A stretch of 64,000 nt of DNA from assembly GCA_011605725.1 (NCBI GenBank), contig JAAOZP010000012.1, positions 128,001 through 192,000 on the forward strand. The letters are read 5' to 3'. This DNA comes from Nitrososphaerota archaeon (GTDB taxonomy: Archaea; Thermoproteota; EX4484-205; JAAOZP01). Shown piece by piece: positions 1 through 64,000 of this stretch. The notes under the pieces were generated by a model. That model was not told where the DNA came from, did no database searches, and saw nothing but the letters and a program-made list of their open reading frames with translations. The translations under genes were made by a program, and so were the position numbers. The stretch's first letter is position 1. The number at the start of each line of letters is the position of its first letter.

Positions 1-808
1 TAGCCCTGCCGGCTACCGGGCCGAGATCTTTCATCTTCTTCCTGGCAACATCCATCACGAGCGCCGCGTCAGCCTGAAGCTCCCCGTCAACCTTGATCTC
101 GGGCGCCCGCTTCTTAACGATCTCGGTTGCTCGAACCACCTTATCCACAAGAGGATGTACTGCACTACCCTTGGTTGAGAATGAGAGCATCGCTACCCTC
201 GGCTCCCAGCCTAGGAGCCTACTGACGCTTCTAGCTGTGGATACAGCTATGTCCGCAAGCTGCTCAGGAGTTGGATCCGGATTTACCGCAGCGTCAGCGT
301 AAACCAGGACACCGTTTTCACCAATATTCTTGTTCCCGGTCTCCATTATGAAGAAGCTTGAAGGTGTTTCAACCCCCTTCTCATACCCAATTACAAGATG
401 GCTGGCTTTAATAACGTTTGCAGTAGTGGTGGAGGCACCGGCAACCATCGCGTCAGCCAAACCCGTCTTAACCATCATGCAGGCAAAATAAAGCGGCTTG
501 CTGAGTATTCTTCTCGCAACAGCCTCGCTGACACTCTTCTCCTCCCGGGCCCTGCAATACTCCTTGACAAAACCGTCTAAATAGCCGGAGGCCGCTAAGT
601 CTACGACTTCAACACCGGTTAAGGATAAGCCCAGCGAAGCAGCGTTCTTCTCCACGGTTTCTCTCGAGCCTAACAGTATTGGTTTTGCAATACCCTGCTC
701 CACGGAGGCGGCGGCTGCCCTCAGTATCCTTTCATCCTCAGGCTCAGGTAGAATAATCCTCATAGGCTTCTCCCTAGCCCTGTTCTTTATCAGCTGGATT
801 ACTGACAA
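1..808 (-). CDS. pta: Phosphate acetyltransferase, truncated by the window edge
   Basis: Not in the ORF track. Manual minus-strand translation from TTG at 808 gives [32 protein letters not shown]...[29 protein letters not shown], which contains the PTA/PTB-family motifs LPE-x-EDER and DGELQxDAA. Confidence 0.9.
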
Positions 809-1009
809 TCTGCGGCTGGAAACCCGGAGAATTTAATAAACTTTTTGCGTTAAGCGTCTCATCACCTGGTGTGCAGCATTGCTGGGCGTAACACTATCTT
901 AGGCGGAACATGGTTCATCTTTCTAATCTTCAGCTGCATGCATCAACATTAACTCAGAAATAACTGGTTAGAAAGCCTTTTAAAAGGAGGAACCAGTAGT
1001 ATTTTCGGG

Positions 1010-2074
1010 ATGAAAATAAGGTCCATAACGCTTTTCGCAGCATCCGGGGAAATGCAGAGCGTTAGAGAACGCGTCTCAAACCTGGGCTCAATGCTTTCAT
1101 TCAACATAGAATCAATGTTTCTGTCGGAAAGCGTTTGGAGCACGAGGGTTGCGCTTCCACCCTTAAGCGAGCAGGAAACCCCTATGAAGAGAGCCTCTCA
1201 GCTTCTTGATCTAAACGTTGTAAACTATGCTTCAATAGGTCAGGTTGAGGATGCGCATCCGGCTTTAGAGGAGGTTGTGGAGGTTGTTGAAAACGGGCTC
1301 TACGTTTCTATAAACATGAGGAGCACAGATAGGATTAAGAGTATTGAAAAGGTTTTGAGAAAAGCATGTGAGAAAAACCCTTCTAACGGAAGCCGGATAT
1401 GTGTCAACATGGGTGGAGACATATTTACACCATATTTTCCTTCAGCATGCAACCTGCATGGTGAAGAAGGATTAGCAATATCTCTACTGTATCCCAGTCT
1501 CCTCAGACACAAGCATTTAAACCAGTTTCAAGACATTCTCGCCGAAGTTTACGCTTCAACCGAAAAAGTTGGTCTAAAGCTTTCCGAAAGGCTTGGGATC
1601 AATTACTACGGGGTTGACGCCTCACTGTCACCCTGGATGGAGGAGAGCGTCGCAGAGATCATTGAGTTCGCCTCAGGGGTTAGAATACCGCTTCCAGGAA
1701 CCCTCAGCACGATTAGAGAGATAAACAGCCTTATAAGGAGTGCTGTTAAAACGGCTGGGATAAGGGCGACAGGCTACAATGAGGTCATGCTGCCGGTTGC
1801 TGAAGATAATGTTTTGAAGGAGAGGGTTGCGGCGGGAGACGTTAAGCTCAGGGACCTTGTATACTTGGCTTCAGCATGCGTCTCCGGAGTCGATATGGTT
1901 GTGGTCTCAGACAATGCTCCTAGCAGGATTATAGAGGGAGTTTTTAAAGACCTTTTTGAAATAAGCATGTTGAAAGGCAGAGCCACCGGGTTGAGAATGA
2001 TTTTCGCATCAGCAGAACCGGGTGAAACAGTTAAACTTAATTTCTTCGGGTGGACACCCGTTATATCGCCCTAA
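1010..2074 (+). CDS. DUF711/UPF0210 family protein
   Basis: 354 aa; motifs GVDASLSPW, GYNEVMLPVAEDNVL and ACVSGVDMV resemble DUF711. Confidence 0.7.
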   Translation: MKIRSITLFAASGEMQSVRERVSNLGSMLSFNIESMFLSESVWSTRVALPPLSEQETPMKRASQLLDLNVVNYASIGQVEDAHPALEEVVEVVENGLYVSINMRSTDRIKSIEKVLRKACEKNPSNGSRICVNMGGDIFTPYFPSACNLHGEEGLAISLLYPSLLRHKHLNQFQDILAEVYASTEKVGLKLSERLGINYYGVDASLSPWMEESVAEIIEFASGVRIPLPGTLSTIREINSLIRSAVKTAGIRATGYNEVMLPVAEDNVLKERVAAGDVKLRDLVYLASACVSGVDMVVVSDNAPSRIIEGVFKDLFEISMLKGRATGLRMIFASAEPGETVKLNFFGWTPVISP

Positions 2075-2105
2075 AGCTTTATATTCAGAGCAGGAGTATT
2101 AGGAG

Positions 2106-2321
2106 GTGATGGGGATAGTTCACAGGCCGGATGATATTCTTAACAGGAGAAGACGTGTAGAGGTTGCTTTAAGAGACCTTAACCCCGGGGTTAGAGAGCT
2201 TGTTTTAAACATAGTGAACTCCTGGAAAGGAAGCAAATCCATGGAGGATTTGAAGCGTGCCGTCGGTGAAGAAAAAGCTGTTAGAATTGTTGAAGAGCTA
2301 AGCCTGCCTGTAGACCAGTAG
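2106..2321 (+). CDS. Small helical hypothetical protein (about 70 aa)
   Basis: Own TATA-like TTTATAT at 2078-2084, 24 nt before ATG 2109; protein-like composition. Confidence 0.65.
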   Translation: MMGIVHRPDDILNRRRRVEVALRDLNPGVRELVLNIVNSWKGSKSMEDLKRAVGEEKAVRIVEELSLPVDQ

Positions 2322-2425
2322 GCTGCGATAAACCATTTGAAGGTTAACGCTACCCACATCCGTATCATCGATACGTGTCAACAGCTTACGGTGAGGAAAA
2401 CGGTTTCTCACAGATATTCCGAGGC

Positions 2426-3925
2426 TTAGCTTTTCTCAGCCGCGGATTTTTCAATCATAGAGCAGAAACGGACATAGGCTTCTTCGACAGCGTCATCATG
2501 CTCCGGCTCGAATTCTCTCAATTCAAACGAGTCTCCAACTATCCGCCTAATATCCTTATGTGATTTAACAAAACCCATAGCGTATGCTTGCATAAGGATG
2601 TTGCCGATAGATGTTGCCTCCACCGGTCCAGCAACCACTTTAACCCCGGTGAAATCAGCAGTAAGCTGGTTCAGCAACCAGTTTCTAGAACCGCCTCCGA
2701 TAATGTTAATCCGGTTTATTTTTCTCCCAGTCAGTTCCATTATCCTTTCCAGAACAAGCCTGTATTTGAAGGCCAGGCTTTCAAGTATTACTCTAACAAG
2801 CTCACCCTCATCCCTAGGTTTCTCTTGGCTAGTTTCCTCTAAGTAGCTCACTATCTCCTCAACCATGTTTGCCGGAGCCATGAACCTCTCGTCGTCAGGA
2901 TCGATGAAGGCTATGAATCTTCTCGACTTGCTTGCAATCCTTGTTAGCTCATCGTAAGAATACTCCCGTCCTTGGCCCGCCCAGATCCTCCTGCATTGTT
3001 GAACCAGCCACATCCCCTGAACGTTACGCAGAAACCTGAATTTTCCGAAAACACCCCCCTCATTAGTGAAGTTATACTCGAGTGATTTTCTGCTTATTAT
3101 TGGCTTATCCACCTCAACGCCTACTAGGGACCATGTTCCGGAACTAATGTAGGCTGAGCCTTCATCCTCCAGAAGCGCCGCCGCGACAGCTGAAGCCGTG
3201 TCATGGCAGGCAGGGGCTACGATTGAAACCCTGCTGCTAATGCCAAGCTCGCCAGCAAGACTCGTAGAAATCCCTTCAAGCACGGTTCCCGGTTTAACAA
3301 TCTCGGGCAGAAAATGGGTTGGAATCCCGAGGTTCTCTAAGAGTTCATAATCCCAGTTGTTCTTAGAAGGGTTGAGGAACTGGGTTGTCGTAGCATCTGT
3401 AAACTCAGAGACCTTGACGCCGGATAGCCAGTAGTTGAACAAGTCCGGCATCATCAGGAACCTGCTTGCAGCGTTGAGAATCGAAGACCTGCTTAAAACC
3501 AGCGAGTACAACTGGTAGAGGGTGTTCAGCCGGAGAAACTGTATACCTGTTCTGAAGTAGATTTCCTCCCTCGAAACCTTTTTAAAGATCTCTTCAAAAG
3601 CTCGCTCCGTCCTAGGATCCCTATAATGGTGAGGGTTTCCGAGGAGCTCGCCATTGCTGTCGAGAAAAGCAAAATCAACTCCCCACGTGTCGACACCGAT
3701 GGACTCAAGGCTTCCGTTAAGCTTTGAATACGCCAGTGAAGCAGCATTCTTAATTTCACCCCATATCCTTAAAACATCCCAGAAAATACTTTCCCCCACC
3801 TTCACCGGTATGTTTGGAAACCTGTAAACCTCCTCCACCGTTATCTTTCTCTCAGCCAGTATTCCGATTAAGGCTCTACCGCTCTCGGCCCCAAGGTCGA
3901 AGGCTAGAAAGGCAGGATGCCCCAT
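2426..3925 (-). CDS. rhaB: Rhamnulokinase/fuculokinase (FGGY carbohydrate kinase)
   Basis: FDLGAESGR, GVDTWGVDF, HYRDPRT, HDTASAV, SSGTWSLVG and TNEGG motifs. Start moved from 3940 to ATG 3925. Confidence 0.85.
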   Translation of the reverse strand: MGHPAFLAFDLGAESGRALIGILAERKITVEEVYRFPNIPVKVGESIFWDVLRIWGEIKNAASLAYSKLNGSLESIGVDTWGVDFAFLDSNGELLGNPHHYRDPRTERAFEEIFKKVSREEIYFRTGIQFLRLNTLYQLYSLVLSRSSILNAASRFLMMPDLFNYWLSGVKVSEFTDATTTQFLNPSKNNWDYELLENLGIPTHFLPEIVKPGTVLEGISTSLAGELGISSRVSIVAPACHDTASAVAAALLEDEGSAYISSGTWSLVGVEVDKPIISRKSLEYNFTNEGGVFGKFRFLRNVQGMWLVQQCRRIWAGQGREYSYDELTRIASKSRRFIAFIDPDDERFMAPANMVEEIVSYLEETSQEKPRDEGELVRVILESLAFKYRLVLERIMELTGRKINRINIIGGGSRNWLLNQLTADFTGVKVVAGPVEATSIGNILMQAYAMGFVKSHKDIRRIVGDSFELREFEPEHDDAVEEAYVRFCSMIEKSAAEKS

Positions 3926-3949
3926 GAGTCTTAAAAACATAGTTATTTT

Positions 3950-4888
3950 TTAAGCTTTTTCCCGTTTAACTTTAAAGGATTTCGAGGCGTTCACAAGGTT
4001 TTCTAGAATGAGGAAAGCCAAGTCGTGTTTAGTCCTCCTCAACCCGCAATCAGGATGAATATAAGCCACGTTATCGATACCGATTTTCGAAGACACCTTG
4101 CTCACGATCTCCGCAGCCATTTCAGGAACTGTCAGATCATCCTTCGATAAGACGTTTACCTTCATGCATCCTACTCCAATTTTCTTCCCAACCTCCTCCA
4201 TAACGCTTCTAGACAGGAGATCAATGTTTCCAGAGGAGCCTGCAAACTCTAAACTGAGAATACTCACGTTTTTCGTCGCGCTTAGAGATTTTATTGTTTT
4301 CGCACTTAGCCTTCCGCAGACATGTATACTCGTCAGCTTAGGATCCAGGCCTTCGGTCGCAATGCTAAGGGGCTCCAATATTCTATCGGGGTCAAGAAAA
4401 CCCGCGCTGATCCCGGGCTCATCTATCTGCGTCAAACCGTCGTACGATTGAATAAGCTTAGCCACCTTGTTCACAACATGCGCAACATCATTATAGAGTT
4501 CGATATTCCTCACATTACCGTATGGTCCAGCGTTCTTCATCGCCGCTGAAAAAGCGAAGGTTATAGGCCCTGTTATACCAACTTTTAAACTATTTGAATA
4601 ACCTTTTTCAGCAATATGCCTCCTCGCCTCAAGGAAATCCACAACCTTGAAAGACTCTCCGATATTCGCCACTGGCTTTATTCTTCCAGTTAAGCAAATC
4701 CTCTCACCAGCCACCGTCACACCATGCATAGAGTTCGAAAGATAGGAGAGCATGTCTGTCCTCTGCTCTCCGTCGGACACTATATCTATGCCTGTCTTAA
4801 CCTGAAGGTCCACGGCAAGCCTGATCGATGTTTCAAGGTCCTGGTGGAGCCTTGGGAGGCTTCCGATAACGGTCGTGGTTAAACGCAT
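3950..4888 (-). CDS. Single-barrel cobalamin-independent methionine synthase family protein (MetE C-terminal core, methylcobalamin:homocysteine methyltransferase-like)
   Basis: TTVIGSLPR, SDGEQR, QIDEP, Zn ligands HVCG and PDCGL. Start ATG 4888 follows a TATA-like CTTAAAAG. Confidence 0.8.
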   Translation of the reverse strand: MRLTTTVIGSLPRLHQDLETSIRLAVDLQVKTGIDIVSDGEQRTDMLSYLSNSMHGVTVAGERICLTGRIKPVANIGESFKVVDFLEARRHIAEKGYSNSLKVGITGPITFAFSAAMKNAGPYGNVRNIELYNDVAHVVNKVAKLIQSYDGLTQIDEPGISAGFLDPDRILEPLSIATEGLDPKLTSIHVCGRLSAKTIKSLSATKNVSILSLEFAGSSGNIDLLSRSVMEEVGKKIGVGCMKVNVLSKDDLTVPEMAAEIVSKVSSKIGIDNVAYIHPDCGLRRTKHDLAFLILENLVNASKSFKVKREKA

Positions 4889-4947
4889 TAGTAGGGAATT
4901 CGCCAAGCTTTCTTTTAAGCGTTTCAGCCCCGTGGATATAAAGCGGC

Positions 4948-6006
4948 TCAGAACCTTCCGTTAACAACCTCGAAGTGAGTCGGCTTATTAAAAGTACGAC
5001 CCCCTATTAGAACCCAGTGTGCAACCCATTTAATCATCCGATCCAGCGTGACTGTTGGAGGGCCGAATATCCTGAAGCATTTTGAAGCATTGCTTAACAA
5101 AGCATTCCCCGTCTCGCTGTTTTTGAAAACCGGCTTCTTACCGAAGATAGCTCCGAATTTCTCCGCCAACCATCTGACGGAAACTGTTTCAGAACCAGTC
5201 ACGTTTATCACCTCAGGAGGGGAGCTGCAGAGCTCAAGGGAGCGAACAGCTATGTTGTTAACGTCCCCTTGCCATATAACGTTGACGTACCCCATTCTCA
5301 AGTCTATAGGCAAGCCTTCGAAAACTTTCCTAGCCACATCCAGTAGAACACCGTATCTAAGGTCTATCGCGTAGTTAAGCCTTAAGAGCAAGGTTTTCAA
5401 ACCGTATTTTCTAGAGAAGTATTCAAATATTCTTTCACGTCCTAAACAGGATTGAGCATACTCACCCACCGGGTCTGGAGGAGTAGACTCGTCCGCGCCC
5501 CCAGAAGACACCGGGACCAATGGATAAACATTCCCCGTTGAGAACACTACTATCCTCGACTTCTTAAACCTCCTTGAAACAATAGCCGGGATATACGTGT
5601 TTACAGCCCAGGTTAGCGAGGAGTCCTCCTGCGTGCCGAACTTCCTACCAACCATGTAGATCACGTTTGAGGCCTCTGGAAGCCTCTCCACCTCTTCCTC
5701 CTCCAGCAGGTCGCATGAAAAAGTTTCCACACCTATTTTTTCCAGTTCTTCTCTTAATCCTGGTGTTGAAAACCTGGATACTCCTATAACCCTTTTATTC
5801 AAGCCGCCTTCGTCCACAGCCCTCTTAACAAGCCTCGCAAGAGTAGGGCCGATTTTACCTGAAACACCCAGGATGAGAATGTCGCCCCCAAGCCTGGAAA
5901 CAGCCTTCACAGTTTCAGGCATAGGCCTCGACAAAATTTCTTCGAGCTCAGGCTCGCTTCCAACAAGGTCTGGAAGACAGGCTGGTTTAAAGCTGCTGCA
6001 AGCCAT
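4948..6006 (-). CDS. NAD-dependent epimerase/dehydratase (atypical extended SDR)
   Basis: GVSGKIG Rossmann motif and STGNVY; YAQSC stands in place of YxxxK. Confidence 0.8.
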   Translation of the reverse strand: MACSSFKPACLPDLVGSEPELEEILSRPMPETVKAVSRLGGDILILGVSGKIGPTLARLVKRAVDEGGLNKRVIGVSRFSTPGLREELEKIGVETFSCDLLEEEEVERLPEASNVIYMVGRKFGTQEDSSLTWAVNTYIPAIVSRRFKKSRIVVFSTGNVYPLVPVSSGGADESTPPDPVGEYAQSCLGRERIFEYFSRKYGLKTLLLRLNYAIDLRYGVLLDVARKVFEGLPIDLRMGYVNVIWQGDVNNIAVRSLELCSSPPEVINVTGSETVSVRWLAEKFGAIFGKKPVFKNSETGNALLSNASKCFRIFGPPTVTLDRMIKWVAHWVLIGGRTFNKPTHFEVVNGRF

Positions 6007-6024
6007 TGATAGTTAAACAGTGTC

Positions 6025-6096
6025 TCGACGTGTAATATAAACGATACGCGTCGAAATCGTGAGACGGGCAAAGGTTTTTTAAGGCTTTAAAGCCTT
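6025..6096. promoter_or_regulatory. Divergent promoter region with an inverted repeat around one TATA box and a perfect 16-bp palindrome
   Basis: TCGACGTGTA(6025-6034)-N10-TACGCGTCGA(6045-6054) brackets the minus-strand TTTATAT; AAGGCTTTAAAGCCTT at 6081-6096. Confidence 0.45.
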
Positions 6097-7992
6097 TTGG
6101 AAACAGTCTTGCCGACTCGCATAGTGGATACTTCAAACAGTCCCTACGCGAAGCTACGTCCTGTGCCAATTGAAGAAGTCGAGTTGAAACACGGCTTCTG
6201 GGCGAAACGCTTGAAGAGGATTAGGGAAGTGACTGTTCCATCCCAGTATGAGCTTCTTGAAAAAACCGGCAGGATTTACAATTTCAGAAGGGCAGCTGGA
6301 AGGGAGAAAGGCGGTTTCCAAGGGCTAGTTTTCAACGATTCAGATGTTTACAAGTGGGTTGAGGCCGCCGGGTTCCTTCTCGCATCCCGGTTTGACGAGA
6401 AGCTTCACAGTCTGGTTGAGAAAGTTGTTGACGATATATGTGCAGCCCAGGATGAGGACGGCTATCTGAATACTTTCTTCACGTTTGGGAACAAGGCTAA
6501 ACGCTGGTCGAACCTTGCGCGCGACCATGAACTGTATTGCGCTGGACACTTGATTCAGGCCGCTATTGCTCTTCACAGAGCCACGGGAGACCAGAAGCTT
6601 TTCAACGCTGCCGTGCGTTTCGCAAACCACATATTGAGAGTCTTCGGCCCAGACGGGAAGCCGGGGGCACCGGGACATCCTGAGATAGAGATGGCGATGG
6701 TTGAACTCTACAGGGAGACGGGTGACCCTGCATACTTAAGCATGGCTAGAAAATTCATAGATAACCGTGGAAGGGGAATAGCGGGTGGAGATGTCAACAG
6801 GATAGACCATAAGCCGTTCAAGGAGCTCGAAGAGATCGTTGGACATGCCGTTAGATCGCTGTATCTGAACAGTGGAGCTACGGACCTTTACATGGAGACT
6901 GGGGACAAAGAGGTCTGGAGCGTTTTAGAACGGCTCTGGAACAACATGGTGAAGTGCAAAATGTACGTTACTGGAGGCGTAGGCTCCCGTTACGATGGGG
7001 AAGCCTTCGGCCTCAACTATGAGCTTCCCAGCGCTCAGGCCTATGCTGAAACATGCGCCTCGGTAGCGAACTTCATGTGGAACTGGAGAATGTTTCTCGC
7101 AAGCGGGGAAGCTAAATACGTAGACGTGATGGAGCTTACTCTATATAACGGCGTGTTGGCAGGCATATCGCTCGACGGTGAGGAGTATTTCTATGTGAAC
7201 CCGCTTGCGAGCCGTGGGAACCATAGGCGGAGGAAATGGTTTGAATGCGCCTGTTGCCCACCGAACGTGGCTAGGCTTCTAGCGGGCTTACCCGGCTACT
7301 TCTACAGTATTTCTGAAGAAGGCGTATGGGTGAACCTGTATGATCAGAATGAAGCCCGCATCAGGTTTAAAGACGATGTTGTAGAGATTGCTCAGACCAC
7401 TGATTATCCATGGGACGGGAAGGTTGAAATACTTCTCGGCTTAAAGCGTGAACTAGCCTTCTCAATAAATCTTCGAATACCGGCTTGGAGTAACAGAACA
7501 GAAGTGAGCCTGAACGGTAGTAGAGTTAATGGTGACGTTAAGCCAGGGTCATACTTTAGGCTGGACAGAACCTGGAGCAACGGCGATAGAATAAGGGTGA
7601 ATTTTCAGATGGAGGTTAGAAAAATATCCTGCAACCCGCTTGTCTACGAGAACACTGGAAGAATATCTTTAGGCAGGGGTCCCCTAGTGTATTGCATCGA
7701 GGGTGTTGACAACCCCGGGTTTGACGTGTGGGACCTGTTGATTCCCGAGGATGCGGTGCTCAGCGTGGAGTGGATCCCATCCCTGCTTGACGGCGTAATG
7801 GTGATAAGGGGAGAGGGTTACGTGGCTGATTCGGACTGGATTCAGGACTCCCTGTATAGAGTTTTCAACCCGGCTGGGACACGGAGAACAGAGTTTTTAG
7901 CAATACCCTACTACGCCTGGGCTAACCGTGATCCAAGCCCCATGATCACCTGGGTCAGGTCAATACCCAGGCTGGAGAACATTCAGAAGTAA
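6097..7992 (+). CDS. GH127 beta-L-arabinofuranosidase family glycosidase (cytoplasmic)
   Basis: DSDVYKW, HELYCAGHL, HPEIE, GHAVR, ETCAS and CACCPPN (Zn/Cys nucleophile); no signal peptide. Confidence 0.92.
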   Translation: METVLPTRIVDTSNSPYAKLRPVPIEEVELKHGFWAKRLKRIREVTVPSQYELLEKTGRIYNFRRAAGREKGGFQGLVFNDSDVYKWVEAAGFLLASRFDEKLHSLVEKVVDDICAAQDEDGYLNTFFTFGNKAKRWSNLARDHELYCAGHLIQAAIALHRATGDQKLFNAAVRFANHILRVFGPDGKPGAPGHPEIEMAMVELYRETGDPAYLSMARKFIDNRGRGIAGGDVNRIDHKPFKELEEIVGHAVRSLYLNSGATDLYMETGDKEVWSVLERLWNNMVKCKMYVTGGVGSRYDGEAFGLNYELPSAQAYAETCASVANFMWNWRMFLASGEAKYVDVMELTLYNGVLAGISLDGEEYFYVNPLASRGNHRRRKWFECACCPPNVARLLAGLPGYFYSISEEGVWVNLYDQNEARIRFKDDVVEIAQTTDYPWDGKVEILLGLKRELAFSINLRIPAWSNRTEVSLNGSRVNGDVKPGSYFRLDRTWSNGDRIRVNFQMEVRKISCNPLVYENTGRISLGRGPLVYCIEGVDNPGFDVWDLLIPEDAVLSVEWIPSLLDGVMVIRGEGYVADSDWIQDSLYRVFNPAGTRRTEFLAIPYYAWANRDPSPMITWVRSIPRLENIQK

Positions 7993-8288
7993 CTTGTTAT
8001 TGCCATCCATAACGAAGTTTCCTGTAGCACGCTTAGATCAGCTGGATATAGGCAACTCATAGTGTGCATCAGGTGGACATGAGCATGAAGCCGACTGTTC
8101 AACCAACGCGAGTCTGAATCTTTCAACCGTAGCCTTGGAAACCATCTTGCTCAAGAATCTTTAACGAGGGTTGAAGGTGTTGTAAATAAGGTCCCTGCTG
8201 GGGCTCAAGCATCGTAGAGCAGTTAAGCCGCTTTTTAAACGGTTATAAAGCTGAAGAAATGTTTAAGAAAAAGCGCGGTTTTACTTGG

Positions 8289-9179
8289 TTACTCTTCTGT
8301 CCTAAGCCTCGGGTTGAATATCTCTTCTAATGCCGAGGATATTAGTACGAAGCCTGTCTGAAGCAGAACTATGCATACTATTGGGGAGAAAAGATAAATC
8401 CATGCCTTCGGATTGATCAAAGCTGCTTCACCCAGCGCGATGTTTATCATCACTCCCCAGTTTACGGATGTGAACCTGAGGATGCCGAGGGAGAACAATA
8501 CGACCTGTGAATATATACCGCCGGTAAGTGCTAAGACGAAACTCATAACCAAGTAGGGCATCAGGTTAGGTATTATTTCTCTGAAGATTATGTGCATACG
8601 CCCCAGGTTTAGACATCTAGCAGCCTCTATGAAAGGCCTCTCCCTAATCGCCAGAACCTGAGACCTGATCGCCCTAGCAGTAGCCGGCCACTGCACTATA
8701 CCTATTATCAGCGAGACTTCGAACAGGTTGAGCTCCCTCGGGAGGCTGGCGGCTATAAGTATGAGAAGCGGGTACTGCGGAAGCATCAGGAATATTTCAG
8801 TAATCCTCATCATCACCTCGTCGAAAATCCCTCCAAGTATCCCTGAGGAAACACCTATGAGCGTCGCGATGGAAATAGTTACTAAACCAGTCATCGCGGC
8901 GATTAGCAGAGCCTCCCTAGAGCCGTTGATTATCTGCATAAGCACATCCCTCCCGTAGGCATCTGTGCCCAAAGGATGCTCAAGGGAGGGTGGAAGATAC
9001 CTTTTCGCCGGATAGGCCCTTATGTCGAGCGGGAAGAAGAAAGGGCCGATGAGCGCCATCAGTAGGAAGAACGTGACGATTATGAAGCCAGCCATGGTTG
9101 AAGGCTTCTTCCTAATCACGTTGAAGGCGAGCATCAGCCTTTTAGACATTCTTCGCCCCCTCTCACTCATTTCCCTCAC
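8289..9179 (-). CDS. Opp/Dpp-family ABC permease (OppC/DppC-like)
   Basis: HPLGTDAYGRD, EAA loop (FIEAARCL), multiple TM segments. Confidence 0.92.
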   Translation of the reverse strand: MREMSERGRRMSKRLMLAFNVIRKKPSTMAGFIIVTFFLLMALIGPFFFPLDIRAYPAKRYLPPSLEHPLGTDAYGRDVLMQIINGSREALLIAAMTGLVTISIATLIGVSSGILGGIFDEVMMRITEIFLMLPQYPLLILIAASLPRELNLFEVSLIIGIVQWPATARAIRSQVLAIRERPFIEAARCLNLGRMHIIFREIIPNLMPYLVMSFVLALTGGIYSQVVLFSLGILRFTSVNWGVMINIALGEAALINPKAWIYLFSPIVCIVLLQTGFVLISSALEEIFNPRLRTEE

Positions 9180-9182
9180 CTA

Positions 9183-10166
9183 TTACTCAAACCTTATTCT
9201 CGGGTCAAGCCTACTGTAGAGCAGGTCCGCCATGAAGTTAGCAGCCACGACGGCGACAGCAGTTATCAAGAACAGTCCAGATATCAGCGGGTAGTCCCTA
9301 GCATAGACAGCCTGGTTGAGAAACCTGCCTATACCCGGGTAGAGGAAAAGATTCTCGATTAAGAGTACTCCTCCAAACATGAAGCCTAGGGCGATGGCGA
9401 ACCTGGTGAACAACGGTAGCATAGCATTCCTACCGACGTAGGCGGTCACTATCCTCCTATCCTTCAAACCCCTTGCCTCCGCAGCAGTAACATAGTATTC
9501 TCCAAGCACAGAGATCGTGCTACTCTTCATCGTGAGAATCCATCCTCCGACTGTTGTCAAAACATAAGTTAGGATCGGCAGGACTGCATGCCGTAGCACG
9601 CTGATCACGAAATCCAGGTTGAAAACCCGTGGGTCAACCCCGCTGTACGGGCCTGAGGCGGGAAGCCATTTCAACTGTATTGCGAAAACCCATATCATGA
9701 AGAAACCAAGTATGTTCTGCGGCATAGCTGTTGTGATAGAGGAGTAGAATGACAATACCTTGTCGATGATTGAACCCCTCCTGTAGGCCATGTGCATTCC
9801 TAATACGATGCCGAGCAGGAAGCTTATAACTAGGGAAATAGATACTGAGAACACTGTCCACGGTATGCCATAGCCCAGTATCGTTGCCACGGGAGTGGCA
9901 AGCCAGATGGAGTAGCCCAGGTTACCGGTTAAAACCCCCTTTAGGAAACTTACGTATTGTTCGTGAAGCGGAGCCGTAGGGACGAAGGAGAGAGCCATGG
10001 AAACCCTCGTCAAAGCCTCCTCGTAGGAGTAGCCCAGTGCGAGAAACTGTTGAATCATCATGTCAACAGGGTTCCCGGGCATCATCCTGTAGAGGAAGAA
10101 GTTTATCGTTATCGCGCAGAATAGGGTGAACAATGAGAGAGCAGCCTTCCTGAATATCCACCTCAT
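9183..10166 (-). CDS. Opp/Dpp-family ABC permease (OppB/DppB-like)
   Basis: MPGNP, GNLGYS, YVTAAEARGL, ENLFLYPGIG, RDYPL. Confidence 0.92.
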   Translation of the reverse strand: MRWIFRKAALSLFTLFCAITINFFLYRMMPGNPVDMMIQQFLALGYSYEEALTRVSMALSFVPTAPLHEQYVSFLKGVLTGNLGYSIWLATPVATILGYGIPWTVFSVSISLVISFLLGIVLGMHMAYRRGSIIDKVLSFYSSITTAMPQNILGFFMIWVFAIQLKWLPASGPYSGVDPRVFNLDFVISVLRHAVLPILTYVLTTVGGWILTMKSSTISVLGEYYVTAAEARGLKDRRIVTAYVGRNAMLPLFTRFAIALGFMFGGVLLIENLFLYPGIGRFLNQAVYARDYPLISGLFLITAVAVVAANFMADLLYSRLDPRIRFE

Positions 10167-10235
10167 TCACAATGCACCTCGTTCACAATAGGGTCTTAAA
10201 AAGGGTGTTAAAAAAACTTTCGTATACGGGGAGAG

Positions 10236-12302
10236 TTATTTGCGTTTCCTCTTTACTAGGATGAAGTATGCTGCAACTATCACTATTACTATGACCACCA
10301 CTATGCCTATGTACATCTCGTAAGGTATCCTGGTGAAGACCGCTTTAACCGTGTGAGCCCTATCCATAGTTATGGTTATCGAGGTACTTGTTCCTGCAGG
10401 CGAGCCGTCGACCTCCCACCTCTCGAAATTATAGCCGCTGGAAGGAGTTGCCGTGACAGTTACCTTATCGCCCTTAGCGTACTCGTATGAGCCTGGAGCG
10501 AGGCTCGTTGTCCCTCCTTCAGAAGCCAGAACTGTCAAGGCGATCTTTGGCTTCAACCAGCCGAACGCGAACAATGGCCTAAGACCGTGCAGCTCGTATG
10601 ATCCTAGTCCACTCCAGTAACGCGGATCGGTTGGGAAGACGAACCTCTTGTTCATGTAGATCACGACGGCAGGAGCATACAGGTTTATGACTGGAACCTC
10701 GTTCCCAGTTATGTAGGAGAGCGTGGAGTATATCTCTGTAAGCTGAGCCTGGCTTATCTGAGCCGGGAACAGGTTTATGTCTAATGCTAGCTTAGTAACG
10801 TTCACTGGCTGAGTCTTCCATGGGACAGAGTGCATCTGGCCCCATGTCTTAGCGGGATCATGACCGGGGTATAGAGCCATGTACTTATGGTAGTACTCGT
10901 CGAACGAGAAGCCCGGTGAACCGTAGACTCCTCCACTCAGGTCGTAAGCACCCTTGTAGAACATGTCTGTCCAGACGGCGCTGTCAACCACTTGAACGTT
11001 AATCTTTATCCCAACCTTCTCCAGCTGGGCTTTAAGGTTTTCAGCCGCAGGAGCGTTGATCCATGATCCTCCGGTTACGAGTGTGAACTCAAGCCTTGTA
11101 CCGTTCGGAGTCACGTAAACCCCGTCAGCACCCTTCCTGAAGCCCAGGCCTTGAAGGATCTGCTCAGCCTTAGCAGGATTATACTCGTACTTGAAGTCTT
11201 TAAGATACTTGTCTATGAAGCTCTGGTTCAAGTATCTTGTTAAGTCCGGCACGTTGAACCCAATCACGTAGGGCGATGGTACGCATCCTCCAGTATACTG
11301 GACCCATCCTACCTCAGTCCTGTTTATAGCGTATGCTAAAGCTCGCCTGACTTCAACCATGTTCAACGGGTACTTAGCCTTGTTAATGTAAAGGGTTACT
11401 CCAACAGGCCTAGGTATCCTGATTGTCCAGGCCCACGGGTTCGCCTCAAGCTGCTTCACCAGCTCTGGAGCAGGCGAAATGGCCCAGACGTAGTCAACCT
11501 CGCCGCTTATCACTGCCTGCCACACAAGGTCTGAGGTCGCATACCTTATAAGGTGTATTTCGTCTATAGGCGGCTTGCCGTTCCAGTAGTCGGCGAAGGC
11601 TTCAAGCACTATCTTCGTCTCATCAACGCTCTTAATCTTGTAGGGGCCGCACCCTATTACTGTTTCAGGCCTATAGTTCTTAAGCTCGTCTATAAGGTCC
11701 TGAAAGTCGGCAGTATTCGCGAAAATATCCTTGCCCTCCCTTATCCTTGCCTGAACCTTGTCCGCAATACTGCCATACTGAGTGTAGGAGACTATCATCC
11801 AGTGCCACAGAATGTAGAACACTGGGTAATCCGTCTTCTCCTTAAAGGTGAACTTGATAGTGTAGTCGTCAATAACCTGAACATCCTTTATGTAGTACCA
11901 CAGCCTGTCTTTAAGAAGGTAGACGCAGTATAGCGTGGCCAGAACATCCTTATAGGTTAGCTCATGGCCATCATGGAACTTGACTCCTTTTCTCAGCTTA
12001 ACCTGGAACCACATGTAGTTCGGGTCCAGCTGCCAGCTCTCCGCCACACACGGCACGTAAGTGCCGTTTGCAGCGAAGTAGTGGGTCATAAGCTCGAGAA
12101 CCCAGTCGAAAACCCCAATGTTGCCGGAGATGAAAAAGTTCCAGTGCCCAACGGGGGGCGGGTTGTAGCCGAAAGGCCTCTTCCAAACAGTCTTCTCCTC
12201 CTGGGCTACGACAGTCTTGTAGGGAGTGAAGGATTGTGGAGCCATGGTTATTAGAAGCATCATACAGATCAATCCTGACGCTAATATTCGCCATGCCTTC
12301 AT
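10236..12302 (-). CDS. Family 5 ABC substrate-binding protein (probably oligosaccharide) with a C-terminal InlB-B/Flg_new-like beta domain and TM anchor
   Basis: Signal peptide; LRKGVKFHDG, GCGPY, VRRALAYAINR; C-terminal GGTT...VTVTATPSSGYNFERW domain, TM helix and KRKRK tail. Confidence 0.9.
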   Translation of the reverse strand: MKAWRILASGLICMMLLITMAPQSFTPYKTVVAQEEKTVWKRPFGYNPPPVGHWNFFISGNIGVFDWVLELMTHYFAANGTYVPCVAESWQLDPNYMWFQVKLRKGVKFHDGHELTYKDVLATLYCVYLLKDRLWYYIKDVQVIDDYTIKFTFKEKTDYPVFYILWHWMIVSYTQYGSIADKVQARIREGKDIFANTADFQDLIDELKNYRPETVIGCGPYKIKSVDETKIVLEAFADYWNGKPPIDEIHLIRYATSDLVWQAVISGEVDYVWAISPAPELVKQLEANPWAWTIRIPRPVGVTLYINKAKYPLNMVEVRRALAYAINRTEVGWVQYTGGCVPSPYVIGFNVPDLTRYLNQSFIDKYLKDFKYEYNPAKAEQILQGLGFRKGADGVYVTPNGTRLEFTLVTGGSWINAPAAENLKAQLEKVGIKINVQVVDSAVWTDMFYKGAYDLSGGVYGSPGFSFDEYYHKYMALYPGHDPAKTWGQMHSVPWKTQPVNVTKLALDINLFPAQISQAQLTEIYSTLSYITGNEVPVINLYAPAVVIYMNKRFVFPTDPRYWSGLGSYELHGLRPLFAFGWLKPKIALTVLASEGGTTSLAPGSYEYAKGDKVTVTATPSSGYNFERWEVDGSPAGTSTSITITMDRAHTVKAVFTRIPYEMYIGIVVVIVIVIVAAYFILVKRKRK

Positions 12303-12373
12303 ACCGTTTTCACCGTTAGAAAATGTTTCACAGCACTATATAAGTTTTTTACCTTGTTAAAAAAAATCGATAA

Positions 12374-13375
12374 CTAGGTGAATCTCTCTGCGAAATGGCA
12401 TGCGACCAGCCTCGAGTCGAACTCCCTAAGCTCAGGGACATGCTCCTCACATATTTTCTCAGCATACGGGCACCTCGGGTGGAACTTACACCCGCTTGGC
12501 ACTTGCTCCAGCCTAGGGACCTCGAGGCTCCTAAGCTTCGGTATAGGCCTGCTCCTAGTAAGCCTCGGGTCAGGCACTGATATGGCTGTCATCATGATCT
12601 GAGTATAAGGATGTATAGGTTTTTGTATTACTGAGTCCCCCTCTCCAGCCTCAACTATGCTTCCAAGATACATCATAGCAATCTTGCCACGGCCCTTAAG
12701 TATGAAATACCTGGCTATTCCCAAGTCGTGGGTGATGAAGAGATAGGACATTCCGAATCTTTTCTGGAGCTCCAGCATAAGGTCCACAGCACCCAGTCTT
12801 AAAGAGGCGTCCAGCATTGAGACAGCCTCGTCGGCAACGATATACTTTGGTCTCAAGGATACTGCCCTTGCAAGTATTATCCTCTGCATCTGTCCCCCGC
12901 TCATCCTAGCCGGATACCTGTTCAGAAAGTCTTCCGGCGGCGCCAGCCCCACCATGGTGAGAAGCTCTTTCAACCTTTCGTAGGCAGCTTTGCTGTCAGG
13001 AACCTCCTTGTTCCGGATTAGAGGCGGAGCCAAGGACTGGAAGATTGTTCTAACAGGGTTTAGACTAGTATACGGGTCCTGATGGATTATCTGAGCGTTC
13101 CTCCTGAAATAAGTAAACTCTTTCTTCCCCATTGACCAGATGTCCCTGCCTTCGAAAATGACGCTTCCAGAATCGGGTTTCAACAATCCTAGCGTAAGCT
13201 TGCCGAGAGTGCTTTTCCCACAGCCGCTTTCACCGACGAGCGCCACATTCTCCATCCTGCCTATTTCAAGAGATACTTCGTCTACAGCCCTAACAGTCTT
13301 TTTAGGAGTGAATATGCCTCCTTTCGCAAACTCCTTCGTAACCTTTACAACTCTGAGAAGAGGCTCCTCGCTCAA
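12374..13375 (-). CDS. ABC ATPase (OppF/DppF-like)
   Basis: Walker A GESGCGKS, MSGGQ, DEAVSMLD, HPYT, GCKFHPRCP. Confidence 0.93.
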   Translation of the reverse strand: MSEEPLLRVVKVTKEFAKGGIFTPKKTVRAVDEVSLEIGRMENVALVGESGCGKSTLGKLTLGLLKPDSGSVIFEGRDIWSMGKKEFTYFRRNAQIIHQDPYTSLNPVRTIFQSLAPPLIRNKEVPDSKAAYERLKELLTMVGLAPPEDFLNRYPARMSGGQMQRIILARAVSLRPKYIVADEAVSMLDASLRLGAVDLMLELQKRFGMSYLFITHDLGIARYFILKGRGKIAMMYLGSIVEAGEGDSVIQKPIHPYTQIMMTAISVPDPRLTRSRPIPKLRSLEVPRLEQVPSGCKFHPRCPYAEKICEEHVPELREFDSRLVACHFAERFT

Positions 13376-14364
13376 TTCAGCTCACGCCACCTGTGACACG
13401 CCACCAGCGAAACATCGTCCACCCGCTCCAGATTCGGCCTAACTCTTGAGCAGATTTCAACCCTATGCGGGCACCGCGGGTGGAACTCGCAGCCCGGTGG
13501 AGGGTTAACCGGGTCGGGGAGCGGCCCTGGAAGGGGCTTAAGCTCATCGACGCTCCCCACTATGCTTGGAACAGCCTTTAGGAGAGCCCTGGTATATGGG
13601 TGCCTAGGCCTGTAGAAGATGTCTTCAACGCTGGCCGCCTCAACTATTACACCGCCATACATAACGGCAACTCTGTCAGCAATCTCAGCAACCTGTGCTA
13701 AGTCATGGGTTATGAATATCATTGATTTCTTGGTTTCCCTTCTTATGTCGACGAGAGTTTTCAGGAAGAACTTTTGAGTTAGCACGTCTAGGGCTGAGAA
13801 CGGCTCGTCCAGGATGAGTAGCTTCGGGTCTAGAAGCATCGCCATAGCCGCTACGGCGCGTTGCTTCATCCCGCCGCTAAGCTCATGCGGATACCTTTCC
13901 AAAACAGCTTCAGGGTCTAACCTAACCATCCGCATCAACTCTTTCGAGCGTTTCAATATCTCATCCTTCTTAGCGTTTTCATCATGAGCAAGAGTAGTGT
14001 CAACCATGTGCTCGAAAATCCTCATGACCGGGTTGAAAGAGTTAAATGCCCCTTGAAAAACAATCGCTATCTCCTTCCATCTGAACCTTCTAAGCTCCTC
14101 CTTACTCATGCTTAAAATATCCCTTCCGCCGAAAATTATTTTCCCGCTCGCGATACGCCCGTTCGGGTCAACTATCCTCAGTATTGTATGCGCCAATACT
14201 GATTTTCCACAGCCGCTTTCACCAACCAGGCCGAGCACCTCGTCGCTGTAAACATCCAGGTCGAGATTGTCCACAGCCCTCAGAATTCCCCTTGGAACCC
14301 TGAATTCAACTGTAAGGCCCCTTATGCTTAGCAGTACTTCTTTGCCTCCTGCTGCAGACGACAA
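13372..14364 (-). CDS. ABC ATPase (OppD/DppD-like)
   Basis: GESGCGKS, LSGGMKQR, DEPFSALD, GCEFHPRCP; 4-nt overlap with the next ATPase. Confidence 0.93.
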   Translation of the reverse strand: MSSAAGGKEVLLSIRGLTVEFRVPRGILRAVDNLDLDVYSDEVLGLVGESGCGKSVLAHTILRIVDPNGRIASGKIIFGGRDILSMSKEELRRFRWKEIAIVFQGAFNSFNPVMRIFEHMVDTTLAHDENAKKDEILKRSKELMRMVRLDPEAVLERYPHELSGGMKQRAVAAMAMLLDPKLLILDEPFSALDVLTQKFFLKTLVDIRRETKKSMIFITHDLAQVAEIADRVAVMYGGVIVEAASVEDIFYRPRHPYTRALLKAVPSIVGSVDELKPLPGPLPDPVNPPPGCEFHPRCPHRVEICSRVRPNLERVDDVSLVACHRWRELN

Positions 14365-14467
14365 CAGAGTTCAGATGCGTGGAAAACAGGGGCATTAATA
14401 AATTTTTTAAATAAGGCCGTAGCCTTCGAAAGCAACATTTATATTTCAACCAGGGAAGCCGGCTTTA

Positions 14468-14677
14468 ATGGATCCGAATACGGGGAGGCTTGCCCTAAAC
14501 CTGGCCATGGTGCTGCTCGTGCTTGATTTAATAGCCCTGCCCTTTGTGGATGTGAATTCAGGAGAGTTCTTCATAGCGCTGGTTGGAATAATCGTTCTAG
14601 TCTTGTTCATCACCCTGGTTTCCATAGAGATAAGGAGAGAGGTGAAAGCAGCGTCTATAGACCCGGCTAACAGCTAA
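14468..14677 (+). CDS. Small two-TM membrane protein
   Basis: Two hydrophobic helices; TTTATAT at 14438-14444 lies 23 nt before the ATG. Confidence 0.7.
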   Translation: MDPNTGRLALNLAMVLLVLDLIALPFVDVNSGEFFIALVGIIVLVLFITLVSIEIRREVKAASIDPANS

Positions 14678-14698
14678 ATAAAAAGCTTTTTTACAACG

Positions 14699-16072
14699 TT
14701 ACTTCTTTCTGCTCCTCCTAACCAGGAGGAGACCCACCACCATTATGAGGATTAGAGCAGCCACAGTTAAGAAAACCCATTCTGGGGCTCTAACAGACAC
14801 TTTCGCTACCTCGCTTTTCGCAGTATTACCATTTTTATCACTTGCCTCAACGTAGAACAACACTTCTGTGAAAGCGTTTTGCCCAGGTATGTAGGCATCA
14901 TACCTGTCAGCTAAACGACTCATAGTAATCCTAGACCAGCTTGCCCCGCCGTCAGTAGAATAATACAGAATAACCTCTTTAACGCCTGTTCCGACGTCAG
15001 TAATCCATGCGGACACTTTTATAACCTCTCCCATGACAGGGCTATCAGGGCTTCTCGACACATTCACTATCTGAGGAGGATACGTGTCTACAATAACTGT
15101 GATCCATGCCGATCCCTCCACGTAATAGTCAGGGGAATATCCTTCAGCCACAGCACTAATCATATAATCACCCACGCTAGTATCATAATAATAGACAACG
15201 ATCTGCGTTTCTCCGTTTCTTATCTCAACCCTGTCAACCGGCTCACCACCTGGACTTAGAGAGAAAATTCCTGTTCTAGACGAGGTTGAAAGCTTTACTA
15301 TTGTTGAGCCGAAGCTAATCCAGTCTTGTTTAAATATTCTGTCACCCCTGATAACGAGTATACCGTCTTGGGAAAGCCTCTTAATAGTTATGCCAGCCCA
15401 TTCGCCAGATACTAGGAGAGGATTGCTCACCGTAATGTTGAGCTTGGGAGGGATAAACTCAACGGTTAGAAATGGCCTCTTATCCTGCTCTAAAGATTCC
15501 CTAGAGAGGAACCATGCTTCTTGGCTGACAGGTGAATTTTCAGAGCCATCAAGAATCTCCCAGCCTAAGTTACGCCACGCATACTCCTCTATTCCGTTAA
15601 GAAACTTCTGAACCTGATCAGTAACATCCCAAACCACCCATCCGGGGGTTGTTGGAACGATTGATGAAGCAGCGAACGTTGACGTTGATTCCGGCCTCTT
15701 ACTCCATGCAAGTGAACCCTCGTCCCAGGCTGAGGTTAAGTGATAGCAGAGATAGGTCCTGTTAGAAGCAGGTGGTTTTGAAAGATAAAGAAAGAGTTTT
15801 GCACGCAGCACGGATGCGCCAGGAGGGATCGTGGAAATATTGAAGAAGACGTAGGTCCTCGCGTTTCCTGCTTCTGACGACCTTACTTTCAGAAGCTCTA
15901 CTCCACCATGAGAACTATTAGGATTCTCCTGGTCGGCATATGAATCAGCTGAAGCCTGGAAAACAGCTGCGACCTTATCCTGCTCGCCGTGAACAGTTAG
16001 AGCAGGAATGTTTAAAACCATAAGCGTCAAAACTGCTGAAAACATGATGCTAAACAATATTTTTTTCCTCAT
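14699..16072 (-). CDS. Membrane-anchored surface protein with a DNRLRE (disaggregatase-related) domain and Ig-like domains
   Basis: Signal peptide from ATG 16072; ADSYAD...ARTYVFFNISTIP...AKLFLYL...WDEGSLAW...WDVT...RPFLTV; C-terminal TM and RRSRKK. ORF-track start is 16141. Confidence 0.75.
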   Translation of the reverse strand: MRKKILFSIMFSAVLTLMVLNIPALTVHGEQDKVAAVFQASADSYADQENPNSSHGGVELLKVRSSEAGNARTYVFFNISTIPPGASVLRAKLFLYLSKPPASNRTYLCYHLTSAWDEGSLAWSKRPESTSTFAASSIVPTTPGWVVWDVTDQVQKFLNGIEEYAWRNLGWEILDGSENSPVSQEAWFLSRESLEQDKRPFLTVEFIPPKLNITVSNPLLVSGEWAGITIKRLSQDGILVIRGDRIFKQDWISFGSTIVKLSTSSRTGIFSLSPGGEPVDRVEIRNGETQIVVYYYDTSVGDYMISAVAEGYSPDYYVEGSAWITVIVDTYPPQIVNVSRSPDSPVMGEVIKVSAWITDVGTGVKEVILYYSTDGGASWSRITMSRLADRYDAYIPGQNAFTEVLFYVEASDKNGNTAKSEVAKVSVRAPEWVFLTVAALILIMVVGLLLVRRSRKK

Positions 16073-16171
16073 TTCCAATCCACATAGCATGCATGTAAAT
16101 AACCTTATAAAGATTTTCCCTGTAGACAAGGCATGTATCAAGCCAAGTTTTATTAATAACTCTAACAGGAA

Positions 16172-17254
16172 TTGTTAATGTTGAGGACTGTAGAATCAAG
16201 CTACCCGAACAAGGATATTAGGGAGAACTATTTGAAGGCTTTAGAATATCGTTACCCAGAATGGATTCCGTGTGGGGTTAACTTTTTACCAGGCGTATGG
16301 AAGAAGCACCGCGGGAAACTGGAGGACATCGTGGCTAGACACCCGCTTATCTTCGGCCATTATGAGAAGGACGGTAGGAATTTTGACGAGATGCCTCCTG
16401 TTTATCGCCCAGGATATTTCACGGATAACTGGGGATGTGTTTGGTATACTGTTAAAGAGGGTTTAGAGGGACAGGTTGTTGGACACCCGTTAGCCGACTG
16501 GAAAGCGTTTGAAAACTATCAGCCTCCAGACCCGTTGTTGAAGACGGAGAGAGGAGAAAGAGGAGTAGAATATTGGGAGAAAACTAAGAAGGCTTTCGCA
16601 GAGCGTAGGGAGAAGGGTCTTCTAAGGGTCGGCGACGGGGAACGCCTTTTCGACCGATTATACTTCTTAAGGGGCTTTGAAAACCTGATGAGGGACATTG
16701 TTACGGATGACCCTAACCTTCCAAGGCTTATAAACATGCTTCTAAATTACGAGACTAGGCTCGTTGAGAAGTGGCTTGAAATCGGAGTGGATATCATGAG
16801 CTTCCACACAGACATAGGGACGCAGAACGGTTTGATGATAAGCCCATTGAAATTCCGGAAATACTTTAAACCAATGTTTAAAAAGCTTTTCACCCTCTGC
16901 AGGAATGCGGGTGTACATGTTTATCTCTCCTCCGACGGGCGGCTGCTGGATATTGTTGACGACCTGGTTGAATGTGGAGTCTCCGTCCATGATCCGCAGC
17001 TCCGAGCGAACACGCTGGACGGGATTGCTAGAGCTTACAAGGGCAAGCTGTGCGTCGACCTTGACTTAGACAGGCAGACACTCCCATTCTGCAGTCCCCA
17101 GGATATTCGTAGAATGGTTGAGGAGAGCATTGGAAAACTGTATTTGCCAGAGGGCGGTTTAATGATGAAAGGAGAGATCGGGCCGGATGTTCCATTGGAA
17201 AACGTCGAGGCTCTGTGTCAAGCCATGGAGGATTTCTGCATCAGGCTAAGATAG
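16172..17254 (+). CDS. Uroporphyrinogen decarboxylase / MtaA-CmuA methyltransferase superfamily protein
   Basis: TDNWGCVW, HPLADW, LRGFENLM, TDIGTQNGLMISP, DVPLEN; metal motif reads SSDG. Confidence 0.8.
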   Translation: MLMLRTVESSYPNKDIRENYLKALEYRYPEWIPCGVNFLPGVWKKHRGKLEDIVARHPLIFGHYEKDGRNFDEMPPVYRPGYFTDNWGCVWYTVKEGLEGQVVGHPLADWKAFENYQPPDPLLKTERGERGVEYWEKTKKAFAERREKGLLRVGDGERLFDRLYFLRGFENLMRDIVTDDPNLPRLINMLLNYETRLVEKWLEIGVDIMSFHTDIGTQNGLMISPLKFRKYFKPMFKKLFTLCRNAGVHVYLSSDGRLLDIVDDLVECGVSVHDPQLRANTLDGIARAYKGKLCVDLDLDRQTLPFCSPQDIRRMVEESIGKLYLPEGGLMMKGEIGPDVPLENVEALCQAMEDFCIRLR

Positions 17255-17296
17255 TTTTCAACCCTTTGTAAGAAGTGTTTCACGTAGATAGGGAGC

Positions 17297-18514
17297 CTAC
17301 GGTTTTAACGGGTAGAAGCCGTTTTCATAAGCCGACCTGTAGGCGGCGAGAATGTTTTTCAGGAGGCACGTTAGCCTGAATATTGTGAACCTGGTTGAAA
17401 ACGTATCCACCATTCCTAGCGAAAACCAGAATATTCTTTTTCACATGCTTGTAAACCTCCTCCGGACTACCGGCGTGAAACACCTTCTGAGTGTCCACGC
17501 CTCCACCCCAGAAAGCAACCTGGTCGCCGAACTCTTTCTTCAACCTCTCCGGCTCCATGTTTCTCGCAGAGATTTGAACAGGGTTCAGTATGTCGACGCC
17601 AGCATCTATCAGGTCCGGGATAAGATCATGTATTGAGCCGCAGGAGTGGAGGAAGACGAATATTCTCGAATGCTTCTTCACGTATTGAAAAAGCTCTGTG
17701 TGACACGGCTTTAAGAGTTCCCTGTATGTTTTCGGTGAAACCTGGGGTCCCGTCTGAATTCCGAGATCATCCCCGAAACCTATGACCTGCACGTGGTCTT
17801 TCAAGGCTTCAACATATTTCTTCACATTATGCATTAAAACACTCATCATCCTGTCAAGAATCGCTGAGGCCAAGCTCCTTCTGGAGGAAAGATCTATGAG
17901 CCAGTTTGACCACCCTCTCAGGCCCTGACCCCACTCGTGAACACTTCCCGCGCCGAAGAAGTGTAAAGCGAAACCCGTGGATGCTCCGCTCTCCCCCTTA
18001 GGCTTGAAACATACTCATCCCCTACTTTATGGCTCTCCCAATCATAATTCTTCAACGCTTCAGGACTCTCTGCTTTCTCAAGAGGATGATAGACACTGTC
18101 GAAGTATAGGCTGCCCTTAGGCATTTTTGAAACCACTATTCCTCTTCCGTTTCTAATAACCCATCCGCCGGCACCATCCGGCTCAGGGTTAAACCAGGCC
18201 GGGACCTCGCACCTAGTTCCATCCGGCAGAAACTATTCTCTCCACGTTTCGTCTCCGGGTCCGCATGGTTCAAGCGTCCTGGTGAGGGGAATCACGTCTA
18301 CTTTAAACAATTCAAGTATCTCTTTCTCAGGCTCAGCTAACTGTTGGCCAACATCGTAAACCCTTACAACACCCTTCTCCAAGCCGAGGTGTTTCTTCAG
18401 TCTAGCGTAAGCTATTGCCATTATACCGGTTGAAGGCATTGAGCCTAAGTCTATTGGAACCCTGTCAGGCTCCTCACGCCTCAGCGCCGTCAGAACCCTA
18501 GTTCTAGAGTCCAA
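17297..18514 (-). pseudogene. Disrupted URO-D/MtaA-CmuA family gene
   Basis: Three track ORFs join into one protein. Lesions: in-frame TAG at 18233-18235 (WRE*FLPDG); a frameshift near 17980 (AEH/TGFALHFFG...LRGWSNWLID); an extra A near 17355-17360 (the corrected frame reads VPPENILAAYRSAYENGFYPLKP*). Confidence 0.85.
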
Positions 18515-18675
18515 GGAGTAACGCTTTAGTTTTCAGTTAATAAGTCTTAAGAACAGCGTGTCGAACAATAGAGGAAAAACCAGATAACATGCTTGAAAAA
18601 ACCTGTTGACCCTTAAGAGGTTTTCTCAAGAATAAGCCCCTAAACGCTTATATTTTATAGGGGAACCTTAGCATT

Positions 18676-19452
18676 ATGCATCCTGTGGTGGTTGTTGAAG
18701 GAGGCTGTCTGCCAGAGGTTTGGGAGAAGTCGATAACCGAGCTCTGGAGCAAGGGTGTGAACATTAGGACTGAATACGGGAACGACAGCAAGGACTGCAC
18801 GATGCTAATGATAATAAGAACCCCTTTAGCGGAGCCGAGAATCCATAAGGCTGGGCTGATGGTTGGCAAGCTTTCACAGCTTGAAGAATACGTTCAGGAG
18901 GTTTGCAACGGGATACATGACTCTTACGTGGAGAGAGGAATTTGGCCCTATACTTACCATGAACGCTTACGCTCCTACAAGTATTGCAGCGAGACGATCG
19001 ATCAGGTAGACTACATAGTTAGAAAGCTGGCGGAAGCACCTTACTCCAGGAGGGCGCAGGCGATAACTTGGAAGCCTTGGGTTGACCCGAAGATTGAAGA
19101 CCCGCCCTGCCTCCAAAGAATCTGGTTCAGAGTTTACGGAGACAGACTTATCATGGAGACCTGCTGGAGGTCGAGGGACGCTTTGAAAGCAGCCTTCATG
19201 AACATCTATGCTCTCACAATTCTTCAGAAAAACGTGGCGGAAGAGTTGTCGAGGAAGACTGGAAGAACCATTGTTCCAGGCGAATACGTGGATTTCTCAA
19301 ACTCATACCACATATATGAAGCTGATTTCGAAAAGGCGGAAAGCCTAGTTAAACGCTCCAAGGAGTCAGGGTGGGAGACACGCTCCTGGAGCACTGAGCA
19401 GTTTAAAAGCATTGTTGAAATGGAGACGAGGGTTTCAAAAGCCTCAGGCTAA
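18676..19452 (+). CDS. thyA: Archaeal-type thymidylate synthase (ThyA family)
   Basis: YTYHERL, SRRAQAITW, DPPCLQ (catalytic Cys), RSRD...FMN, SYHIY. Confidence 0.8.
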   Translation: MHPVVVVEGGCLPEVWEKSITELWSKGVNIRTEYGNDSKDCTMLMIIRTPLAEPRIHKAGLMVGKLSQLEEYVQEVCNGIHDSYVERGIWPYTYHERLRSYKYCSETIDQVDYIVRKLAEAPYSRRAQAITWKPWVDPKIEDPPCLQRIWFRVYGDRLIMETCWRSRDALKAAFMNIYALTILQKNVAEELSRKTGRTIVPGEYVDFSNSYHIYEADFEKAESLVKRSKESGWETRSWSTEQFKSIVEMETRVSKASG

Positions 19453-20324
19453 CCTATTCTGGAGATTACCTCCAGCAAACCCTGCATCGAGATGTATGAG
19501 GCAGCGTACGCACCTGAGCTGAACTCTTTTCCACCAGGGGTTCTCAACATGGGCTCCTTAAGACTCCTCGTTACTCTCCAGTGGGTCTCGAGTGAAACAT
19601 AGCCTTCATACCCAATCTCCTTTAAAGCCTTTAGGTTTTCCCCTATTTTAGCCTGGCCCTCCCCGACTTTCAAAAACCTGGTTTCAGAACCTTCTCTAAC
19701 ACCGTCCTTAACATGCACATGCTTTATAAACTTCTTCACGTAGTTAAACCCCGTCGGAAAAGGGTCTTCACCCTCCTCATCCATCAGCTCATTACCTGGA
19801 TCCCACAGCGCCTTGACAGAGCTCGCACCCAGGGAGTTTATGAAGTCCGCCAGCATCCTCCCGTTCCCGACGAAGGTTGAAGGCTCATTCTCAACAATTA
19901 TCGTAACACCCTGCTTCTCAGCCATTTCAACAATCCTTCTGAATTTCTCAATTATGGTTCTCTTGTAATCCTCATATCTTCCTTTCTTCCAGAATGTGAA
20001 AGCCCTGACCAGTTGAGTGTCCAGGTGGCCAGCAAGCTCCAACGCGCTTCTAAATATCTCTATGTGTTTCTCGTATTCCTCTGCCGAATCAATGTCGCAT
20101 TTGAAAGTTGGAGACGCTATTGCACACACTTTTAAACCGTTATCTTGGAGAAACTTTTTCAAAACATTTTTCTCCCCAAGGATTTCTGGAAAACCCTTGT
20201 CAAGTATTGTTCTAATCTCTATAGCATCTATGTTGAAACTCCCAGCGAATTCCCTCACCTCACCCAGGTCTTGCGAAACCTCATCCGTTATGAACGATAG
20301 TTTAAATTTAATGTTCAACTTCAA
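19449..20324 (-). CDS. Sugar phosphate isomerase/epimerase (xylose isomerase-like TIM barrel)
   Basis: ENE, WDPGN, HVHVKD and SLETH metal ligands. Confidence 0.85.
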   Translation of the reverse strand: MKLNIKFKLSFITDEVSQDLGEVREFAGSFNIDAIEIRTILDKGFPEILGEKNVLKKFLQDNGLKVCAIASPTFKCDIDSAEEYEKHIEIFRSALELAGHLDTQLVRAFTFWKKGRYEDYKRTIIEKFRRIVEMAEKQGVTIIVENEPSTFVGNGRMLADFINSLGASSVKALWDPGNELMDEEGEDPFPTGFNYVKKFIKHVHVKDGVREGSETRFLKVGEGQAKIGENLKALKEIGYEGYVSLETHWRVTRSLKEPMLRTPGGKEFSSGAYAASYISMQGLLEVISRIG

Positions 20325-20333
20325 ATAACCTCC

Positions 20334-21386
20334 CTACTCCACCAGTGGTAGAGCCACTTTACTCCCAGTTCTATGAGCCCTGTATATGGCGAGGACAATC
20401 TCCAGCGATTTCCTCGCCTCCTCACCGGGGACTGCAGGAGGCCTATCCTTCAGAATCGACTCAATAAAGTCCCTAACAGTCTCATCGTGTCCAAGGAACG
20501 GGGTTACTGTCTCCATTCTTTCCCCCACGCTTTCTTTACTCACAACCGTCCCGCTTTCCTCACTCCACTCCCTTGCAACCCTCTTATCACTCCCTATGAT
20601 GACGGATTTTCTGCTACCGTAGATCGCGACCCAATCCTCCTGGGGTCGAAGGTCAACGCTCCCTAGTATGTAGCCTATTGCACCGCTCTTAAAACGGAGT
20701 ATTGAAACAGCGATGTCCTCGGTTTCAATACTGTGCATCCTAGTATCGTATATCCCATAGAGATATTCCACCGGCCCCATTATCCATTGCAAAAGATCCA
20801 CAAGGTGGATTGTTTGATTTATTAAGGCTCCTCCGCCCTCAGTAGCCCATTTTCCACGCCAAGACTTTGCGACTTCATCCGCATGGTAGTAGGTCTTGTC
20901 TTCACGATACCATTTTACGACGGCTTCACCGTATATCGGTATTCCGAAGTCACCGTTTTCAAACTCTCTCTTCACCCTTTGAACATCCTGCGAGAAACGG
21001 TTTTGAAAAACTATTGCAAGTTTCACGCCGTTTTTTCTACAGGCACTAATCATTTCGTCCGCCTGCTTTAGAGATATTGCTATTGGCTTCTCGCAGAGAA
21101 CATGCTTAAAGTGTTCTGCAGCTTTTATCGTTATTTCAGCATGCAGGTGGTGGGGCGTACAGATGCTTACCGCATCAACACTCCTGTCTTTCAACAGGTC
21201 TTCATAGTTCTCGTAAACACTGGCATGCTTAAGGCTGAACCTCTCAGCCAGAGCCTTCGCTCTTTCAACCCTGCTGTCGGCGAGAGCAGTTATCTCAGCC
21301 ATACCTGATTTCAAATAGCCGGAGACGTGGGAAGCCGCAATCCCGCCGCACCCGATTACCCCGACTCTCACTTTCTCTCCGCCCAT
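20334..21386 (-). CDS. Gfo/Idh/MocA family oxidoreductase
   Basis: GCGGIA, CTPHHLH, CEKP, GGGALINQTIH. Confidence 0.9.
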   Translation of the reverse strand: MGGEKVRVGVIGCGGIAASHVSGYLKSGMAEITALADSRVERAKALAERFSLKHASVYENYEDLLKDRSVDAVSICTPHHLHAEITIKAAEHFKHVLCEKPIAISLKQADEMISACRKNGVKLAIVFQNRFSQDVQRVKREFENGDFGIPIYGEAVVKWYREDKTYYHADEVAKSWRGKWATEGGGALINQTIHLVDLLQWIMGPVEYLYGIYDTRMHSIETEDIAVSILRFKSGAIGYILGSVDLRPQEDWVAIYGSRKSVIIGSDKRVAREWSEESGTVVSKESVGERMETVTPFLGHDETVRDFIESILKDRPPAVPGEEARKSLEIVLAIYRAHRTGSKVALPLVE

Positions 21387-21482
21387 TTTCGTATCGTCAC
21401 GGATGAATCAGGAGCAGTATATAAATGATGTGATTAGAGGAGCATCACAACGTTTATAAGCCTACCGTTTCCACGCAAAATT

Positions 21483-22754
21483 ATGGAGAGGGAGAAAAGA
21501 TTCATAAAGATTTTTGAAGAAATCCCCAACACTCCAGTGATAGATATTCACACGCATCTGAACCCTGTGAGGCTGAAAGCTAAGGATTTATCTGAAATAA
21601 TCCTATACCATTACATTGCTACGGAGCTTGCTTCCTCAGGAATGCCTAGAGAAATACTTGACATAGAGGATCCTGATGAAAGAGTTAGAAGGGTCATCCC
21701 ATTTCTTAAAAACGTGAGAAACACGTCGACCTTCTGGGCTTTAAGAAGGGTTTTCAGCCTCTTTGATTTTAACGAGGAGCTGACTGAGAAAAGCTTTGCT
21801 CTGCTTAAAGACAAATTTATGGATTTTGAGAAAAACTTTGACGGAGTCAGTTTTCTGAGGAAAAGGGTCAAGGTTGAGAAAGCATTTCTAACACTACAAT
21901 TCACGGATACTGGTTTAACTTTCGACACTTCCTTCTTCACAGGCTCCCTGAGGCTTGAAAGACTTTCGAAGGAGTTTTCGAAGGAATCACTCGGAATGCT
22001 TGAGAACCTTTTCTCTTTAAAAGTAAACAGTGTTAGAGGTATGAGGGAGGCTGTAGGAGAAGTATTTGACAAGTTTAAAGAACGTATTTCGACAATCACC
22101 ATTAGCTTGAATCCTAGTGAAACCATTGTTACAGACCATAGAGAGGAGCTTGTTGACGAGGCGATACGGAAGACCGAGACGGGGGGAAGGCTTAGCCTAG
22201 AGGAGAAAAACGCGCTTCTATCATTCGTAGTAGAAGAATTTCTCAAACTAATTAAGGATGAAGGGATTGTGTTTCAGCTGATGCTGGGTGTTGAAAGACC
22301 TGTTGTTGGAGCCTCTCCACCGGATTACGCGATAGTTGTGAACGAACCCAGCCAACTGCTCTCGCTCTGCCCATTGTTCCACAAGTATAAAGAGGTTAGT
22401 TTCGACCTTATATCTGCAAGCAGAACGCAGACTCATGAGCTTGACGTGATTGCTAAAAACTACAGGAATGTTTACGTATCAGGCTTCTGGTGGTACTCAT
22501 ACTATCCCTCCATAATGATGGAGAGAACGGTTGAGAAGCTCCAAATGCTGCCTGTGAACAAGTGGTGTGCGTTCTTCAGCGATGCCCAGGTTCCAGAATG
22601 GGTTTTCGGTAAGGCGCAGCTGGTTAAACATCAGCTGGCCATTACCCTAAGCGATTTAGTTGAGAAAGAATATTTAGATTTGCAGCTTGCACTTGAAACA
22701 GCAAGAAGTTTGCTTTACGAGAACGCGTTAGAAATCTATCGTTTGAAACGATAA
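21483..22754 (+). CDS. uxaC: Uronate (glucuronate) isomerase-like, amidohydrolase superfamily
   Basis: IDIHTH, YHYIATELASSG, FQLMLG, WWY, FFSDA; divergent from canonical UxaC. Confidence 0.65.
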   Translation: MEREKRFIKIFEEIPNTPVIDIHTHLNPVRLKAKDLSEIILYHYIATELASSGMPREILDIEDPDERVRRVIPFLKNVRNTSTFWALRRVFSLFDFNEELTEKSFALLKDKFMDFEKNFDGVSFLRKRVKVEKAFLTLQFTDTGLTFDTSFFTGSLRLERLSKEFSKESLGMLENLFSLKVNSVRGMREAVGEVFDKFKERISTITISLNPSETIVTDHREELVDEAIRKTETGGRLSLEEKNALLSFVVEEFLKLIKDEGIVFQLMLGVERPVVGASPPDYAIVVNEPSQLLSLCPLFHKYKEVSFDLISASRTQTHELDVIAKNYRNVYVSGFWWYSYYPSIMMERTVEKLQMLPVNKWCAFFSDAQVPEWVFGKAQLVKHQLAITLSDLVEKEYLDLQLALETARSLLYENALEIYRLKR

Positions 22755-22818
22755 GCTAGCACGCTATTTGTCGAACGCGATTACCATGCTCTCAAGACCC
22801 TGCGTGTTGAAGATAAGC

Positions 22819-24414
22819 CTATACTAACTGTTTAAGCCTTCTTATATGACCTTTTCCAACACCTCGAACAGCACACCCGTTTTTCAAATACTCGATTATC
22901 TTCCGGTCGTCGACTATGTTAAAAGCATCCACGATTGCAGGCGTACCCCCGTTCATTCTTAGGACTTCCTCAGGCTCTAGTTGAAGGTAAACCTTATGCC
23001 TGACGGCGAAGACTATTGCGTCAACCCCTTTAACAACCTTCTCTAAATCCTGCTCAACCCTCAGGTTCTTCAAATCCTCCTGATTCCTGAATTGCTTTGC
23101 CAGTGAGAACTCGTCTTCATCCTGCTGGGCGAACTCCGGCCAAACCTTCACGTAAGGGTCGTGAACCCTTATTTCAAAACCCATTTCCCTAAGCCTTCTT
23201 ATCAGGATCTCTGAAGGAGAATGACGAGTATCACCTATATCAGCAAGGTAAGAGGCTCCGAGAACCGCTACAGTCGAGCCTTTAATATCCCTACCCGCCT
23301 CTCTAAGAGCATCCGCAACCAGATCGGCGGTGTGAAGCGGCATTTTATCATTAATGTTTATCGCTTCAATAGTGTACGGCACGCCTTCGCAACATCCGAA
23401 TATTTCCTTGAAAGCCCAGTTAGCCAGCACGCTATCCTTCGTTAAACAATACCCGCCTACGCCTAATCCAGGGTTCATAATGTTACTGTGGGTTGGGCGA
23501 ACCCTTATTCCGGGTAGAACCTTCCAAAGATCTATACCTATTTCCTCAGCCCTAAGCGTCCAATCATATATGAAGGCTATGTTAACAGCCCTGTAGGAGT
23601 TTTCAAGTACCTTCGCAACTTCGGAGGCAGTAGTATTTTCAGCCTCGTAGAGAGGGTAAGTTATCACTCGCGACAAGAATCTTCGCGCAAGCTCCGCACT
23701 CTCCGCATCTATCCCAGCCCATGTTCTCCAGAAGTCCCTTATCGAGCTGACGTATTGTCTGCCCGGCATAACCCTTTCATAGGAATGAGCTAGATGCGGC
23801 GGCTTAGTTATACCCCTTTTCTCCCTCTCCTCCTTGAGAATCGGAAGCACGATTCTCTCGCAGGTTCCAGGGGGCACGGTGGTTTCAACCAGAACGAGAG
23901 CATCCTCCTTCATATACTTCCCTATCGTTCTGCAGCCGGCTTTGAAAGCATCCAGCTCAACATATCCCGCCTCAGCCTTTCCGAAAACAGGTTTCACAGC
24001 GTCAAGCTGTATGTCGACAACAATTATGTCGGCAAGACCCAGCGACTCCTCGCAGCCAGTAGCCATCAGGGTCTTCTTTTCAAGAACCGTCCTCCGGAAT
24101 ATTTCAGGTATCTCCGGATCCTCTGCACTCACAGGGGGTTTCCCCGAGTTTATGTACGGGATTTTCCAGTAGGATCTTTTAGAAGGCCTCTGATAGCCAA
24201 GTACGAAGTACGGAGAATCCTTCGCATCCGCGACGACGGCAGCCATAACCGCTCCGACGAAACCAAGCCCCATGACAGTAACTATCTCTCTACCGTGGGC
24301 ACGCTGATCCTCAACTATCCCCACTATTCTCGCAAACTCAGCCTTCAACTCATCTTTAGACGGAATACTATATGTAACGCCGTCCGGTGAAACAGAATAC
24401 TCTGGCATTTCCAA
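22819..24414 (-). CDS. Nucleotide-sugar dehydrogenase (UDP-glucose/GDP-mannose dehydrogenase family)
   Basis: GLGFVG, ETTVPPGT, HSYERVMPG, KVLENSYRAVNIA, GVGGYCLTKD (catalytic Cys), DTRHSPS. Confidence 0.88.
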   Translation of the reverse strand: MEMPEYSVSPDGVTYSIPSKDELKAEFARIVGIVEDQRAHGREIVTVMGLGFVGAVMAAVVADAKDSPYFVLGYQRPSKRSYWKIPYINSGKPPVSAEDPEIPEIFRRTVLEKKTLMATGCEESLGLADIIVVDIQLDAVKPVFGKAEAGYVELDAFKAGCRTIGKYMKEDALVLVETTVPPGTCERIVLPILKEEREKRGITKPPHLAHSYERVMPGRQYVSSIRDFWRTWAGIDAESAELARRFLSRVITYPLYEAENTTASEVAKVLENSYRAVNIAFIYDWTLRAEEIGIDLWKVLPGIRVRPTHSNIMNPGLGVGGYCLTKDSVLANWAFKEIFGCCEGVPYTIEAININDKMPLHTADLVADALREAGRDIKGSTVAVLGASYLADIGDTRHSPSEILIRRLREMGFEIRVHDPYVKVWPEFAQQDEDEFSLAKQFRNQEDLKNLRVEQDLEKVVKGVDAIVFAVRHKVYLQLEPEEVLRMNGGTPAIVDAFNIVDDRKIIEYLKNGCAVRGVGKGHIRRLKQLV

Positions 24415-24425
24415 CCCTCCGGATG

Positions 24426-26759
24426 CTACTCTCCATGTTTAAAGATTATTAAGCTTTTCCACGCGCTTCCCGGCGATCTCCATCCTTCGTCAACAACCAT
24501 CCCGTTAAGGTTCTCCCTGTCGATTATCGTCCTTTTCGCAAGCGAACTCTTAACAAAGCATTTTTTCAGAATGCTGTTCCACACTATAGCACCCCTCTCG
24601 ATCCTGCTTTCCTCAATCATCGAGTTATGCAGGACGCACCAAGGCTTAACGTGAACCTCGCCCCTGAAAACGATTTCCCCACTCAGAAAAGAATTCACAC
24701 CCACATAGAAATGTACATCACCATACTCCTCCAAGCCAGGTATCTCGGTGAATGCTAAAGACCTTAACTGCCTTGTGAACTTTTTATCAAACTTCTTTAA
24801 GCCACCCTCTTTCTCAGCAACCATCATCATAGTCTGTAGAAAACGTTTCACCCTGGGTTCCACATATATTCGCGCACCCAGGTCAACAGTAACACCGAAA
24901 ACCTTTTCAAGAGCCTCCAAAGAAAACCCTTCTAACGCTTCCAAGCCGGAATGATCCAGCTCTGGAGTTCCCCTTATTCGAGCACAGGCCTTACCGTCTT
25001 CAAGGTAAAACACCATATTCCTCATAGGCTTGAAGGCCTCGACTTCAGCCTGAAAGACATCGCATTTCTCAAGAACCGCCTTCTCTCCAACTGTTGAGTC
25101 CACTATAACTGAGTCAACTATCCTAGCGTTCTCCCCAATCCTGACAACACGCGGGGGCATAGCTATGATGAAAGAATTACTTATGCTGGAACCATCACCT
25201 ATAGTCACATCCCCCCTTATGTCAACTCTGCCTGAGAAAACAACACCTTTCCCTATCCTGTCAGCGTTAAAATCCTCGCCCACAGTTATTATAGCATCCT
25301 CTCTCACCACGCAACCTTTCTCCGTAAGCATTCTAGCCAGCCTCTTAGATTGCAGCATCGCTCCAACCCTAGCCTCACTCCTGTAGTCATATCCTTCTCC
25401 AACACCCTCTTCACCTTTAAGCAGATATATGTTAATCCTCTCCCCTTTTGAAACAGCCTCTTTAGAGACCTCTGGCAGGAAGTATTCTCCGCCAGCATGC
25501 CTCTCTAAAACATATACTCCAGGAGGGCTTGGCCCAATCCTTCTGCACAAATTTATCGAGAGCAGCTCCTCCCTGGATAACCCATGCCTCTTTTCACCTG
25601 GTTTTAAGGAGAAAATTTCAGAGTTCGGCACCACGATCTCTGAACCATCTTTTAAAACCCGCCCGTAGTTAGGAGCGTCAACATCCCTAATCACGTTAAG
25701 ATAAACCTCAACGTTCATCGCCATCAACCCCGTGTTCCTCTCCCTTATAGCGTTAAGATAGTCTGTTGAAACCTTGAAGTCGAGAAGGTTCACCTCCAGC
25801 GAACCGATGTTTCTCCTCTGCTCCTCAGTAACACCGATTTCATCCTGCTCCTTTATGTCTAGAAACTCGTCTGACATTGGGTCGAAAAGCAGAGCCTTCC
25901 CGTCTAGCCTAACCCTTCTTTCCTCAAGCTGCTCTCTTGAAAGAACTATTTTCCCCCCTGGAAGCGCTTCTCTTATAGGGTGGTATATGCATACTTTGTC
26001 TCCAGCCCTATCGACGTCACGCCTACTTAGGAAGACGTATGATGCCCATTCACCGTATTTACCAGTATCCACTTCTGGAAGCCTGAGCGCAATCAGTTCC
26101 CCGCTTCTAATCATCCTGTTTATCTTCAGCGATTTCTCATCCTTAACATCCTTCTCATCCACCAGTCCTAGAACCTTCTTTGGATACCTGACTATCCTCC
26201 CATACATGAATGGGTCTCCCTTGTCTGACGTTACTATAGTGATCTTAGCACCGGAAGACACGTGACTCTTTATAATGTTCCTTATCTCTTCCGGAGGCAC
26301 GGTTGGCACATCCCCGTAGTAGATGAAGACGTATTTCGCTCCACTTTCCTCAACAAGCTTCTTACCCTCAAAGCTGGTTGCTGCAGCACCCGTACCCTTG
26401 TCACCAGGATTGTCGAAGAAAATCCTGACGTTACTCCATTTCGCAACTATGGCTTTCAGATCCATCAACGCCTTGAGGTCTATAAGGTCCCGCTCATCCC
26501 TACACTCCTCAATACTCTCCCCAACTCTTCTGCCTGCTGAAAGAAGAATCGATTTCACTAGGCCGCACTGCATTATGGTGCTGAATATAGTGTCCAAGTA
26601 GGTTTTCCTCCAGAAAAGGTCTCTCATCGCCGGTTTCGAGATGGTGTCAGTATACGGGTCTAACCTGGTCCAGAGCGGTGTAGACCTGAAGCCTGAGCCG
26701 CCGGCAGGTACAATTGCAACAGTGCTTTCCCTAATCTTTTCTTCAGACTTGCTTCTCAT
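24426..26759 (-). CDS. Enlarged GlmU-like sugar-1-phosphate nucleotidyltransferase with left-handed beta-helix C-terminal regions
   Basis: PAGGSGFR...SKP, GTGAA, YGDVP, YGRIVR, ERNTG, EYFLP, followed by hexapeptide repeats (IGKGVV, IGDGSS, IGENAR, VGEKAV). Confidence 0.7.
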   Translation of the reverse strand: MRSKSEEKIRESTVAIVPAGGSGFRSTPLWTRLDPYTDTISKPAMRDLFWRKTYLDTIFSTIMQCGLVKSILLSAGRRVGESIEECRDERDLIDLKALMDLKAIVAKWSNVRIFFDNPGDKGTGAAATSFEGKKLVEESGAKYVFIYYGDVPTVPPEEIRNIIKSHVSSGAKITIVTSDKGDPFMYGRIVRYPKKVLGLVDEKDVKDEKSLKINRMIRSGELIALRLPEVDTGKYGEWASYVFLSRRDVDRAGDKVCIYHPIREALPGGKIVLSREQLEERRVRLDGKALLFDPMSDEFLDIKEQDEIGVTEEQRRNIGSLEVNLLDFKVSTDYLNAIRERNTGLMAMNVEVYLNVIRDVDAPNYGRVLKDGSEIVVPNSEIFSLKPGEKRHGLSREELLSINLCRRIGPSPPGVYVLERHAGGEYFLPEVSKEAVSKGERINIYLLKGEEGVGEGYDYRSEARVGAMLQSKRLARMLTEKGCVVREDAIITVGEDFNADRIGKGVVFSGRVDIRGDVTIGDGSSISNSFIIAMPPRVVRIGENARIVDSVIVDSTVGEKAVLEKCDVFQAEVEAFKPMRNMVFYLEDGKACARIRGTPELDHSGLEALEGFSLEALEKVFGVTVDLGARIYVEPRVKRFLQTMMMVAEKEGGLKKFDKKFTRQLRSLAFTEIPGLEEYGDVHFYVGVNSFLSGEIVFRGEVHVKPWCVLHNSMIEESRIERGAIVWNSILKKCFVKSSLAKRTIIDRENLNGMVVDEGWRSPGSAWKSLIIFKHGE

Positions 26760-26807
26760 GCTGAAAACCGTGGAGTAAGAGCTTTTTTAAAGTTTGAGGA
26801 GAGTTTT

Positions 26808-28379
26808 TCAAATAAGACAAGCACCCTCAACAGGGCTGACGAGAATAATGCCGTTTCTCCGCCTACTCTCGTCACGATAATACTCTCTCCCCAACACATC
26901 CATAACCTTATTAACAGCCTTCTTATCCACAAGGATTTCGACACAGCCTCCTAGACCGGCACCTACTATGGATGCCCCTAGAGTTCCCGGAACCTTTAAC
27001 GCAGTATCGACAAGGAAATCAGTCTCCTCAGTTCCACAACCATAATAGCCCGACTGAAACTCCAGTCTAGCGTCGCCTCCTAAACGGGTAAGCTCTTCTA
27101 AGTATTCATCAGTCACTCTCACACGCCATTTCACTCCTGACTTAACCACTCTGTCAGCGTCGTGCGAAACATTCATCAGCCTTCCGAAAAGCTCCACGTC
27201 ACCTGGTAGAACCCATTCTGTTTTCCTGCTCCGCTCACACTCTGAAATCCCGAATAAGCATACTCCTCTCAAGTCGTATCCTTCCCTCGGCTCCTCATGC
27301 TCTTTAAACAGTTTGCTTAACCATTCTTCTTTCTCAGGCAGTAGACTTCTAAGCTCACTCCTACTTATTCTCTCAGGCAGCGATTTAATCATCCTATATA
27401 TTTCGGAAGTCTCGAAGTTCTCAGGATTAATATCTCTCAAATACTCAAACTTCCTCAATTCAGGGTTAAATTTCTTCATAAGCTCAAATCCAAACTCATA
27501 CGTAGAAACCTTTTCGTTAAAAATACTCCGAGCCCCCGTCATCTTGCTTGCCGCAACAAACGAGTTACACAGAATAATGTTGACACCGGTTGGAAAAGGT
27601 ATGTAAGATATTTTGAACGGAAAGAAGCCTATATGACTCACGAAGCCTTTTTTCGAAAAAAGCATAGCCGCCTGATCTCCCCATCCACCCCTAGTCCCCA
27701 CGTACCATTCCCCTATGCCAGTGTATTCAACCATCTTCTCCCTCGGGATTTCAAGGCCATTCAGGCTTGAAACCGTCAAATATGTTGCAACGACTAATGC
27801 TGATGATGAGGAAAGCCCTGCGGACCTAGGTATATCCCCATAGCAGACTATGTTTGCGCCTAGAAGCTTTTTCTTGTAGGAGCCACCGTTCATGTAAACA
27901 TTCTGCAGATAGCATACGGATTTAACATAGTTTATCCAGGATTTTCTCTCACTCTCCGTTTTCTTCTCAATGTTTTCCTGAGTCCACTTTCTCCATTCAT
28001 CCACTGTAGATATTTTTTCTGCGGGCAGTTCCTCCCCGATTTCAAACCTTCCTGATTCAAAATTTTCCTCCGCATTATGAATCTCGATGAAGGAGTCCTC
28101 TCTTCCCTCAGCAACCATTATGACTTCTCTCGGAATAACTATCGGGTTTACGAAGCCTCCTCTGTGATCAACATGCCTCCCCATCAGGTTCACCCTACCC
28201 GGAGCCCTAACTATAATCACCCTTCTCTCAAAACCATATGTTTCGCCAAACATCTTCAACACCCTCAGAATCACCCTCCTCCTTTCTTCCATGAAATCCG
28301 GCCCATACATCTCAGCCAGCCTACTAGCCCCGGGACCCGTGTTGAGGAAATCGATCCATGAGGAAACAGTTCTCAACAT
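26808..28379 (-). CDS. GHMP galactokinase-family sugar-1-kinase with an altered substrate motif
   Basis: APGRVNLMGRHVDH, PRSAGLSSSSA, GWGDQ, GAGLGGC. Confidence 0.85.
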   Translation of the reverse strand: MLRTVSSWIDFLNTGPGASRLAEMYGPDFMEERRRVILRVLKMFGETYGFERRVIIVRAPGRVNLMGRHVDHRGGFVNPIVIPREVIMVAEGREDSFIEIHNAEENFESGRFEIGEELPAEKISTVDEWRKWTQENIEKKTESERKSWINYVKSVCYLQNVYMNGGSYKKKLLGANIVCYGDIPRSAGLSSSSALVVATYLTVSSLNGLEIPREKMVEYTGIGEWYVGTRGGWGDQAAMLFSKKGFVSHIGFFPFKISYIPFPTGVNIILCNSFVAASKMTGARSIFNEKVSTYEFGFELMKKFNPELRKFEYLRDINPENFETSEIYRMIKSLPERISRSELRSLLPEKEEWLSKLFKEHEEPREGYDLRGVCLFGISECERSRKTEWVLPGDVELFGRLMNVSHDADRVVKSGVKWRVRVTDEYLEELTRLGGDARLEFQSGYYGCGTEETDFLVDTALKVPGTLGASIVGAGLGGCVEILVDKKAVNKVMDVLGREYYRDESRRRNGIILVSPVEGACLI

Positions 28380-28467
28380 TCTGCTGAAAATCGTCTTGAG
28401 AATTCATATTTAAGCGTTGATTAACGGTTTGCGAATTCTTATATATCTATCAAGAGTTAGGGAAAGC

Positions 28468-29487
28468 ATGCCTGTCAAAGTGGCGGTTTATGGATTGGGG
28501 CCTATAGGGACACTCATAGCCAGAAAAGTTTTAGAACGGGAAAACCTTGAATTGGTAGCAGCTTTCGAGATAGACCCTTCTAAAATAGGCATGGATGTCG
28601 GTGAAGCGATTAGTATAGGTGAGAGGATTGGCGTAATTGTTTCAAGAGAGTCTGATGCAGCCGAGATCCTGAAGATAAGTGGAGCAGATGTCGTGCTTCA
28701 CGCAACCTCCTCCCACCTGGATAAGATATACCCGCAGATCGTTAAATGCGTTGAAGCAGGTGCTGATTTAATCTCGACTTCAGAGACGCTGGTAAACCCT
28801 TGGTATCGATACCCTAAGCTTGCCTCAGAAATAGATAGAATGGCTAGGGAAAACAATGTTTCAATAATGGGTGCCGGTGTAAACCCGGGGTTCGTGTTCG
28901 ACGCTCTACCAATACTTATGACGCTTGTTTGCATAAGAGTAGACTGTTTGAAAGTCATAAGGTCTTTAGACGCTGGGAAGAGAAGACTTTCTTTCCAAAA
29001 GAAATACGGGCTTGCCTTAAGCGTCGAGGAGTTTAGGCATAAAATGGATAGCGGCGAGATAACGGGACACATAGGGTATGGAGAATCCGTTGACCTTATA
29101 GCATCTGCGCTGGGAGTAAACCTAACTAGGATTGTTGAGGGACAGGAACCAATAGTCTCAGCGAAACTGTTGAAAACTCAATACTTTGAAATAATGCCTG
29201 GAAAAGTCTCGGGAATACATGGCTACGGAATAGGATATGTTGGAGAGAAAGAATTCATCAGGGTTGAGCTGATAGCTGAAGCCGGTAGGGAAGAGTTTGA
29301 AGAAGTAATCATCCAAGGGGAACCGCCGGTGAAATGGAGAAGTACAGGTATCCCAGGTGATACTGCTACTGCTGCAGTGGTGATCAACCTTATTCCGAAG
29401 GTTTTAGAAGCAAGGTCAGGCTTACTTAGGATAACGGATATTTCCCTGCCCTCAGCCTTCTCAAATTTAAAAGCCAGTAATTCTTGA
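28468..29487 (+). CDS. NAD(P)-dependent amine dehydrogenase (2,4-diaminopentanoate dehydrogenase / DapB_N family)
   Basis: GLGPIG, HATSS, GVNPGF, GHIG, GDTATAA. Likely start ATG 28468 (track 28417). Confidence 0.75.
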   Translation: MPVKVAVYGLGPIGTLIARKVLERENLELVAAFEIDPSKIGMDVGEAISIGERIGVIVSRESDAAEILKISGADVVLHATSSHLDKIYPQIVKCVEAGADLISTSETLVNPWYRYPKLASEIDRMARENNVSIMGAGVNPGFVFDALPILMTLVCIRVDCLKVIRSLDAGKRRLSFQKKYGLALSVEEFRHKMDSGEITGHIGYGESVDLIASALGVNLTRIVEGQEPIVSAKLLKTQYFEIMPGKVSGIHGYGIGYVGEKEFIRVELIAEAGREEFEEVIIQGEPPVKWRSTGIPGDTATAAVVINLIPKVLEARSGLLRITDISLPSAFSNLKASNS

Positions 29488-30797
29488 AAACCATGGAGAT
29501 GAGCTACCTGGAGAGGACTAAAAAATCCATGGAACTCTTTGAAAAAGCTAGGAAACATATTCCCGGCGGATCGGCTTACTCAATAAGGTATTTCGAACCG
29601 TATCCTTTCTACGTTAGCAGGGCTAAAGGCAGCAGGATCTGGGATGTCGACGGCAACGAATACGTTGACTTCTGGATGGTTCATTTCGCAGCCGTACTGG
29701 GACACGGCTATAGGCCTGTGATTGAAGCTGCGAAGGAACAGCTTGAGCATGGTGCACACTTCGGCTGGTGCAACGAGTGGGAGGTGAAATGGGCGGAAGC
29801 AGTGTGCAGATGGTTCGACGTGGATATGGCTAAGCCAGCCAATAGCGGGACGGAGGCGAACATGTATGCTGTCAGGCTTGCGAGAGCCTACACTGGAAGA
29901 AGAAAGATCGGGAAGATGGAGGGGGGATGGCATGGAGGATACGACGGTCTGCATAAGGCGGTTAACTATCCCTATGATAAGCCGTCGTCTTTAGGCTTAG
30001 CCTGTGTTGAAAACATTGTTCCACTCCCGTTTAACGATCTTGAGGCAACGATAAGAATAGCTGGGAAAGAAGATCTGGCAGGCATAATTTTGGAACCGGT
30101 TCTCGGATCGGCGGGAGTTATTCCGGCGAGCGAAGAGTACTTGAAAGGCCTTAGGGAATTCTGCAGTAGGAGGAACATAGTGTTGATATTCGACGAGGTT
30201 ATCACTGGGTTTAGGCATCCCGGCGGTATGCAGAATTATTTCAAAGTCAAGCCGGATATAACGACCATAGGTAAAACAGCCGGAGGACAGTATTTCGCTG
30301 GAGCGGGAGGAATATGTGGAACAGCCGAGATAATGAGTCTACTCGACCAAGTCGAGAGACCAGAATTTTGGAACCGTTCATTCCACGGAGGAACGTATGT
30401 GGGTAATGCTTTGACAATGCGCGCCGGATATGTTACGATAAACGAGCTTGAAAAGAAGAGTGGAGAAGTATATTCCTACATTAATTCTCTCGGAGAATAC
30501 GGTAGAAGACGGATCATGGAGGTTCTTGAGGAAAACCGTTTCGAGGCCTACGTCACTGGATTACTGTCTATGATAGGCTTGCATTTCACAAGGGAAAAGC
30601 CGTTTAACGGGTTGACGGCGGAGAGAACTAAGAATAGAGAGTTAAGTAGAAAATTATTCAACCACATGCTGCAGAAGGGAATAGTATATCAGAGGCCCGA
30701 GACCCCGCACTTCGCAGTCTCGACTGCTCACTCAATGGATGAGATGGAAAGACTCGTGGAAGAACTAGATACCTTTATTAAAAAGGAAAGAGGATGA
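29484..30797 (+). CDS. Class III PLP aminotransferase (GSA aminomutase-like)
   Basis: WDVDGNEYVD, NSGTEA, FDEVITGFR, GK PLP-lysine, HGGTY; overlaps the upstream stop. Confidence 0.85.
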   Translation: MKTMEMSYLERTKKSMELFEKARKHIPGGSAYSIRYFEPYPFYVSRAKGSRIWDVDGNEYVDFWMVHFAAVLGHGYRPVIEAAKEQLEHGAHFGWCNEWEVKWAEAVCRWFDVDMAKPANSGTEANMYAVRLARAYTGRRKIGKMEGGWHGGYDGLHKAVNYPYDKPSSLGLACVENIVPLPFNDLEATIRIAGKEDLAGIILEPVLGSAGVIPASEEYLKGLREFCSRRNIVLIFDEVITGFRHPGGMQNYFKVKPDITTIGKTAGGQYFAGAGGICGTAEIMSLLDQVERPEFWNRSFHGGTYVGNALTMRAGYVTINELEKKSGEVYSYINSLGEYGRRRIMEVLEENRFEAYVTGLLSMIGLHFTREKPFNGLTAERTKNRELSRKLFNHMLQKGIVYQRPETPHFAVSTAHSMDEMERLVEELDTFIKKERG

Positions 30798-30849
30798 GCC
30801 TACAATAATTAGAGAAACATGCTTATCAAACGTTTTGAATAATGCAGAT

Positions 30850-31680
30850 TCACGGTATGCATTGAGGCTCAGGATTCTTTGAACTTTTTAGACAGGCCTC
30901 TATGAAGTCTTTAGAGGTTGTTGACCAAGCATACTTGGTCTCTATCTCTTGAACAAATATTCTTGTTGCAAGCAACTGGTATACAGTATCGTGAGCCTCG
31001 ATAGCTGCAGTACAATCCCTTAAAAGTATAATGTTGTACCCCCTTTCACTCATAGCCCTAACCCCGTAATCCCTATGTTGTAGACACATGTTGGTGGCGA
31101 AACCAGCGTAGAAAAGATGGAGTTTCCCTAGTTTTTTAAGGATTCTGTGTAACTGTCTCCCCGACCTTACTACATAGTCACCCGACTGGGGTGCAAGAGG
31201 CTCTGCAATCATCAGTTTCTCCCTGTATATGTGCTCCCAAGCTTCTCGAGGAGGTGAAAAACCCCTGTTGAAAACGGAAAAAACCCCTATTCTATCGACG
31301 AACTCTTTGGGAGGCCATTCTGGGTCTACTGAAGCATATACTGGGAAGCGTTCCTCATCCCCTTTTTCGAAGCAGCAGGATGATTGAGGGTATTTTTCAG
31401 CCACGTTCGACGAGGGGGCATGTATAACTGTTACACCGGTTCTCCTAGCAGCATTCACCACCGGAGCAATCTTCTCCTCCACTATTCTTCTCGACCTTGC
31501 CGAGTAGCTTTCACAATAATGAATACTCCAGCAATCCACTAGGATTAAAGCGCTTTCAGCAACAGGCATTTCAAGAAGCCTCTCAACGTAGTGAAAGTCT
31601 TCCTCCAAACATCCGTAGGGTTTCTCCTCAAGGTAAAGGCGGTAGTATCTAGCGGGGACTTTCAACACGGTTTTTTGCAT
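30850..31680 (-). CDS. Isochorismatase-like cysteine hydrolase (divergent)
   Basis: LILVDCW, VIHAPS, GFATNMC, LLRDCT. Likely start 31680 (track 31788). Confidence 0.7.
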   Translation of the reverse strand: MQKTVLKVPARYYRLYLEEKPYGCLEEDFHYVERLLEMPVAESALILVDCWSIHYCESYSARSRRIVEEKIAPVVNAARRTGVTVIHAPSSNVAEKYPQSSCCFEKGDEERFPVYASVDPEWPPKEFVDRIGVFSVFNRGFSPPREAWEHIYREKLMIAEPLAPQSGDYVVRSGRQLHRILKKLGKLHLFYAGFATNMCLQHRDYGVRAMSERGYNIILLRDCTAAIEAHDTVYQLLATRIFVQEIETKYAWSTTSKDFIEACLKSSKNPEPQCIP

Positions 31681-31796
31681 AAGTACGTGTTTAAACAACC
31701 TGTTTAAATTCCTTTCCGCTCTGTTGAAGCATGTATCCTTCAAACCGTTTAGCATAGGGATGGGAAAACTTAAGAAAACGCGAAACACCCTTTACA

Positions 31797-32357
31797 ATGA
31801 TGAAGAAGAATTCAAAACTGATCGGTATAGATGGCTCCGCATTGCTGATTATCGATGTGCAGGAGAAGCTTTTCCCCTTGATGAACAGGAGGGAAGAGGT
31901 TTTGAGGAACATTGTGAAACTAATAAGGTTTTGCAGAAAATGTGAAATACCCATCATAGTGACGGAGCAGTATCCTAAGGGGCTTGGAAGAACGGTGCGG
32001 GAAATAATGAGTGAACTTGGAGATGTTAAACCTATTGAGAAGACGAGTTTCAGCTGTTTCGGTTCTCAAGAATTCAAGAATACTTTGAGAATGTTGAGAG
32101 TAAAAACTTTAATAATTGTCGGCATAGAGGCGCATGTCTGCGTAATGCAGACGGCGCTTGAAGCCCCGAGGAAAATAAGAGTCTGCGTCGTGGCTGACGC
32201 AGTCTCTTCCCGTGCAATCGGAAACATCCATCTAGCTTTGCAAAGGATGAGGGATTCCGGAATCATAATTTCTTCCACAGAAATGGCGATGTATGAATTG
32301 TTAAGGGATTCGAAGTCGAGAATGTTCAGAGAAGTGAGGGAGCTCTTAAAAGCATGA
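31797..32357 (+). CDS. Isochorismatase family hydrolase (YcaC-like)
   Basis: IIDVQEK, TEQYPKGLG, EKTSFS, EAHVCV (D-K-C triad). Confidence 0.9.
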   Translation: MMKKNSKLIGIDGSALLIIDVQEKLFPLMNRREEVLRNIVKLIRFCRKCEIPIIVTEQYPKGLGRTVREIMSELGDVKPIEKTSFSCFGSQEFKNTLRMLRVKTLIIVGIEAHVCVMQTALEAPRKIRVCVVADAVSSRAIGNIHLALQRMRDSGIIISSTEMAMYELLRDSKSRMFREVRELLKA

Positions 32358-32382
32358 CACTAATCTTTAAATCAGGAAAACA

Positions 32383-33138
32383 GTGCTTCGAATGGTGATG
32401 CAGACGGGTAAAAGGCGGATAGTGGATGCAAACACCGTCTTCGGAGCATATCCCAAAAGAAAAACAGACGTTTCGCTTAAAAATCTTCTCAAGATAATGG
32501 ATGTTAACAGGGTTGAAAAAGCTTTAACAACCTCCCTGAAAGGAGCTTTCTACAGCTATGAAGAAGGAAACGAGGAAACCCTTAAAGCATGTAGAGCCAA
32601 CAATAGGCTTATTCCCCTAGCTACAGTCGACCCTAGAAGATTCGCCGGTGACCGGGGGGAAATTGAGAACCTTGTTGGAAGCGGTTTTAAAGGAATCAGG
32701 CTTTTCAAGGATATTCAAGGCTATCCGCTTGACTATTCTCCATTAATCGAAATTATTGAAAGCATGAATGGGTTGGGAGTACCACTTCTTGTCCCCTGCA
32801 ACGAATACGGGTGTATAACACTCCTTTCAAGACTCACTGCAGGAAAGGAGTATCCGGTTATAGTTCTCGGATGCACGTATTCTCTCCTAAGCGAGTTCAT
32901 AGTTTCAGCCAGGAGGAATAGAAACCTGTATGTTGAAACTCGTCTTCTAACTTCTTCCGACGCTATTGAGGTTCTTGCTGAAAAAGTTGGAGCAGATAGG
33001 CTAATATTCGGCTCCGGAATCCTTCTTGAGTATTTTCAGGCATCCTACAGGATGGTTGAATCAGCCAGAATCCGTGATGAAGACAAGGACTTGATTCTTT
33101 CTGGAAACATCCTTAGGATTATTAAGGAGGCTTGTTGA
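32383..33138 (+). CDS. Amidohydrolase_2-like protein lacking canonical metal ligands
   Basis: IVDANT replaces D-x-H-x-H; GFKGIRLF and GADRLIFGSG are present. Confidence 0.7.
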   Translation: MLRMVMQTGKRRIVDANTVFGAYPKRKTDVSLKNLLKIMDVNRVEKALTTSLKGAFYSYEEGNEETLKACRANNRLIPLATVDPRRFAGDRGEIENLVGSGFKGIRLFKDIQGYPLDYSPLIEIIESMNGLGVPLLVPCNEYGCITLLSRLTAGKEYPVIVLGCTYSLLSEFIVSARRNRNLYVETRLLTSSDAIEVLAEKVGADRLIFGSGILLEYFQASYRMVESARIRDEDKDLILSGNILRIIKEAC

Positions 33139-33139
33139 A

Positions 33140-33892
33140 ATGCGCATTATAGACATACATGCTCACTACGGTGAATGGTTCTTTCCGATCTACAGGTCGT
33201 CGAAAAAGAGCATAGTGGAGATGATGAATCATCACGATATTGAGGCGGTAATCCTATCCTCCAGCAAGGCAATAACTTACGACATGGTGGAGGGAAACAT
33301 GGATTTAGACATGATCCTTGATTCAAACAAGGGTTTATACGGCTACGTGTATGTTAACCCAAACTATCCGGAGCTCTCTAAGGCTGAAATCGAGAAGTAT
33401 CTTGCAAACCCGCTTTTCAAAGGTGTTGGCGAAATACATCCGGATTATTCCGGTCTCCCGGTGGATTCGGAGGAAAGCATTTCAATTCTAATAGAGGCAG
33501 CTGAATACCGGAAACCGTTTCTAATACATACTTACAGTTTGGAAAACGTGAGAGCACTTGTTGAACTCGTTAAAAAGTTTCCAGACAACGTGTTCATAGC
33601 GGGACATATGGGTGGAACGGTTGCGTCTGGAACAGGGTTAAGCTGGAAGAAGGCTATTGATGCCGCTAAAGAGTACTCCAACCTTTACCTAGAGATATGT
33701 ATGACGCTTTTTGAAAAGGGTAAGCTTGAGGAGGCTGTTGACAAAGCAGGTGCCGACAAGATCATGTTTGGCAGCGACCTAACATTGTTAAACCCTGCCC
33801 ACACGATCGGAATGATCCTAAGCGCAGAGATCTCGAGAAACGATAGAGAAAAAATATTCTATTTAAACGCTAAAAGGGTTTTCAGGCTTTAG
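33140..33892 (+). CDS. Amidohydrolase_2 family metallohydrolase
   Basis: IIDIHAH, GEIHP, LIHT, GHMGG, IMFGSD. Confidence 0.85.
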   Translation: MRIIDIHAHYGEWFFPIYRSSKKSIVEMMNHHDIEAVILSSSKAITYDMVEGNMDLDMILDSNKGLYGYVYVNPNYPELSKAEIEKYLANPLFKGVGEIHPDYSGLPVDSEESISILIEAAEYRKPFLIHTYSLENVRALVELVKKFPDNVFIAGHMGGTVASGTGLSWKKAIDAAKEYSNLYLEICMTLFEKGKLEEAVDKAGADKIMFGSDLTLLNPAHTIGMILSAEISRNDREKIFYLNAKRVFRL

Positions 33893-35126
33893 GGTTTACC
33901 CTATAATAGCTGGCCACCTTGCGTATAGCCCTGAATATGTCGTTAACATCCTCGTCAGTGTAAAACTCGTTCACAGGTATTGTTATCAGTTCTTTAAGAA
34001 CCTTCTCCGCATTCGGGCAATCTCCCTCCTTATACTGGATCCTCCGGTTGTAGCGCGGGCAATCGAAAGGACAATGAGAAGAACCATACGTAGCCTGATC
34101 CTTAAGAATGCTAAACATGTAAAGAGGCTTCTTAATGTATCCTGCGGAAGCAGGTATCCCCTCAGCCGAAACAGCTCTAGCAAACTCCCCAGGAGAAACC
34201 CTAATGGTTTTAGTATCGATTGTTAAAGGGTAAAGCCAGTATGAGTGTTTCGACCCAGGTATGATTTTTGGAGGGTTCACTCCTTCAACCTCGCTTAAAA
34301 GCTTCGTTAAAGCATCCCCAACCCTTCTTCTCCTAGCGACAATATCCTGCACCTTGCGCAGCTGGGCTAGTGCCACAGCACCCTGGAGTTCAGTCATCCT
34401 GTAATTCATGGCGAGGAAAAGATACCCCCTGTCTTCAGCCTGACCCCTAGGCCAGGCCTTATCCGCGAATAAACGTGCCCTCTCAGCAAGCTCATCATTA
34501 TTCGTAATAGTTATTCCACCGTCTCCACACGTCATCTGCTTCGACTGCTGGAGGCTGAAGCAGCCCAGATCACCCATTGTCCCAGCCAGCCTACCCTTGT
34601 ACTCTGCCAGGTGGGCTTGAGAAGCATCTTCAATCAAATAAAGCCCATGGTCCCTACAGATTTTAACAAGCGGGTCCATGTCGCAACACTGGCCGAACAG
34701 GTGTATAGCGATGACTGCAACAGTCCTGTCAGTTATTTTTCTCTCCACGTCCACAGGATCCAACCCGTAGGTTTTAGGGTTAATATCTGCGAAAACAGGT
34801 ATGCAGTTCTGCCAGAGAATTGGAACTATGCTCCCAATGTCGCTTATGGGGCCAGTGATTACCTCGGAGCAGGGTTCAGGGTTGATCGCCCCCAGAGCAA
34901 CATGGATCGAGGCTGTTCCAGAAGTCGAGGCAACACCATGCTTAACCCCGTATAGCTTTGCAAACTCCTTTTCAAAAGCTGAAACCTTTACCCCCCCAAC
35001 CCTGTTTAAATTACCGGACCAGATTACGTCAACAAGCTCCTTCATCTCCTCGCTTCCAATATCCCTCCTGCTCGGAAGCTCTTTCAACCTAGTTCTCGGA
35101 CCACCGTTAATAGCTAACTCTTCCAA
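33882..35126 (-). CDS. DegT/DnrJ/EryC1/StrS sugar aminotransferase
   Basis: ELAINGG, SGTASIH, IEDASQAH, FSLQQSKQMTCGDGG, NYRMTELQ. Confidence 0.9.
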   Translation of the reverse strand: MEELAINGGPRTRLKELPSRRDIGSEEMKELVDVIWSGNLNRVGGVKVSAFEKEFAKLYGVKHGVASTSGTASIHVALGAINPEPCSEVITGPISDIGSIVPILWQNCIPVFADINPKTYGLDPVDVERKITDRTVAVIAIHLFGQCCDMDPLVKICRDHGLYLIEDASQAHLAEYKGRLAGTMGDLGCFSLQQSKQMTCGDGGITITNNDELAERARLFADKAWPRGQAEDRGYLFLAMNYRMTELQGAVALAQLRKVQDIVARRRRVGDALTKLLSEVEGVNPPKIIPGSKHSYWLYPLTIDTKTIRVSPGEFARAVSAEGIPASAGYIKKPLYMFSILKDQATYGSSHCPFDCPRYNRRIQYKEGDCPNAEKVLKELITIPVNEFYTDEDVNDIFRAIRKVASYYRVNPKA

Positions 35127-35211
35127 CCTAAACTACTTTCCTCTCCCTGATTCTATTAAAGGTTTCTAGGCTCGAAATCTTTATTAATCCACATGCTCCG
35201 GAGCCCGAAGC

Positions 35212-37455
35212 ATGGCGACTAAGAAAGAATACTTCGACTTTATTAAAAAGTATTATGAGGAACTATTAAGGAGTTACGAACATTCTTTGAAAGAATGGTT
35301 GAAAAGAATGGAAACCGCTGATTCCTTCGACCCGCCTATGGTTCCGGTTACACGTGCCCTCATCGAAGGCTTCCTCTACCGTGTTACAGGAAACAAGGAG
35401 TATGCTGAAAAAGCTAGGGAAGCAATGCTTACTTATCAGAAGCTACCCGACATAGTTCCGGATAATTTGAGAAGAATGCCTAAATACGCTGGAGGTGTCC
35501 GCCCAATGCTGAACTGGTTTGGAGGAGTTACCCTTTTCCTACGAGCCTATGAATTCATACTGGACAGCGGGGTTATAGGAAGGGAGGATAGAGAGGTTTT
35601 TAAGGAGATAGTTGGAAACAGTCTTGAACCATTCTTCTCCTTCCCAGAGTGGGGGCCGCATAACCGTGCGATTAAAAGAGGATTAGCATTAACTTATGCT
35701 GCAAAAATATTTCCAGACCATCCTGATGCTTCGAAATGGAGCAAGCTTGGAAAACTAATGGTGGAACCGAGCCTGAAACACTGGTCGCTTGAAGACAGTG
35801 AGCTCTACGTTCCAATCTGGTTTTCAGACCTACTTCTTTATCTGGATGTTACTGGAGACCGTGAAGTATTCGACTCACCCGTCATGAAGTATTATTTCCA
35901 TTATTTTACATACTTGCTCTGCCCGCTCGGAATGATCCCGGATTTTGGGGATGCGACATGGGGTGCAAACTCAGAGCTGTATTTAGCGATCCTGGAGAAG
36001 GGAGCCAGCGTTTATAGAGACCCCTACATGAAGTATGCTGCAGACAGAATCTTCAGGTTCGCCGTAAAGGAGAAAAGGCTAGGCGTCTACGCTATATTCG
36101 CATACCTCTGGTCAGACGACAATGTTGAAGCTAGGGTTCCGGAGTCCAACAGCCAGGAAGTTCTGGACGAAGTTATCGGTAAGAAGATTGTTTTCAGAGA
36201 AGGCTGGAACGAGAATGCAACATACATGCTTCTCAACTACATGGATGAGGGAGATATCGGCTGGTATTACAAGGAGCATTTGCGTAATACCCTCGTAGTA
36301 ACCGCGGAGAAAATGCATCACGGGCATGCTGATGAAAACTCTATTGTTGCTCTTGTGAAAAACAGCGCTTTCCTGCTTCACGACGGGGGTTATCGCGAGG
36401 CTCTGCCAAACGGGGCCTACAGGGCTGACGTTTATCATAACCGTATAGTAGTTCGACAGGGAAGACCAAAGGGTCAAAGGCTTTTCGAGTTTCTCCACGA
36501 TAAAGGGGTTTACCAGCCTGTTAGGACGAGAAGAGTTCATTTCAAAACATTCCGAGAAGTCGACGTTAGCAGAACCGAAGTAACAGATGATAAGAACGGG
36601 TATCATTGGGACAGGGTTATAACATACTTGAAGAATTTGAAGGCTTTTGTAATCCATGACGGAGTAAGGCTTCTAAAAGACGGCGAGTTCACAATCAGCA
36701 ATCTATTATGGACACAAAACATTCATGCTGGTGGTGAAGAATATTTTGACACTTCGATCGACCTAATAGGACTAGTTGGAGCAATGAGCAATATGAAGAT
36801 AACTCTTGAAGAAAGAAAACGTTTCGCATGGCCCAATAAGAAGGGTGAAAGACTCTTAATTTATTTCCAGCCGGATGGAAGCAAGAAACTAGGAGTCGAT
36901 GACGAGATGCGGTGTTACCTTCCTGAAAAATGCGTATACCAGACTTATTCGAATAGTTTTAAAAAAGGAGAGTACGTTTCCTTCACAACCTTCCTATGGC
37001 CCCACAGGGAGGACGAGGCTATTGAAGCTATGCTTAGCAAGCTTAAACAGGTTAAAGTAGACAAGTATCCGAATGCTACCGCTATAAGAATAGAGCAGCC
37101 CGACGGAGCAACATACGTGTGCGTTAAACACGATCTCTCCATCGGGCTAGTCAGGCCAGAGGTTAGACCAGTCTACACGTATGAAGCCGGGGAGATTCGA
37201 TACGACGAGTTTGCAACTGACGCAGCCTACCTTTACGCGAGGCTTAACAGTAACCTGCTAAAATACGCTTTCATAGACGGGATGAAGCTTAGGTTCAGAA
37301 ACATAATGGTCTTCTCCTCCGAAGAGCCGAGCATTATCGACCTTACTCACCGGCCAGACATTGACCGTAAAGGAACTTTTAAGACTGAGAAGGAATACTG
37401 GGAGTTCGAGCTTAAAACGAAGTGGGATTCCTGGGAAGACGAGACTAGTGTTTGA
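35212..37455 (+). CDS. Heparinase II/III-like (polysaccharide lyase-type) cytoplasmic protein
   Basis: Helical N-half with HNR and PDFGD; beta C-half with HHGHADENS, HDGGY and YHNRIVV; no signal peptide. Confidence 0.55.
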   Translation: MATKKEYFDFIKKYYEELLRSYEHSLKEWLKRMETADSFDPPMVPVTRALIEGFLYRVTGNKEYAEKAREAMLTYQKLPDIVPDNLRRMPKYAGGVRPMLNWFGGVTLFLRAYEFILDSGVIGREDREVFKEIVGNSLEPFFSFPEWGPHNRAIKRGLALTYAAKIFPDHPDASKWSKLGKLMVEPSLKHWSLEDSELYVPIWFSDLLLYLDVTGDREVFDSPVMKYYFHYFTYLLCPLGMIPDFGDATWGANSELYLAILEKGASVYRDPYMKYAADRIFRFAVKEKRLGVYAIFAYLWSDDNVEARVPESNSQEVLDEVIGKKIVFREGWNENATYMLLNYMDEGDIGWYYKEHLRNTLVVTAEKMHHGHADENSIVALVKNSAFLLHDGGYREALPNGAYRADVYHNRIVVRQGRPKGQRLFEFLHDKGVYQPVRTRRVHFKTFREVDVSRTEVTDDKNGYHWDRVITYLKNLKAFVIHDGVRLLKDGEFTISNLLWTQNIHAGGEEYFDTSIDLIGLVGAMSNMKITLEERKRFAWPNKKGERLLIYFQPDGSKKLGVDDEMRCYLPEKCVYQTYSNSFKKGEYVSFTTFLWPHREDEAIEAMLSKLKQVKVDKYPNATAIRIEQPDGATYVCVKHDLSIGLVRPEVRPVYTYEAGEIRYDEFATDAAYLYARLNSNLLKYAFIDGMKLRFRNIMVFSSEEPSIIDLTHRPDIDRKGTFKTEKEYWEFELKTKWDSWEDETSV

Positions 37456-37595
37456 AACGCGTGAAAACATTAACCATAGCTGAACCCAGCGTACTAACTC
37501 TTCAACAACAGGTAAAAAGTCATACGGCTTTTTAGAAGCCCCCTATACTTGACTCCTAAAAACATATATGCAGGTCTCTTGTGCAGTGTTTTAAA

Positions 37596-38663
37596 ATGGC
37601 TCTAACATCACGGGAAAGAGTGTTGATGGCTCTTAAGCATAAGGAAGCTGACAGGATTCCGATACATGATAGCCCCTGGGGTGCTACTGTCGACAGGTGG
37701 AGGAGTGAAGGCCTACCCTCAGGCGTTTCACCCGCCGACTATTTTGGGTATGAGCTAGCCGGGTTCTCAGCCGACACTACTCCACAGCTTCCCGTTGAGG
37801 TAATCAGGGAGGATGAAGAGTACATAGTTGAAAAAGATTCTTACGGGGGGATTAGGAGAAACCATAGAGACAGGTCAACCACGCCAGAGATAATAGATTA
37901 TCCCTGTAAGAGCAGGGCTGACTGGGAGAAGCTTAAGCCCCGGCTTCAGCCGAGCGACTGGAGGGTTGACTGGGTTTCAACTTTCAACAATTACCATTAC
38001 CAGAGGAGCCTAGGCAGGTTCATAACTTACAACGCAGCTGTAGGGTTTGACAAGATTCAGAACTATGTCGCCACGACAAGGCTTTTGAAAGCAGTCGTAA
38101 TGGAGCCAGAGTGGGTGGTTGACATGTATTGGACAGACGCTAAGCTTGCAATGGAAATGTGTGAAAGAATGATGAGGGCAGGGTTAAAGTTTGACGGAGC
38201 ATTCCTCTTCTGCGACCTGGGTTATAAGAACGGCTTATTGTTCTCCCCGAAACACTATGAGCAGCAGCTTCACCCTGTTTTTAAAGAGCTCTGCAGGTTT
38301 TTCCACAGTAGAGACATGCCGGTCCTGCTTCACAGTTGCGGAAGGGTTAAGGACCTAATACCCTTCTTTATAGAGGAAGGCATTGACTGCTTGCAGCCGC
38401 TTGAAGTAAAGGCTGGCATGGACCTCGTCGAGCTTAAGGAGCGATACGGTGATAAGCTTTGCTTCATGGGAGGAATAGACGTGAGGCTGATGGCTTTAGA
38501 CGACCCTGCTCCACTCGAGGAGGAGATAAAACGGAAAATATCTTTCGCGAAGCAGGGTGGGGGATACATTTACCACTCAGACCACTCGATACCGAAAAAC
38601 GTGAGCTTCGCAAACTACAGGAGAGTCATAGAGCTGGTTAAGAAGCACGGAGCATACACTTAG
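37596..38663 (+). CDS. URO-D / MtaA-CmuA family protein
   Basis: SRERV...DRIP, DLGYKNGLLFSP, LHSCG, QPLEVKAGMD, GGID, SDHSIP. Track start is 37581. Confidence 0.85.
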   Translation: MALTSRERVLMALKHKEADRIPIHDSPWGATVDRWRSEGLPSGVSPADYFGYELAGFSADTTPQLPVEVIREDEEYIVEKDSYGGIRRNHRDRSTTPEIIDYPCKSRADWEKLKPRLQPSDWRVDWVSTFNNYHYQRSLGRFITYNAAVGFDKIQNYVATTRLLKAVVMEPEWVVDMYWTDAKLAMEMCERMMRAGLKFDGAFLFCDLGYKNGLLFSPKHYEQQLHPVFKELCRFFHSRDMPVLLHSCGRVKDLIPFFIEEGIDCLQPLEVKAGMDLVELKERYGDKLCFMGGIDVRLMALDDPAPLEEEIKRKISFAKQGGGYIYHSDHSIPKNVSFANYRRVIELVKKHGAYT

Positions 38664-38706
38664 AAAGCTTCTGAGTCAGGCCTATTTGAATCGGAAGCCT
38701 CATGTT

Positions 38707-39942
38707 TCACTGAAGCACTCTTGGCGCAGCCGGAAGGTTTCCCCTAATCCATGGGTTTCCACTCGCTTCCTCAAGCGTCTTCATGTAGAGAGCCCTAGTT
38801 CTCTCAGCAATAGACCTCCAATCATACGTCTCAGCAACCTTTTTGAAAGCATTCTGCTTTAAACGCTCCGCCGTTTCAGGATTATCCAGCAAGTAGGAGA
38901 TCGCGCGGGACAACGAGTCTGAATCGTTAGCCTCCACCTTTAGGCCGTTCACATTATTCTCAACTATCTCCGAGAGACCCCCTACATCGGAAACTATCAC
39001 TGGAACCCCGGAAGCCATCGCCTCTAAAGCCACTATGCCAAAAGGCTCGTATAGACTTGGAAACACTGCTACTGTAGCACACTTGTAGAGTCGTCTGAGA
39101 GTCTCGTCATCCACATAGCCGGTGAAATGCGCTTTGGGAAAAATGTTTAATTGTCCCGCGACTCGCATCAGCTCCTCTTTATAATACCCTTCTCCAACCA
39201 CTACCAGTTTGGCTTCAGGATGAGAGTTCAGCACACTCGGCATCGCTCTTAAGAGCACGTCAACCCCTTTCTCCGGGACAAGCCTCCCAACATAAAGAAT
39301 GATCTTCTCGTTTTCTGCAGCGTATCGCGACCTGAAGTCCTTCAGACAGGAATAGCCGTTAAACTGATTTCTATCCACACCATTCGGTATCACTATTATC
39401 TTGTCGGAAGGCGTGTTGAAGAACCTTACTACTTCCTCCTTCATGTAATTACTGCAGCAAACCACTTTCCAAGACTCGTAGGTTAACCACCATTCTATCT
39501 GGTGTATCATTCTTTGGTAATCAGTGTGTAACCCGCGCCGCCTACCCTGCTCGGTTGAATGTATAGTGGATATGAGTGGGACCCTACACAGGTGTTTTAT
39601 CGATATCGCTGGTTTAGCGACAAGCCAGTCGTGCGCGTGAACAATGTCGACACGGCCCCACTCTTTAACCGTTTTCACAGCCTCGCGCTCCATATTGATG
39701 TTCATGAGGAGAACCCAAGATGCGAAATCCGGCGTCGGCGCAGTATAGGATTCAACTCTTTTCACAGTCATGTTTCCAAGCTTCTCCGTCTCAGGAGCCC
39801 CCGGATAATTACACGTGAGCAAGATTATTTCTACACCAATGTTCCGCAGCTCCTCGGTAAGATGCTTGACGTGCGTAGCTAATCCCCCGATTACACGGGG
39901 AGGATACTCCCAGGACAACATAAGAACCCTGAGTCTATCCAT
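38707..39942 (-). CDS. GT4 glycosyltransferase (glycogen/alpha-glucan synthase-like)
   Basis: WEYPPRVIGGL, HAHDW, HSTE, GRLVPEKG, YEPFGIVALEAMA. Confidence 0.9.
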   Translation of the reverse strand: MDRLRVLMLSWEYPPRVIGGLATHVKHLTEELRNIGVEIILLTCNYPGAPETEKLGNMTVKRVESYTAPTPDFASWVLLMNINMEREAVKTVKEWGRVDIVHAHDWLVAKPAISIKHLCRVPLISTIHSTEQGRRRGLHTDYQRMIHQIEWWLTYESWKVVCCSNYMKEEVVRFFNTPSDKIIVIPNGVDRNQFNGYSCLKDFRSRYAAENEKIILYVGRLVPEKGVDVLLRAMPSVLNSHPEAKLVVVGEGYYKEELMRVAGQLNIFPKAHFTGYVDDETLRRLYKCATVAVFPSLYEPFGIVALEAMASGVPVIVSDVGGLSEIVENNVNGLKVEANDSDSLSRAISYLLDNPETAERLKQNAFKKVAETYDWRSIAERTRALYMKTLEEASGNPWIRGNLPAAPRVLQ

Positions 39943-40549
39943 GGCTCTCAGAAACCTCCTCGTAAACCCTAATTAATTCTTCAACAGCATTCATACTGTT
40001 AAACTCCACTAGGTGCAGCTTTTTAACACACCAGGGATATAATGCTCTAATCATACTGTAGGTTGCTGCCGAGTGTGCCACAATGCGGTCTGCGAGACTC
40101 GCAGAGAACGATTCAACCCACTTAATAGTCTGACCTAGGAGGGAGAGATTAGAATGGGACCTGAGCTCCTCTAGAGACAGGAAACTTTGCACGTAAGGTG
40201 TTGGAACAGCCTCTTTTAATGAAATCAACGCTAGCGCGGAACTCCATTCGAAAGCATGAATTATATCAATACTAGGCTGCTCCCACAGTAAGTCAGCCAG
40301 TATTCTAGTGTACTCGCAGCTTAGGCTTGACGCCCAGGTAAAAGGGTTAACGTGGGACGAGACCTTGTTGGAAACATAGTATACCTTTACGCCACCCTTT
40401 ACTTCAAACCCGCTTCTCCAGTCGTCGAAAGCCATAACATTAACGTCAAACCCCTCATTCGAAAGAGACCTTGCTATAAAACTGACGATGTTCGAGAGCT
40501 CCCCCACTATGCGAGGAGGAAATTCAGTGGTTAGTAGAACAATCCTCAA
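39935..40549 (-). CDS. GT4 N-terminal-domain-only protein
   Basis: EFPPRIVGEL and HAFEW; the C-terminal donor-binding domain is absent; overlaps the downstream GT4 start. Confidence 0.7.
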   Translation of the reverse strand: MRIVLLTTEFPPRIVGELSNIVSFIARSLSNEGFDVNVMAFDDWRSGFEVKGGVKVYYVSNKVSSHVNPFTWASSLSCEYTRILADLLWEQPSIDIIHAFEWSSALALISLKEAVPTPYVQSFLSLEELRSHSNLSLLGQTIKWVESFSASLADRIVAHSAATYSMIRALYPWCVKKLHLVEFNSMNAVEELIRVYEEVSESHG

Positions 40550-40558
40550 CGTTACGCA

Positions 40559-40819
40559 TCACGAGAATAGGGATTCTATCTTTATCAGGCCTAGACCCGT
40601 CAAATGAAACTTCTTCCTACCAACCCGGTCCTGAAGAGACGCTACGTAGCCCCTACTAGCAAGGTCGAAAAGCCTATGAATCAATTCCTCTGGATTTATC
40701 ATAAGGATTTTAGCAACATCCTCAGCTTCCACCGCTTTCCCAGGTTCTACAGCCGCCAAGTTATGAAGCTGCAGAAGTATCTTTACATCAGCATCCTCGT
40801 AAGCATTGGGTTCAGCCAT
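40559..40819 (-). CDS. Small winged-HTH protein (putative regulator)
   Basis: ED-VAKIL...EELIHRL..L...GYV...KFHLT..G pattern; first gene of the transcription unit. Confidence 0.65.
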   Translation of the reverse strand: MAEPNAYEDADVKILLQLHNLAAVEPGKAVEAEDVAKILMINPEELIHRLFDLASRGYVASLQDRVGRKKFHLTGLGLIKIESLFS

Positions 40820-40878
40820 CTAAAATATGTTACTTCAAGCGCCCTATTTAAGCTTAAATAAAATCCTCTCATCCCGTA

Positions 40879-42150
40879 TTGAGGATGAAAGGAGTGGTAT
40901 TGTGCTTCGAAGTTCATCAGCCTTACAGGATAAGGCAAAGGATAGTAGAGCAGATAGCTTCAAAGCAAACAGTAAGGTTCAGAGACCTCGAGAAAATATA
41001 TTTTGACGAGGAGCTTAACAAACAGATATTCAAGAGGGTTTCGGAAAGATGTTATCTGCCGGCTGGCGAAGTCTTGACCAACATTATTGAGAGGCAGAAG
41101 TCTGACGATAGGGGGCTTAGAGTTGCTTTCAGTCTGAGCGGGCTCTTCATAGAGCAGGCTAGAAAATATGATGAAAGAGTGCTTCAAGCCTTCAGGGACC
41201 TCTCGGACACAGGTAGAGTTGAATTTTTAGCACAGACCTATTACCATTCTCTCGTAAGCCTCTACTCGGAGGAGAGGCCTGAGTTTATAGAGCAGGTTAT
41301 GAAGCATGTGAATGCTGTAGGTGAGGAGTTTAATAAGAAACCCACTGTTTTCGAAAACACTGAGCTCATCTATAACAATTCCATAGCTAGAACAGTTGAA
41401 AAAATGGGTTTTAAGGCTATTTTCACCGAAGGCGTTGAAAGAATTCTTGGCTGGAGGTCTCCGAACTACGTTTATTCCCCGAAAGGATTATCCCGCTTGA
41501 AGCTGCTTCTTAGAAACTATAGGCTCACCGACGACATAGGCTTCAGGTTTTCATCAACCAGGTGGGAACAGTATCCTTTGACCGCTGAAAAATACGCGTC
41601 ATGGCTTGCCGCCACACCTGGAGACTGCATCAACATATTCATGGATTATGAGACCTTCGGGGAACACCATTGGAAGGAAACCGGCATATTCGATTTTCTA
41701 AGAGCCCTGCCTGAGAAAGTACTCGAATACGAAAACCTTTCATTCATGCTTCCAAGCGAGGTAGTGGAACGCTTCGATGCGAGGGACGAGATAGATGTTT
41801 TCGAGCTTGGCGGAACCGTGTCTTGGGCTGACGAGGAAAAGGATTTGACAGCATGGCTGCAGAACCCGATGCAAATTTTTCTTTTCGAAAGAATCAAGGC
41901 TTTGGAGCCCATAGTGAAGACTGTTGGAGACACTTATGCTCTTGAGCTGTGGAGAAGGTTTACAACTAGCGACTATTACTATTATTTAAGCACTAAAACA
42001 GGGGGAGCTGGAGAAGTCCACAGCTATTTTAACCCATATCCTAATCCGTTGAACGCGTACAACAGCATGATGGAGGCGCTGCTTGACTTTGAACTACGAG
42101 TCCGAAGAGCGTACAACAGGAAGAGGCAGGATAGGAAAACCGTGTCTTAA
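40879..42150 (+). CDS. GH57 alpha-amylase family glycoside hydrolase
   Basis: EVHQP, TYYHSL, ENTEL (nucleophile), MDYETFGEH (acid/base), TSD. Confidence 0.92.
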   Translation: MRMKGVVLCFEVHQPYRIRQRIVEQIASKQTVRFRDLEKIYFDEELNKQIFKRVSERCYLPAGEVLTNIIERQKSDDRGLRVAFSLSGLFIEQARKYDERVLQAFRDLSDTGRVEFLAQTYYHSLVSLYSEERPEFIEQVMKHVNAVGEEFNKKPTVFENTELIYNNSIARTVEKMGFKAIFTEGVERILGWRSPNYVYSPKGLSRLKLLLRNYRLTDDIGFRFSSTRWEQYPLTAEKYASWLAATPGDCINIFMDYETFGEHHWKETGIFDFLRALPEKVLEYENLSFMLPSEVVERFDARDEIDVFELGGTVSWADEEKDLTAWLQNPMQIFLFERIKALEPIVKTVGDTYALELWRRFTTSDYYYYLSTKTGGAGEVHSYFNPYPNPLNAYNSMMEALLDFELRVRRAYNRKRQDRKTVS

Positions 42151-43187
42151 ACATTTTTAGACATGTGGAGAGCTTGACGCAGTTGAAAAGCAGCCTCCTC
42201 TGGAGCTGTGATGTTTATAAACGCGCCTGACCCGAGTTCGAAGCCGGCGTGTACAGCGATACGCGGATAAATCTCGATGTGCCAGTGAAAATCCCTATAA
42301 TCCACAGGCTTCGAATGAAAAACAATGTTGAATGAAAAATTGCCCAACACCGTTTTGTAGGCGGAAAAAAGCTCTTTAAAGATTAGCGCGAGATCACTGA
42401 TCTCCTCCAAGCGGGAATCGAGAAAAGAGCCGGCATGACGCTTCGGCACAATCCAGCACTCATACGGAAAGATGCTTGCAAAAGGAGTTACAACCTTGAA
42501 GTGTTCTCCAGCTAACACAAGCCGACTTTCTTCATGAACCTCTTTGATCAACGCGCAAAAATAGCATTCACCATGAACCCGTGTAACCCTTGAGAAAGAC
42601 TCTAACTCTTTTGAGATTAAAGGAGGAATAAACGAACTGCCTATAATCTGGAAATGAGGATGCTTGATGGAGGCTCCAGCCTCCCTACCGTGATTCTTGA
42701 AAATAGCAACATGCTTAACATTCTCGTCAGACTCCATATATCTTCCCCTGTCGAGTAATGCTAGTAGAGGCAGCTCAATGCTTCTAGGCTCAGACAACTC
42801 ATAGCTCCATAAGTGATTCGGGTTCTCGACAACAACCTCATGGTAACCATACGGGTTAAAGCATCCTGGTCTGGAGGGTTCCACCTTAGTGCTGAGCGCG
42901 GGAAACATGTTTGAAAAAACCCTAACAGACCAGTCGCTTCTCCTATGCCCATTCTCGTCAAACGTCTTCAGAATTCTTTGCCCACCCTCTGAAACGTATA
43001 GGAGAACTGCCCTAGGAGTCTTGTCCTCGCAACCGGGGCAGAACGGACATTCCTTATCATCTTCTTTGAATTCCTCACGGTAGAAGTGGGGCCTTTTTCG
43101 TCTTCCTCTCGCAACTATAACAATCCTTCCGGTGAAATCATCGAACCTTACCTCACTCTCCACTTCGCTTGAAGACGGGTTACTCAT
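42147..43187 (-). CDS. galT: GalT-family nucleotidyltransferase (Gal-1-P uridylyltransferase / ADP-glucose phosphorylase-like)
   Basis: CPFCPG, NMFPAL, HEVVVE, GASIKHPHFQ, HWHIEI, AGFELG. Confidence 0.8.
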   Translation of the reverse strand: MSNPSSSEVESEVRFDDFTGRIVIVARGRRKRPHFYREEFKEDDKECPFCPGCEDKTPRAVLLYVSEGGQRILKTFDENGHRRSDWSVRVFSNMFPALSTKVEPSRPGCFNPYGYHEVVVENPNHLWSYELSEPRSIELPLLALLDRGRYMESDENVKHVAIFKNHGREAGASIKHPHFQIIGSSFIPPLISKELESFSRVTRVHGECYFCALIKEVHEESRLVLAGEHFKVVTPFASIFPYECWIVPKRHAGSFLDSRLEEISDLALIFKELFSAYKTVLGNFSFNIVFHSKPVDYRDFHWHIEIYPRIAVHAGFELGSGAFINITAPEEAAFQLRQALHMSKNV

Positions 43188-43259
43188 AATGAATCCGCTG
43201 CTGGACGACTACATAAATCTTGAGAAGTTAAAAACATATAAAGGATAATTACATGCTCA

Positions 43260-44504
43260 GTGAAGAATACCTCTATGAAGATAGCATTCATGGTGTATGA
43301 ATACCCACCCTATCTCGTGGGGGGGCTTGGAACATATGCACAGTATATTACAAAGGAGTTCATTAAGCTTGGGCACGATGTTACTGTTTTCACCATGCAC
43401 AGGGGGACAACTCAGTTGAGAGAAATAACTGGAGGTGTTGAAATCAGGAGATACCCGACAGTGGATGCGAGCGATGTTTTCGCTCCTATAGTGACTGAGG
43501 ATTTGAAGCGCTGGGGAACCTACATAAGGTTCTTCAGCGACATTTTCATCTACAACGTGATGGCTGCGTCAGACCTTGTTGCAGAGACTATGAAGACCAA
43601 AATCGACATAATCTCGTTTCACGACTGGTTGAGCTCCATAGGGGCGTTAATATCTAGAAAACACACAACCATACCGATGGTTTTCCACGTGCATTCGACA
43701 GAATGGGGTAGGACTGGAGACGGCTCCCAAGTAATAAAATACTTGGAGGAGAAGGCGGCTTTAACAGCGGAAAGGATAATTACAGTAAGCTACGCGATGA
43801 AAGAAGACCTGGTTAAACACGGTTGGCCTGAGGATAAGATAAGCGTAGTCTGGAATGGTGTGGATGCTAACGTTTACAATCCTGATAAATGCAGGCCTGA
43901 AGACGTAGAGGCAGTTAGAAGGAGGTATAACATAGGCAGGGAGGAAAACATGCTGCTTTTCATAGGCAGGTTAACATGGGTTAAGGGTGTTAGAAACCTT
44001 ATTCAAGCAATGCCCCTAATCCTCAAGGAGCATCCGAATACGAAGCTGGTTATACTTGGAAGAGGAGAAGAGCAGAAGGATATTGAAGAGTTGACGAGCC
44101 GGCTAGGGCTTTCAAACAACGTTTACTACAGGTATGAGTTCATACCGGAGAACGAACGCATCCTGCATTATGCGGCGGCAGACCTGTGTGTTTTTCCAAG
44201 CATCTACGAACCTTTTGGAATAGTTTCGCTCGAGGCGATGGCGATGAAGAAGCCGATTGTCGTTGGGGCTAGTGGAGTATGCGGATTCAGGGAGCAGGTT
44301 ATCAGCAGCGGACCTGAACAGAATGGTGTACACATAAATGGTAATGATCCGGCGGACATAGCTTGGGGGGTTAAGCTCATATTATCGGATAAAGAAAAAG
44401 CCGTAAAGATGGGTGAAAACGGTAGGAAAAGAGTTCTAAACTACTTTACTTGGGACAAGGTGGCTCAACAAACGATCAAGATATATGAATCACTCTTAAA
44501 ATGA
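43260..44504 (+). CDS. GT4 glycosyltransferase (glycogen synthase-like)
   Basis: EYPPYLVGGLG, HDWL, HSTEWGR, GRLTWVKG, YEPFGIVSLEAMA. Confidence 0.9.
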   Translation: MKNTSMKIAFMVYEYPPYLVGGLGTYAQYITKEFIKLGHDVTVFTMHRGTTQLREITGGVEIRRYPTVDASDVFAPIVTEDLKRWGTYIRFFSDIFIYNVMAASDLVAETMKTKIDIISFHDWLSSIGALISRKHTTIPMVFHVHSTEWGRTGDGSQVIKYLEEKAALTAERIITVSYAMKEDLVKHGWPEDKISVVWNGVDANVYNPDKCRPEDVEAVRRRYNIGREENMLLFIGRLTWVKGVRNLIQAMPLILKEHPNTKLVILGRGEEQKDIEELTSRLGLSNNVYYRYEFIPENERILHYAAADLCVFPSIYEPFGIVSLEAMAMKKPIVVGASGVCGFREQVISSGPEQNGVHINGNDPADIAWGVKLILSDKEKAVKMGENGRKRVLNYFTWDKVAQQTIKIYESLLK

Positions 44505-44542
44505 ACAACTATCAAAATATGCTTAGAGATTAAAACAGATTA

Positions 44543-45826
44543 TTACTCCGCCATTCTAACAACATCCTCATAGGTCTGGAGAAACTTATTCTTATAGGTC
44601 ATTCCCGGAGGAAGAGTTAGACCCGGGTTTACCCTTGTGTTTATAAGCCTACAGCCCTCCCGGATCCGGACTGAGTTTCCAACTGTTGAGAAGGACTCTA
44701 TTAGGGTAGGCTTTTCTTTAGAGGATTCAACTATTACTTTCCTACCTATAATGCTATCAAATATGCCAGCGTAATCACCTATCTTTGCAGCATCCATAAT
44801 CGCCGACCTCTCGATGACAACGTGCTCACCTATAATGCAGAAATTGTCTATTGAAGAATCCATTATCTTGGAATAGTCGCCTATCCTAGTATGCCTACCT
44901 ATTAATACAGCCCCCTCTAAACCGAGCTTGTTTTCATTAAATTTTCTCACGATCTCCTCCCTCCTTCTTATAGACTCCTCACTATAGCCCTGGACCCAGA
45001 TATTCTTCCCAGGCACAATCCTTTCCTCAGTTATCCTGATATCCAATGCGCCCTTGAGAACGTTAAGCATCGCCTCCAGGTATTTCTCTGGAGAACCAAC
45101 GTCAAACCAAATCGGGATTTCGTAGCCGTAAACCGGGAAACCCCTATCCACGAGATACGGAATCAAGTCGTATCCGAAGTCAAGCCTCCCCTTCCCATTC
45201 CTAATCCTCATCACTTCTTCCCCATCCACTATGCTTCTCAGTTCTGGTGACAACAAGTATATTCCGGCATTCACAAGGTTGCTGGGTGCCTGATTAGGCT
45301 GAGGCTTTTCAACGAACCGCTTGATCCTCATGTCATGGTCAACATCAGCAACACCGTATTCTTCCACGTTCCCCACCCTTATCAACGCGATGCTCATCAA
45401 AGCGTTTCTCTCCTCGTGTTTCCTAACAAAATCATTCAGATCGAAGCTAAAGAGGTTGTCACCCTGAACCACGATCACAGGCTTACGAATATCGTAATAC
45501 TCCATGTTTATCCTGTATGAATCAGCGCTTCCGACATCATCAAGATTAGGCTGATGTTTAATGTGGATTCTTGGTTCAATCCTATACTTGGCCGAGAATC
45601 CTATTCCCTCCCCATACTGGTCGAAGAGATTAGAATAATTCGTATAGCCCATTTCCCCGAATATGAAATTCCTAACACCCTGCTCAGCCAAAGCAATCAT
45701 CGAAAACTCTATCAGGGGTCTGTTAAGAAATCTTACACAGGGCTTAGAAACATCGTGAGACAATGGCCTCAGCCTTTTAGCTTGACCACCCACGGGTATG
45801 AAACAAACTAAGTCCTGAACCCTCAT
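44543..45826 (-). CDS. NDP-sugar synthase (glucose-1-P/mannose-1-P nucleotidyltransferase) with LbH C-terminus
   Basis: GGQAKRLRPL...KP, GDNL, YGV, FVEKP, NAGIY, DFGYDLIP, WFDVG. Track start is 45853. Confidence 0.85.
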   Translation of the reverse strand: MRVQDLVCFIPVGGQAKRLRPLSHDVSKPCVRFLNRPLIEFSMIALAEQGVRNFIFGEMGYTNYSNLFDQYGEGIGFSAKYRIEPRIHIKHQPNLDDVGSADSYRINMEYYDIRKPVIVVQGDNLFSFDLNDFVRKHEERNALMSIALIRVGNVEEYGVADVDHDMRIKRFVEKPQPNQAPSNLVNAGIYLLSPELRSIVDGEEVMRIRNGKGRLDFGYDLIPYLVDRGFPVYGYEIPIWFDVGSPEKYLEAMLNVLKGALDIRITEERIVPGKNIWVQGYSEESIRRREEIVRKFNENKLGLEGAVLIGRHTRIGDYSKIMDSSIDNFCIIGEHVVIERSAIMDAAKIGDYAGIFDSIIGRKVIVESSKEKPTLIESFSTVGNSVRIREGCRLINTRVNPGLTLPPGMTYKNKFLQTYEDVVRMAE

Positions 45827-45950
45827 ACATCCGTATACTGGATGAAGAAACATTTATTCTTAACGGCGATAGAAAGACTCGAAAGCCCGTTGCTAAACCG
45901 CTTTTTCAGAGCCCTGCGGATCCAGGATACTTCTATCCCGCAATATTCGC

Positions 45951-47882
45951 CTAGCTGCGGACAAGTTTCATAACGGCTTCAACAAGCGAATCCTCATCCA
46001 AGCCCGCCATTCTATAAAGGTCTTCAAACGCCCCAGAGGAACCGTATTCAGTAATTCCCAACCGTTTTATTCTAACACTGTAGCCTCGCTCAGCAACAGC
46101 CTGTGAAACGGAGGCTCCTAACCCAGTTTTAACATTATGATCCTCGTAAGTTATAATCCTGCCTGTTTTAGCAGCTTCCTCCAAAACTTTCTCGTCAACC
46201 TCCAGAGGACTGGAAACATTAACCACCATAACGTTGACACCCATATCTCTAAGCCTCTCCCAAGCTGAGACAGCTTTATGAGCTATTGAGCCCATGGTGA
46301 ATATTGCAGCATCACCGCCGGTCCTCAAGACATCCGCCGTACCATACTTGAAAACGTAGTTTCCAGCAAATACTTCCCTACCGGCCTCATCAGTAATTAT
46401 CGGTAGCCTCGACCTTCCCACGGCGAGCAGAAAGTTGCCGGGTGTTGACGCGATGAACCTCGTAGCCCTGTCAGTCTGATTAGCGTCAGCAGGCACTATA
46501 ATCCTGAAACCGTAAAGATTCCTGAAAACACCCACGTAATCAATGCAGTGATGAGTCTTCCCGTCTTCACCGACGTTTAAACCACAGTGCGTAACGACAA
46601 CCTTAAGGTTCGTATGGTTAATATCGTTAAGCCTATGCTGATTATAGGTCTCGTCAACACCGAAAACCCCGAAGTCCACGAAGAAGGATACAACCCCCTG
46701 GATTGAAGCTGCTCCTGCAATAGTCGCCGTGGTGTGCTCCTGAACACCGGCTTGGAAGAAATTGTGCGGGAATTTCTTCGCGAACTCCATTGTCCTGACG
46801 GACTCAGCCAAGTCGCAGTCAAAAACGGCGATTAAAGGTTTCTCCACCCCTTGGGCTTCAGCGATGTCGATTAAAGCATTGCCGAAAGCCTGCCTGGTTT
46901 CCACATGGCTTCCAGCCCCGTATGTCCTCGGCAACCCAGGCTTGAGCACCACTGTTTCCGAGCATGATTCGTAAGTTTTGCGGCGTGAAGAATCTTTAAG
47001 CTCTGAGGCGAATCTGTTTCTCAACTCCCTATACTTGTCTAGATCATCCTCAACGCCCAGTTCCTGAATCGCCTTCTTATACTCATCTATTTTCAACGGT
47101 CTGCCGTGATACTCCTCGTTACCCTCCATGAAGGAAACTCCCTTCCCCATTACTGTCCGAGCGATTACGACTGTTGGAGAACCGTCGGTCACAGCCTCGT
47201 TCAACGCGCTTCGCAGAGCTTTAAAATCGTGACCATCAGTCTCAACAACCCTCCAGCTGTCTGACGCATATCCCTCCTTAATGTTGACCGGCATCACCTC
47301 ATACGTCTTACCACTTATCTGCCTCTCATTATAGTCGACTATCACGGTAATGTTTGAAAAACCATACTTATGGGCGAACCTCCTAGCCTCAGCAACCTGC
47401 CCCTTAGCCTGCTCCGCGTCACTCATAGCGACGAAAACATGGTAGTCCATGCCTCTCACCCTTCCTGCGACAGCGAAGCCGCATCCAGCAGAGAGACCTT
47501 GGCCAAGGTTCCCAGTGGACCACTCCACCCCTGGGACACATCTCTCCACATGACCCTCGAAACGGCTGCCGGCAAGCCTGAAAGTGGCTATCGCCTCGTC
47601 AATGTCGAAGAAACCGAGCCTGCCTAAGGCAGCGTAAACACCTGGGGAAGTATGACCGTGGCTGATGACTATCCTATCCCTAGCCGGCCAGCATGGATCT
47701 TTAGGCCTGACTCTTGCGAAAGAGAAGAGAGCAAGATAGATGTCTATACTGGACATGGATCCCCCGGGGTGTCCCGAGGCAGCTAAAGTAGTCATCTTCA
47801 AAATATCGCCTCGCGCTATTCTACCCATTTCCCTCAGCCTTTCAAGATGCTCGTCCGCTATCCATCTCCTAGGAGGATTCAT
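45951..47882 (-). CDS. tkt: Transketolase, single chain with fused N- and C-domains
   Basis: SGHPGGS, RDRIVISHGH, GNLGQGLS, KGKG-like MGKG, HG, GEDGKTH, EDH. Start ATG 47882 follows a TATA-like TTTTTATT (track 47993). Confidence 0.88.
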   Translation of the reverse strand: MNPPRRWIADEHLERLREMGRIARGDILKMTTLAASGHPGGSMSSIDIYLALFSFARVRPKDPCWPARDRIVISHGHTSPGVYAALGRLGFFDIDEAIATFRLAGSRFEGHVERCVPGVEWSTGNLGQGLSAGCGFAVAGRVRGMDYHVFVAMSDAEQAKGQVAEARRFAHKYGFSNITVIVDYNERQISGKTYEVMPVNIKEGYASDSWRVVETDGHDFKALRSALNEAVTDGSPTVVIARTVMGKGVSFMEGNEEYHGRPLKIDEYKKAIQELGVEDDLDKYRELRNRFASELKDSSRRKTYESCSETVVLKPGLPRTYGAGSHVETRQAFGNALIDIAEAQGVEKPLIAVFDCDLAESVRTMEFAKKFPHNFFQAGVQEHTTATIAGAASIQGVVSFFVDFGVFGVDETYNQHRLNDINHTNLKVVVTHCGLNVGEDGKTHHCIDYVGVFRNLYGFRIIVPADANQTDRATRFIASTPGNFLLAVGRSRLPIITDEAGREVFAGNYVFKYGTADVLRTGGDAAIFTMGSIAHKAVSAWERLRDMGVNVMVVNVSSPLEVDEKVLEEAAKTGRIITYEDHNVKTGLGASVSQAVAERGYSVRIKRLGITEYGSSGAFEDLYRMAGLDEDSLVEAVMKLVRS

Positions 47883-47948
47883 GCAAAAGCGTCCTGACGA
47901 GGAGGAATAAAAAGTTATTCCGTGCCCGAGAGCGATTCTAGGCGCGCG

Positions 47949-48020
47949 CTGCATATTATTTCCATTGAACCCAGGTATGGGCTTCTCGAGCAAGTGTATA
48001 GGAAGATCGTTGGGTGTTGA
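47949..48020 (+). pseudogene. Possible C-terminal remnant of an ABC ATPase gene
   Basis: Frame reads LHIISIEPRYGLLEQVYRKIVGC* and ends at the permease start; resembles the LEevf-type tail of ABC-2 ATPases. Confidence 0.4.
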
Positions 48021-48820
48021 AAAAAATGAGTCGGTTGGGATCTTTGATTAGAATGGAGATCGTAAGGCTATTAAAGTTCCCAGTGTTAGAGCTGATAACT
48101 ATAGCAGCGATATTTTTTGCATTAAGCAGCGCCTTAAACTTCGATTACCCTAGTGTTACTCGCTTTTCAGACGAATTAAGTCCAAGTACATTATGGCAAG
48201 ACCAGCTTAACAGGTTCATGAAAAATCTTGTGTGGCGGCATCTGGCCCCATATTTCGGCTCCTATAACTATGTGGCTTTCATCTATGCCGCTTTAACAGC
48301 CATGATTGCTGGAGACCTTTCGTCGGGACATATGGCGCTGATATTTTCTCAACCTTTCAAGAGAAGCGAGATATTTATGGTCAGGGCCGGCCTAACCTTT
48401 CTGGTTCCCTTAGTAGTGTATCTACTGGCCAATTCAGCAATAATCTTGATTGTAGGAGGCTTAAGCTGCTTCCTTGCAAACCCGGGATACACTCAAATCT
48501 GCTACAGCCTTGCTACCACATCTTTTCTCTATGTATTCTCAGTATGCCTCTCCTTGACATTAATAGTTAAAGAGACGATCCCAAGCTTCATATCTTCCCT
48601 AATGTTTCTATACGGTATTGATTACGCTGCAAGGATATTTCAAGAAAAATGGGTTAGAATCTTAATACCTAATACTGCCCTAACTGATTTCTGGTTTGCA
48701 CTAGGCTCCCCCTTGCTTGAAGAAAGTCCGCCATGGTCCTCTCTATTAACGCCTATGGCGATCTCGATTGCCCTCATAGCAGTTTGTTACCTTTACTTCA
48801 CTAGGGAGCTTGAGGTTTGA
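48014..48820 (+). CDS. ABC-2 type exporter permease
   Basis: Six TM segments; DLSSG...LIFSQPFKRSEIF motif. Confidence 0.75.
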   Translation: MLKKMSRLGSLIRMEIVRLLKFPVLELITIAAIFFALSSALNFDYPSVTRFSDELSPSTLWQDQLNRFMKNLVWRHLAPYFGSYNYVAFIYAALTAMIAGDLSSGHMALIFSQPFKRSEIFMVRAGLTFLVPLVVYLLANSAIILIVGGLSCFLANPGYTQICYSLATTSFLYVFSVCLSLTLIVKETIPSFISSLMFLYGIDYAARIFQEKWVRILIPNTALTDFWFALGSPLLEESPPWSSLLTPMAISIALIAVCYLYFTRELEV

Positions 48821-49311
48821 ACTACTTAGCTAAAAGGCTAGGCGTTACTCTTATCATAGCCGGGTTAACCATAATAATTGCTTGTATCTCTACGAGTGGA
48901 GAACAAGTTAGGAAGGAGAACATATTGATAGGTGTAAATAAAACAGCAGCTTTATCATACTATCTGCATGATAACGATGTTGAATTTGTGATTGAAATAA
49001 TCCCATCAAGGGCTAAGGCAGATATACTGCTCCTGGATGCTGAACAACTTAAGTCAGCCATCCAAGTGGCTGATTTAAAACCACTTGTTGAGCTTAAAAA
49101 TGTAGATAATGCTGATTTCAAGCTCGAACACAAGAGGGGTCTCTATTTCCTGTTCATAGTGAATAGGTCTGAAGAAGGCATATCAGCGTATATTACACGA
49201 ATATCCAGCGGAGTTCAACAGGATATAGTCTGCATAGGTATTGGAACTATTATTTTAGGGCTTGCATGCCTGATTACAGCAAAACTAGTTAAAAATAAAA
49301 ATGCAGGATAA
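48817..49311 (+). CDS. Membrane protein (two TMs flanking a beta domain)
   Basis: N- and C-terminal TM helices; GLYFLFIVN strand; 4-nt overlap with the permease. Confidence 0.7.
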   Translation: MNYLAKRLGVTLIIAGLTIIIACISTSGEQVRKENILIGVNKTAALSYYLHDNDVEFVIEIIPSRAKADILLLDAEQLKSAIQVADLKPLVELKNVDNADFKLEHKRGLYFLFIVNRSEEGISAYITRISSGVQQDIVCIGIGTIILGLACLITAKLVKNKNAG

Positions 49312-49626
49312 CCAACTGAATAAAATTAGTGAGGAACATTAGAGGGATCTATGACTGCAACTTACTGTTTTGCTTAAGCCGCGCGTGCGTCACCGGCTTC
49401 TAGAAATAGTAAGATACTGTTGATGGAAGAGGGCTCTTGAGGGAGCAGAGTTATAAGGAGCTTGGGTTTTAACCCTGCTTGATGCAACAGCTATGAGTTG
49501 CCTTCTGAGCCTGATTTGTGACGACTAGAGAGAAAAGAGCTGTTGTTTTTAAATGACGGCGCAGAACCGCTAACCCATTTTAAGTAATTCTTGGCACGCA
49601 ACACCATGCGTGGACTTGCACGATTT

Positions 49627-51378
49627 TCAGAATGGGAGGAGGAACTCGACTACTGGACATTTCTCCATACATGTTTCACACCCTTTACACCTGGTTTCAT
49701 CCACGTGAACCTTCCCATCCCGGTTAAGGAACAATGCTTCGTGCGGGCACCAAGCCTCGCAGGAACCGCATCCTAAGCAGTATGCTGCTCTGAGAACAAT
49801 GCTAATCATTTTTCTATTCTTGTTTTCCAACTTGAACACCACCTTGTTTCCGTTTAATACATATGATGCTGCAGGATGCCCCAGGGTTTTCACGAGTTCC
49901 CTTAAACTGTCCTCATCTATTTCCCTGTCTAAAACCAGGCATGTGGCAACTCCATCGTCTTTCACCACGTATTTTTCAAGGCGGCGGCTATGGACCTCTC
50001 CAACAACCTTCTTCATCTTTACCGGGACCCGTTTCCATCTCCACAAGTGATATTTTAGTGACAGCAAGTCTTTATCCGAGATATGCTTAAGAATTTCTCG
50101 TCTGAATTCACTCCAGAGATCAGGATGGATTTTCTCTAAAAGCAGGTAGTCCCCTATGCTGCAGGAGGGACATGGGTAACACCCTATCCTGTCAAACCCG
50201 TAGAAATAAGCCTTGTTCACTAGGTTGAGAACTCCTCGATACAGCAAGTACAGCCATACGGTCAACATATCCCAATCGTTTATGGGAGAGGCAGAGATTG
50301 ATTCTGGAATCCATTGGTTCCGCCACACGCTTCCAGCTCTAGCTCTTTTTCTAGACTCCAGCGCCCTCTGCCCCACGAAGGTCAAGCTGCCTCCGGGGAA
50401 TGCTCTCCTGTAGAGCCGTGCAGTCGGAATAAGCTTTATAACTTTACAGCACCATCTGTAGTCTCTCGAAGGTAATCTGAAAACATTCAAACCCTTCCAG
50501 AAACCATCGTAAGCATCAACCGTTAAAAGCTCTAGGCCAAGGCTGTCAGCCACCTTTTTCACGTTTTCCACGGTTTCAGGAAGCTCTATTCCAGTGTTTG
50601 TAAACGAGACCTTGGGTTTTACTCCGGCTTTCAGAACCAGAAGCAGCGTTGCTAAACTGTCTTTCCCGCCGGAGTATGAGACACAAGTGGGCTTTCTAAT
50701 CCTGTTTAAAAGCCTGAGGATGAACACGATAGCTCTAGACTCCCTTCTTCTCAAATATTCCAAGTTAGATTTCAACACGTCCTCTAAACCAGATGGTTTA
50801 GTCTCCTCCTCATTCAGAATTGGCTGGAAAGTCTTTACTACTCTTGCTTCTCCATTACCCGTTAGTTGAGCAACCCCGTAAACACCTTTTTCACCAAATA
50901 CTGGCAGATACCTTGCTTCAAGTGGAAGATTTAACCCGGTGATTTTCAAACCACCTCCTTTTTTAACACCCTCTTTGAAAAACCCTATGCCAAGGTTTTT
51001 AAAAATCCTTAAACAACCGTATTCAACAGGCTTGAAAACCCAGTCGTAAATATAGACGTCGAAGAAGAAGTGGCCGATCAGCCTTCCGTCGGAGATTATC
51101 TCGTAAGCCTGATCAACGTAGAAAAGCTTGTTTGCAAGCATAAGATGACCATCATACAGTACTTTCCCTCCTGCTCCCGAACCATACTGTTTATCAAGAA
51201 CCTCCAAGATCAGTTTTCTCTCTTCCTCGAAAACAGGTCTTAAGTCAGTCCTCCCCCTTGTTTTCAAATAAAAACCCTTGTCTCCACACACGTCACACTT
51301 CTCCCCGAGGAGCGGCACGTTGCAGATGCTGCACCATCTTACTGAGGTTTTCAAATGCTTCAACCCCGGATGCACCAT
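49627..51378 (-). CDS. Archaeal PAPS-reductase-family protein with N-terminal Zn ribbon and C-terminal 2x[4Fe-4S] ferredoxin domain
   Basis: WCSICNVP..CDVCG, SYSGGKDS, RWCCKVIK, RIGCYPCP, CLGCGSCEAWCP, CKGCETCMEKCP. Confidence 0.85.
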   Translation of the reverse strand: MVHPGLKHLKTSVRWCSICNVPLLGEKCDVCGDKGFYLKTRGRTDLRPVFEEERKLILEVLDKQYGSGAGGKVLYDGHLMLANKLFYVDQAYEIISDGRLIGHFFFDVYIYDWVFKPVEYGCLRIFKNLGIGFFKEGVKKGGGLKITGLNLPLEARYLPVFGEKGVYGVAQLTGNGEARVVKTFQPILNEEETKPSGLEDVLKSNLEYLRRRESRAIVFILRLLNRIRKPTCVSYSGGKDSLATLLLVLKAGVKPKVSFTNTGIELPETVENVKKVADSLGLELLTVDAYDGFWKGLNVFRLPSRDYRWCCKVIKLIPTARLYRRAFPGGSLTFVGQRALESRKRARAGSVWRNQWIPESISASPINDWDMLTVWLYLLYRGVLNLVNKAYFYGFDRIGCYPCPSCSIGDYLLLEKIHPDLWSEFRREILKHISDKDLLSLKYHLWRWKRVPVKMKKVVGEVHSRRLEKYVVKDDGVATCLVLDREIDEDSLRELVKTLGHPAASYVLNGNKVVFKLENKNRKMISIVLRAAYCLGCGSCEAWCPHEALFLNRDGKVHVDETRCKGCETCMEKCPVVEFLLPF

Positions 51379-51402
51379 ATCACGGTTCTACACTGTTAAA
51401 AC

Positions 51403-53784
51403 CTATTCCACCACCTCGATGACGCATGATTCACCTTTTAGAAGAATCTTTAAATCTATGGTTTTCAACTCACGGTTATACTCGCAGGAGGCAAGGTCGC
51501 CTCCTGTGCAGTTGACTCTCAGCGGCTTATTCTCATTGTAGAAAACTATCCTCCACGTTTTTCTCGAAGGACCCATTTTCAGCCTTAAAACATTGTTTTC
51601 TCTCGAAACCTCTATCGGAAAACTCTCGTCGAAAAAGTAGTTTAAGAACGCCTTGTCTTTCACAAATATTTCTAGAATCATTTCTTCAAACTTTTCACCA
51701 ACATGCTGCACAAGAGTCACTCTAGGTATTACTGAGTTCTCTCTTACTAGCAACGGTATTACTTGTAACGGGACTCTCTCCTTAACCCAGCAGCCTCCTT
51801 TAATCGGCTTCCTACTCCACCAGTTTAACCATTCACCTTTTGGCAGGTAGTACTCCACATACCCCTCCTCGTTCAGAACCGGTACAACAAGCAGGGATGA
51901 GCCAAACAGATACTCCAAGTCAATCTTCCTCGTATTCGGATCATCCTGATACTCTAACACGAGTGGTCTGGCTACTGGAATACCTGTTTCACACGCTTCA
52001 TACGCACATGAGTAAATGTAGGGTAATAGACTATACCTGAGACGGGTGAACTCTCTAAATATTCTCAGAGCCTCCTCCCCGTATTCCCATGGTTCTCGGG
52101 GCGTTGTCCCGTGACACCTGGAAAGCGGGCTTAAAAGACCCCATTGGGCCCATCTGACGTAGAGCGTTGGACTCGGCTTAGGCCCTTGAAAACCACCGAT
52201 GTCGTGACTCCAGAAAGGCACTCCAGACAACGAGTAGCTAAGCCCGCCGCGCAACACGCACGCCATGTCTTCGAAAGTAGCGTGGCTGTCACCACTCCAT
52301 TGAACCGGGTATCTCTGTATTCCAGCGCATCCTGAACGACCCCAGACAAGGCCGCTACCTCTCCCATAAACCTTTTCCACCGCTTCAAAAACAGTCCCTT
52401 GATAGTAGAGAGGGTAGAGATTATGCATCTCCACCCCGGTCTTACCGTTGTGGAAGACTGCTTTCTCAGGCACAGCCTCACCCATGTCGCATTTGAAGAC
52501 TGAAACACCCTTTCCGAGTAGATCCGAATGCTTATTCTTATACCATTCCCTAGCCTCCGGGTTGGTGAAATCAACTATCGCGACCTCGCAGAGCTCAAAA
52601 TCAGGAATATGGATTACTCCACCATCCCTATCTTTCAGGAAAAAGCCTTTTTCAACACCCTCCTTATACATGGCTGTACCCTTTGGGATATACGGTTGCT
52701 CCCATAAGCATATTTTGAAACCCATTTCCCTTAGTTTTTTAAACATATCGTCTGGATCTGGAAAAGCATCCTCATTCCATTCAAAGTCACAGTAATGCTT
52801 AGGCTTCATCCAAGACGGGTCTATATGTAGCACGTCGCAAGGTACCTGCTGGGCCCTTAATCTTTGAGCAACCTCCTCAAGTTCCCTCCTGTTTCGATAC
52901 GTTGCCCGAGACATCCATAGTCCGAAAGACCATAAAGGCGGAAGGCTGGGGCGTCCCGTGAGCTCCGTATACATTTTCAAAACATGCTTCAAGTCAGGAC
53001 CGTAGAAAACAATATACTCTAAACAGTCTTTCCAAGTCTCAAACGATATGGAATTGTAACAGTACTCAGAGCCGACTTCAAACACTGTTTTACACCCTGT
53101 CTTCAAAAGTAAACCATAGCCCTCGCTCGTAACGTAGAAAGGTATACTCTTATAGCTTCTATCGGAAGATGTTAAAGTGGTGTCTGAATTCCAGAGGAGG
53201 AGAGACTGGCCTCTTTTGTCTAGAGGCCCGAACCTTTCGCCGAAGCCGTAAACCGATTCATTCGGCCTCAGGCAGATACTTTCAAAGAAATGCGTCTCAC
53301 CATCTACAATTTTATAGCCGAGAGGATAAACTGGAAACCAGCTGCGTAGAACACCTGAAACATATTCTTCGAAAAACACCTTGCCTTTTTCATCCTTCAG
53401 CTTAAGGCACCATGGTTTCTTCCGTACCTGGCAAGACACCCTGCCTGATGAAAAATGTAGAGCCTCATCAGACTCGGTGATACTGGTTTCCACAGATTCT
53501 AAGAGCTTTTTCACCATAATGGGTTCAGGATCGAAAGCCGGAACCCCACCTATGCCTGCTCTTAACATCACAGCCTGTTCCCCAAGGAAGGAAACCTCCA
53601 CGTGCAGAGGGATAGCCTTAGGCTCTGTTTCAACAATTAGCTTAATCTTACCATCCTGAACAGCCCAGGAGTCTACGTGTGAAGCATAATGGTATTTCCA
53701 GCGGAGCCTGTCGAAAATAGGTTCTCTACCAGCCTTATGAAGATACTCCAAGTAATATCTTTCGCTGAAATAGTTGTTCTCCAT
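51403..53784 (-). CDS. GH31 glycosidase, alpha-xylosidase (YicI-like)
   Basis: YGFGERF, WSFGLWMS, FKCDMGE (nucleophile), WSGD, HDIGGF, REPWEY. Confidence 0.88.
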   Translation of the reverse strand: MENNYFSERYYLEYLHKAGREPIFDRLRWKYHYASHVDSWAVQDGKIKLIVETEPKAIPLHVEVSFLGEQAVMLRAGIGGVPAFDPEPIMVKKLLESVETSITESDEALHFSSGRVSCQVRKKPWCLKLKDEKGKVFFEEYVSGVLRSWFPVYPLGYKIVDGETHFFESICLRPNESVYGFGERFGPLDKRGQSLLLWNSDTTLTSSDRSYKSIPFYVTSEGYGLLLKTGCKTVFEVGSEYCYNSISFETWKDCLEYIVFYGPDLKHVLKMYTELTGRPSLPPLWSFGLWMSRATYRNRRELEEVAQRLRAQQVPCDVLHIDPSWMKPKHYCDFEWNEDAFPDPDDMFKKLREMGFKICLWEQPYIPKGTAMYKEGVEKGFFLKDRDGGVIHIPDFELCEVAIVDFTNPEAREWYKNKHSDLLGKGVSVFKCDMGEAVPEKAVFHNGKTGVEMHNLYPLYYQGTVFEAVEKVYGRGSGLVWGRSGCAGIQRYPVQWSGDSHATFEDMACVLRGGLSYSLSGVPFWSHDIGGFQGPKPSPTLYVRWAQWGLLSPLSRCHGTTPREPWEYGEEALRIFREFTRLRYSLLPYIYSCAYEACETGIPVARPLVLEYQDDPNTRKIDLEYLFGSSLLVVPVLNEEGYVEYYLPKGEWLNWWSRKPIKGGCWVKERVPLQVIPLLVRENSVIPRVTLVQHVGEKFEEMILEIFVKDKAFLNYFFDESFPIEVSRENNVLRLKMGPSRKTWRIVFYNENKPLRVNCTGGDLASCEYNRELKTIDLKILLKGESCVIEVVE

Positions 53785-53886
53785 ACCGAAGTATTCAAAA
53801 GACTTAAATTAAAGTTTTACCAGTTTTTTCGATCCTCTGAAACAGCTTTCTGGAAAGGCTTAAAATCCAGGTGCAGTTTTAAAACT

Positions 53887-54924
53887 ATGCCTAAAGAGTT
53901 ACTTGCCGTAGGTCCTAGAGAACCTGCACTCCTGGAGTATGAGGAAAGGCCGCTCAAAAAAGGCGAGATCCGTATAAGGAGCATCTTCTCAGCTGAGAAG
54001 CACGGTACGACTCTGCTTCTTTACAGAGGGGAAGCACCCTTCCTGAACAAGTATTATGATCAGGAACGCATGCTTTTCCTTAATAGGGCGGATGAAAAAT
54101 CCTATTTCCCTTTCCCTCTTGGAAACATGACTGTCGGAATTGTTGAGGAGGTTTCTCCAGAGGCTAGAAGGTTTAAAGTTGGCGACAGGGTTTACGGCTA
54201 TCTCCCAATAAGAGAAACACATACTGTCTACGAGCAAAACGTCATGCCTGCTCCAGAAGGCGTTAGTGATGAAGAGCTTGTATGCGTCGACCCCGCAGTG
54301 GTCGCGCTCATGGCGGTTAGGGAGGGACATGTAAGACTTGGAGATAAAGTTGCAATCTTCGGGATGGGAGCAATAGGGCTTTTAACGCTGCAGATGTGTA
54401 AAATATCCGGTAGCCTATGCGTCATCGCTGTGGAACCCGTTGAAAAGAAGCGGAGCCTTGCCGAGAAGTTTGGAGCAGACTACGTGATTGACCCTACTTC
54501 TGAAGACGCAGGGACGAGGATTAGGGAGTTAACAAATTGGAAAGGAGTAGATGTTTCGCTTGAGATCAGTGGAAGTTGTCAAGCGTTACACCAAGCTATT
54601 AGGGCAACAAGATACGGTGGGAAAGTGATTCCTGTTTCATGGTACCACGGTGAGGCTAAAAGCCTTTATCTTGGCGAAGAATTCCACTTTAACCGGATAA
54701 CGCTGTTATCTGGAGCTCGTGTCGAAAGCGAGCCTTACAGAGAGCATCCCCTTTGGAACAGGGAGAGGGTTTACGCGACTGTGACAGAGCTTTTCATAAG
54801 AAAGAAGATTAGTGTTGAAGGAATAATTGACCCGGTTGTGAAGTTTAGCCAAGTGGTTGAAGCTTACAGGAAGATGGATGAGCAGCCGTGGGAATGCGTG
54901 AAGCTAGGAGTAACTTATTCTTAG
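53887..54924 (+). CDS. MDR-family dehydrogenase with an atypical Zn site
   Basis: GMGAIG Rossmann motif, FKVGDRV, GVDVSLEISG; no GHE motif. Start ATG 53887, because the track start 53689 overlaps GH31. Confidence 0.8.
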   Translation: MPKELLAVGPREPALLEYEERPLKKGEIRIRSIFSAEKHGTTLLLYRGEAPFLNKYYDQERMLFLNRADEKSYFPFPLGNMTVGIVEEVSPEARRFKVGDRVYGYLPIRETHTVYEQNVMPAPEGVSDEELVCVDPAVVALMAVREGHVRLGDKVAIFGMGAIGLLTLQMCKISGSLCVIAVEPVEKKRSLAEKFGADYVIDPTSEDAGTRIRELTNWKGVDVSLEISGSCQALHQAIRATRYGGKVIPVSWYHGEAKSLYLGEEFHFNRITLLSGARVESEPYREHPLWNRERVYATVTELFIRKKISVEGIIDPVVKFSQVVEAYRKMDEQPWECVKLGVTYS

Positions 54925-55102
54925 AGTCGATTCGACAAGCGGCTCCAGCTTCGCAAGATGGTTGAGTAAGTGCAATATCTTCTTTCTTAAATCCGTTGAA
55001 AAGCCTTTAACCCTTTTCTCAATCCGTCAGGGACGTGCTCTAGGCGGCATACCACCGCTAAAGATTTATCTCAGGATTTTGCAGAGTAAATATTGAAGAA
55101 AA

Positions 55103-56512
55103 ATGATTAGGGAAACCGGTAAAGTTAAGCTGGGGTTTGTTCCCCTCCACAGGGAACCTTTCGACGAGGAATGGGCTAAGAAGCTACGGAGCAGAACGAT
55201 AAGTATGCTCTCCAGTCTAGACGAGATAGCACTAGTATACCCAGATGAAAAACTCACTAAAAACGGGCTGGTTAGGAACGATGAGGATGCTTCAAAAACC
55301 ATAGGGCTTTTTAAAGACCAGAGAATACAAGGGTTAATACTTGGCACGATGACTTTTGGAGACGAGGTCGCAGGCTCCTCAATAGCGCAAGCTCTACGCG
55401 TCCCCACTTTGGTTTTCGGAACAAAGGAGCCTCCGATATCGAGCGAAGGCTTTAGAAGCTCCGATTCGTTCTGCGGAACCCTTTCCCTAACCTCAGGGCT
55501 CTACAGGAGAAAAATACCCTTCGAATTCGCCGGAATAGTCCTGCCAGAGGAGAATCATTTCCTCGAGAAAGTCAGGGTCTTTGCAAGAGCATGCTCCCTC
55601 GTTAGAGCTTTCCTAGGAGCAAGGGTTGGCGTGTTTGGACCGAGACCAGAACGCTTCGAAACCTGCACTTACAACGAGGTGGCGATGATAAACAAGTTTG
55701 GACAGAGAGCCATACCCTACGATCTTACGGAAGTCATGCTCGGCTTGAACAAGATTCCTGAGGACAATCCGGATGTGACGAGGATCGTTGAACAGATAAA
55801 ATCATATGCCGAGGTTACAGGAATACCTGTTGAAAACCTTCTGAAAATGGCGAAGCTTGAAGTTCTGCTTAAAAACATGGCGGAGAAAGACGGTTTGTCG
55901 GCACTCGGCTTCAGATGCTGGACTGAGATACAGGACCTTTACGGAATATCGGTTTGCCACGTGCTAGGCAGGTTGACGCAGCAGGGTCTGGTGTCCGCAT
56001 GCGAATCCGATGTTTACGGAGCGCTAACCATGCTTATGCAGTACTGGGCGACACTAGGAAAATCAGCACCCCATTTCGTAGACTGGACCATCAAGCATCC
56101 GGAGAAAGAAGACCTCGTTCTAATGTGGCACTGTGGGAACGCACCGCCCTCCCTAGCATGCGCCGGCTGCAAAATAGCTGTAAGGTATCACAGCATACTT
56201 TACAGGGCAGTTGGCGAAGACAGGTCTCAGGGGACTGGCGAGTTCAAGCTTAAACCGGGCCCAGTTACGATCAACAGGCTTGTGGAGTATGATGGAGAAT
56301 TCAAAATGCTGAATGTTAGTGGAGAAATTGTTGAGGAAGGGCCGTACACGAGGGGCTCGTACAGCTGGGTTAGGATTAAAAACCTTGACGAAGTATATAG
56401 GACGCTTGTAAACGAGGGTTTCATACATCATGCAAGCATGATTCACGGAGATATTTCTCGAGAGATGGAGAGTGCATGTAGATTCCTAGGGATAAAAGTA
56501 ATTAGAGCATGA
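55103..56512 (+). CDS. L-fucose/L-arabinose isomerase family protein
   Basis: FGDE, SDSFCG, RCW, ACESDVYG, HCGN, GFIHH. Confidence 0.85.
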   Translation: MIRETGKVKLGFVPLHREPFDEEWAKKLRSRTISMLSSLDEIALVYPDEKLTKNGLVRNDEDASKTIGLFKDQRIQGLILGTMTFGDEVAGSSIAQALRVPTLVFGTKEPPISSEGFRSSDSFCGTLSLTSGLYRRKIPFEFAGIVLPEENHFLEKVRVFARACSLVRAFLGARVGVFGPRPERFETCTYNEVAMINKFGQRAIPYDLTEVMLGLNKIPEDNPDVTRIVEQIKSYAEVTGIPVENLLKMAKLEVLLKNMAEKDGLSALGFRCWTEIQDLYGISVCHVLGRLTQQGLVSACESDVYGALTMLMQYWATLGKSAPHFVDWTIKHPEKEDLVLMWHCGNAPPSLACAGCKIAVRYHSILYRAVGEDRSQGTGEFKLKPGPVTINRLVEYDGEFKMLNVSGEIVEEGPYTRGSYSWVRIKNLDEVYRTLVNEGFIHHASMIHGDISREMESACRFLGIKVIRA

Positions 56513-56657
56513 GCGTAGCGCACACTCAAAAATTGATTCTTTCTGCTTAAAACCCTAACATGGCTAGTTAAACACTTGAAAGTAGCATGTTATTGCAACC
56601 CTTAAGCCCATATGGAAAAGCATAAAAACCATATCAATAACCACACATATTGTCCGC

Positions 56658-57392
56658 ATGGCTTATCAGGATAAGAAGAGCTTCGCGCTATACCAAGTAT
56701 ACGGGCAAATAATGATATTGGTACTCGCAGCTTTAAACACCTACTATCCTCAATACCTAACTTATACTTTCATAGCGTTTCTAGTAGTCTCAATGATCTT
56801 CACGTTTTCTAGAATGAGGTCTCAGCTGAAAGGCTCGTCACCCGAACAGCTTAAGGAGATAAGGGAAAGCAAAAAAATCTATGAGGAGGAAAGCAGCGAA
56901 GTTTCGAGACTTATAGCCTTAGATGCGCAACTTACTCAAGAAATGAAGCCCCTAGCAGTCTCCTCCCTACTATCTATTTTCGCAATAGCAGCTATACTGA
57001 TCTGGTATCAAGTGTATTTCAGTTTCGCAAGCAGCCTGACAGGCGACTCATCCTTAAACACTTTTAAATTCCCGATCTTTCTGGCCGGCTACGAGGTGCC
57101 CTACGCGTTAATGGCAGTAATAAGCTTCAGACAGAACAGGGCGTTGAAAAAGTTCGCCCAGATCCCTCGAAGCTATGCTCTTTTCGAACGAGGGCTGGTT
57201 GCTCAAGGAATAGTCATAAAGACCCCTATGGATAACTATGAGGTCAAGCTTGACTCGAAGAGGAAATTCGTAGAACTAGTCAGTAAAGACGAGAAGAAGC
57301 CGCAACGGGTTAGGCTTTATAGTTCACAGCCAGGCGAGCTTTTCAGGCTGATTAACACGCATTGTTTTTCCACATTGAAAAACACGGAGTAA
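56658..57392 (+). CDS. DUF2208-like archaeal membrane protein
   Basis: Four TMs with YYPQY, a soluble linker and a C-terminal beta region (RKFVEL, RLYS). Confidence 0.6.
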   Translation: MAYQDKKSFALYQVYGQIMILVLAALNTYYPQYLTYTFIAFLVVSMIFTFSRMRSQLKGSSPEQLKEIRESKKIYEEESSEVSRLIALDAQLTQEMKPLAVSSLLSIFAIAAILIWYQVYFSFASSLTGDSSLNTFKFPIFLAGYEVPYALMAVISFRQNRALKKFAQIPRSYALFERGLVAQGIVIKTPMDNYEVKLDSKRKFVELVSKDEKKPQRVRLYSSQPGELFRLINTHCFSTLKNTE

Positions 57393-57502
57393 AAACGTTA
57401 AACAGAACTGTGCATTCAGAAGTACTCAGGCTTTCCTCGAGCGTTCCATGAAAAACACGGTTTTGAAAACTTTTTAACAGGGTAACTACTATCAGAGCGT
57501 AA

Positions 57503-58627
57503 ATGGAAGAAACAAGCGCACGTGAAAGATTTAAAGAAACATTTACCTTCGGCAAGCCTGACAGAGTCTTTTTCATGCCGCACTGGTTTTGGAGCTCCAC
57601 CATAAAACGCTGGCATTCAGAAGGTTTGCCGCAGGACGTGTATGTCGACGAGTTCTTCGGATTCGACCGTTACGAGCTTGTTCCCGTGAATCTTGGCTTC
57701 ATACCGCCATTTGAATACGAAGTTTATTACGAGAATGAGGAATACAAGGTTTACAGGAGGCAGGACGGATGTAAGGTAAAAGAGTTTAAAAGATACGCGG
57801 AGGCAAGCATGCCCCATTGGCTTGAATATCCGATTAAAACCAGGATCGACTGGGAAAGGGAAGTTATGCCGAGGCTCAACTCTAAGTCTCCAGCAAGATA
57901 CCCATTATGGTGGGACGATTACGTGCGATGGGTTAAAGAGAGAGATTACCCACTTGGAATCTCCGCGGGAAGCTACTATGGATGGATAAGGAACTGGATG
58001 GGGGTTGAAAGGCTCTCCAGGCTTATATACGAGGACCCGGAGTTTATCAAGGAGATTGCAGATTACATAGCTGGTTTCGTGATAGAAACAATTAGAAGAG
58101 CTGTTGAAGAAATAGAACTGGATTTCGCGATAATTTGGGAAGACATGGCTATGAAAACCGGTCCTCTCGTTTCTCCTAGGAAGTTTAAAGAACTCATGGT
58201 TCCTGCTTGCAAAAAAGTCTGTGACTATCTGCATTCAAACGGTGTTCAAATAATACTGCTTGACTCAGACGGGTTCATAGACCAGCTTATACCCATCTGG
58301 CTTGACGCGGGAGTAACTGGCGTCTACCCGCTGGAGGTTGCCGCAGGAGAAAACGTGGTCGCACTTAGGAAAAAGTATGGGAAAAAGCTTGCCATGTTTG
58401 GAGGAGTTGATAAGAGAGTCTTGGCCAGAGGCTGCGACGAGATAGAGAGACACCTATTCCAAGAAGTGAAACTACCATGGATGTTGACACAGGGAGGATA
58501 CACGCCGATGATAGATCATTCTGTACCACCGGACGTGAGCCTAAGAAACTTCATGCATTACTGGAGCATTGTGAAGAATGTCGCAGAAGATCCTTTTAGA
58601 TACTTGGATAAGTGTGAGGAGGCTTAG
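57503..58627 (+). CDS. URO-D / MtaA-CmuA family protein
   Basis: ARERF...DRV, EDMAMKTGPLVSP, LDSDG, YPLEVAAG, GGVDKR, IDHSVPPDV. Confidence 0.85.
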   Translation: MEETSARERFKETFTFGKPDRVFFMPHWFWSSTIKRWHSEGLPQDVYVDEFFGFDRYELVPVNLGFIPPFEYEVYYENEEYKVYRRQDGCKVKEFKRYAEASMPHWLEYPIKTRIDWEREVMPRLNSKSPARYPLWWDDYVRWVKERDYPLGISAGSYYGWIRNWMGVERLSRLIYEDPEFIKEIADYIAGFVIETIRRAVEEIELDFAIIWEDMAMKTGPLVSPRKFKELMVPACKKVCDYLHSNGVQIILLDSDGFIDQLIPIWLDAGVTGVYPLEVAAGENVVALRKKYGKKLAMFGGVDKRVLARGCDEIERHLFQEVKLPWMLTQGGYTPMIDHSVPPDVSLRNFMHYWSIVKNVAEDPFRYLDKCEEA

Positions 58628-58631
58628 AAGC

Positions 58632-59693
58632 ATGAATGCCAGGGAAAAATTTGTTCAAGCGTTAAGGTTCAAAGAAACATCTGAAATACCTTTTCCATGC
58701 ATGTTCTACAAGTTCCACCCTGAAACTTTGAAAAGATGGCAGAGGGAAGGATTGTCTAAAGACGTGCATCTGATTGAGCATCTCGACCTAGAGAGATGCG
58801 AGCTTATTCCGGTAGACATGGGGCCATTACCGAATTACGAGGCTGTCGGTCTTGAACAGATAGAGGAGTGGAGGCTAGGAGTAGACAGATCATTATCAGC
58901 CTCCTTAACAATCGAGGCGAAAAGAGTTGAAGAAGAGTTTCCCATAAGAAACCCGAGGGATTATGAGAGTTTTAAAAGAATCCTGAATCCAAACTCCCCT
59001 GCTAGGTATCCGAGGTTTTGGGATGATTATGTACGTAGGGTTAAAGAAAGGGATTATCCGCTGGGTGTTTGCTTGGGAAGCCCGCTCAGTTGGCTGGTCG
59101 AATGGATAGGTTTGAAGGGTATTGCCTCCAGTTTAAAAACAGACCCATCCTGGATCATAAGCATCATAGACTACTTGACAAACTTCATCATATCTACAGT
59201 CAAAAGGGCGGTGCACGACTTATCACTCGATTTCGCAATCTTCATCGAGCCTAGGATGTACAGGCTCACGTGTATAGCAGATATCGATTTCATTATTGAT
59301 ATTTGTGAAAAAGCATATGGCCCTATCGTGAGCTGGATCAAGAATACAGATATCGACCTTGTAGGAATCGATTCGCAAGGACATGTGCATGAATTAACTG
59401 ATGCTTGGACCAAGATCGGTATCAACTTCATGTCGATCGAAAGCAGCGGTGGAGGAGACCTTGAATGGATCAGGAAAACCCTGAACAACAGGGTTGCCGT
59501 CATAGGGAACATCGACCGCAGAGTGCTGGCGTGGAGCAAGAGAGATATAATGGATGAGGTCCTTAGGAAAGCATCGTTCTTCAAACAAGGCGGTTACATC
59601 CCTGCTCCAGATGGGATTATACTGCCGGATGTACCTTGGGAGAACTTTACATACTTCATCAAAATCCTTAAACAAACGAGTATTATCGCGTAA
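58632..59693 (+). CDS. Degenerate URO-D family paralog (tandem duplicate)
   Basis: Shares SPARYPxxWDDYVRxVKERDYPLG with the upstream gene; EDMA, DSDG and DHS are replaced by EPRM, DSQG and DGI. Start ATG 58632. Confidence 0.8.
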   Translation: MNAREKFVQALRFKETSEIPFPCMFYKFHPETLKRWQREGLSKDVHLIEHLDLERCELIPVDMGPLPNYEAVGLEQIEEWRLGVDRSLSASLTIEAKRVEEEFPIRNPRDYESFKRILNPNSPARYPRFWDDYVRRVKERDYPLGVCLGSPLSWLVEWIGLKGIASSLKTDPSWIISIIDYLTNFIISTVKRAVHDLSLDFAIFIEPRMYRLTCIADIDFIIDICEKAYGPIVSWIKNTDIDLVGIDSQGHVHELTDAWTKIGINFMSIESSGGGDLEWIRKTLNNRVAVIGNIDRRVLAWSKRDIMDEVLRKASFFKQGGYIPAPDGIILPDVPWENFTYFIKILKQTSIIA

Positions 59694-59891
59694 AACCATT
59701 CGCCAGCGCTTCAAGAATCAGCAATCACGTAAAAACTAATCAGCGTTCTCTTTAGGGATTTAATCGCGAATAATTCTGGAAATCTAAAAACGACTTTCCA
59801 TCGATTCGTTTACAGGAGAAATACCCTTTGCATCTTGTTTGACCCAACGATTCTTTAAATCCTAAAACTTTTTCTACCGACCAGTAGGGGA

Positions 59892-62339
59892 ATGTCTGAA
59901 AAAATGGTTAAGGAAAAAACAAGAATATACGTGATTGGAAACTCGCATATAGACCCAATCTGGTTATGGAGCTGGCAGGAAGGTTATAGAGTTGTAAGAT
60001 CCACTTTCAAAAATGTTTTAGATTTAATGAACGAGTTTAAGTTCTTCGTATTCACAGCCTCCTCCGCAGCTTTCTACGAATGGATTGAGACATGTGAACC
60101 AGAAATGTTCAGCGAGATAGCGAAGAGAATTAGGGAGAAGCGTTGGGCAATCGTTGGGGGATGGATAGTTGAGCCGGATTGCAACATACCTGGTGGAGAG
60201 AGCTTTGTCCGCCATGCCCTATATGGACAGAGATATTTTAAAAAGAAGTTCGGAGTCGCTGCTGTCACAGGCTACAACGTAGATTCCTTCGGGCACAACG
60301 GCATGCTTCCCCAAATCCTGAGCAAATGCGGATTGAAGAACTATGTTTTTATGCGTCCAGGGTTGTTTGAGAACAAAAATATTCCGGAGAATGCCTTCTG
60401 GTGGGAGGGCTACGACGGGTCAAGAGTACTTTGCTACAGGCTTCCTCTACCATATTGTACGGATGGCGGAGACATAACTGACCGAATAGATGAGACGATC
60501 AGAACAGTCAAGCCTCCCTTAAGGGAGGCGATGTGCTTCTACGGCAGGGGAGACCATGGGGGCGGACCAACTAGAGAAAACATATTGAGTATTCTGGCAA
60601 GAAAGATGAGAAATGATGTAGAGATCCTATTCAGTTCTCCAGACGAGTTTTTCAGTGCATTAAGGAGGAGGAAGCTACGGTTGCCAGTTTTTCGCGGCGA
60701 AATGCAGCATCATGCAAGAGGTTGCTACTCGGTTCACTCTGAGGTTAAGAGAAACAATCGTAAGGCAGAAGAATTACTTTGTACGGCTGAGAAGATTGCT
60801 TCCATAGCGTATTTGCTCGCGGGGATAGAATACCCGCAAAAAGAGCTGACTGAAGCTTGGAAAAGCCTGTTGTTCACACAGTTCCACGACGCATTAGGCG
60901 GCACATCAATACCTGAGGCATACGAAGACGTTCGAAACATTCATGGCGAGGTGTTAAACAAAGGGAGTAGGATCCTAAACAGTGCTATTCAAGCCCTAGC
61001 CTCAAAAATAGACACGGAGGGAGAGGGTATTCCTATAATAGTTTTCAACCCGCATTCGTGGGACGTAGCTTTCCCGGTTGAGGTTGAAGATGCCGACGGA
61101 GAGGGTGGCCTGATGGATGAAAAAGGCCAAGCCATACCCTTGCAACGTGTAAAATCTTCGGCGAACGTTGGAGACTGGAGACAGAGAATAGTCTTTATCG
61201 CAGACGTCCCTGCCCTAGGTTACAGGGTATATCGTAACGTTAGCAGTAGGAGCAGCGTGACCCCTGCTTCTGGAGAACTCATAGCTTCAGATAACACTCT
61301 TGAAAACGAGTACATTCGTTTAGAAATCGACTCGACCAACGGCTATATTAAGCGGCTCTACGATAAGAAGAACGGAGTTGAAGTATTCAGCAGAGACTCC
61401 TGCATTCCGGTTGTTGTCGACGACCATAGCGATACCTGGGGCCACGGGGTTGATAGGTTTAGAAACGATATTGGAGCCTTTGGAAACGCTAAGGTAAAGC
61501 TTGTTGAAAACGGGCCGGTGCGCGCCACTATAATGGTTGAAAGCAGCTATAACAAGTCTTTTATTCGCATGTACGTCTCAATATACAGGGGCCTGCCCTA
61601 TGTAGAACTGAAGTTTTCGTTGAACTGGAATGAGCAACATAAAATGCTTAAACTAAGTTTTTCAGTAAATATTGACCAGCCAGTGTTAACCTCCTCGATT
61701 CCATATGGATGGGTTACGCGCTCCCGTAACGGTGAAGAAGAACCGATGTATAAATGGGTGGACATGACTGGGAAGGCAGTAGGCACCAGTGGCGAAAGCA
61801 GAACCTATGGGCTCAGCATATGTAACGATTGTAAATATAGCTATGATGCTAATGGTTCAGAAATACGGATAACAATCCTGCGGAGCCCACCCTACGCGCA
61901 TCATCAGCCGTATAAGCTGGATCCGAAAATAGCCTATAACTATATTGATCAAGGATGGCAAGAATTCAGCCTAATGCTTATACCGCATAACGGCTCATGG
62001 AAAGAAGCACACACCATAAGGCTTTCGGAGGAATTGAACTCTAAACCGATAGTTTTTGTCGAATACTCTCACAAGGGTACCTTGCCCAAATGCTGGTCTT
62101 TGATGAGTGTTAACCGGGATAATGTAATCGTCAGCGTGCTTAAAAAGCATGAGGATTCGGAGAACCTTGTGGCACGTTGCTGTGAAACGAATGGGGAAGA
62201 GACGGAGGCTAGAATCAGCCTGCCCGCTATCGGCAGAAGGTTAAAGATTAGGTTTAAGCCTTTCGAGATAAAGACACTCCTAATACCTAGGGCAACCGGA
62301 AGAGTGAAGGAGCTCGATATGCTTGAATTCTCCCGCTGA
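59892..62339 (+). CDS. GH38 alpha-mannosidase (cytoplasmic)
   Basis: SHIDPIWLW, DSFGH, GDHGGG, QFHDAL. Confidence 0.92.
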   Translation: MSEKMVKEKTRIYVIGNSHIDPIWLWSWQEGYRVVRSTFKNVLDLMNEFKFFVFTASSAAFYEWIETCEPEMFSEIAKRIREKRWAIVGGWIVEPDCNIPGGESFVRHALYGQRYFKKKFGVAAVTGYNVDSFGHNGMLPQILSKCGLKNYVFMRPGLFENKNIPENAFWWEGYDGSRVLCYRLPLPYCTDGGDITDRIDETIRTVKPPLREAMCFYGRGDHGGGPTRENILSILARKMRNDVEILFSSPDEFFSALRRRKLRLPVFRGEMQHHARGCYSVHSEVKRNNRKAEELLCTAEKIASIAYLLAGIEYPQKELTEAWKSLLFTQFHDALGGTSIPEAYEDVRNIHGEVLNKGSRILNSAIQALASKIDTEGEGIPIIVFNPHSWDVAFPVEVEDADGEGGLMDEKGQAIPLQRVKSSANVGDWRQRIVFIADVPALGYRVYRNVSSRSSVTPASGELIASDNTLENEYIRLEIDSTNGYIKRLYDKKNGVEVFSRDSCIPVVVDDHSDTWGHGVDRFRNDIGAFGNAKVKLVENGPVRATIMVESSYNKSFIRMYVSIYRGLPYVELKFSLNWNEQHKMLKLSFSVNIDQPVLTSSIPYGWVTRSRNGEEEPMYKWVDMTGKAVGTSGESRTYGLSICNDCKYSYDANGSEIRITILRSPPYAHHQPYKLDPKIAYNYIDQGWQEFSLMLIPHNGSWKEAHTIRLSEELNSKPIVFVEYSHKGTLPKCWSLMSVNRDNVIVSVLKKHEDSENLVARCCETNGEETEARISLPAIGRRLKIRFKPFEIKTLLIPRATGRVKELDMLEFSR

Positions 62340-62393
62340 AAGTATTCAATATGTTTCACGACTCCAAAGGGCTCAGCATACTCTTAAATAGGC

Positions 62394-63602
62394 TTGATAC
62401 ATCCCACGATAAACATGAGTTTAACCGAGAAACTCACCCTTGAAGAAATAAGGAGGAAAAGACCGAGCAAGTATGCTGGGCTCGAGGAAGGCGTGATAAG
62501 CCTAGGTTTAGCGGAATCTGATTTCGAAATGCCTAAGGAAGTCAAGGAGGCGATGATCAGCGCGATCCTTGAGGGAAGATACCATTACGAGATGGATGGG
62601 GTTGTGGAATTCTTAGAAGCAGCCATGGATAAGCTTTCAAGGTTTAACGGCATTTCCGCCGGCAAAGAGGAAATACTTCCAACAGTCGGAGCTATGAATG
62701 GAATATGGCTAGCCTACAGGATTCTTCTCAAGCCTGGAGACCACGTTATTGTAGTAACTCCAAGCTACCCTGCCCTGATAGGGAGGCCTAAGAGCCTTCA
62801 GGCAGAGGTAACGGAAGCCAAGGTCAGGAAGGATGGACACCTGGATCTTGCTGTCATCGAGAAAGCAGTATCCAGCAGAACCAGGATGATCACTATTTGT
62901 AACCCTAATAACCCTACGGGTACTGTTTACACTAAAGACGAGTTGGAGCAATTAGCAGAGATAGCTATAAGGCATGATCTTTACGTTTTATCCGATGAAC
63001 TCTATGAGAACCTTACTTACGATGGTAGAAAACATGTTAGTATTGCTTCGCTGCCAGGTATGCGGGAACGCGCGATCACTTTATTCGGATTCACGAAAAC
63101 ATACGGCATGTCTGGACTGCGAATAGGCTACGTTGTGGCCGAGAGGGAAATAATTAGAAAGATGAAGGACGAGAATACAGGAATAGTTATTCATCCAGGC
63201 ACAGTTGAACAGATAGGGGCTGCTGCAGCCCTCAAGAAGTGCGACTACTATATTGATTTTTTAAAGAACTACTTAGAGAAGGTTCGAAACAGATTAGTAG
63301 CTATGCTGAGCGAAACCCCGGGAGTAACTATTTCGCCGCCTGAGGGTGCTTTCTTCGCCTTTCCAAATCTGATTCCCCTATTTGAAAACGATAAGGATGC
63401 GGTGGAATATCTTTTGAAAGAGGCACGGGTACTGGTTCACGGAGGAAGCGGCTTTGGGGAGGGCGGCGCTGGACATGTGAGAATAAACTTTTGCTCACCA
63501 TTGGAAATAATTGAGGAAGCGGCCAATAGGATCCGGAGTGCTTTGATTAAAAGACATGATGCTATTGGTTTGAAAAATAAAAGTTTAGGAAATATTGTCT
63601 GA
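62394..63602 (+). CDS. Class I/II PLP aminotransferase (AspC/MalY-like)
   Basis: CNPNNPTG, SDELY, GFTKTYGMSGLRIG, RINF. Likely start 62415. Confidence 0.9.
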   Translation: MIHPTINMSLTEKLTLEEIRRKRPSKYAGLEEGVISLGLAESDFEMPKEVKEAMISAILEGRYHYEMDGVVEFLEAAMDKLSRFNGISAGKEEILPTVGAMNGIWLAYRILLKPGDHVIVVTPSYPALIGRPKSLQAEVTEAKVRKDGHLDLAVIEKAVSSRTRMITICNPNNPTGTVYTKDELEQLAEIAIRHDLYVLSDELYENLTYDGRKHVSIASLPGMRERAITLFGFTKTYGMSGLRIGYVVAEREIIRKMKDENTGIVIHPGTVEQIGAAAALKKCDYYIDFLKNYLEKVRNRLVAMLSETPGVTISPPEGAFFAFPNLIPLFENDKDAVEYLLKEARVLVHGGSGFGEGGAGHVRINFCSPLEIIEEAANRIRSALIKRHDAIGLKNKSLGNIV

Positions 63603-63962
63603 GAAGTCGAACTCTATTTTTCCATACTCCATTGTCGTCGTGCTGACGACTATCTTGTGAAGCCCTGGCTGCAGGCCCCCGGGCTTTTCAACAGTGAATT
63701 TAATTCTATCTCCGACAGTAAAGAGGGTTGGAGTCTTGGCGAACTCCTCTGCCTTCACCACCACGTCGCCTTTCTCTATAGTTATTTTCTCCAGAGGAAT
63801 CTCCTCACCGTCTACTGTAAGCCTGAAACCTCCTTCAATAGTACCCGACCCAAGCCTGTTTAAAAGGGAGAAACTGAAGCCAAGCACGTTTCCTTTTTCG
63901 TCGACAACATTTTTCAAAGACCCCTTTTCGTACAGCTGTCTCAACATGAATGCGGGAATCAT
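63585..63962 (-). CDS. Small beta-sandwich hypothetical protein
   Basis: 125 aa: LYEKGSLKN...GFSF...VDGE...KPGGLQPGLHKI; upstream TATA-like TTTATAT near 63989-63995. Confidence 0.75.
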   Translation of the reverse strand: MIPAFMLRQLYEKGSLKNVVDEKGNVLGFSFSLLNRLGSGTIEGGFRLTVDGEEIPLEKITIEKGDVVVKAEEFAKTPTLFTVGDRIKFTVEKPGGLQPGLHKIVVSTTTMEYGKIEFDFSDNIS

Positions 63963-64000
63963 TTCGATTAGAATAAGCCTTTACATCAATATAAAGTTTT

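Follow-up and report, generated by a model that had tools for sequence, protein, structure and literature searches.

A three-gene module predicted to activate and oxidise an amino sugar was found in a 64-kb stretch of DNA (the window) from a hot-spring archaeon of the Ca. Brockarchaeia, whose genome was 93% complete. The module comprised an altered GHMP kinase, a giant GlmU-like nucleotidyltransferase and an NDP-sugar dehydrogenase. The reading that we tentatively favour, with slightly less than an even chance, is salvage of a scavenged N-acetylhexosamine-type sugar by the route sugar, sugar-1-phosphate, UDP-sugar, UDP-N-acetylhexosaminuronate. The kinase, judged by its fold and motifs, would use ATP to form the sugar-1-phosphate, the transferase would couple this to a nucleotide (probably UTP), and the dehydrogenase would oxidise C6, perhaps with NADP+. 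The product could then be modified by Gfo or DegT enzymes or used for glycan synthesis. The original prediction had proposed either a free uronate or a HexNAc as substrate. The second option (GlcNAc, GalNAc or a close relative) appears more likely and a plain uronate (GalA or GlcA) has become weaker, because GlmU motifs are retained in the transferase, the dehydrogenase belongs to the UDP-HexNAc group and amino-sugar genes neighbour the homologues. The predicted features were as follows:

26808-28379, minus strand: GalK/GALK2-like anomeric GHMP kinase, 523 aa (motifs, GHMP/GalK-binding Pfams, fold)
24426-26759, minus strand: giant GlmU-like sugar-1-phosphate nucleotidyltransferase, 777 aa (motifs, fold)
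22819-24414, minus strand: long-type NDP-sugar 6-dehydrogenase of the UDP-HexNAc group, 531 aa from a TTG start (TIGR03026)
21483-22754, plus strand: uronate-isomerase-like amidohydrolase (UxaC-like), 423 aa (solved-chain matches 4i6v, then BH0493)
20334-21386, minus strand: Gfo/Idh/MocA oxidoreductase, travelling with the UxaC-like and TIM-barrel genes
19449-20324, minus strand: xylose-isomerase-like TIM barrel (sugar epimerase/isomerase class) of the UxaC-Gfo-TIM cassette
33882-35126, minus strand: DegT-family sugar aminotransferase, candidate member and possible accessory gene by likeness to the DegT of bacterial locus L082

The ORFs of the kinase, transferase, dehydrogenase and UxaC-like protein were all intact. 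As originally described, three close co-oriented genes converged on the UxaC-like gene: the gaps were 48 nt between kinase and transferase, 11 nt between transferase and dehydrogenase, and 64 nt, tail to tail, between dehydrogenase and UxaC-like gene. The Gfo and TIM-barrel pair was likewise divergent from the UxaC-like gene, with a head-to-head gap of 96 nt. The dehydrogenase orthologues started two codons downstream of the TTG. A promoter and terminator scan, made with a bacterial model on archaeal DNA, gave chance-level results, and no glycosyltransferase was recognised adjoining the module when the first residues of the neighbours were read by eye. The window as a whole is a sugar-use island.

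The kinase and the giant transferase occurred in the same 12 of the 26 genomes of the order and were fused in five; the matching dehydrogenase was found in 11 of these 12. All three genes also lay together in five metagenomic or bacterial loci. This co-occurrence indicated that the module is real. Six further members of the genus preserved the order kinase-transferase-dehydrogenase, with 83–93% identity, which ruled out a chance arrangement or an assembly artefact. The convergent UxaC-like, Gfo and TIM-barrel genes followed in all five congeners whose contig shows them, and the sixth ended at a contig edge. The prediction that the three genes would stay together or occur as kinase-transferase fusions was thus borne out, fusions being found in bacterial kinases as well as in the order, and the proposed logic of kinase-pyrophosphorylase salvage was also supported. 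Outside the Brockarchaeia the coupling was weak: the long dehydrogenase was present in 9 of 50 other kinase genomes, and 151 Planctomycetota gave eight kinase and six long-dehydrogenase positives, with three genomes shared, one of them the centre genome. The GTDB scan on the dehydrogenase side used single-sequence patterns, which reach close relatives only.

The kinase family was mainly bacterial, with at least 579 matches in GTDB. No description of the kinase family, the giant transferase or an archaeal three-step version was found in the literature. The module is not specific to archaea. In a quick tree with long branches, the Brockarchaeia kinases of both families clustered together (SH-aLRT 96) and grouped with Thermoprotei kinases (SH-aLRT 99). 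Separate acquisition of the kinase by the two families was unsupported, since their kinases form one clade.

In the profile search, the kinase exceeded the cut-offs of the GHMP and GalK-binding Pfams. It carried the signature GxHxDHRGG of an uncharacterised family and kept R62, H69, D71, D235, the ATP loop and the Gly loop, with R62 and D235 invariant. Its predicted model (pLDDT 90.7) had a TM score of 0.70 to human GalNAc kinase 2a2c, the best match by sequence, profile and fold. The fold, both loops, the anomeric Arg and the catalytic Asp placed it among the GHMP anomeric sugar kinases, and it is predicted to make a sugar-1-phosphate. Ahead of the catalytic Asp, the kinase and 2a2c shared a GT.GG loop, which is GVPCG in P. 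furiosus GalK, and T229 and G231, aligned to 2a2c, were invariant; in GALK2 this loop has a role in N-acetyl binding. The G-E-H-x-D-Y galactose signature of GalK was absent: R68 stood in place of the Glu, which also belongs to the sugar-binding signature of GALK2 and was R, M, T or V in the family and occurred in none of the 116 parsed homologues, and the Tyr was His. This Glu contacts the sugar 6-OH in galactokinases. Two arginines, R73 and R230, were invariant in the family. The protein was, as claimed, not an ordinary galactokinase, scoring 157 bits on GalK (TIGR00131) against a cut-off of 226.65 and lacking the signature. The Fkp/FKGP model NF009948 reached 19.4 bits (cut-off 721). No publication on AbGHMP (9ulx) was found.

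The best sequence and fold matches of the transferase were all GlmU, yet it scored far below every profile cut-off (GlmU, 78 against 367 bits). Like GlmU (bacterial; archaeal TIGR03992), it had the fold and the uridylyltransferase motifs GTG, YGR, E304, E340/N342 and GEY, with the Asn of the GVN motif replaced by Asp458; it differed in its length of 777 aa and in large inserts that interrupt these motifs at ~193–293 and ~362–415. Two left-handed beta-helix segments were present, and no acetyltransferase motif of GlmU (H..Y.G or N.GAG) was seen in them. The protein is rare: in a set of 1.84 billion proteins it accounted for only 12–13 of the clusters formed at 50% identity. An Atlas search with the insert gave only matches below 0.9. 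Short transferases fused to bacterial kinases of the same family kept the GlmU motif NAQGEYYLTD.

The loss of the GalK Glu and the gain of R73 and R230 in the kinase, and of R341 and R464, which were invariant in the giant transferase only, would suit an anionic substrate. In the main rival explanation, a free N-acetylhexosaminuronate (GlcNAcA, GalNAcA, ManNAcA or a 2,3-diamino derivative) is what the kinase and giant transferase activate, and the dehydrogenase arrives convergently at the identical UDP-uronate, starting from UDP-HexNAc that ordinary GlmU provides; we regard it as rather unlikely. A second, ordinary GlmU-like domain was fused to or beside the giant transferase in Latescibacterota loci and in L153, which suggests different substrates for the two. 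The H-x-D-H-x-G-G pattern and the missing GalK Glu are features that the present kinase would share with plant GalA kinase. However, the same arginines occurred in kinases fused to near-standard GlmU-like domains, their C6-facing position is putative, and a single linear route is the simpler reading of three genes that point the same way and follow the order of the reactions. We know of no salvage kinase for an N-acetylhexosaminuronate. Activation of an acidic amino sugar (N-acetylhexosaminuronate) as a whole, including the reductive form discussed below, is possible but less likely than not.

The dehydrogenase passed the TIGR03026 cut-off (215.7 against 189.8 bits) and fell below every equivalog cut-off, including NF040825 (203 against 750 bits). 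Its closest solved chains were the HexNAc-uronate dehydrogenases 3g79 (M. mazei) and 4r16 (P. horikoshii). With the UDP-HexNAc 6-dehydrogenases (Cap5O/WecC, 4r16, 3g79, WbpA, TviB) it shared TIGR03026, the catalytic residues K268, N272, C323 and D327, and the ERxxPG motif; it differed from them by an N-terminal extension and by lacking Tyr10, Asp29, Lys320, His257 and Arg244. CalS8 carries this ER motif as well and acts on TDP-glucose, which counts against the HexNAc reading. Tyr10 is the thioester-hydrolysing tyrosine. Five of the nine residues listed for the UDP-ManNAc-dehydrogenase group (PMC4794789) clearly matched: Glu117, Arg152, Pro155, Arg211 and Val254 corresponded to E177, R214, P217, R275 and V319. 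E271 corresponded to the binding-site Glu207. His242, Arg244 and His257 were unmatched (R306, T308/H309 and Y322), and Arg244 is an N-acetyl contact in UDP-ManNAc dehydrogenase (PMC4794789). Tyr10, Asp29 and Lys320, which are 98–100% conserved in characterised NDP-sugar dehydrogenase families (PMC4794789), were replaced by F52, Q75 (followed by R76) and L390. These losses were family-wide among 120 homologues: Tyr10 was missing in 118, and 117 had the NADP-like Gln-Arg instead of Asp29, so that the cofactor is perhaps NADP+. The absence of these three residues and Arg244 would argue against the HexNAc reading. In L153, the same type of dehydrogenase followed a GlmU-like gene and a phosphomutase, which suggests that a neutral UDP-sugar can feed it.

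A reductive route would begin with activation of an acidic sugar, after which the dehydrogenase, working in reverse on NADPH, would yield a neutral NDP-sugar. Such a route would explain together the arginine-rich kinase and transferase and the gene order, as well as the Gln-Arg and the loss of Tyr10. We consider it quite improbable: identical substitutions occurred in a large dehydrogenase clade that stands alone with no kinase nearby, the type was present in few of the other kinase genomes, and characterised NDP-sugar 6-dehydrogenases are effectively irreversible oxidases. A reductive conversion of sugar acids into nucleotide sugars has, to our knowledge, not been described.

The salvage reading draws on the gene neighbours of homologues. 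In L166, a GH84, a ROK regulator, an SSF transporter and a DegT formed one co-oriented run with all three genes, and a Gfo relative (39–42%) followed the kinase. The DegT of the window shared 52% identity with the one that adjoins the module in L082. NagB was found in the kinase-homologue locus L146, and a NagA-like gene and a GlmU-type acetyltransferase domain lay near kinase homologues. A WbpA-type dehydrogenase and an acetyltransferase that we take, by its motif, to be WbpD-like directly followed the kinase in L088 and L090. NAGPA adjoined the module in five loci (four archaeal, one bacterial); no signal peptide was seen in it by eye.

These contexts also bear on a catabolic entry via the nucleotide sugar, in which activation and C6 oxidation, perhaps with C3/C4 deamination (Gfo, DegT), would be followed by NAGPA-type release of the free acid and then by the UxaC-like isomerase, the TIM epimerase and the Gfo reductase. 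SSF transporters (L082, L146, L166), the ROK regulator and GH84 are uptake-type contexts and, with NAGPA and the sugar-use island of the window, are consistent with it. Against it, NAGPA was not found in this genome (93% complete), the UxaC-like gene was missing from two NAGPA-bearing module genomes, other homologues lay in surface-glycan or lipid A gene clusters, and the route costs ATP and UTP. It was judged improbable.

A cassette of an IMPase-family phosphatase, a GlmU-type acetyltransferase domain and the kinase, often with a NagA-like gene, recurred in Planctomycetota, Armatimonadota and one Hadarchaeota bin. It raises the idea that the negative charge comes from a 6-phosphate or a 6-sulfate. 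The kinase would then make a hexosamine 1,6-bisphosphate and, together with a phosphatase, circumvent phosphoglucosamine mutase, much like HddA/GmhB in the heptose pathway. GlmM exceeded its cut-off in none of five such genomes against three of four fusion genomes, in a small and lineage-confounded sample. However, all five cassette genomes held phosphomutase homologues below the cut-off and the present locus has no phosphatase, and this bypass seems very unlikely.

Besides two GlmU-like proteins above the TIGR03991 cut-off, the genome encoded NagA and, within a glycosylation locus, another NDP-sugar dehydrogenase. Plain UDP-GlcNAc should therefore not require the module, which counts against the favoured reading. 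Within the genus, GlmS and the module were mutually exclusive (eight genomes with GlmS only, seven with the module only). An unrelated DegT gene followed the same split, so the exclusion probably reflects one sub-lineage difference. The module as the sole route to UDP-GlcNAc was dropped on these grounds.

The UxaC-like protein matched UxaC weakly (43 bits, cut-off 387) and was much nearer to the uncharacterised 4i6v than to BH0493. It shared with UxaC (BH0493; T. maritima 1j5s) the HxH metal motif, H43/Y44, the aromatic pair 336–337 and D367, and H23, H25, H43, Y44 and D367 were invariant in six orthologues; in contrast to UxaC, the Arg two residues past the catalytic Asp was Q369 here and Gln, His or Tyr across the orthologues. 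Of the 12 genomes with the module, 10 had the UxaC-like, Gfo and TIM-barrel genes next to it, across two families and in two gene orders. This linkage and the anionic look of the kinase site would fit a route like that of plant salvage, in which a plain uronate (GalA or GlcA) becomes an NDP-uronate and UxaC draws on a common pool of substrate. Yet the UxaC-like gene was missing from module genomes G019 (91% complete) and G023 (93% complete), was present with no kinase in G011, G018 and G020, and lay near the kinase in just 2 of 75 kinase loci, both from Brockarchaeia. As the Brockarchaeia kinases form one clade, the linkage may have been inherited once. The transferase was GlmU-like and not USP-like, and neither UxuA nor UxaA was found in the five genomes searched, this one (93% complete) included. 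We give the plain-uronate route a low probability, and the UxaC-like protein as a pathway member has lost ground.

Pairs of a sugar-1-kinase and a pyrophosphorylase are established in the salvage of fucose, galactose, GalNAc/GlcNAc, MurNAc and plant uronates. In human GALK2 (2a2c) with AGX1, and in Bifidobacterium NahK with GlmU/GalT-type enzymes, an anomeric kinase followed by a pyrophosphorylase acts on an N-acetylhexosamine, as proposed here; NahK has a different fold from GHMP kinases. The present kinase is ~23% identical to GALK2 in structural alignment, with the GalK Glu and Tyr replaced and two invariant arginines; unlike the human pair, its partner is a GlmU-fold protein and a third, oxidising gene is present. 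Fkp/FKGP and zebrafish glucuronokinase/pyrophosphorylase (PMC3938481) join a transferase and a GHMP kinase in one polypeptide, as do relatives of this locus, whereas here the kinase is GalK-type, the transferase GlmU-type and the genes are split. Plant GalA and GlcA kinases with USP (PMC2823444, PMC6329318) may have uronate salvage in common with the module, but here the transferase is not USP-like and the neighbours are amino-sugar genes. New elements are the giant transferase, which is very rare, the presence of a third gene, and the absence of Tyr10, Asp29 and Lys320 from the product of that third gene.

All three enzyme subfamilies appear to be experimentally uncharacterised, and all differ at key positions from the textbook members of their families. 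The module is predicted to encode three soluble, thermostable enzymes that should be directly assayable. If confirmed, a kinase for HexNAc-uronates and the transferase that matches it would be useful for the enzymatic synthesis of rare nucleotide sugars. An assigned activity would establish what a widespread kinase family does, and likewise a large subfamily of dehydrogenases without three near-invariant residues, and it would show how amino sugars are handled in archaea that lack GlmS.

The kinase, transferase, dehydrogenase and UxaC-like ORFs were all intact where the original prediction had placed them, and a Gfo/TIM pair lay beside them:

26808–28379, minus strand: kinase
24426–26759, minus strand: giant GlmU-like transferase
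22819–24414, minus strand: NDP-sugar dehydrogenase
21483–22754, plus strand: UxaC-like gene
20334–21386, minus strand: Gfo/Idh/MocA gene
19449–20324, minus strand: xylose-isomerase-like TIM barrel

The first three genes shared one strand and were separated by 48 and 11 nt. The UxaC-like gene converged on the dehydrogenase gene (64 nt between their ends), and the divergent Gfo/TIM pair was 96 nt from it. The nearby URO-D-family gene (17325–18514, minus strand) was broken into ORFs 18233–18514 and 17325–17873 by either a frameshift or an assembly error; its relatives were one ORF of 408 aa. A conserved block upstream of the kinase (28417–35126) held an Ord-like dehydrogenase, a class III aminotransferase, two isochorismatase-family genes, two amidohydrolases and DegT. 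Because the Ord-like ORF was only 37 nt from the divergent kinase ORF, its given TTG start is probably too far upstream.

The three-gene order was kept in six other genomes of the genus (83–93% identity). Of 26 genomes in the order, 13 carried the kinase and 12 the giant transferase, and these sets were the same apart from G017, which had only a more distant kinase. In a second family (five genomes), the two formed one polypeptide with the transferase N-terminal, so that the kinase-transferase fusions sought do occur; its length was 1127–1339 aa in four genomes, and the fifth ended at a contig end. A long-type dehydrogenase was present in 11 of the 12 genomes with both genes: adjacent in the genus, 1.7 kb away in G023, 3.6 kb away in G022, and on separate contigs in G019 and G021. 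Outside the order, all three genes were found together at L082, L094, L146, L152 and L166, and two of them at L067, L070, L144, L148, L151 and L153. L082 and L094 were labeled as bacterial, and from their neighbor genes we infer that the metagenome contigs were bacterial as well. For dehydrogenases closely related to that of the window, four loci were looked up: in three the kinase lay one or two genes upstream, and the remaining one contained the giant transferase. Four more distant dehydrogenases all stood alone. The genome sets shared in the order and the joint loci outside it indicated co-conservation, and the prediction did not fail on this point.

The kinase had a GalK-type fold (predicted model, pLDDT 90.7), and its top match by sequence, profile and structure was the human GalNAc kinase 2a2c; its score was below the galactokinase cut-off. 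GTDB gave at least 579 matches to the family; among the top 80, Planctomycetota, Armatimonadota, Verrucomicrobiota, Latescibacterota and Bacillota predominated. In its GalK signature, Glu was replaced by a variable residue and Tyr by His, the next position was Arg in 115 of 116 parsed homologues, and a second Arg (R230) was found in 118 of 120. The loop preceding the catalytic Asp resembled GALK2 rather than GalK, which presumably gives room for an N-acetyl group. We take the lost Glu to be the 6-OH binder of GalK; the plant GalA kinase likewise lacks it. From this loop and the lost Glu, the kinase appears to tolerate an N-acetyl group at C2 and to take an unusual, possibly anionic, group at C6. 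The prediction had proposed a uronate or HexNAc as substrate. A salvage route for a HexNAc-uronate, which would converge on the dehydrogenase product, ranks second among the readings but is rather unlikely, and salvage of a plain uronate is improbable.

Every top sequence and fold match of the transferase was GlmU. The uridylyltransferase motifs were kept and pushed apart by inserts, the beta-helix formed two segments, and the acetyltransferase motifs of GlmU were not found in it. R341 and R464 were invariant, and GlmU has no Arg there. This subfamily was very rare: a search of 1.84 billion 50% clusters gave 13 proteins at E < 1e-30. Many bacterial members of the kinase family had a different fusion partner, a short GlmU-like domain close to the standard form. 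Latescibacterota-like genomes encoded proteins of 1394–1460 aa in which the giant transferase was joined to a further GlmU-like domain of the ordinary kind (L070:1638–5822, L152:1–1486, P0135 and P0137). In standalone Thermoprotei kinases (L020:7686–9530 and L037:509–2356), an N-terminal beta-helix piece corresponded to the C-terminus of the transferase (probability 91%), and P0017 had a longer transferase-like one (97%); the giant transferase was not found in the genomes of L020 and L037. Since these kinases carry this piece and group with those of Brockarchaeia, the lineage of the window (unrooted tree, long branches), a fused ancestor that split later is plausible.

The dehydrogenase passed TIGR03026 and retained the catalytic Lys, Asn, Cys and Asp. 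It had five of the nine residues listed for the UDP-ManNAc dehydrogenase group (PMC4794789), plus the binding-site Glu207, and none of His242, Arg244 and His257 of that group. Three residues conserved at 98–100% (PMC4794789) were absent: the thioester-hydrolysing Tyr10, the NAD-ribose-binding Asp29, and Lys320. The Tyr10 position was Phe in 118 of 120 homologues and the Asp29 position Gln-Arg in 117 of 120; these changes and that at Lys320 spanned the whole family, including members without kinase linkage. Gln-Arg replacing Asp29 is presumably an NADP-like pattern. This large subfamily (window 22819–24414, P0144–P0263) often stood alone outside glycan clusters. Of its standalone loci, four were looked up; three had NAGPA within ~7 kb, two of these being near-identical. 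We tentatively favor a linear route, in which a neutral HexNAc-type sugar would be activated and then oxidized at C6; a reductive route is very unlikely.

The UxaC-like protein was a uronate-isomerase-like amidohydrolase that had the metal ligands, lacked the Arg that follows the catalytic Asp, and scored far below the uronate isomerase cut-off. With the Gfo and TIM genes it probably forms a sugar-acid cassette. The predicted tie to the module held in part: the cassette adjoined it, with two different arrangements, in 10 of the 12 genomes that carry the module, but the UxaC-like gene was missing from the other two, occurred without the kinase in three further genomes, and was near the kinase at no non-Brockarchaeia locus (75 kinase loci examined). 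A search of five genomes for UxuA and UxaA gave neither. The tie is suggestive only. A catabolic nucleotide-sugar route into the cassette, whose first steps are compatible with linear activation, has a low probability.

The homologous loci, many of which are kin and not independent counts, point to amino sugars:

L166: SSF transporter, DegT, GH84, two Gfo, ROK regulator, dehydrogenase, transferase, kinase, Gfo
L082: three module genes, then NAGPA, DegT, SSF, DegT
L146: NagB and SSF upstream of the module
L088, L090: WbpA-type dehydrogenase and WbpD-like gene after the kinase
L144:8425–19107: kinase and dehydrogenase directly before accD, bamA, skp, lpxC-fabZ, lpxA, lpxI (a run including lipid A genes) and a Gfo gene

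In a Planctomycetota clade, NagA-like, GlmU-type acetyltransferase domain and IMPase-family genes lay upstream of the kinase. A repeated cassette comprised an IMPase-family phosphatase, this acetyltransferase domain, often a NagA-like gene, and the kinase, with a NagB-like gene downstream (L057:6578–11659; also L043, L045, L051, L075 and L079). GlmM was above cut-off in none of five genomes with this cassette, which is possibly a mutase-free route to GlcNAc-1-P. For the module itself, a mutase bypass is the least probable reading.

The module resembles GALK2/AGX1, NahK/GlmU and Fkp salvage in its mode of working, although its proteins and the UxaC-like one fail membership tests for GalK, Fkp, GlmU, UDP-ManNAc dehydrogenase and UxaC. 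The literature search, whose coverage left out most subscription papers, found no study of these kinase, transferase and dehydrogenase subfamilies, and the main text of the Brockarchaeota description (PMC8065059) mentions no uronate or galactose routes.

Full-length GlmS was not found in the genome of the window (completeness 93%). Within the genus (G000–G016), eight genomes had full-length GlmS and seven others the kinase/transferase module, never both; this split tracked genome size and other sugar genes, including a DegT gene. The genome of the window carried NagA, MurQ, a NagK-like kinase, a second NDP-sugar dehydrogenase and two TIGR03991 "alternative GlmU" proteins above cut-off (L157:9281–10561, ~1.4 kb before the window, and L162:4198–5439). 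MurQ (MurNAc-6-P etherase, above cut-off) and the NagK-like kinase lay together at L160:273–5109 (G000:C3, ~59.3–64.1 kb), next to DUF1343 muramidase-like and deacetylase-like genes judged by eye; this cluster possibly represents peptidoglycan-sugar scavenging by an archaeon. Together these features show a sub-lineage that scavenges amino sugars, and not that the module takes the place of GlmS.

Follow-up and report, generated by a model that had tools for sequence, protein, structure and literature searches.

The window analysed here, a stretch of 64,000 nucleotides of archaeal DNA, contains an operon on the minus strand which starts with the gene of a predicted anomeric sugar kinase (P0001) and continues with those of a GlmU-like protein (P0002) and of an NDP-sugar 6-dehydrogenase. 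The genes and motifs considered are the following:

26808..28379, minus strand: P0001, predicted GHMP anomeric sugar kinase, 523 aa (open reading frame and translation)
28155..28205, minus strand: sugar-binding signature APGRVNLMGRHVDHRGG, residues 59-75 of P0001 (translation, HMMER alignment)
28176..28178, minus strand: Arg68 codon AGG, cct on the plus strand (sequence and alignment)
27798..27833, minus strand: GHMP motif II, the phosphate-binding loop IPRSAGLSSSSA, residues 183-194 (translation)
27672..27701, minus strand: catalytic loop VGTRGGWGDQ, residues 227-236 (alignment to IGTEGGGMDQ of 2a2c)
24426..26759, minus strand: P0002, GlmU-like protein, 777 aa, 48 bp downstream of the kinase (NCBIfam, Pfam)
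22819..24414, minus strand: NDP-sugar 6-dehydrogenase, 531 aa, third gene of the operon (all three UDPG_MGDP_dh Pfam domains)
21483..22754, plus strand: distant uronate-isomerase (UxaC)-like protein, convergent on the operon (NF002794)
20334..21386, minus strand: Gfo/Idh/MocA oxidoreductase, conserved neighbour in 24-25 loci (Pfam, neighbourhoods)
29484..30797, plus strand: class-III aminotransferase, divergent from the kinase, conserved neighbour in 16-17 loci (domain matches, neighbourhoods)

P0001 carries three Pfam domains, PF10509, PF00288 (E 3e-14) and PF08544 (E 8e-8), the first of which, the galactokinase galactose-binding signature, covers residues 44-90. Its AF2 model (pLDDT 92.4) adopts the GHMP fold, and the closest folds retrieved by Foldseek are those of GalNAc kinase (2a2c), yeast Gal1 and human GALK1. 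Human GalNAc kinase 2a2c is the top match by structure (Foldseek E 9e-28) as well as by sequence (phmmer E 4e-29), and comparison with this GALK2 structure gives a TM of 0.82 on the target. As in other members of the GHMP superfamily, the N and C domains are accompanied by a PxGxGLSSSA-type motif, IPRSAGLSSSSA, in which G188 and S191-S193 are invariant across the family alignment. The catalytic-loop residues G228, T229, R230, G231, G232 and D235 are invariant in this alignment, and Asp235 corresponds to the catalytic Asp in GIMDQ / GGMDQ. Together with Arg62, conserved in at least 90% of the family alignment, it matches the catalytic Arg/Asp of 2a2c, 1s4e and 2aj4, as in anomeric kinases. Arg230 (VGTRGG) had been considered as a second charge reversal with respect to a Glu of GALK2, an idea that was dropped, bacterial GalKs having Lys or Arg there according to an ungapped alignment of the loop made by eye, at a place where the profile alignment is offset. 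Regarding galactokinase itself, P0001 scores 157.3 bits against TIGR00131 (galK), below the equivalog cut-off of 226.65, and lies far under the cut-off of each of the remaining galK equivalog models.

In known GalK structures, the Glu of the GEH motif contacts the sugar O6. The initial annotation had reported that this motif is charge-reversed in the present protein, which reads GRHVDHRGG, and the altered signature is indeed real, its span being 28155-28205 with a start one base away from the one first given. HMMER aligns GRHVDHRGG residue by residue to GEHIDYCGY in human GalNAc kinase (2a2c) and to GEHTDYTYG in the GalK of P. furiosus, which places Arg68 at the Glu position of GEHxDY, as had been proposed. 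The galactokinase signature G-R-x-N-[LI]-I-G-E-H-x-D-Y is hence not matched by GRVNLMGRHVDH, which has Arg for Glu and His for Tyr. Overall, the region holds Arg62, Arg68 (for Glu), His69, Asp71, His72 (for Tyr) and Arg73 (for Asn/Cys). As Arg68 is kept in all close homologues of P0001 (75-99% identity) and recurs in 137 of 262 aligned family members, it is neither a sequencing quirk nor a chance substitution.

The family to which P0001 belongs comprises more than 150 clusters at 50% identity, spread over many uncultured phyla, and the best 150 matches of a profile search among 1.84 billion representatives are all members of it. The family signature is G-[R/M/T/V/K]-H-[IV]-[DE]-H-[R/Q]-G-G. 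Position 68 of the 262 aligned members is occupied by Arg (137), Met (58), Thr (35), Val (19) or Lys (5) and never by Glu or Asp, Arg being the commonest residue although not a universal one. Position 73 is Arg in 193 sequences and Gln in 62, Gln73 being mostly accompanied by Arg or Lys at position 68, and about 96% of the sequences have Arg at one or the other position. His69 is invariant (alignment A1), His72 is found in 244 of the 262 members, and none of the other pocket residues has changed in the large subclades with Met, Thr or Val at position 68. In the family tree, the midpoint root and the root obtained with two GalK outgroups disagree, both being weakly supported. Canonical GalK (GEH[IT]DYN) and members of the family co-occur in three bacterial genomes, and the further GalK homologues present in five bacterial genomes are canonical GEH[IT]DYN galactokinases; this coexistence points to a role of the family separate from that of galactokinase. 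A back-translated HIDHQGG pattern found a single match in 301 Clostridia genomes, a member of the family with Lys68. Full-text literature searches for HIDHQGG, HVDHRGG and HIDHRGG gave no match, a search on AbGHMP (PDB 9ulx, a weak match) retrieved nothing, and no assayed member of the family was found in the literature search. Automatic pipelines label these proteins 'galactokinase family protein' or 'N-acetylgalactosamine kinase', and the JGI automatic annotation groups them with GalNAc kinase. The family appears to be a large uncharacterised sister of galactokinase and GalNAc kinase, without their defining Glu and Tyr.

That position 68 is never acidic and that an Arg is nearly always present there or at position 73 fits an altered, possibly anion-friendly, recognition near C6. 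Arg68 probably reshapes recognition around the sugar C6/C4, in a way partly redundant with Arg73. It is conceivable that P0001 acts on an acidic amino sugar, i.e., GlcNAcA, GalNAcA, ManNAcA or another C6-anionic HexNAc (6-sulfate), with Arg68 and/or Arg73 pairing with the C6 anion; the location of Arg68 at the position of the O6-binding Glu agrees with such a contact. The GlmU-like partner would then make the UDP-sugar acid directly, the dehydrogenase representing a de novo route to the same product. The large Met/Thr/Val68 subclades, with their other pocket residues retained, argue against it.

The partner of the kinase is informative on the sugar. In about half of the best 150 clusters (50% identity), the proteins are 700-1300 aa long and their kinase domain begins only beyond residue 230; an N-terminal extension is present in 51 of the 104 cluster representatives where the motif was found, and kinase fusions occur in 11 of the fetched loci. 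An N-terminal NTP_transferase domain was recognized by Pfam in seven of nine fused proteins tested. In NCBIfam, the fused domain matches positions 3-245 of GlmU (E 1e-43 to 1e-25), a match that exceeds those to RmlA, ManC and MurU by 20-35 orders of magnitude, and alignment to solved GlmUs shows that LAxGKGTRM, LGTG, EAKDA and NAQxExY are retained. P0002 itself is composed of a nucleotidyltransferase domain with large inserts and of a left-handed beta-helix; its GlmU matches in NCBIfam (E 6e-22) are below cut-off, and its NTP_transferase and Hexapep matches in Pfam are weak. In other archaea, a P0002-type protein is joined to the kinase (e.g., L016, 1339 aa). With P0002 directly downstream and fusions in relatives, kinase and nucleotidyltransferase have the organization of a salvage pair following an FKP-like logic, and the partner domains are of the GlmU type rather than the USP-type pyrophosphorylase that serves plant galacturonokinase (GalAK). 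The partner of the kinase, fused or adjacent, is obligate, and its motifs predict a GlmU-type GlcNAc-1-P uridylyltransferase domain.

It is against these partner domains that another neutral sugar without a normal C6-OH contact (6-deoxy sugar, pentose, heptose or gluco/manno-configured hexose), or MurNAc handled through AmgK/MurU-like recycling, has to be weighed. Met, Thr or Val at position 68 of many members would suit a non-polar C6, and the set formed by an IMPase-like phosphatase, an anomeric kinase and a nucleotidyltransferase resembles MupP/AmgK/MurU, with the fused domains giving weak MurU matches (about E 1e-6). However, GlmU surpasses MurU, RmlA and ManC by the margin given above, the archaeal hosts are without murein and the amino-sugar neighbours would be left unexplained, making these substrates improbable.

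Indeed, in a survey of 84 loci, the recurrent neighbours of the kinase are dominated by amino-sugar enzymes. A NagA-like deacetylase is encoded directly upstream of the kinase in 24 loci and a NagB-like deaminase beside it in 11, while a GlmU-C-terminal-like acetyltransferase is found in 13 loci and an IMPase-like phosphatase in 10. A UDP-GlcNAc 2-epimerase, GT4 and WecA-like transferases, a GH123 enzyme and an NAGPA-like phosphodiester glycosidase are each present in single or few loci. The 531-aa dehydrogenase of the window scores 216 bits against TIGR03026, above cut-off, its nearest equivalog being the archaeal UDP-ManNAc dehydrogenase, and an NDP-sugar 6-dehydrogenase lies downstream of the kinase in 11 related loci. 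The Gfo/Idh/MocA protein resembles inositol 2-dehydrogenase and archaeal UDP-GlcNAc 3-dehydrogenase, both below the NCBIfam cut-off.

These neighbourhoods partition with the residue at position 68. Arg-type members are those fused to GlmU-type domains and located beside NDP-sugar 6-dehydrogenases (10 of the 11 dehydrogenase loci), as would be expected of a kinase for acidic amino sugars, a substrate class which would also cover both the amino-sugar and the uronate-type (lyase-like, UxaC-like) neighbours. Conversely, the Met/Thr/Val68 subclades are those beside lyase-like, NagA-like and NagB-like genes, and a downstream dehydrogenase would more simply act on the product of the kinase pathway. 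On balance, we consider an acidic amino sugar rather unlikely as the substrate of P0001. Slightly more doubtful still is the proposal that the whole family consists of anomeric kinases of acidic amino sugars (HexNAcA or 6-sulfated HexNAc) in which Arg68 and Arg73 are interchangeable clamps of the C6 anion. If true, the kinase and its fused GlmU-type domain would constitute an undescribed one-step salvage to UDP-HexNAcA with a wide occurrence among uncultured bacteria and archaea, and in Brockarchaeia this route would accompany the loss of GlmS, glycan synthesis being dependent on scavenged sugars.

The distribution of GlmS also bears on the pathway. GlmS is absent from the genome that carries P0001 (93% complete), while it is present in 14 of 14 control genomes; NagA and NagB are both encoded, and this NagB could produce GlcN-6-P in reverse. 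Within the host class, all 13 genomes with the kinase lack a full GlmS, which is found in four of the five genomes without the kinase. Judging from this complementary distribution, scavenged amino sugars may be a necessity for some hot-spring archaea. The pattern is absent in bacteria, where seven of eight genomes with a fused kinase have GlmS, and it may correspond to a single evolutionary event within one genus.

Taken together, the gene partners suggest that an N-acetyl amino sugar, and not a plain uronic acid, is recycled to a UDP-sugar. We thus favour, with a probability of about one half, P0001 being an active ATP-dependent C1 kinase of an N-acetylhexosamine-type sugar that feeds P0002 and then the dehydrogenase. 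In this pathway, P0001 would phosphorylate free GlcNAc, GalNAc or ManNAc, or a de-acetylated hexosamine, at C1; the GlmU-like P0002 would convert the sugar-1-phosphate into a UDP-sugar, and the dehydrogenase would oxidise the latter to a UDP-N-acetylhexosaminuronic acid for glycan synthesis. The amino-sugar assignment is based on the GlmU-type fusions, on the neighbours and on the GlmS complementarity in the host class. Binding of a HexNAc alone does not explain the loss of the Glu, since human GalNAc kinase keeps it (GEHIDY), and the non-acidic position 68 with its near-constant Arg68/Arg73 would be better explained by an anionic group than by a hydroxyl. The failure of the GlmS complementarity in bacteria, which may reduce it to one event in one genus, also weighs against an N-acetylhexosamine-type substrate, as do a possible formation of GlcN-6-P by NagB acting in reverse in the genome of P0001 and the uronate-flavoured genes in the window and in some related loci, namely those of a UxaC-like protein, of heparinase II/III-like proteins (16 loci), of a CE15-like esterase and of KduI (one locus).

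These genes lead back to the substrate first proposed for this protein. Reading Arg68 as a ligand of a C6 carboxylate, the initial annotation had suggested a hexuronate 1-kinase, acting on galacturonate or glucuronate like plant GalAK. In its favour, large clades have a conserved cationic residue where the Glu has been lost, and plant GalAK (At3g10700, EC 2.7.1.44) reportedly has Ala41 in place of this Glu, the A41E mutation being said to abolish activity. The window contains a UxaC-like gene and, as a weak match, a heparinase-like gene, and KduI is present in the one related locus just cited. The UxaC-like protein, whose gene is conserved in eight loci, mainly archaeal, matches NF002794 at E 2e-11, with 43 bits for a cut-off of 387 bits. 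The heparinase-like gene of the window was discounted as evidence: its Pfam match (E 9e-4) is below cut-off, it has no NCBIfam match and it does not group with the heparinase-like genes found near the kinase in bacteria. Both matches of the window thus fall far under the family cut-offs, the JGI annotation sides with GalNAc kinase and the GlmU-type partner retains GlcNAc-1-P uridylyltransferase motifs, whereas plant GalA-1-P is used by an unrelated USP-type UDP-sugar pyrophosphorylase (PMC8636097). What stands of the proposal is hence a GalK-like anomeric kinase with Arg68 at the Glu position; the uronate itself finds no support in the context, given the GlmU-type partner, the dominant amino-sugar neighbours, the operon being complementary to GlmS in the host class and the Met/Thr/Val68 subclades, and a plain hexuronate is very unlikely.

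Once known, the sugar of this kinase family would correct thousands of annotations and add a new salvage pathway leading to a UDP-amino sugar. The family could also provide UDP-sugar synthesis with a thermostable tool of one or two enzymes, and a dependence on scavenged amino sugars bears on the cultivation of some hot-spring archaea.

Among known systems, GalK (EC 2.7.1.6; TIGR00131; PDB 1pie, 1s4e, 1wuu) shares with P0001 the fold, the catalytic Arg/Asp and the signature region, from which P0001 departs by Glu to Arg, Tyr to His and Asn to Arg, with a score under the equivalog cut-off. Plant GalAK is likewise a GalK-like GHMP anomeric kinase, reportedly without the Glu, that feeds an NDP-sugar pyrophosphorylase; its pathway partner is USP-type, whereas that of P0001 is GlmU-type. 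Free sugars are also salvaged to NDP-sugars by bifunctional enzymes such as Bacteroides and plant FKP and the zebrafish glucuronokinase/pyrophosphorylase (PMC11982464, PMC3938481). Like these FKP-type enzymes, about half of the present family combines an N-terminal nucleotidyltransferase with a C-terminal GHMP anomeric kinase; however, the FKP-type kinases belong to other GHMP branches, in which the GalK signature is missing, their transferase domains do not resemble GlmU, and they are single chains, whereas P0001 and P0002 are encoded by separate adjacent genes in the window. The same chemistry as proposed here (HexNAc to HexNAc-1-P to UDP-HexNAc) is performed by bifidobacterial NahK with GlmU and by AmgK/MurU. 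NahK and AmgK are kinases of the APH type rather than GHMP enzymes and have no homology to P0001. The closest relative is human GalNAc kinase (GALK2; PDB 2a2c/2a2d; EC 2.7.1.157), the best match of P0001 in sequence and fold with about 22% identity. Both have the three-domain GHMP/GalK architecture, the sugar loop (PGRVN...H.D), the P-loop (GLSSS), the catalytic loop (GG.xDQ) and, where GalK has its Tyr, Phe-Asn. Both are longer than bacterial GalKs through insertions, and P0001 has additional segments with respect to GALK2 (523 aa for P0001, 458 for GALK2). Their sugar loops differ at three positions (GEHIDY in GALK2, GRHVDH-R in P0001), which sets P0001 apart from GALK2 proper. GALK2 forms HexNAc-1-phosphate for a UDP-HexNAc pyrophosphorylase, a place that would be taken for P0001 by its putative GlmU-type partner, often fused to the kinase in the family.

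The altered galactokinase motif described in the initial annotation is confirmed in P0001, a GHMP kinase whose signature spans residues 59-75 (APGRVNLMGRHVDHRGG); the start given for it was one base off and the strand had been left unstated. The gene and its neighbor P0002, which starts 48 bp downstream, comprise the following features.

26808..28379, minus strand: ORF of P0001, 523 aa (translation of the window)
28155-28205, minus strand: sugar-binding signature of P0001 (translation)
28176-28178, minus strand: AGG codon of Arg68 (sequence read)
24426-26759, minus strand: P0002, GlmU-like, 777 aa, combining a beta-helix and a nucleotidyltransferase domain that carries large inserts

Three Pfam domains are recognized in P0001: GHMP_kinases_N, GHMP_kinases_C and the galactose-binding signature of galactokinase. 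HMMER aligns its GRHVDHRGG exactly with the corresponding segments of two enzymes of solved structure, human GalNAc kinase (GEHIDYCGY) and P. furiosus galactokinase (GEHTDYTYG). Arg68 is thus found at the conserved Glu position, His72 at Tyr and Arg73 at Asn or Cys; the catalytic residues Arg62 and Asp235 (the latter in VGTRGGWGDQ) are retained, as is the P-loop AGLSSSSA. Against the galK equivalog model, P0001 scores 157 bits (cut-off 227), and it lies far under the cut-offs of all remaining galK models. Its AlphaFold2 model (54 homologues; pLDDT 92.4, pTM 0.91) has human GalNAc kinase as top PDB fold match (E 9e-28, TM 0.82 on target), with yeast Gal1/Gal3 and human GALK1 among the further best matches. 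P0001 is a GalK/GALK2-like anomeric kinase, orthologue of neither GalK nor GALK2.

A word-indexed search with P0001 gave more than 2500 matches, the best 120 of which (39-99% identity, 500-615 aa) come from Brockarchaeota/Thermoproteota, Armatimonadota, Planctomycetota, Poribacteria, Latescibacterota and others, and in an exhaustive profile search of 50%-identity representatives rank 150 still stood at E 1e-125. We found no description of this family or its motif in the literature. Thermoprotei homologues (P0010-P0012, L014, L015; ~610-615 aa, 51-54% identity) carry a ~75-residue N-terminal extension before the kinase domain. Among 262 profile-aligned sequences, the signature reads G-x-H-[IV]-[DE]-H-[RQ]-G-G. 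At x, position 68, Arg occurs in 137 sequences, Met in 58, Thr in 35, Val in 19 and Lys in 5, with Asn, Ser, Gln, Ile or Leu in a few and an acidic residue (Glu, Asp) in none of the 262. His72 is shared by 244 of them; at position 73, 193 carry Arg and 62 carry Gln. Where 68 is neither Arg nor Lys, Arg73 occurs in ~89% of cases, Gln73 is mostly paired with Arg or Lys at 68, and Arg is absent from both positions in only ~11 of 261. In a FastTree phylogeny, sequences with Arg/Lys68 make up a large clade and another that holds P0001, and those with Met, Thr or Val make up two others; the root, placed with two canonical GalKs as outgroup, has weak support and gives no clear ancestral residue. The charge reversal previously noted is hence a real and selected feature of large clades, though not a universal one; what the whole family has in common is that position 68 has lost its acidic residue.

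Regarding the partner enzyme, P0002 is ~320 aa longer than GlmU, falls under all curated cut-offs and is absent among the six best Arch_glmU matches of the host genome. After it comes an NDP-sugar 6-dehydrogenase that is most similar to the archaeal UDP-ManNAc dehydrogenase. P0002-type proteins form part of 1300-1400-aa fusions in three related loci (L016, L036, L058), the archaeal L016 having the whole GlmU-like protein, beta-helix included, fused to the kinase (1339 aa). The motif was located in 104 cluster representatives; 52 of them are extended at the N-terminus by 230 residues or more, and 51 of these 52 have Arg68. The 11 fused proteins encoded in the fetched loci are likewise all Arg-type. 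Pfam NTP_transferase was detected in this extension in seven of nine fused proteins tested; with NCBIfam, its specific match is to the uridylyltransferase portion of GlmU (E 1e-43 to 1e-25 over positions 3-245), RmlA, ManC, HddC and MurU matches being far weaker. Aligned to solved GlmUs, it retains LAxGKGTRM, LGTG, a YGR-like glycine, EAKDA and NAQxExY.

In the best-supported reading, to which we give a probability of roughly 0.5, P0001 is an anomeric kinase acting on a sugar of the N-acetylhexosamine type: it would phosphorylate this sugar at the anomeric position, the sugar-1-phosphate would pass to the GlmU-type uridylyltransferase, and the 6-dehydrogenase would act thereafter. This reading leaves unexplained the replacement of Glu, which human GalNAc kinase keeps, and the persistent cationic residue at 68 or 73.

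To survey gene neighborhoods, the ORFs of 84 loci were clustered and recurrent clusters annotated. Bacterial Thr/Met-type loci (named by residue 68) show a conserved order: an IMPase-like phosphatase, a GlmU-C-terminal-like acetyltransferase, a NagA-like deacetylase and the kinase, then a NagB-like deaminase or, in its place, a class-III aminotransferase with a Gfo/Idh/MocA oxidoreductase, and at the end a heparinase II/III-like protein together with an esterase. The pairing of NagA-like enzyme and acetyltransferase is the normal recycling order GlcNAc-6-P, GlcN-6-P, GlcN-1-P, GlcNAc-1-P, in which phosphatase and anomeric kinase could substitute for the mutase step. In one Thr-type subclade (L005/L006 9481-16125, L075), a ~500-aa kinase without N-terminal helices is followed by a ~2200-aa protein, for which Pfam gave no match, and an ATP-grasp-like protein. 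Arg-type loci are glycan-synthesis contexts, with an NDP-sugar dehydrogenase in 10 of them and also a WbpD-like acetyltransferase, UDP-GlcNAc 2-epimerase, a FnlA/CapF-like enzyme, GT4 and WecA-like transferases and, directly downstream in one locus, a GH123 enzyme. In Armatimonadota (Ca. Thermosaccharophagus; L003, L004, L020, L023, L024, L052), a CCA-adding/poly(A) polymerase-family gene always lies within ~10 bp after the Arg-type kinase, a pairing without evident metabolic logic. A DegT aminotransferase is also encoded in the window, as is a Gfo/Idh/MocA protein resembling UDP-GlcNAc 3-dehydrogenase. Further neighbors are listed here.

L016 14652-16226, L018 11658-13106, L019 12238-13671 (Arg-type loci of three archaeal genomes): NAGPA-type phosphodiester glycosidase (PF09992, E 9e-29), adjoining the fused kinase
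28417-29487, plus strand: 2,4-diaminopentanoate-dehydrogenase-like gene, divergent from the kinase
29484-30797, plus strand: glutamate-1-semialdehyde-aminomutase-like class-III aminotransferase, divergent from the kinase
16172-17254 and 37581-38663, plus strand: two URO-D (uroporphyrinogen decarboxylase)-like paralogues

The divergent genes overlap by 4 bp and are kept as a pair in close archaeal relatives; in bacteria, the class-III aminotransferase pairs instead with the Gfo/Idh/MocA gene, alternating with the NagB-like gene. The URO-D-like family occurs near the kinase in nine loci (among them L102 3-1082), including a Clostridia genome, and may comprise methyltransferases or decarboxylase-like enzymes.

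Uronate-flavored neighbors do occur (UxaC-like, lyase-like and, in one locus, KduI), those inside the window scoring far under family cut-offs. The heparinase II/III-like gene proposed earlier (35212-37455, plus strand, 747 aa) is not counted as evidence: PF07940 matches only at E 9e-4, under cut-off, NCBIfam gives no match, and the protein did not cluster with the heparinase-like neighbors of bacterial loci. A kinase whose substrate is an acidic amino sugar, either HexNAcA or HexNAc with a 6-sulfate, is a live but less probable alternative to the main reading and would reconcile the amino-sugar and uronate signals; other sugars are somewhat less probable still.

The host genome, 93% complete, yielded no GlmS (best match 38 bits), which was present in 14 of 14 control genomes; its NagA and NagB both pass their cut-offs, and its one GlmM-like mutase falls narrowly short. 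Across 18 genomes of the host class, full-length GlmS occurs in 0 of 13 with the kinase versus 4 of 5 without it, an almost perfect complementarity of GlmS and kinase operon that may come from a single event because the genomes are kin. Within the genus, seven genomes have the kinase, four GlmS and one neither; in one family of the class, the sole GlmS homologue is a fragment-like SIS-domain protein of 374-387 aa. Among eight bacterial genomes with fused kinases, seven have GlmS. The pattern of the host class still fits an amino-sugar supply role for the kinase operon in that lineage, and a uronate kinase would not explain it. The plain hexuronate 1-kinase proposed in the initial annotation from its charge-reversed motif is disfavored by GlmS pattern, GlmU-type partner and neighbor genes alike, and we consider it unlikely.

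Among known enzymes, GALK2 and GalK are the nearest to P0001, with which they share fold and catalytic machinery, P0001 departing from them in both the signature and the equivalog tests. In logic, the family is closest to FKP-type bifunctional salvage enzymes and to the NahK plus GlmU route. FKP and the zebrafish glucuronokinase/pyrophosphorylase likewise combine a kinase with a nucleotidyltransferase; unlike them, the fusions of this family carry a transferase of the GlcNAc-1-phosphate-handling type.
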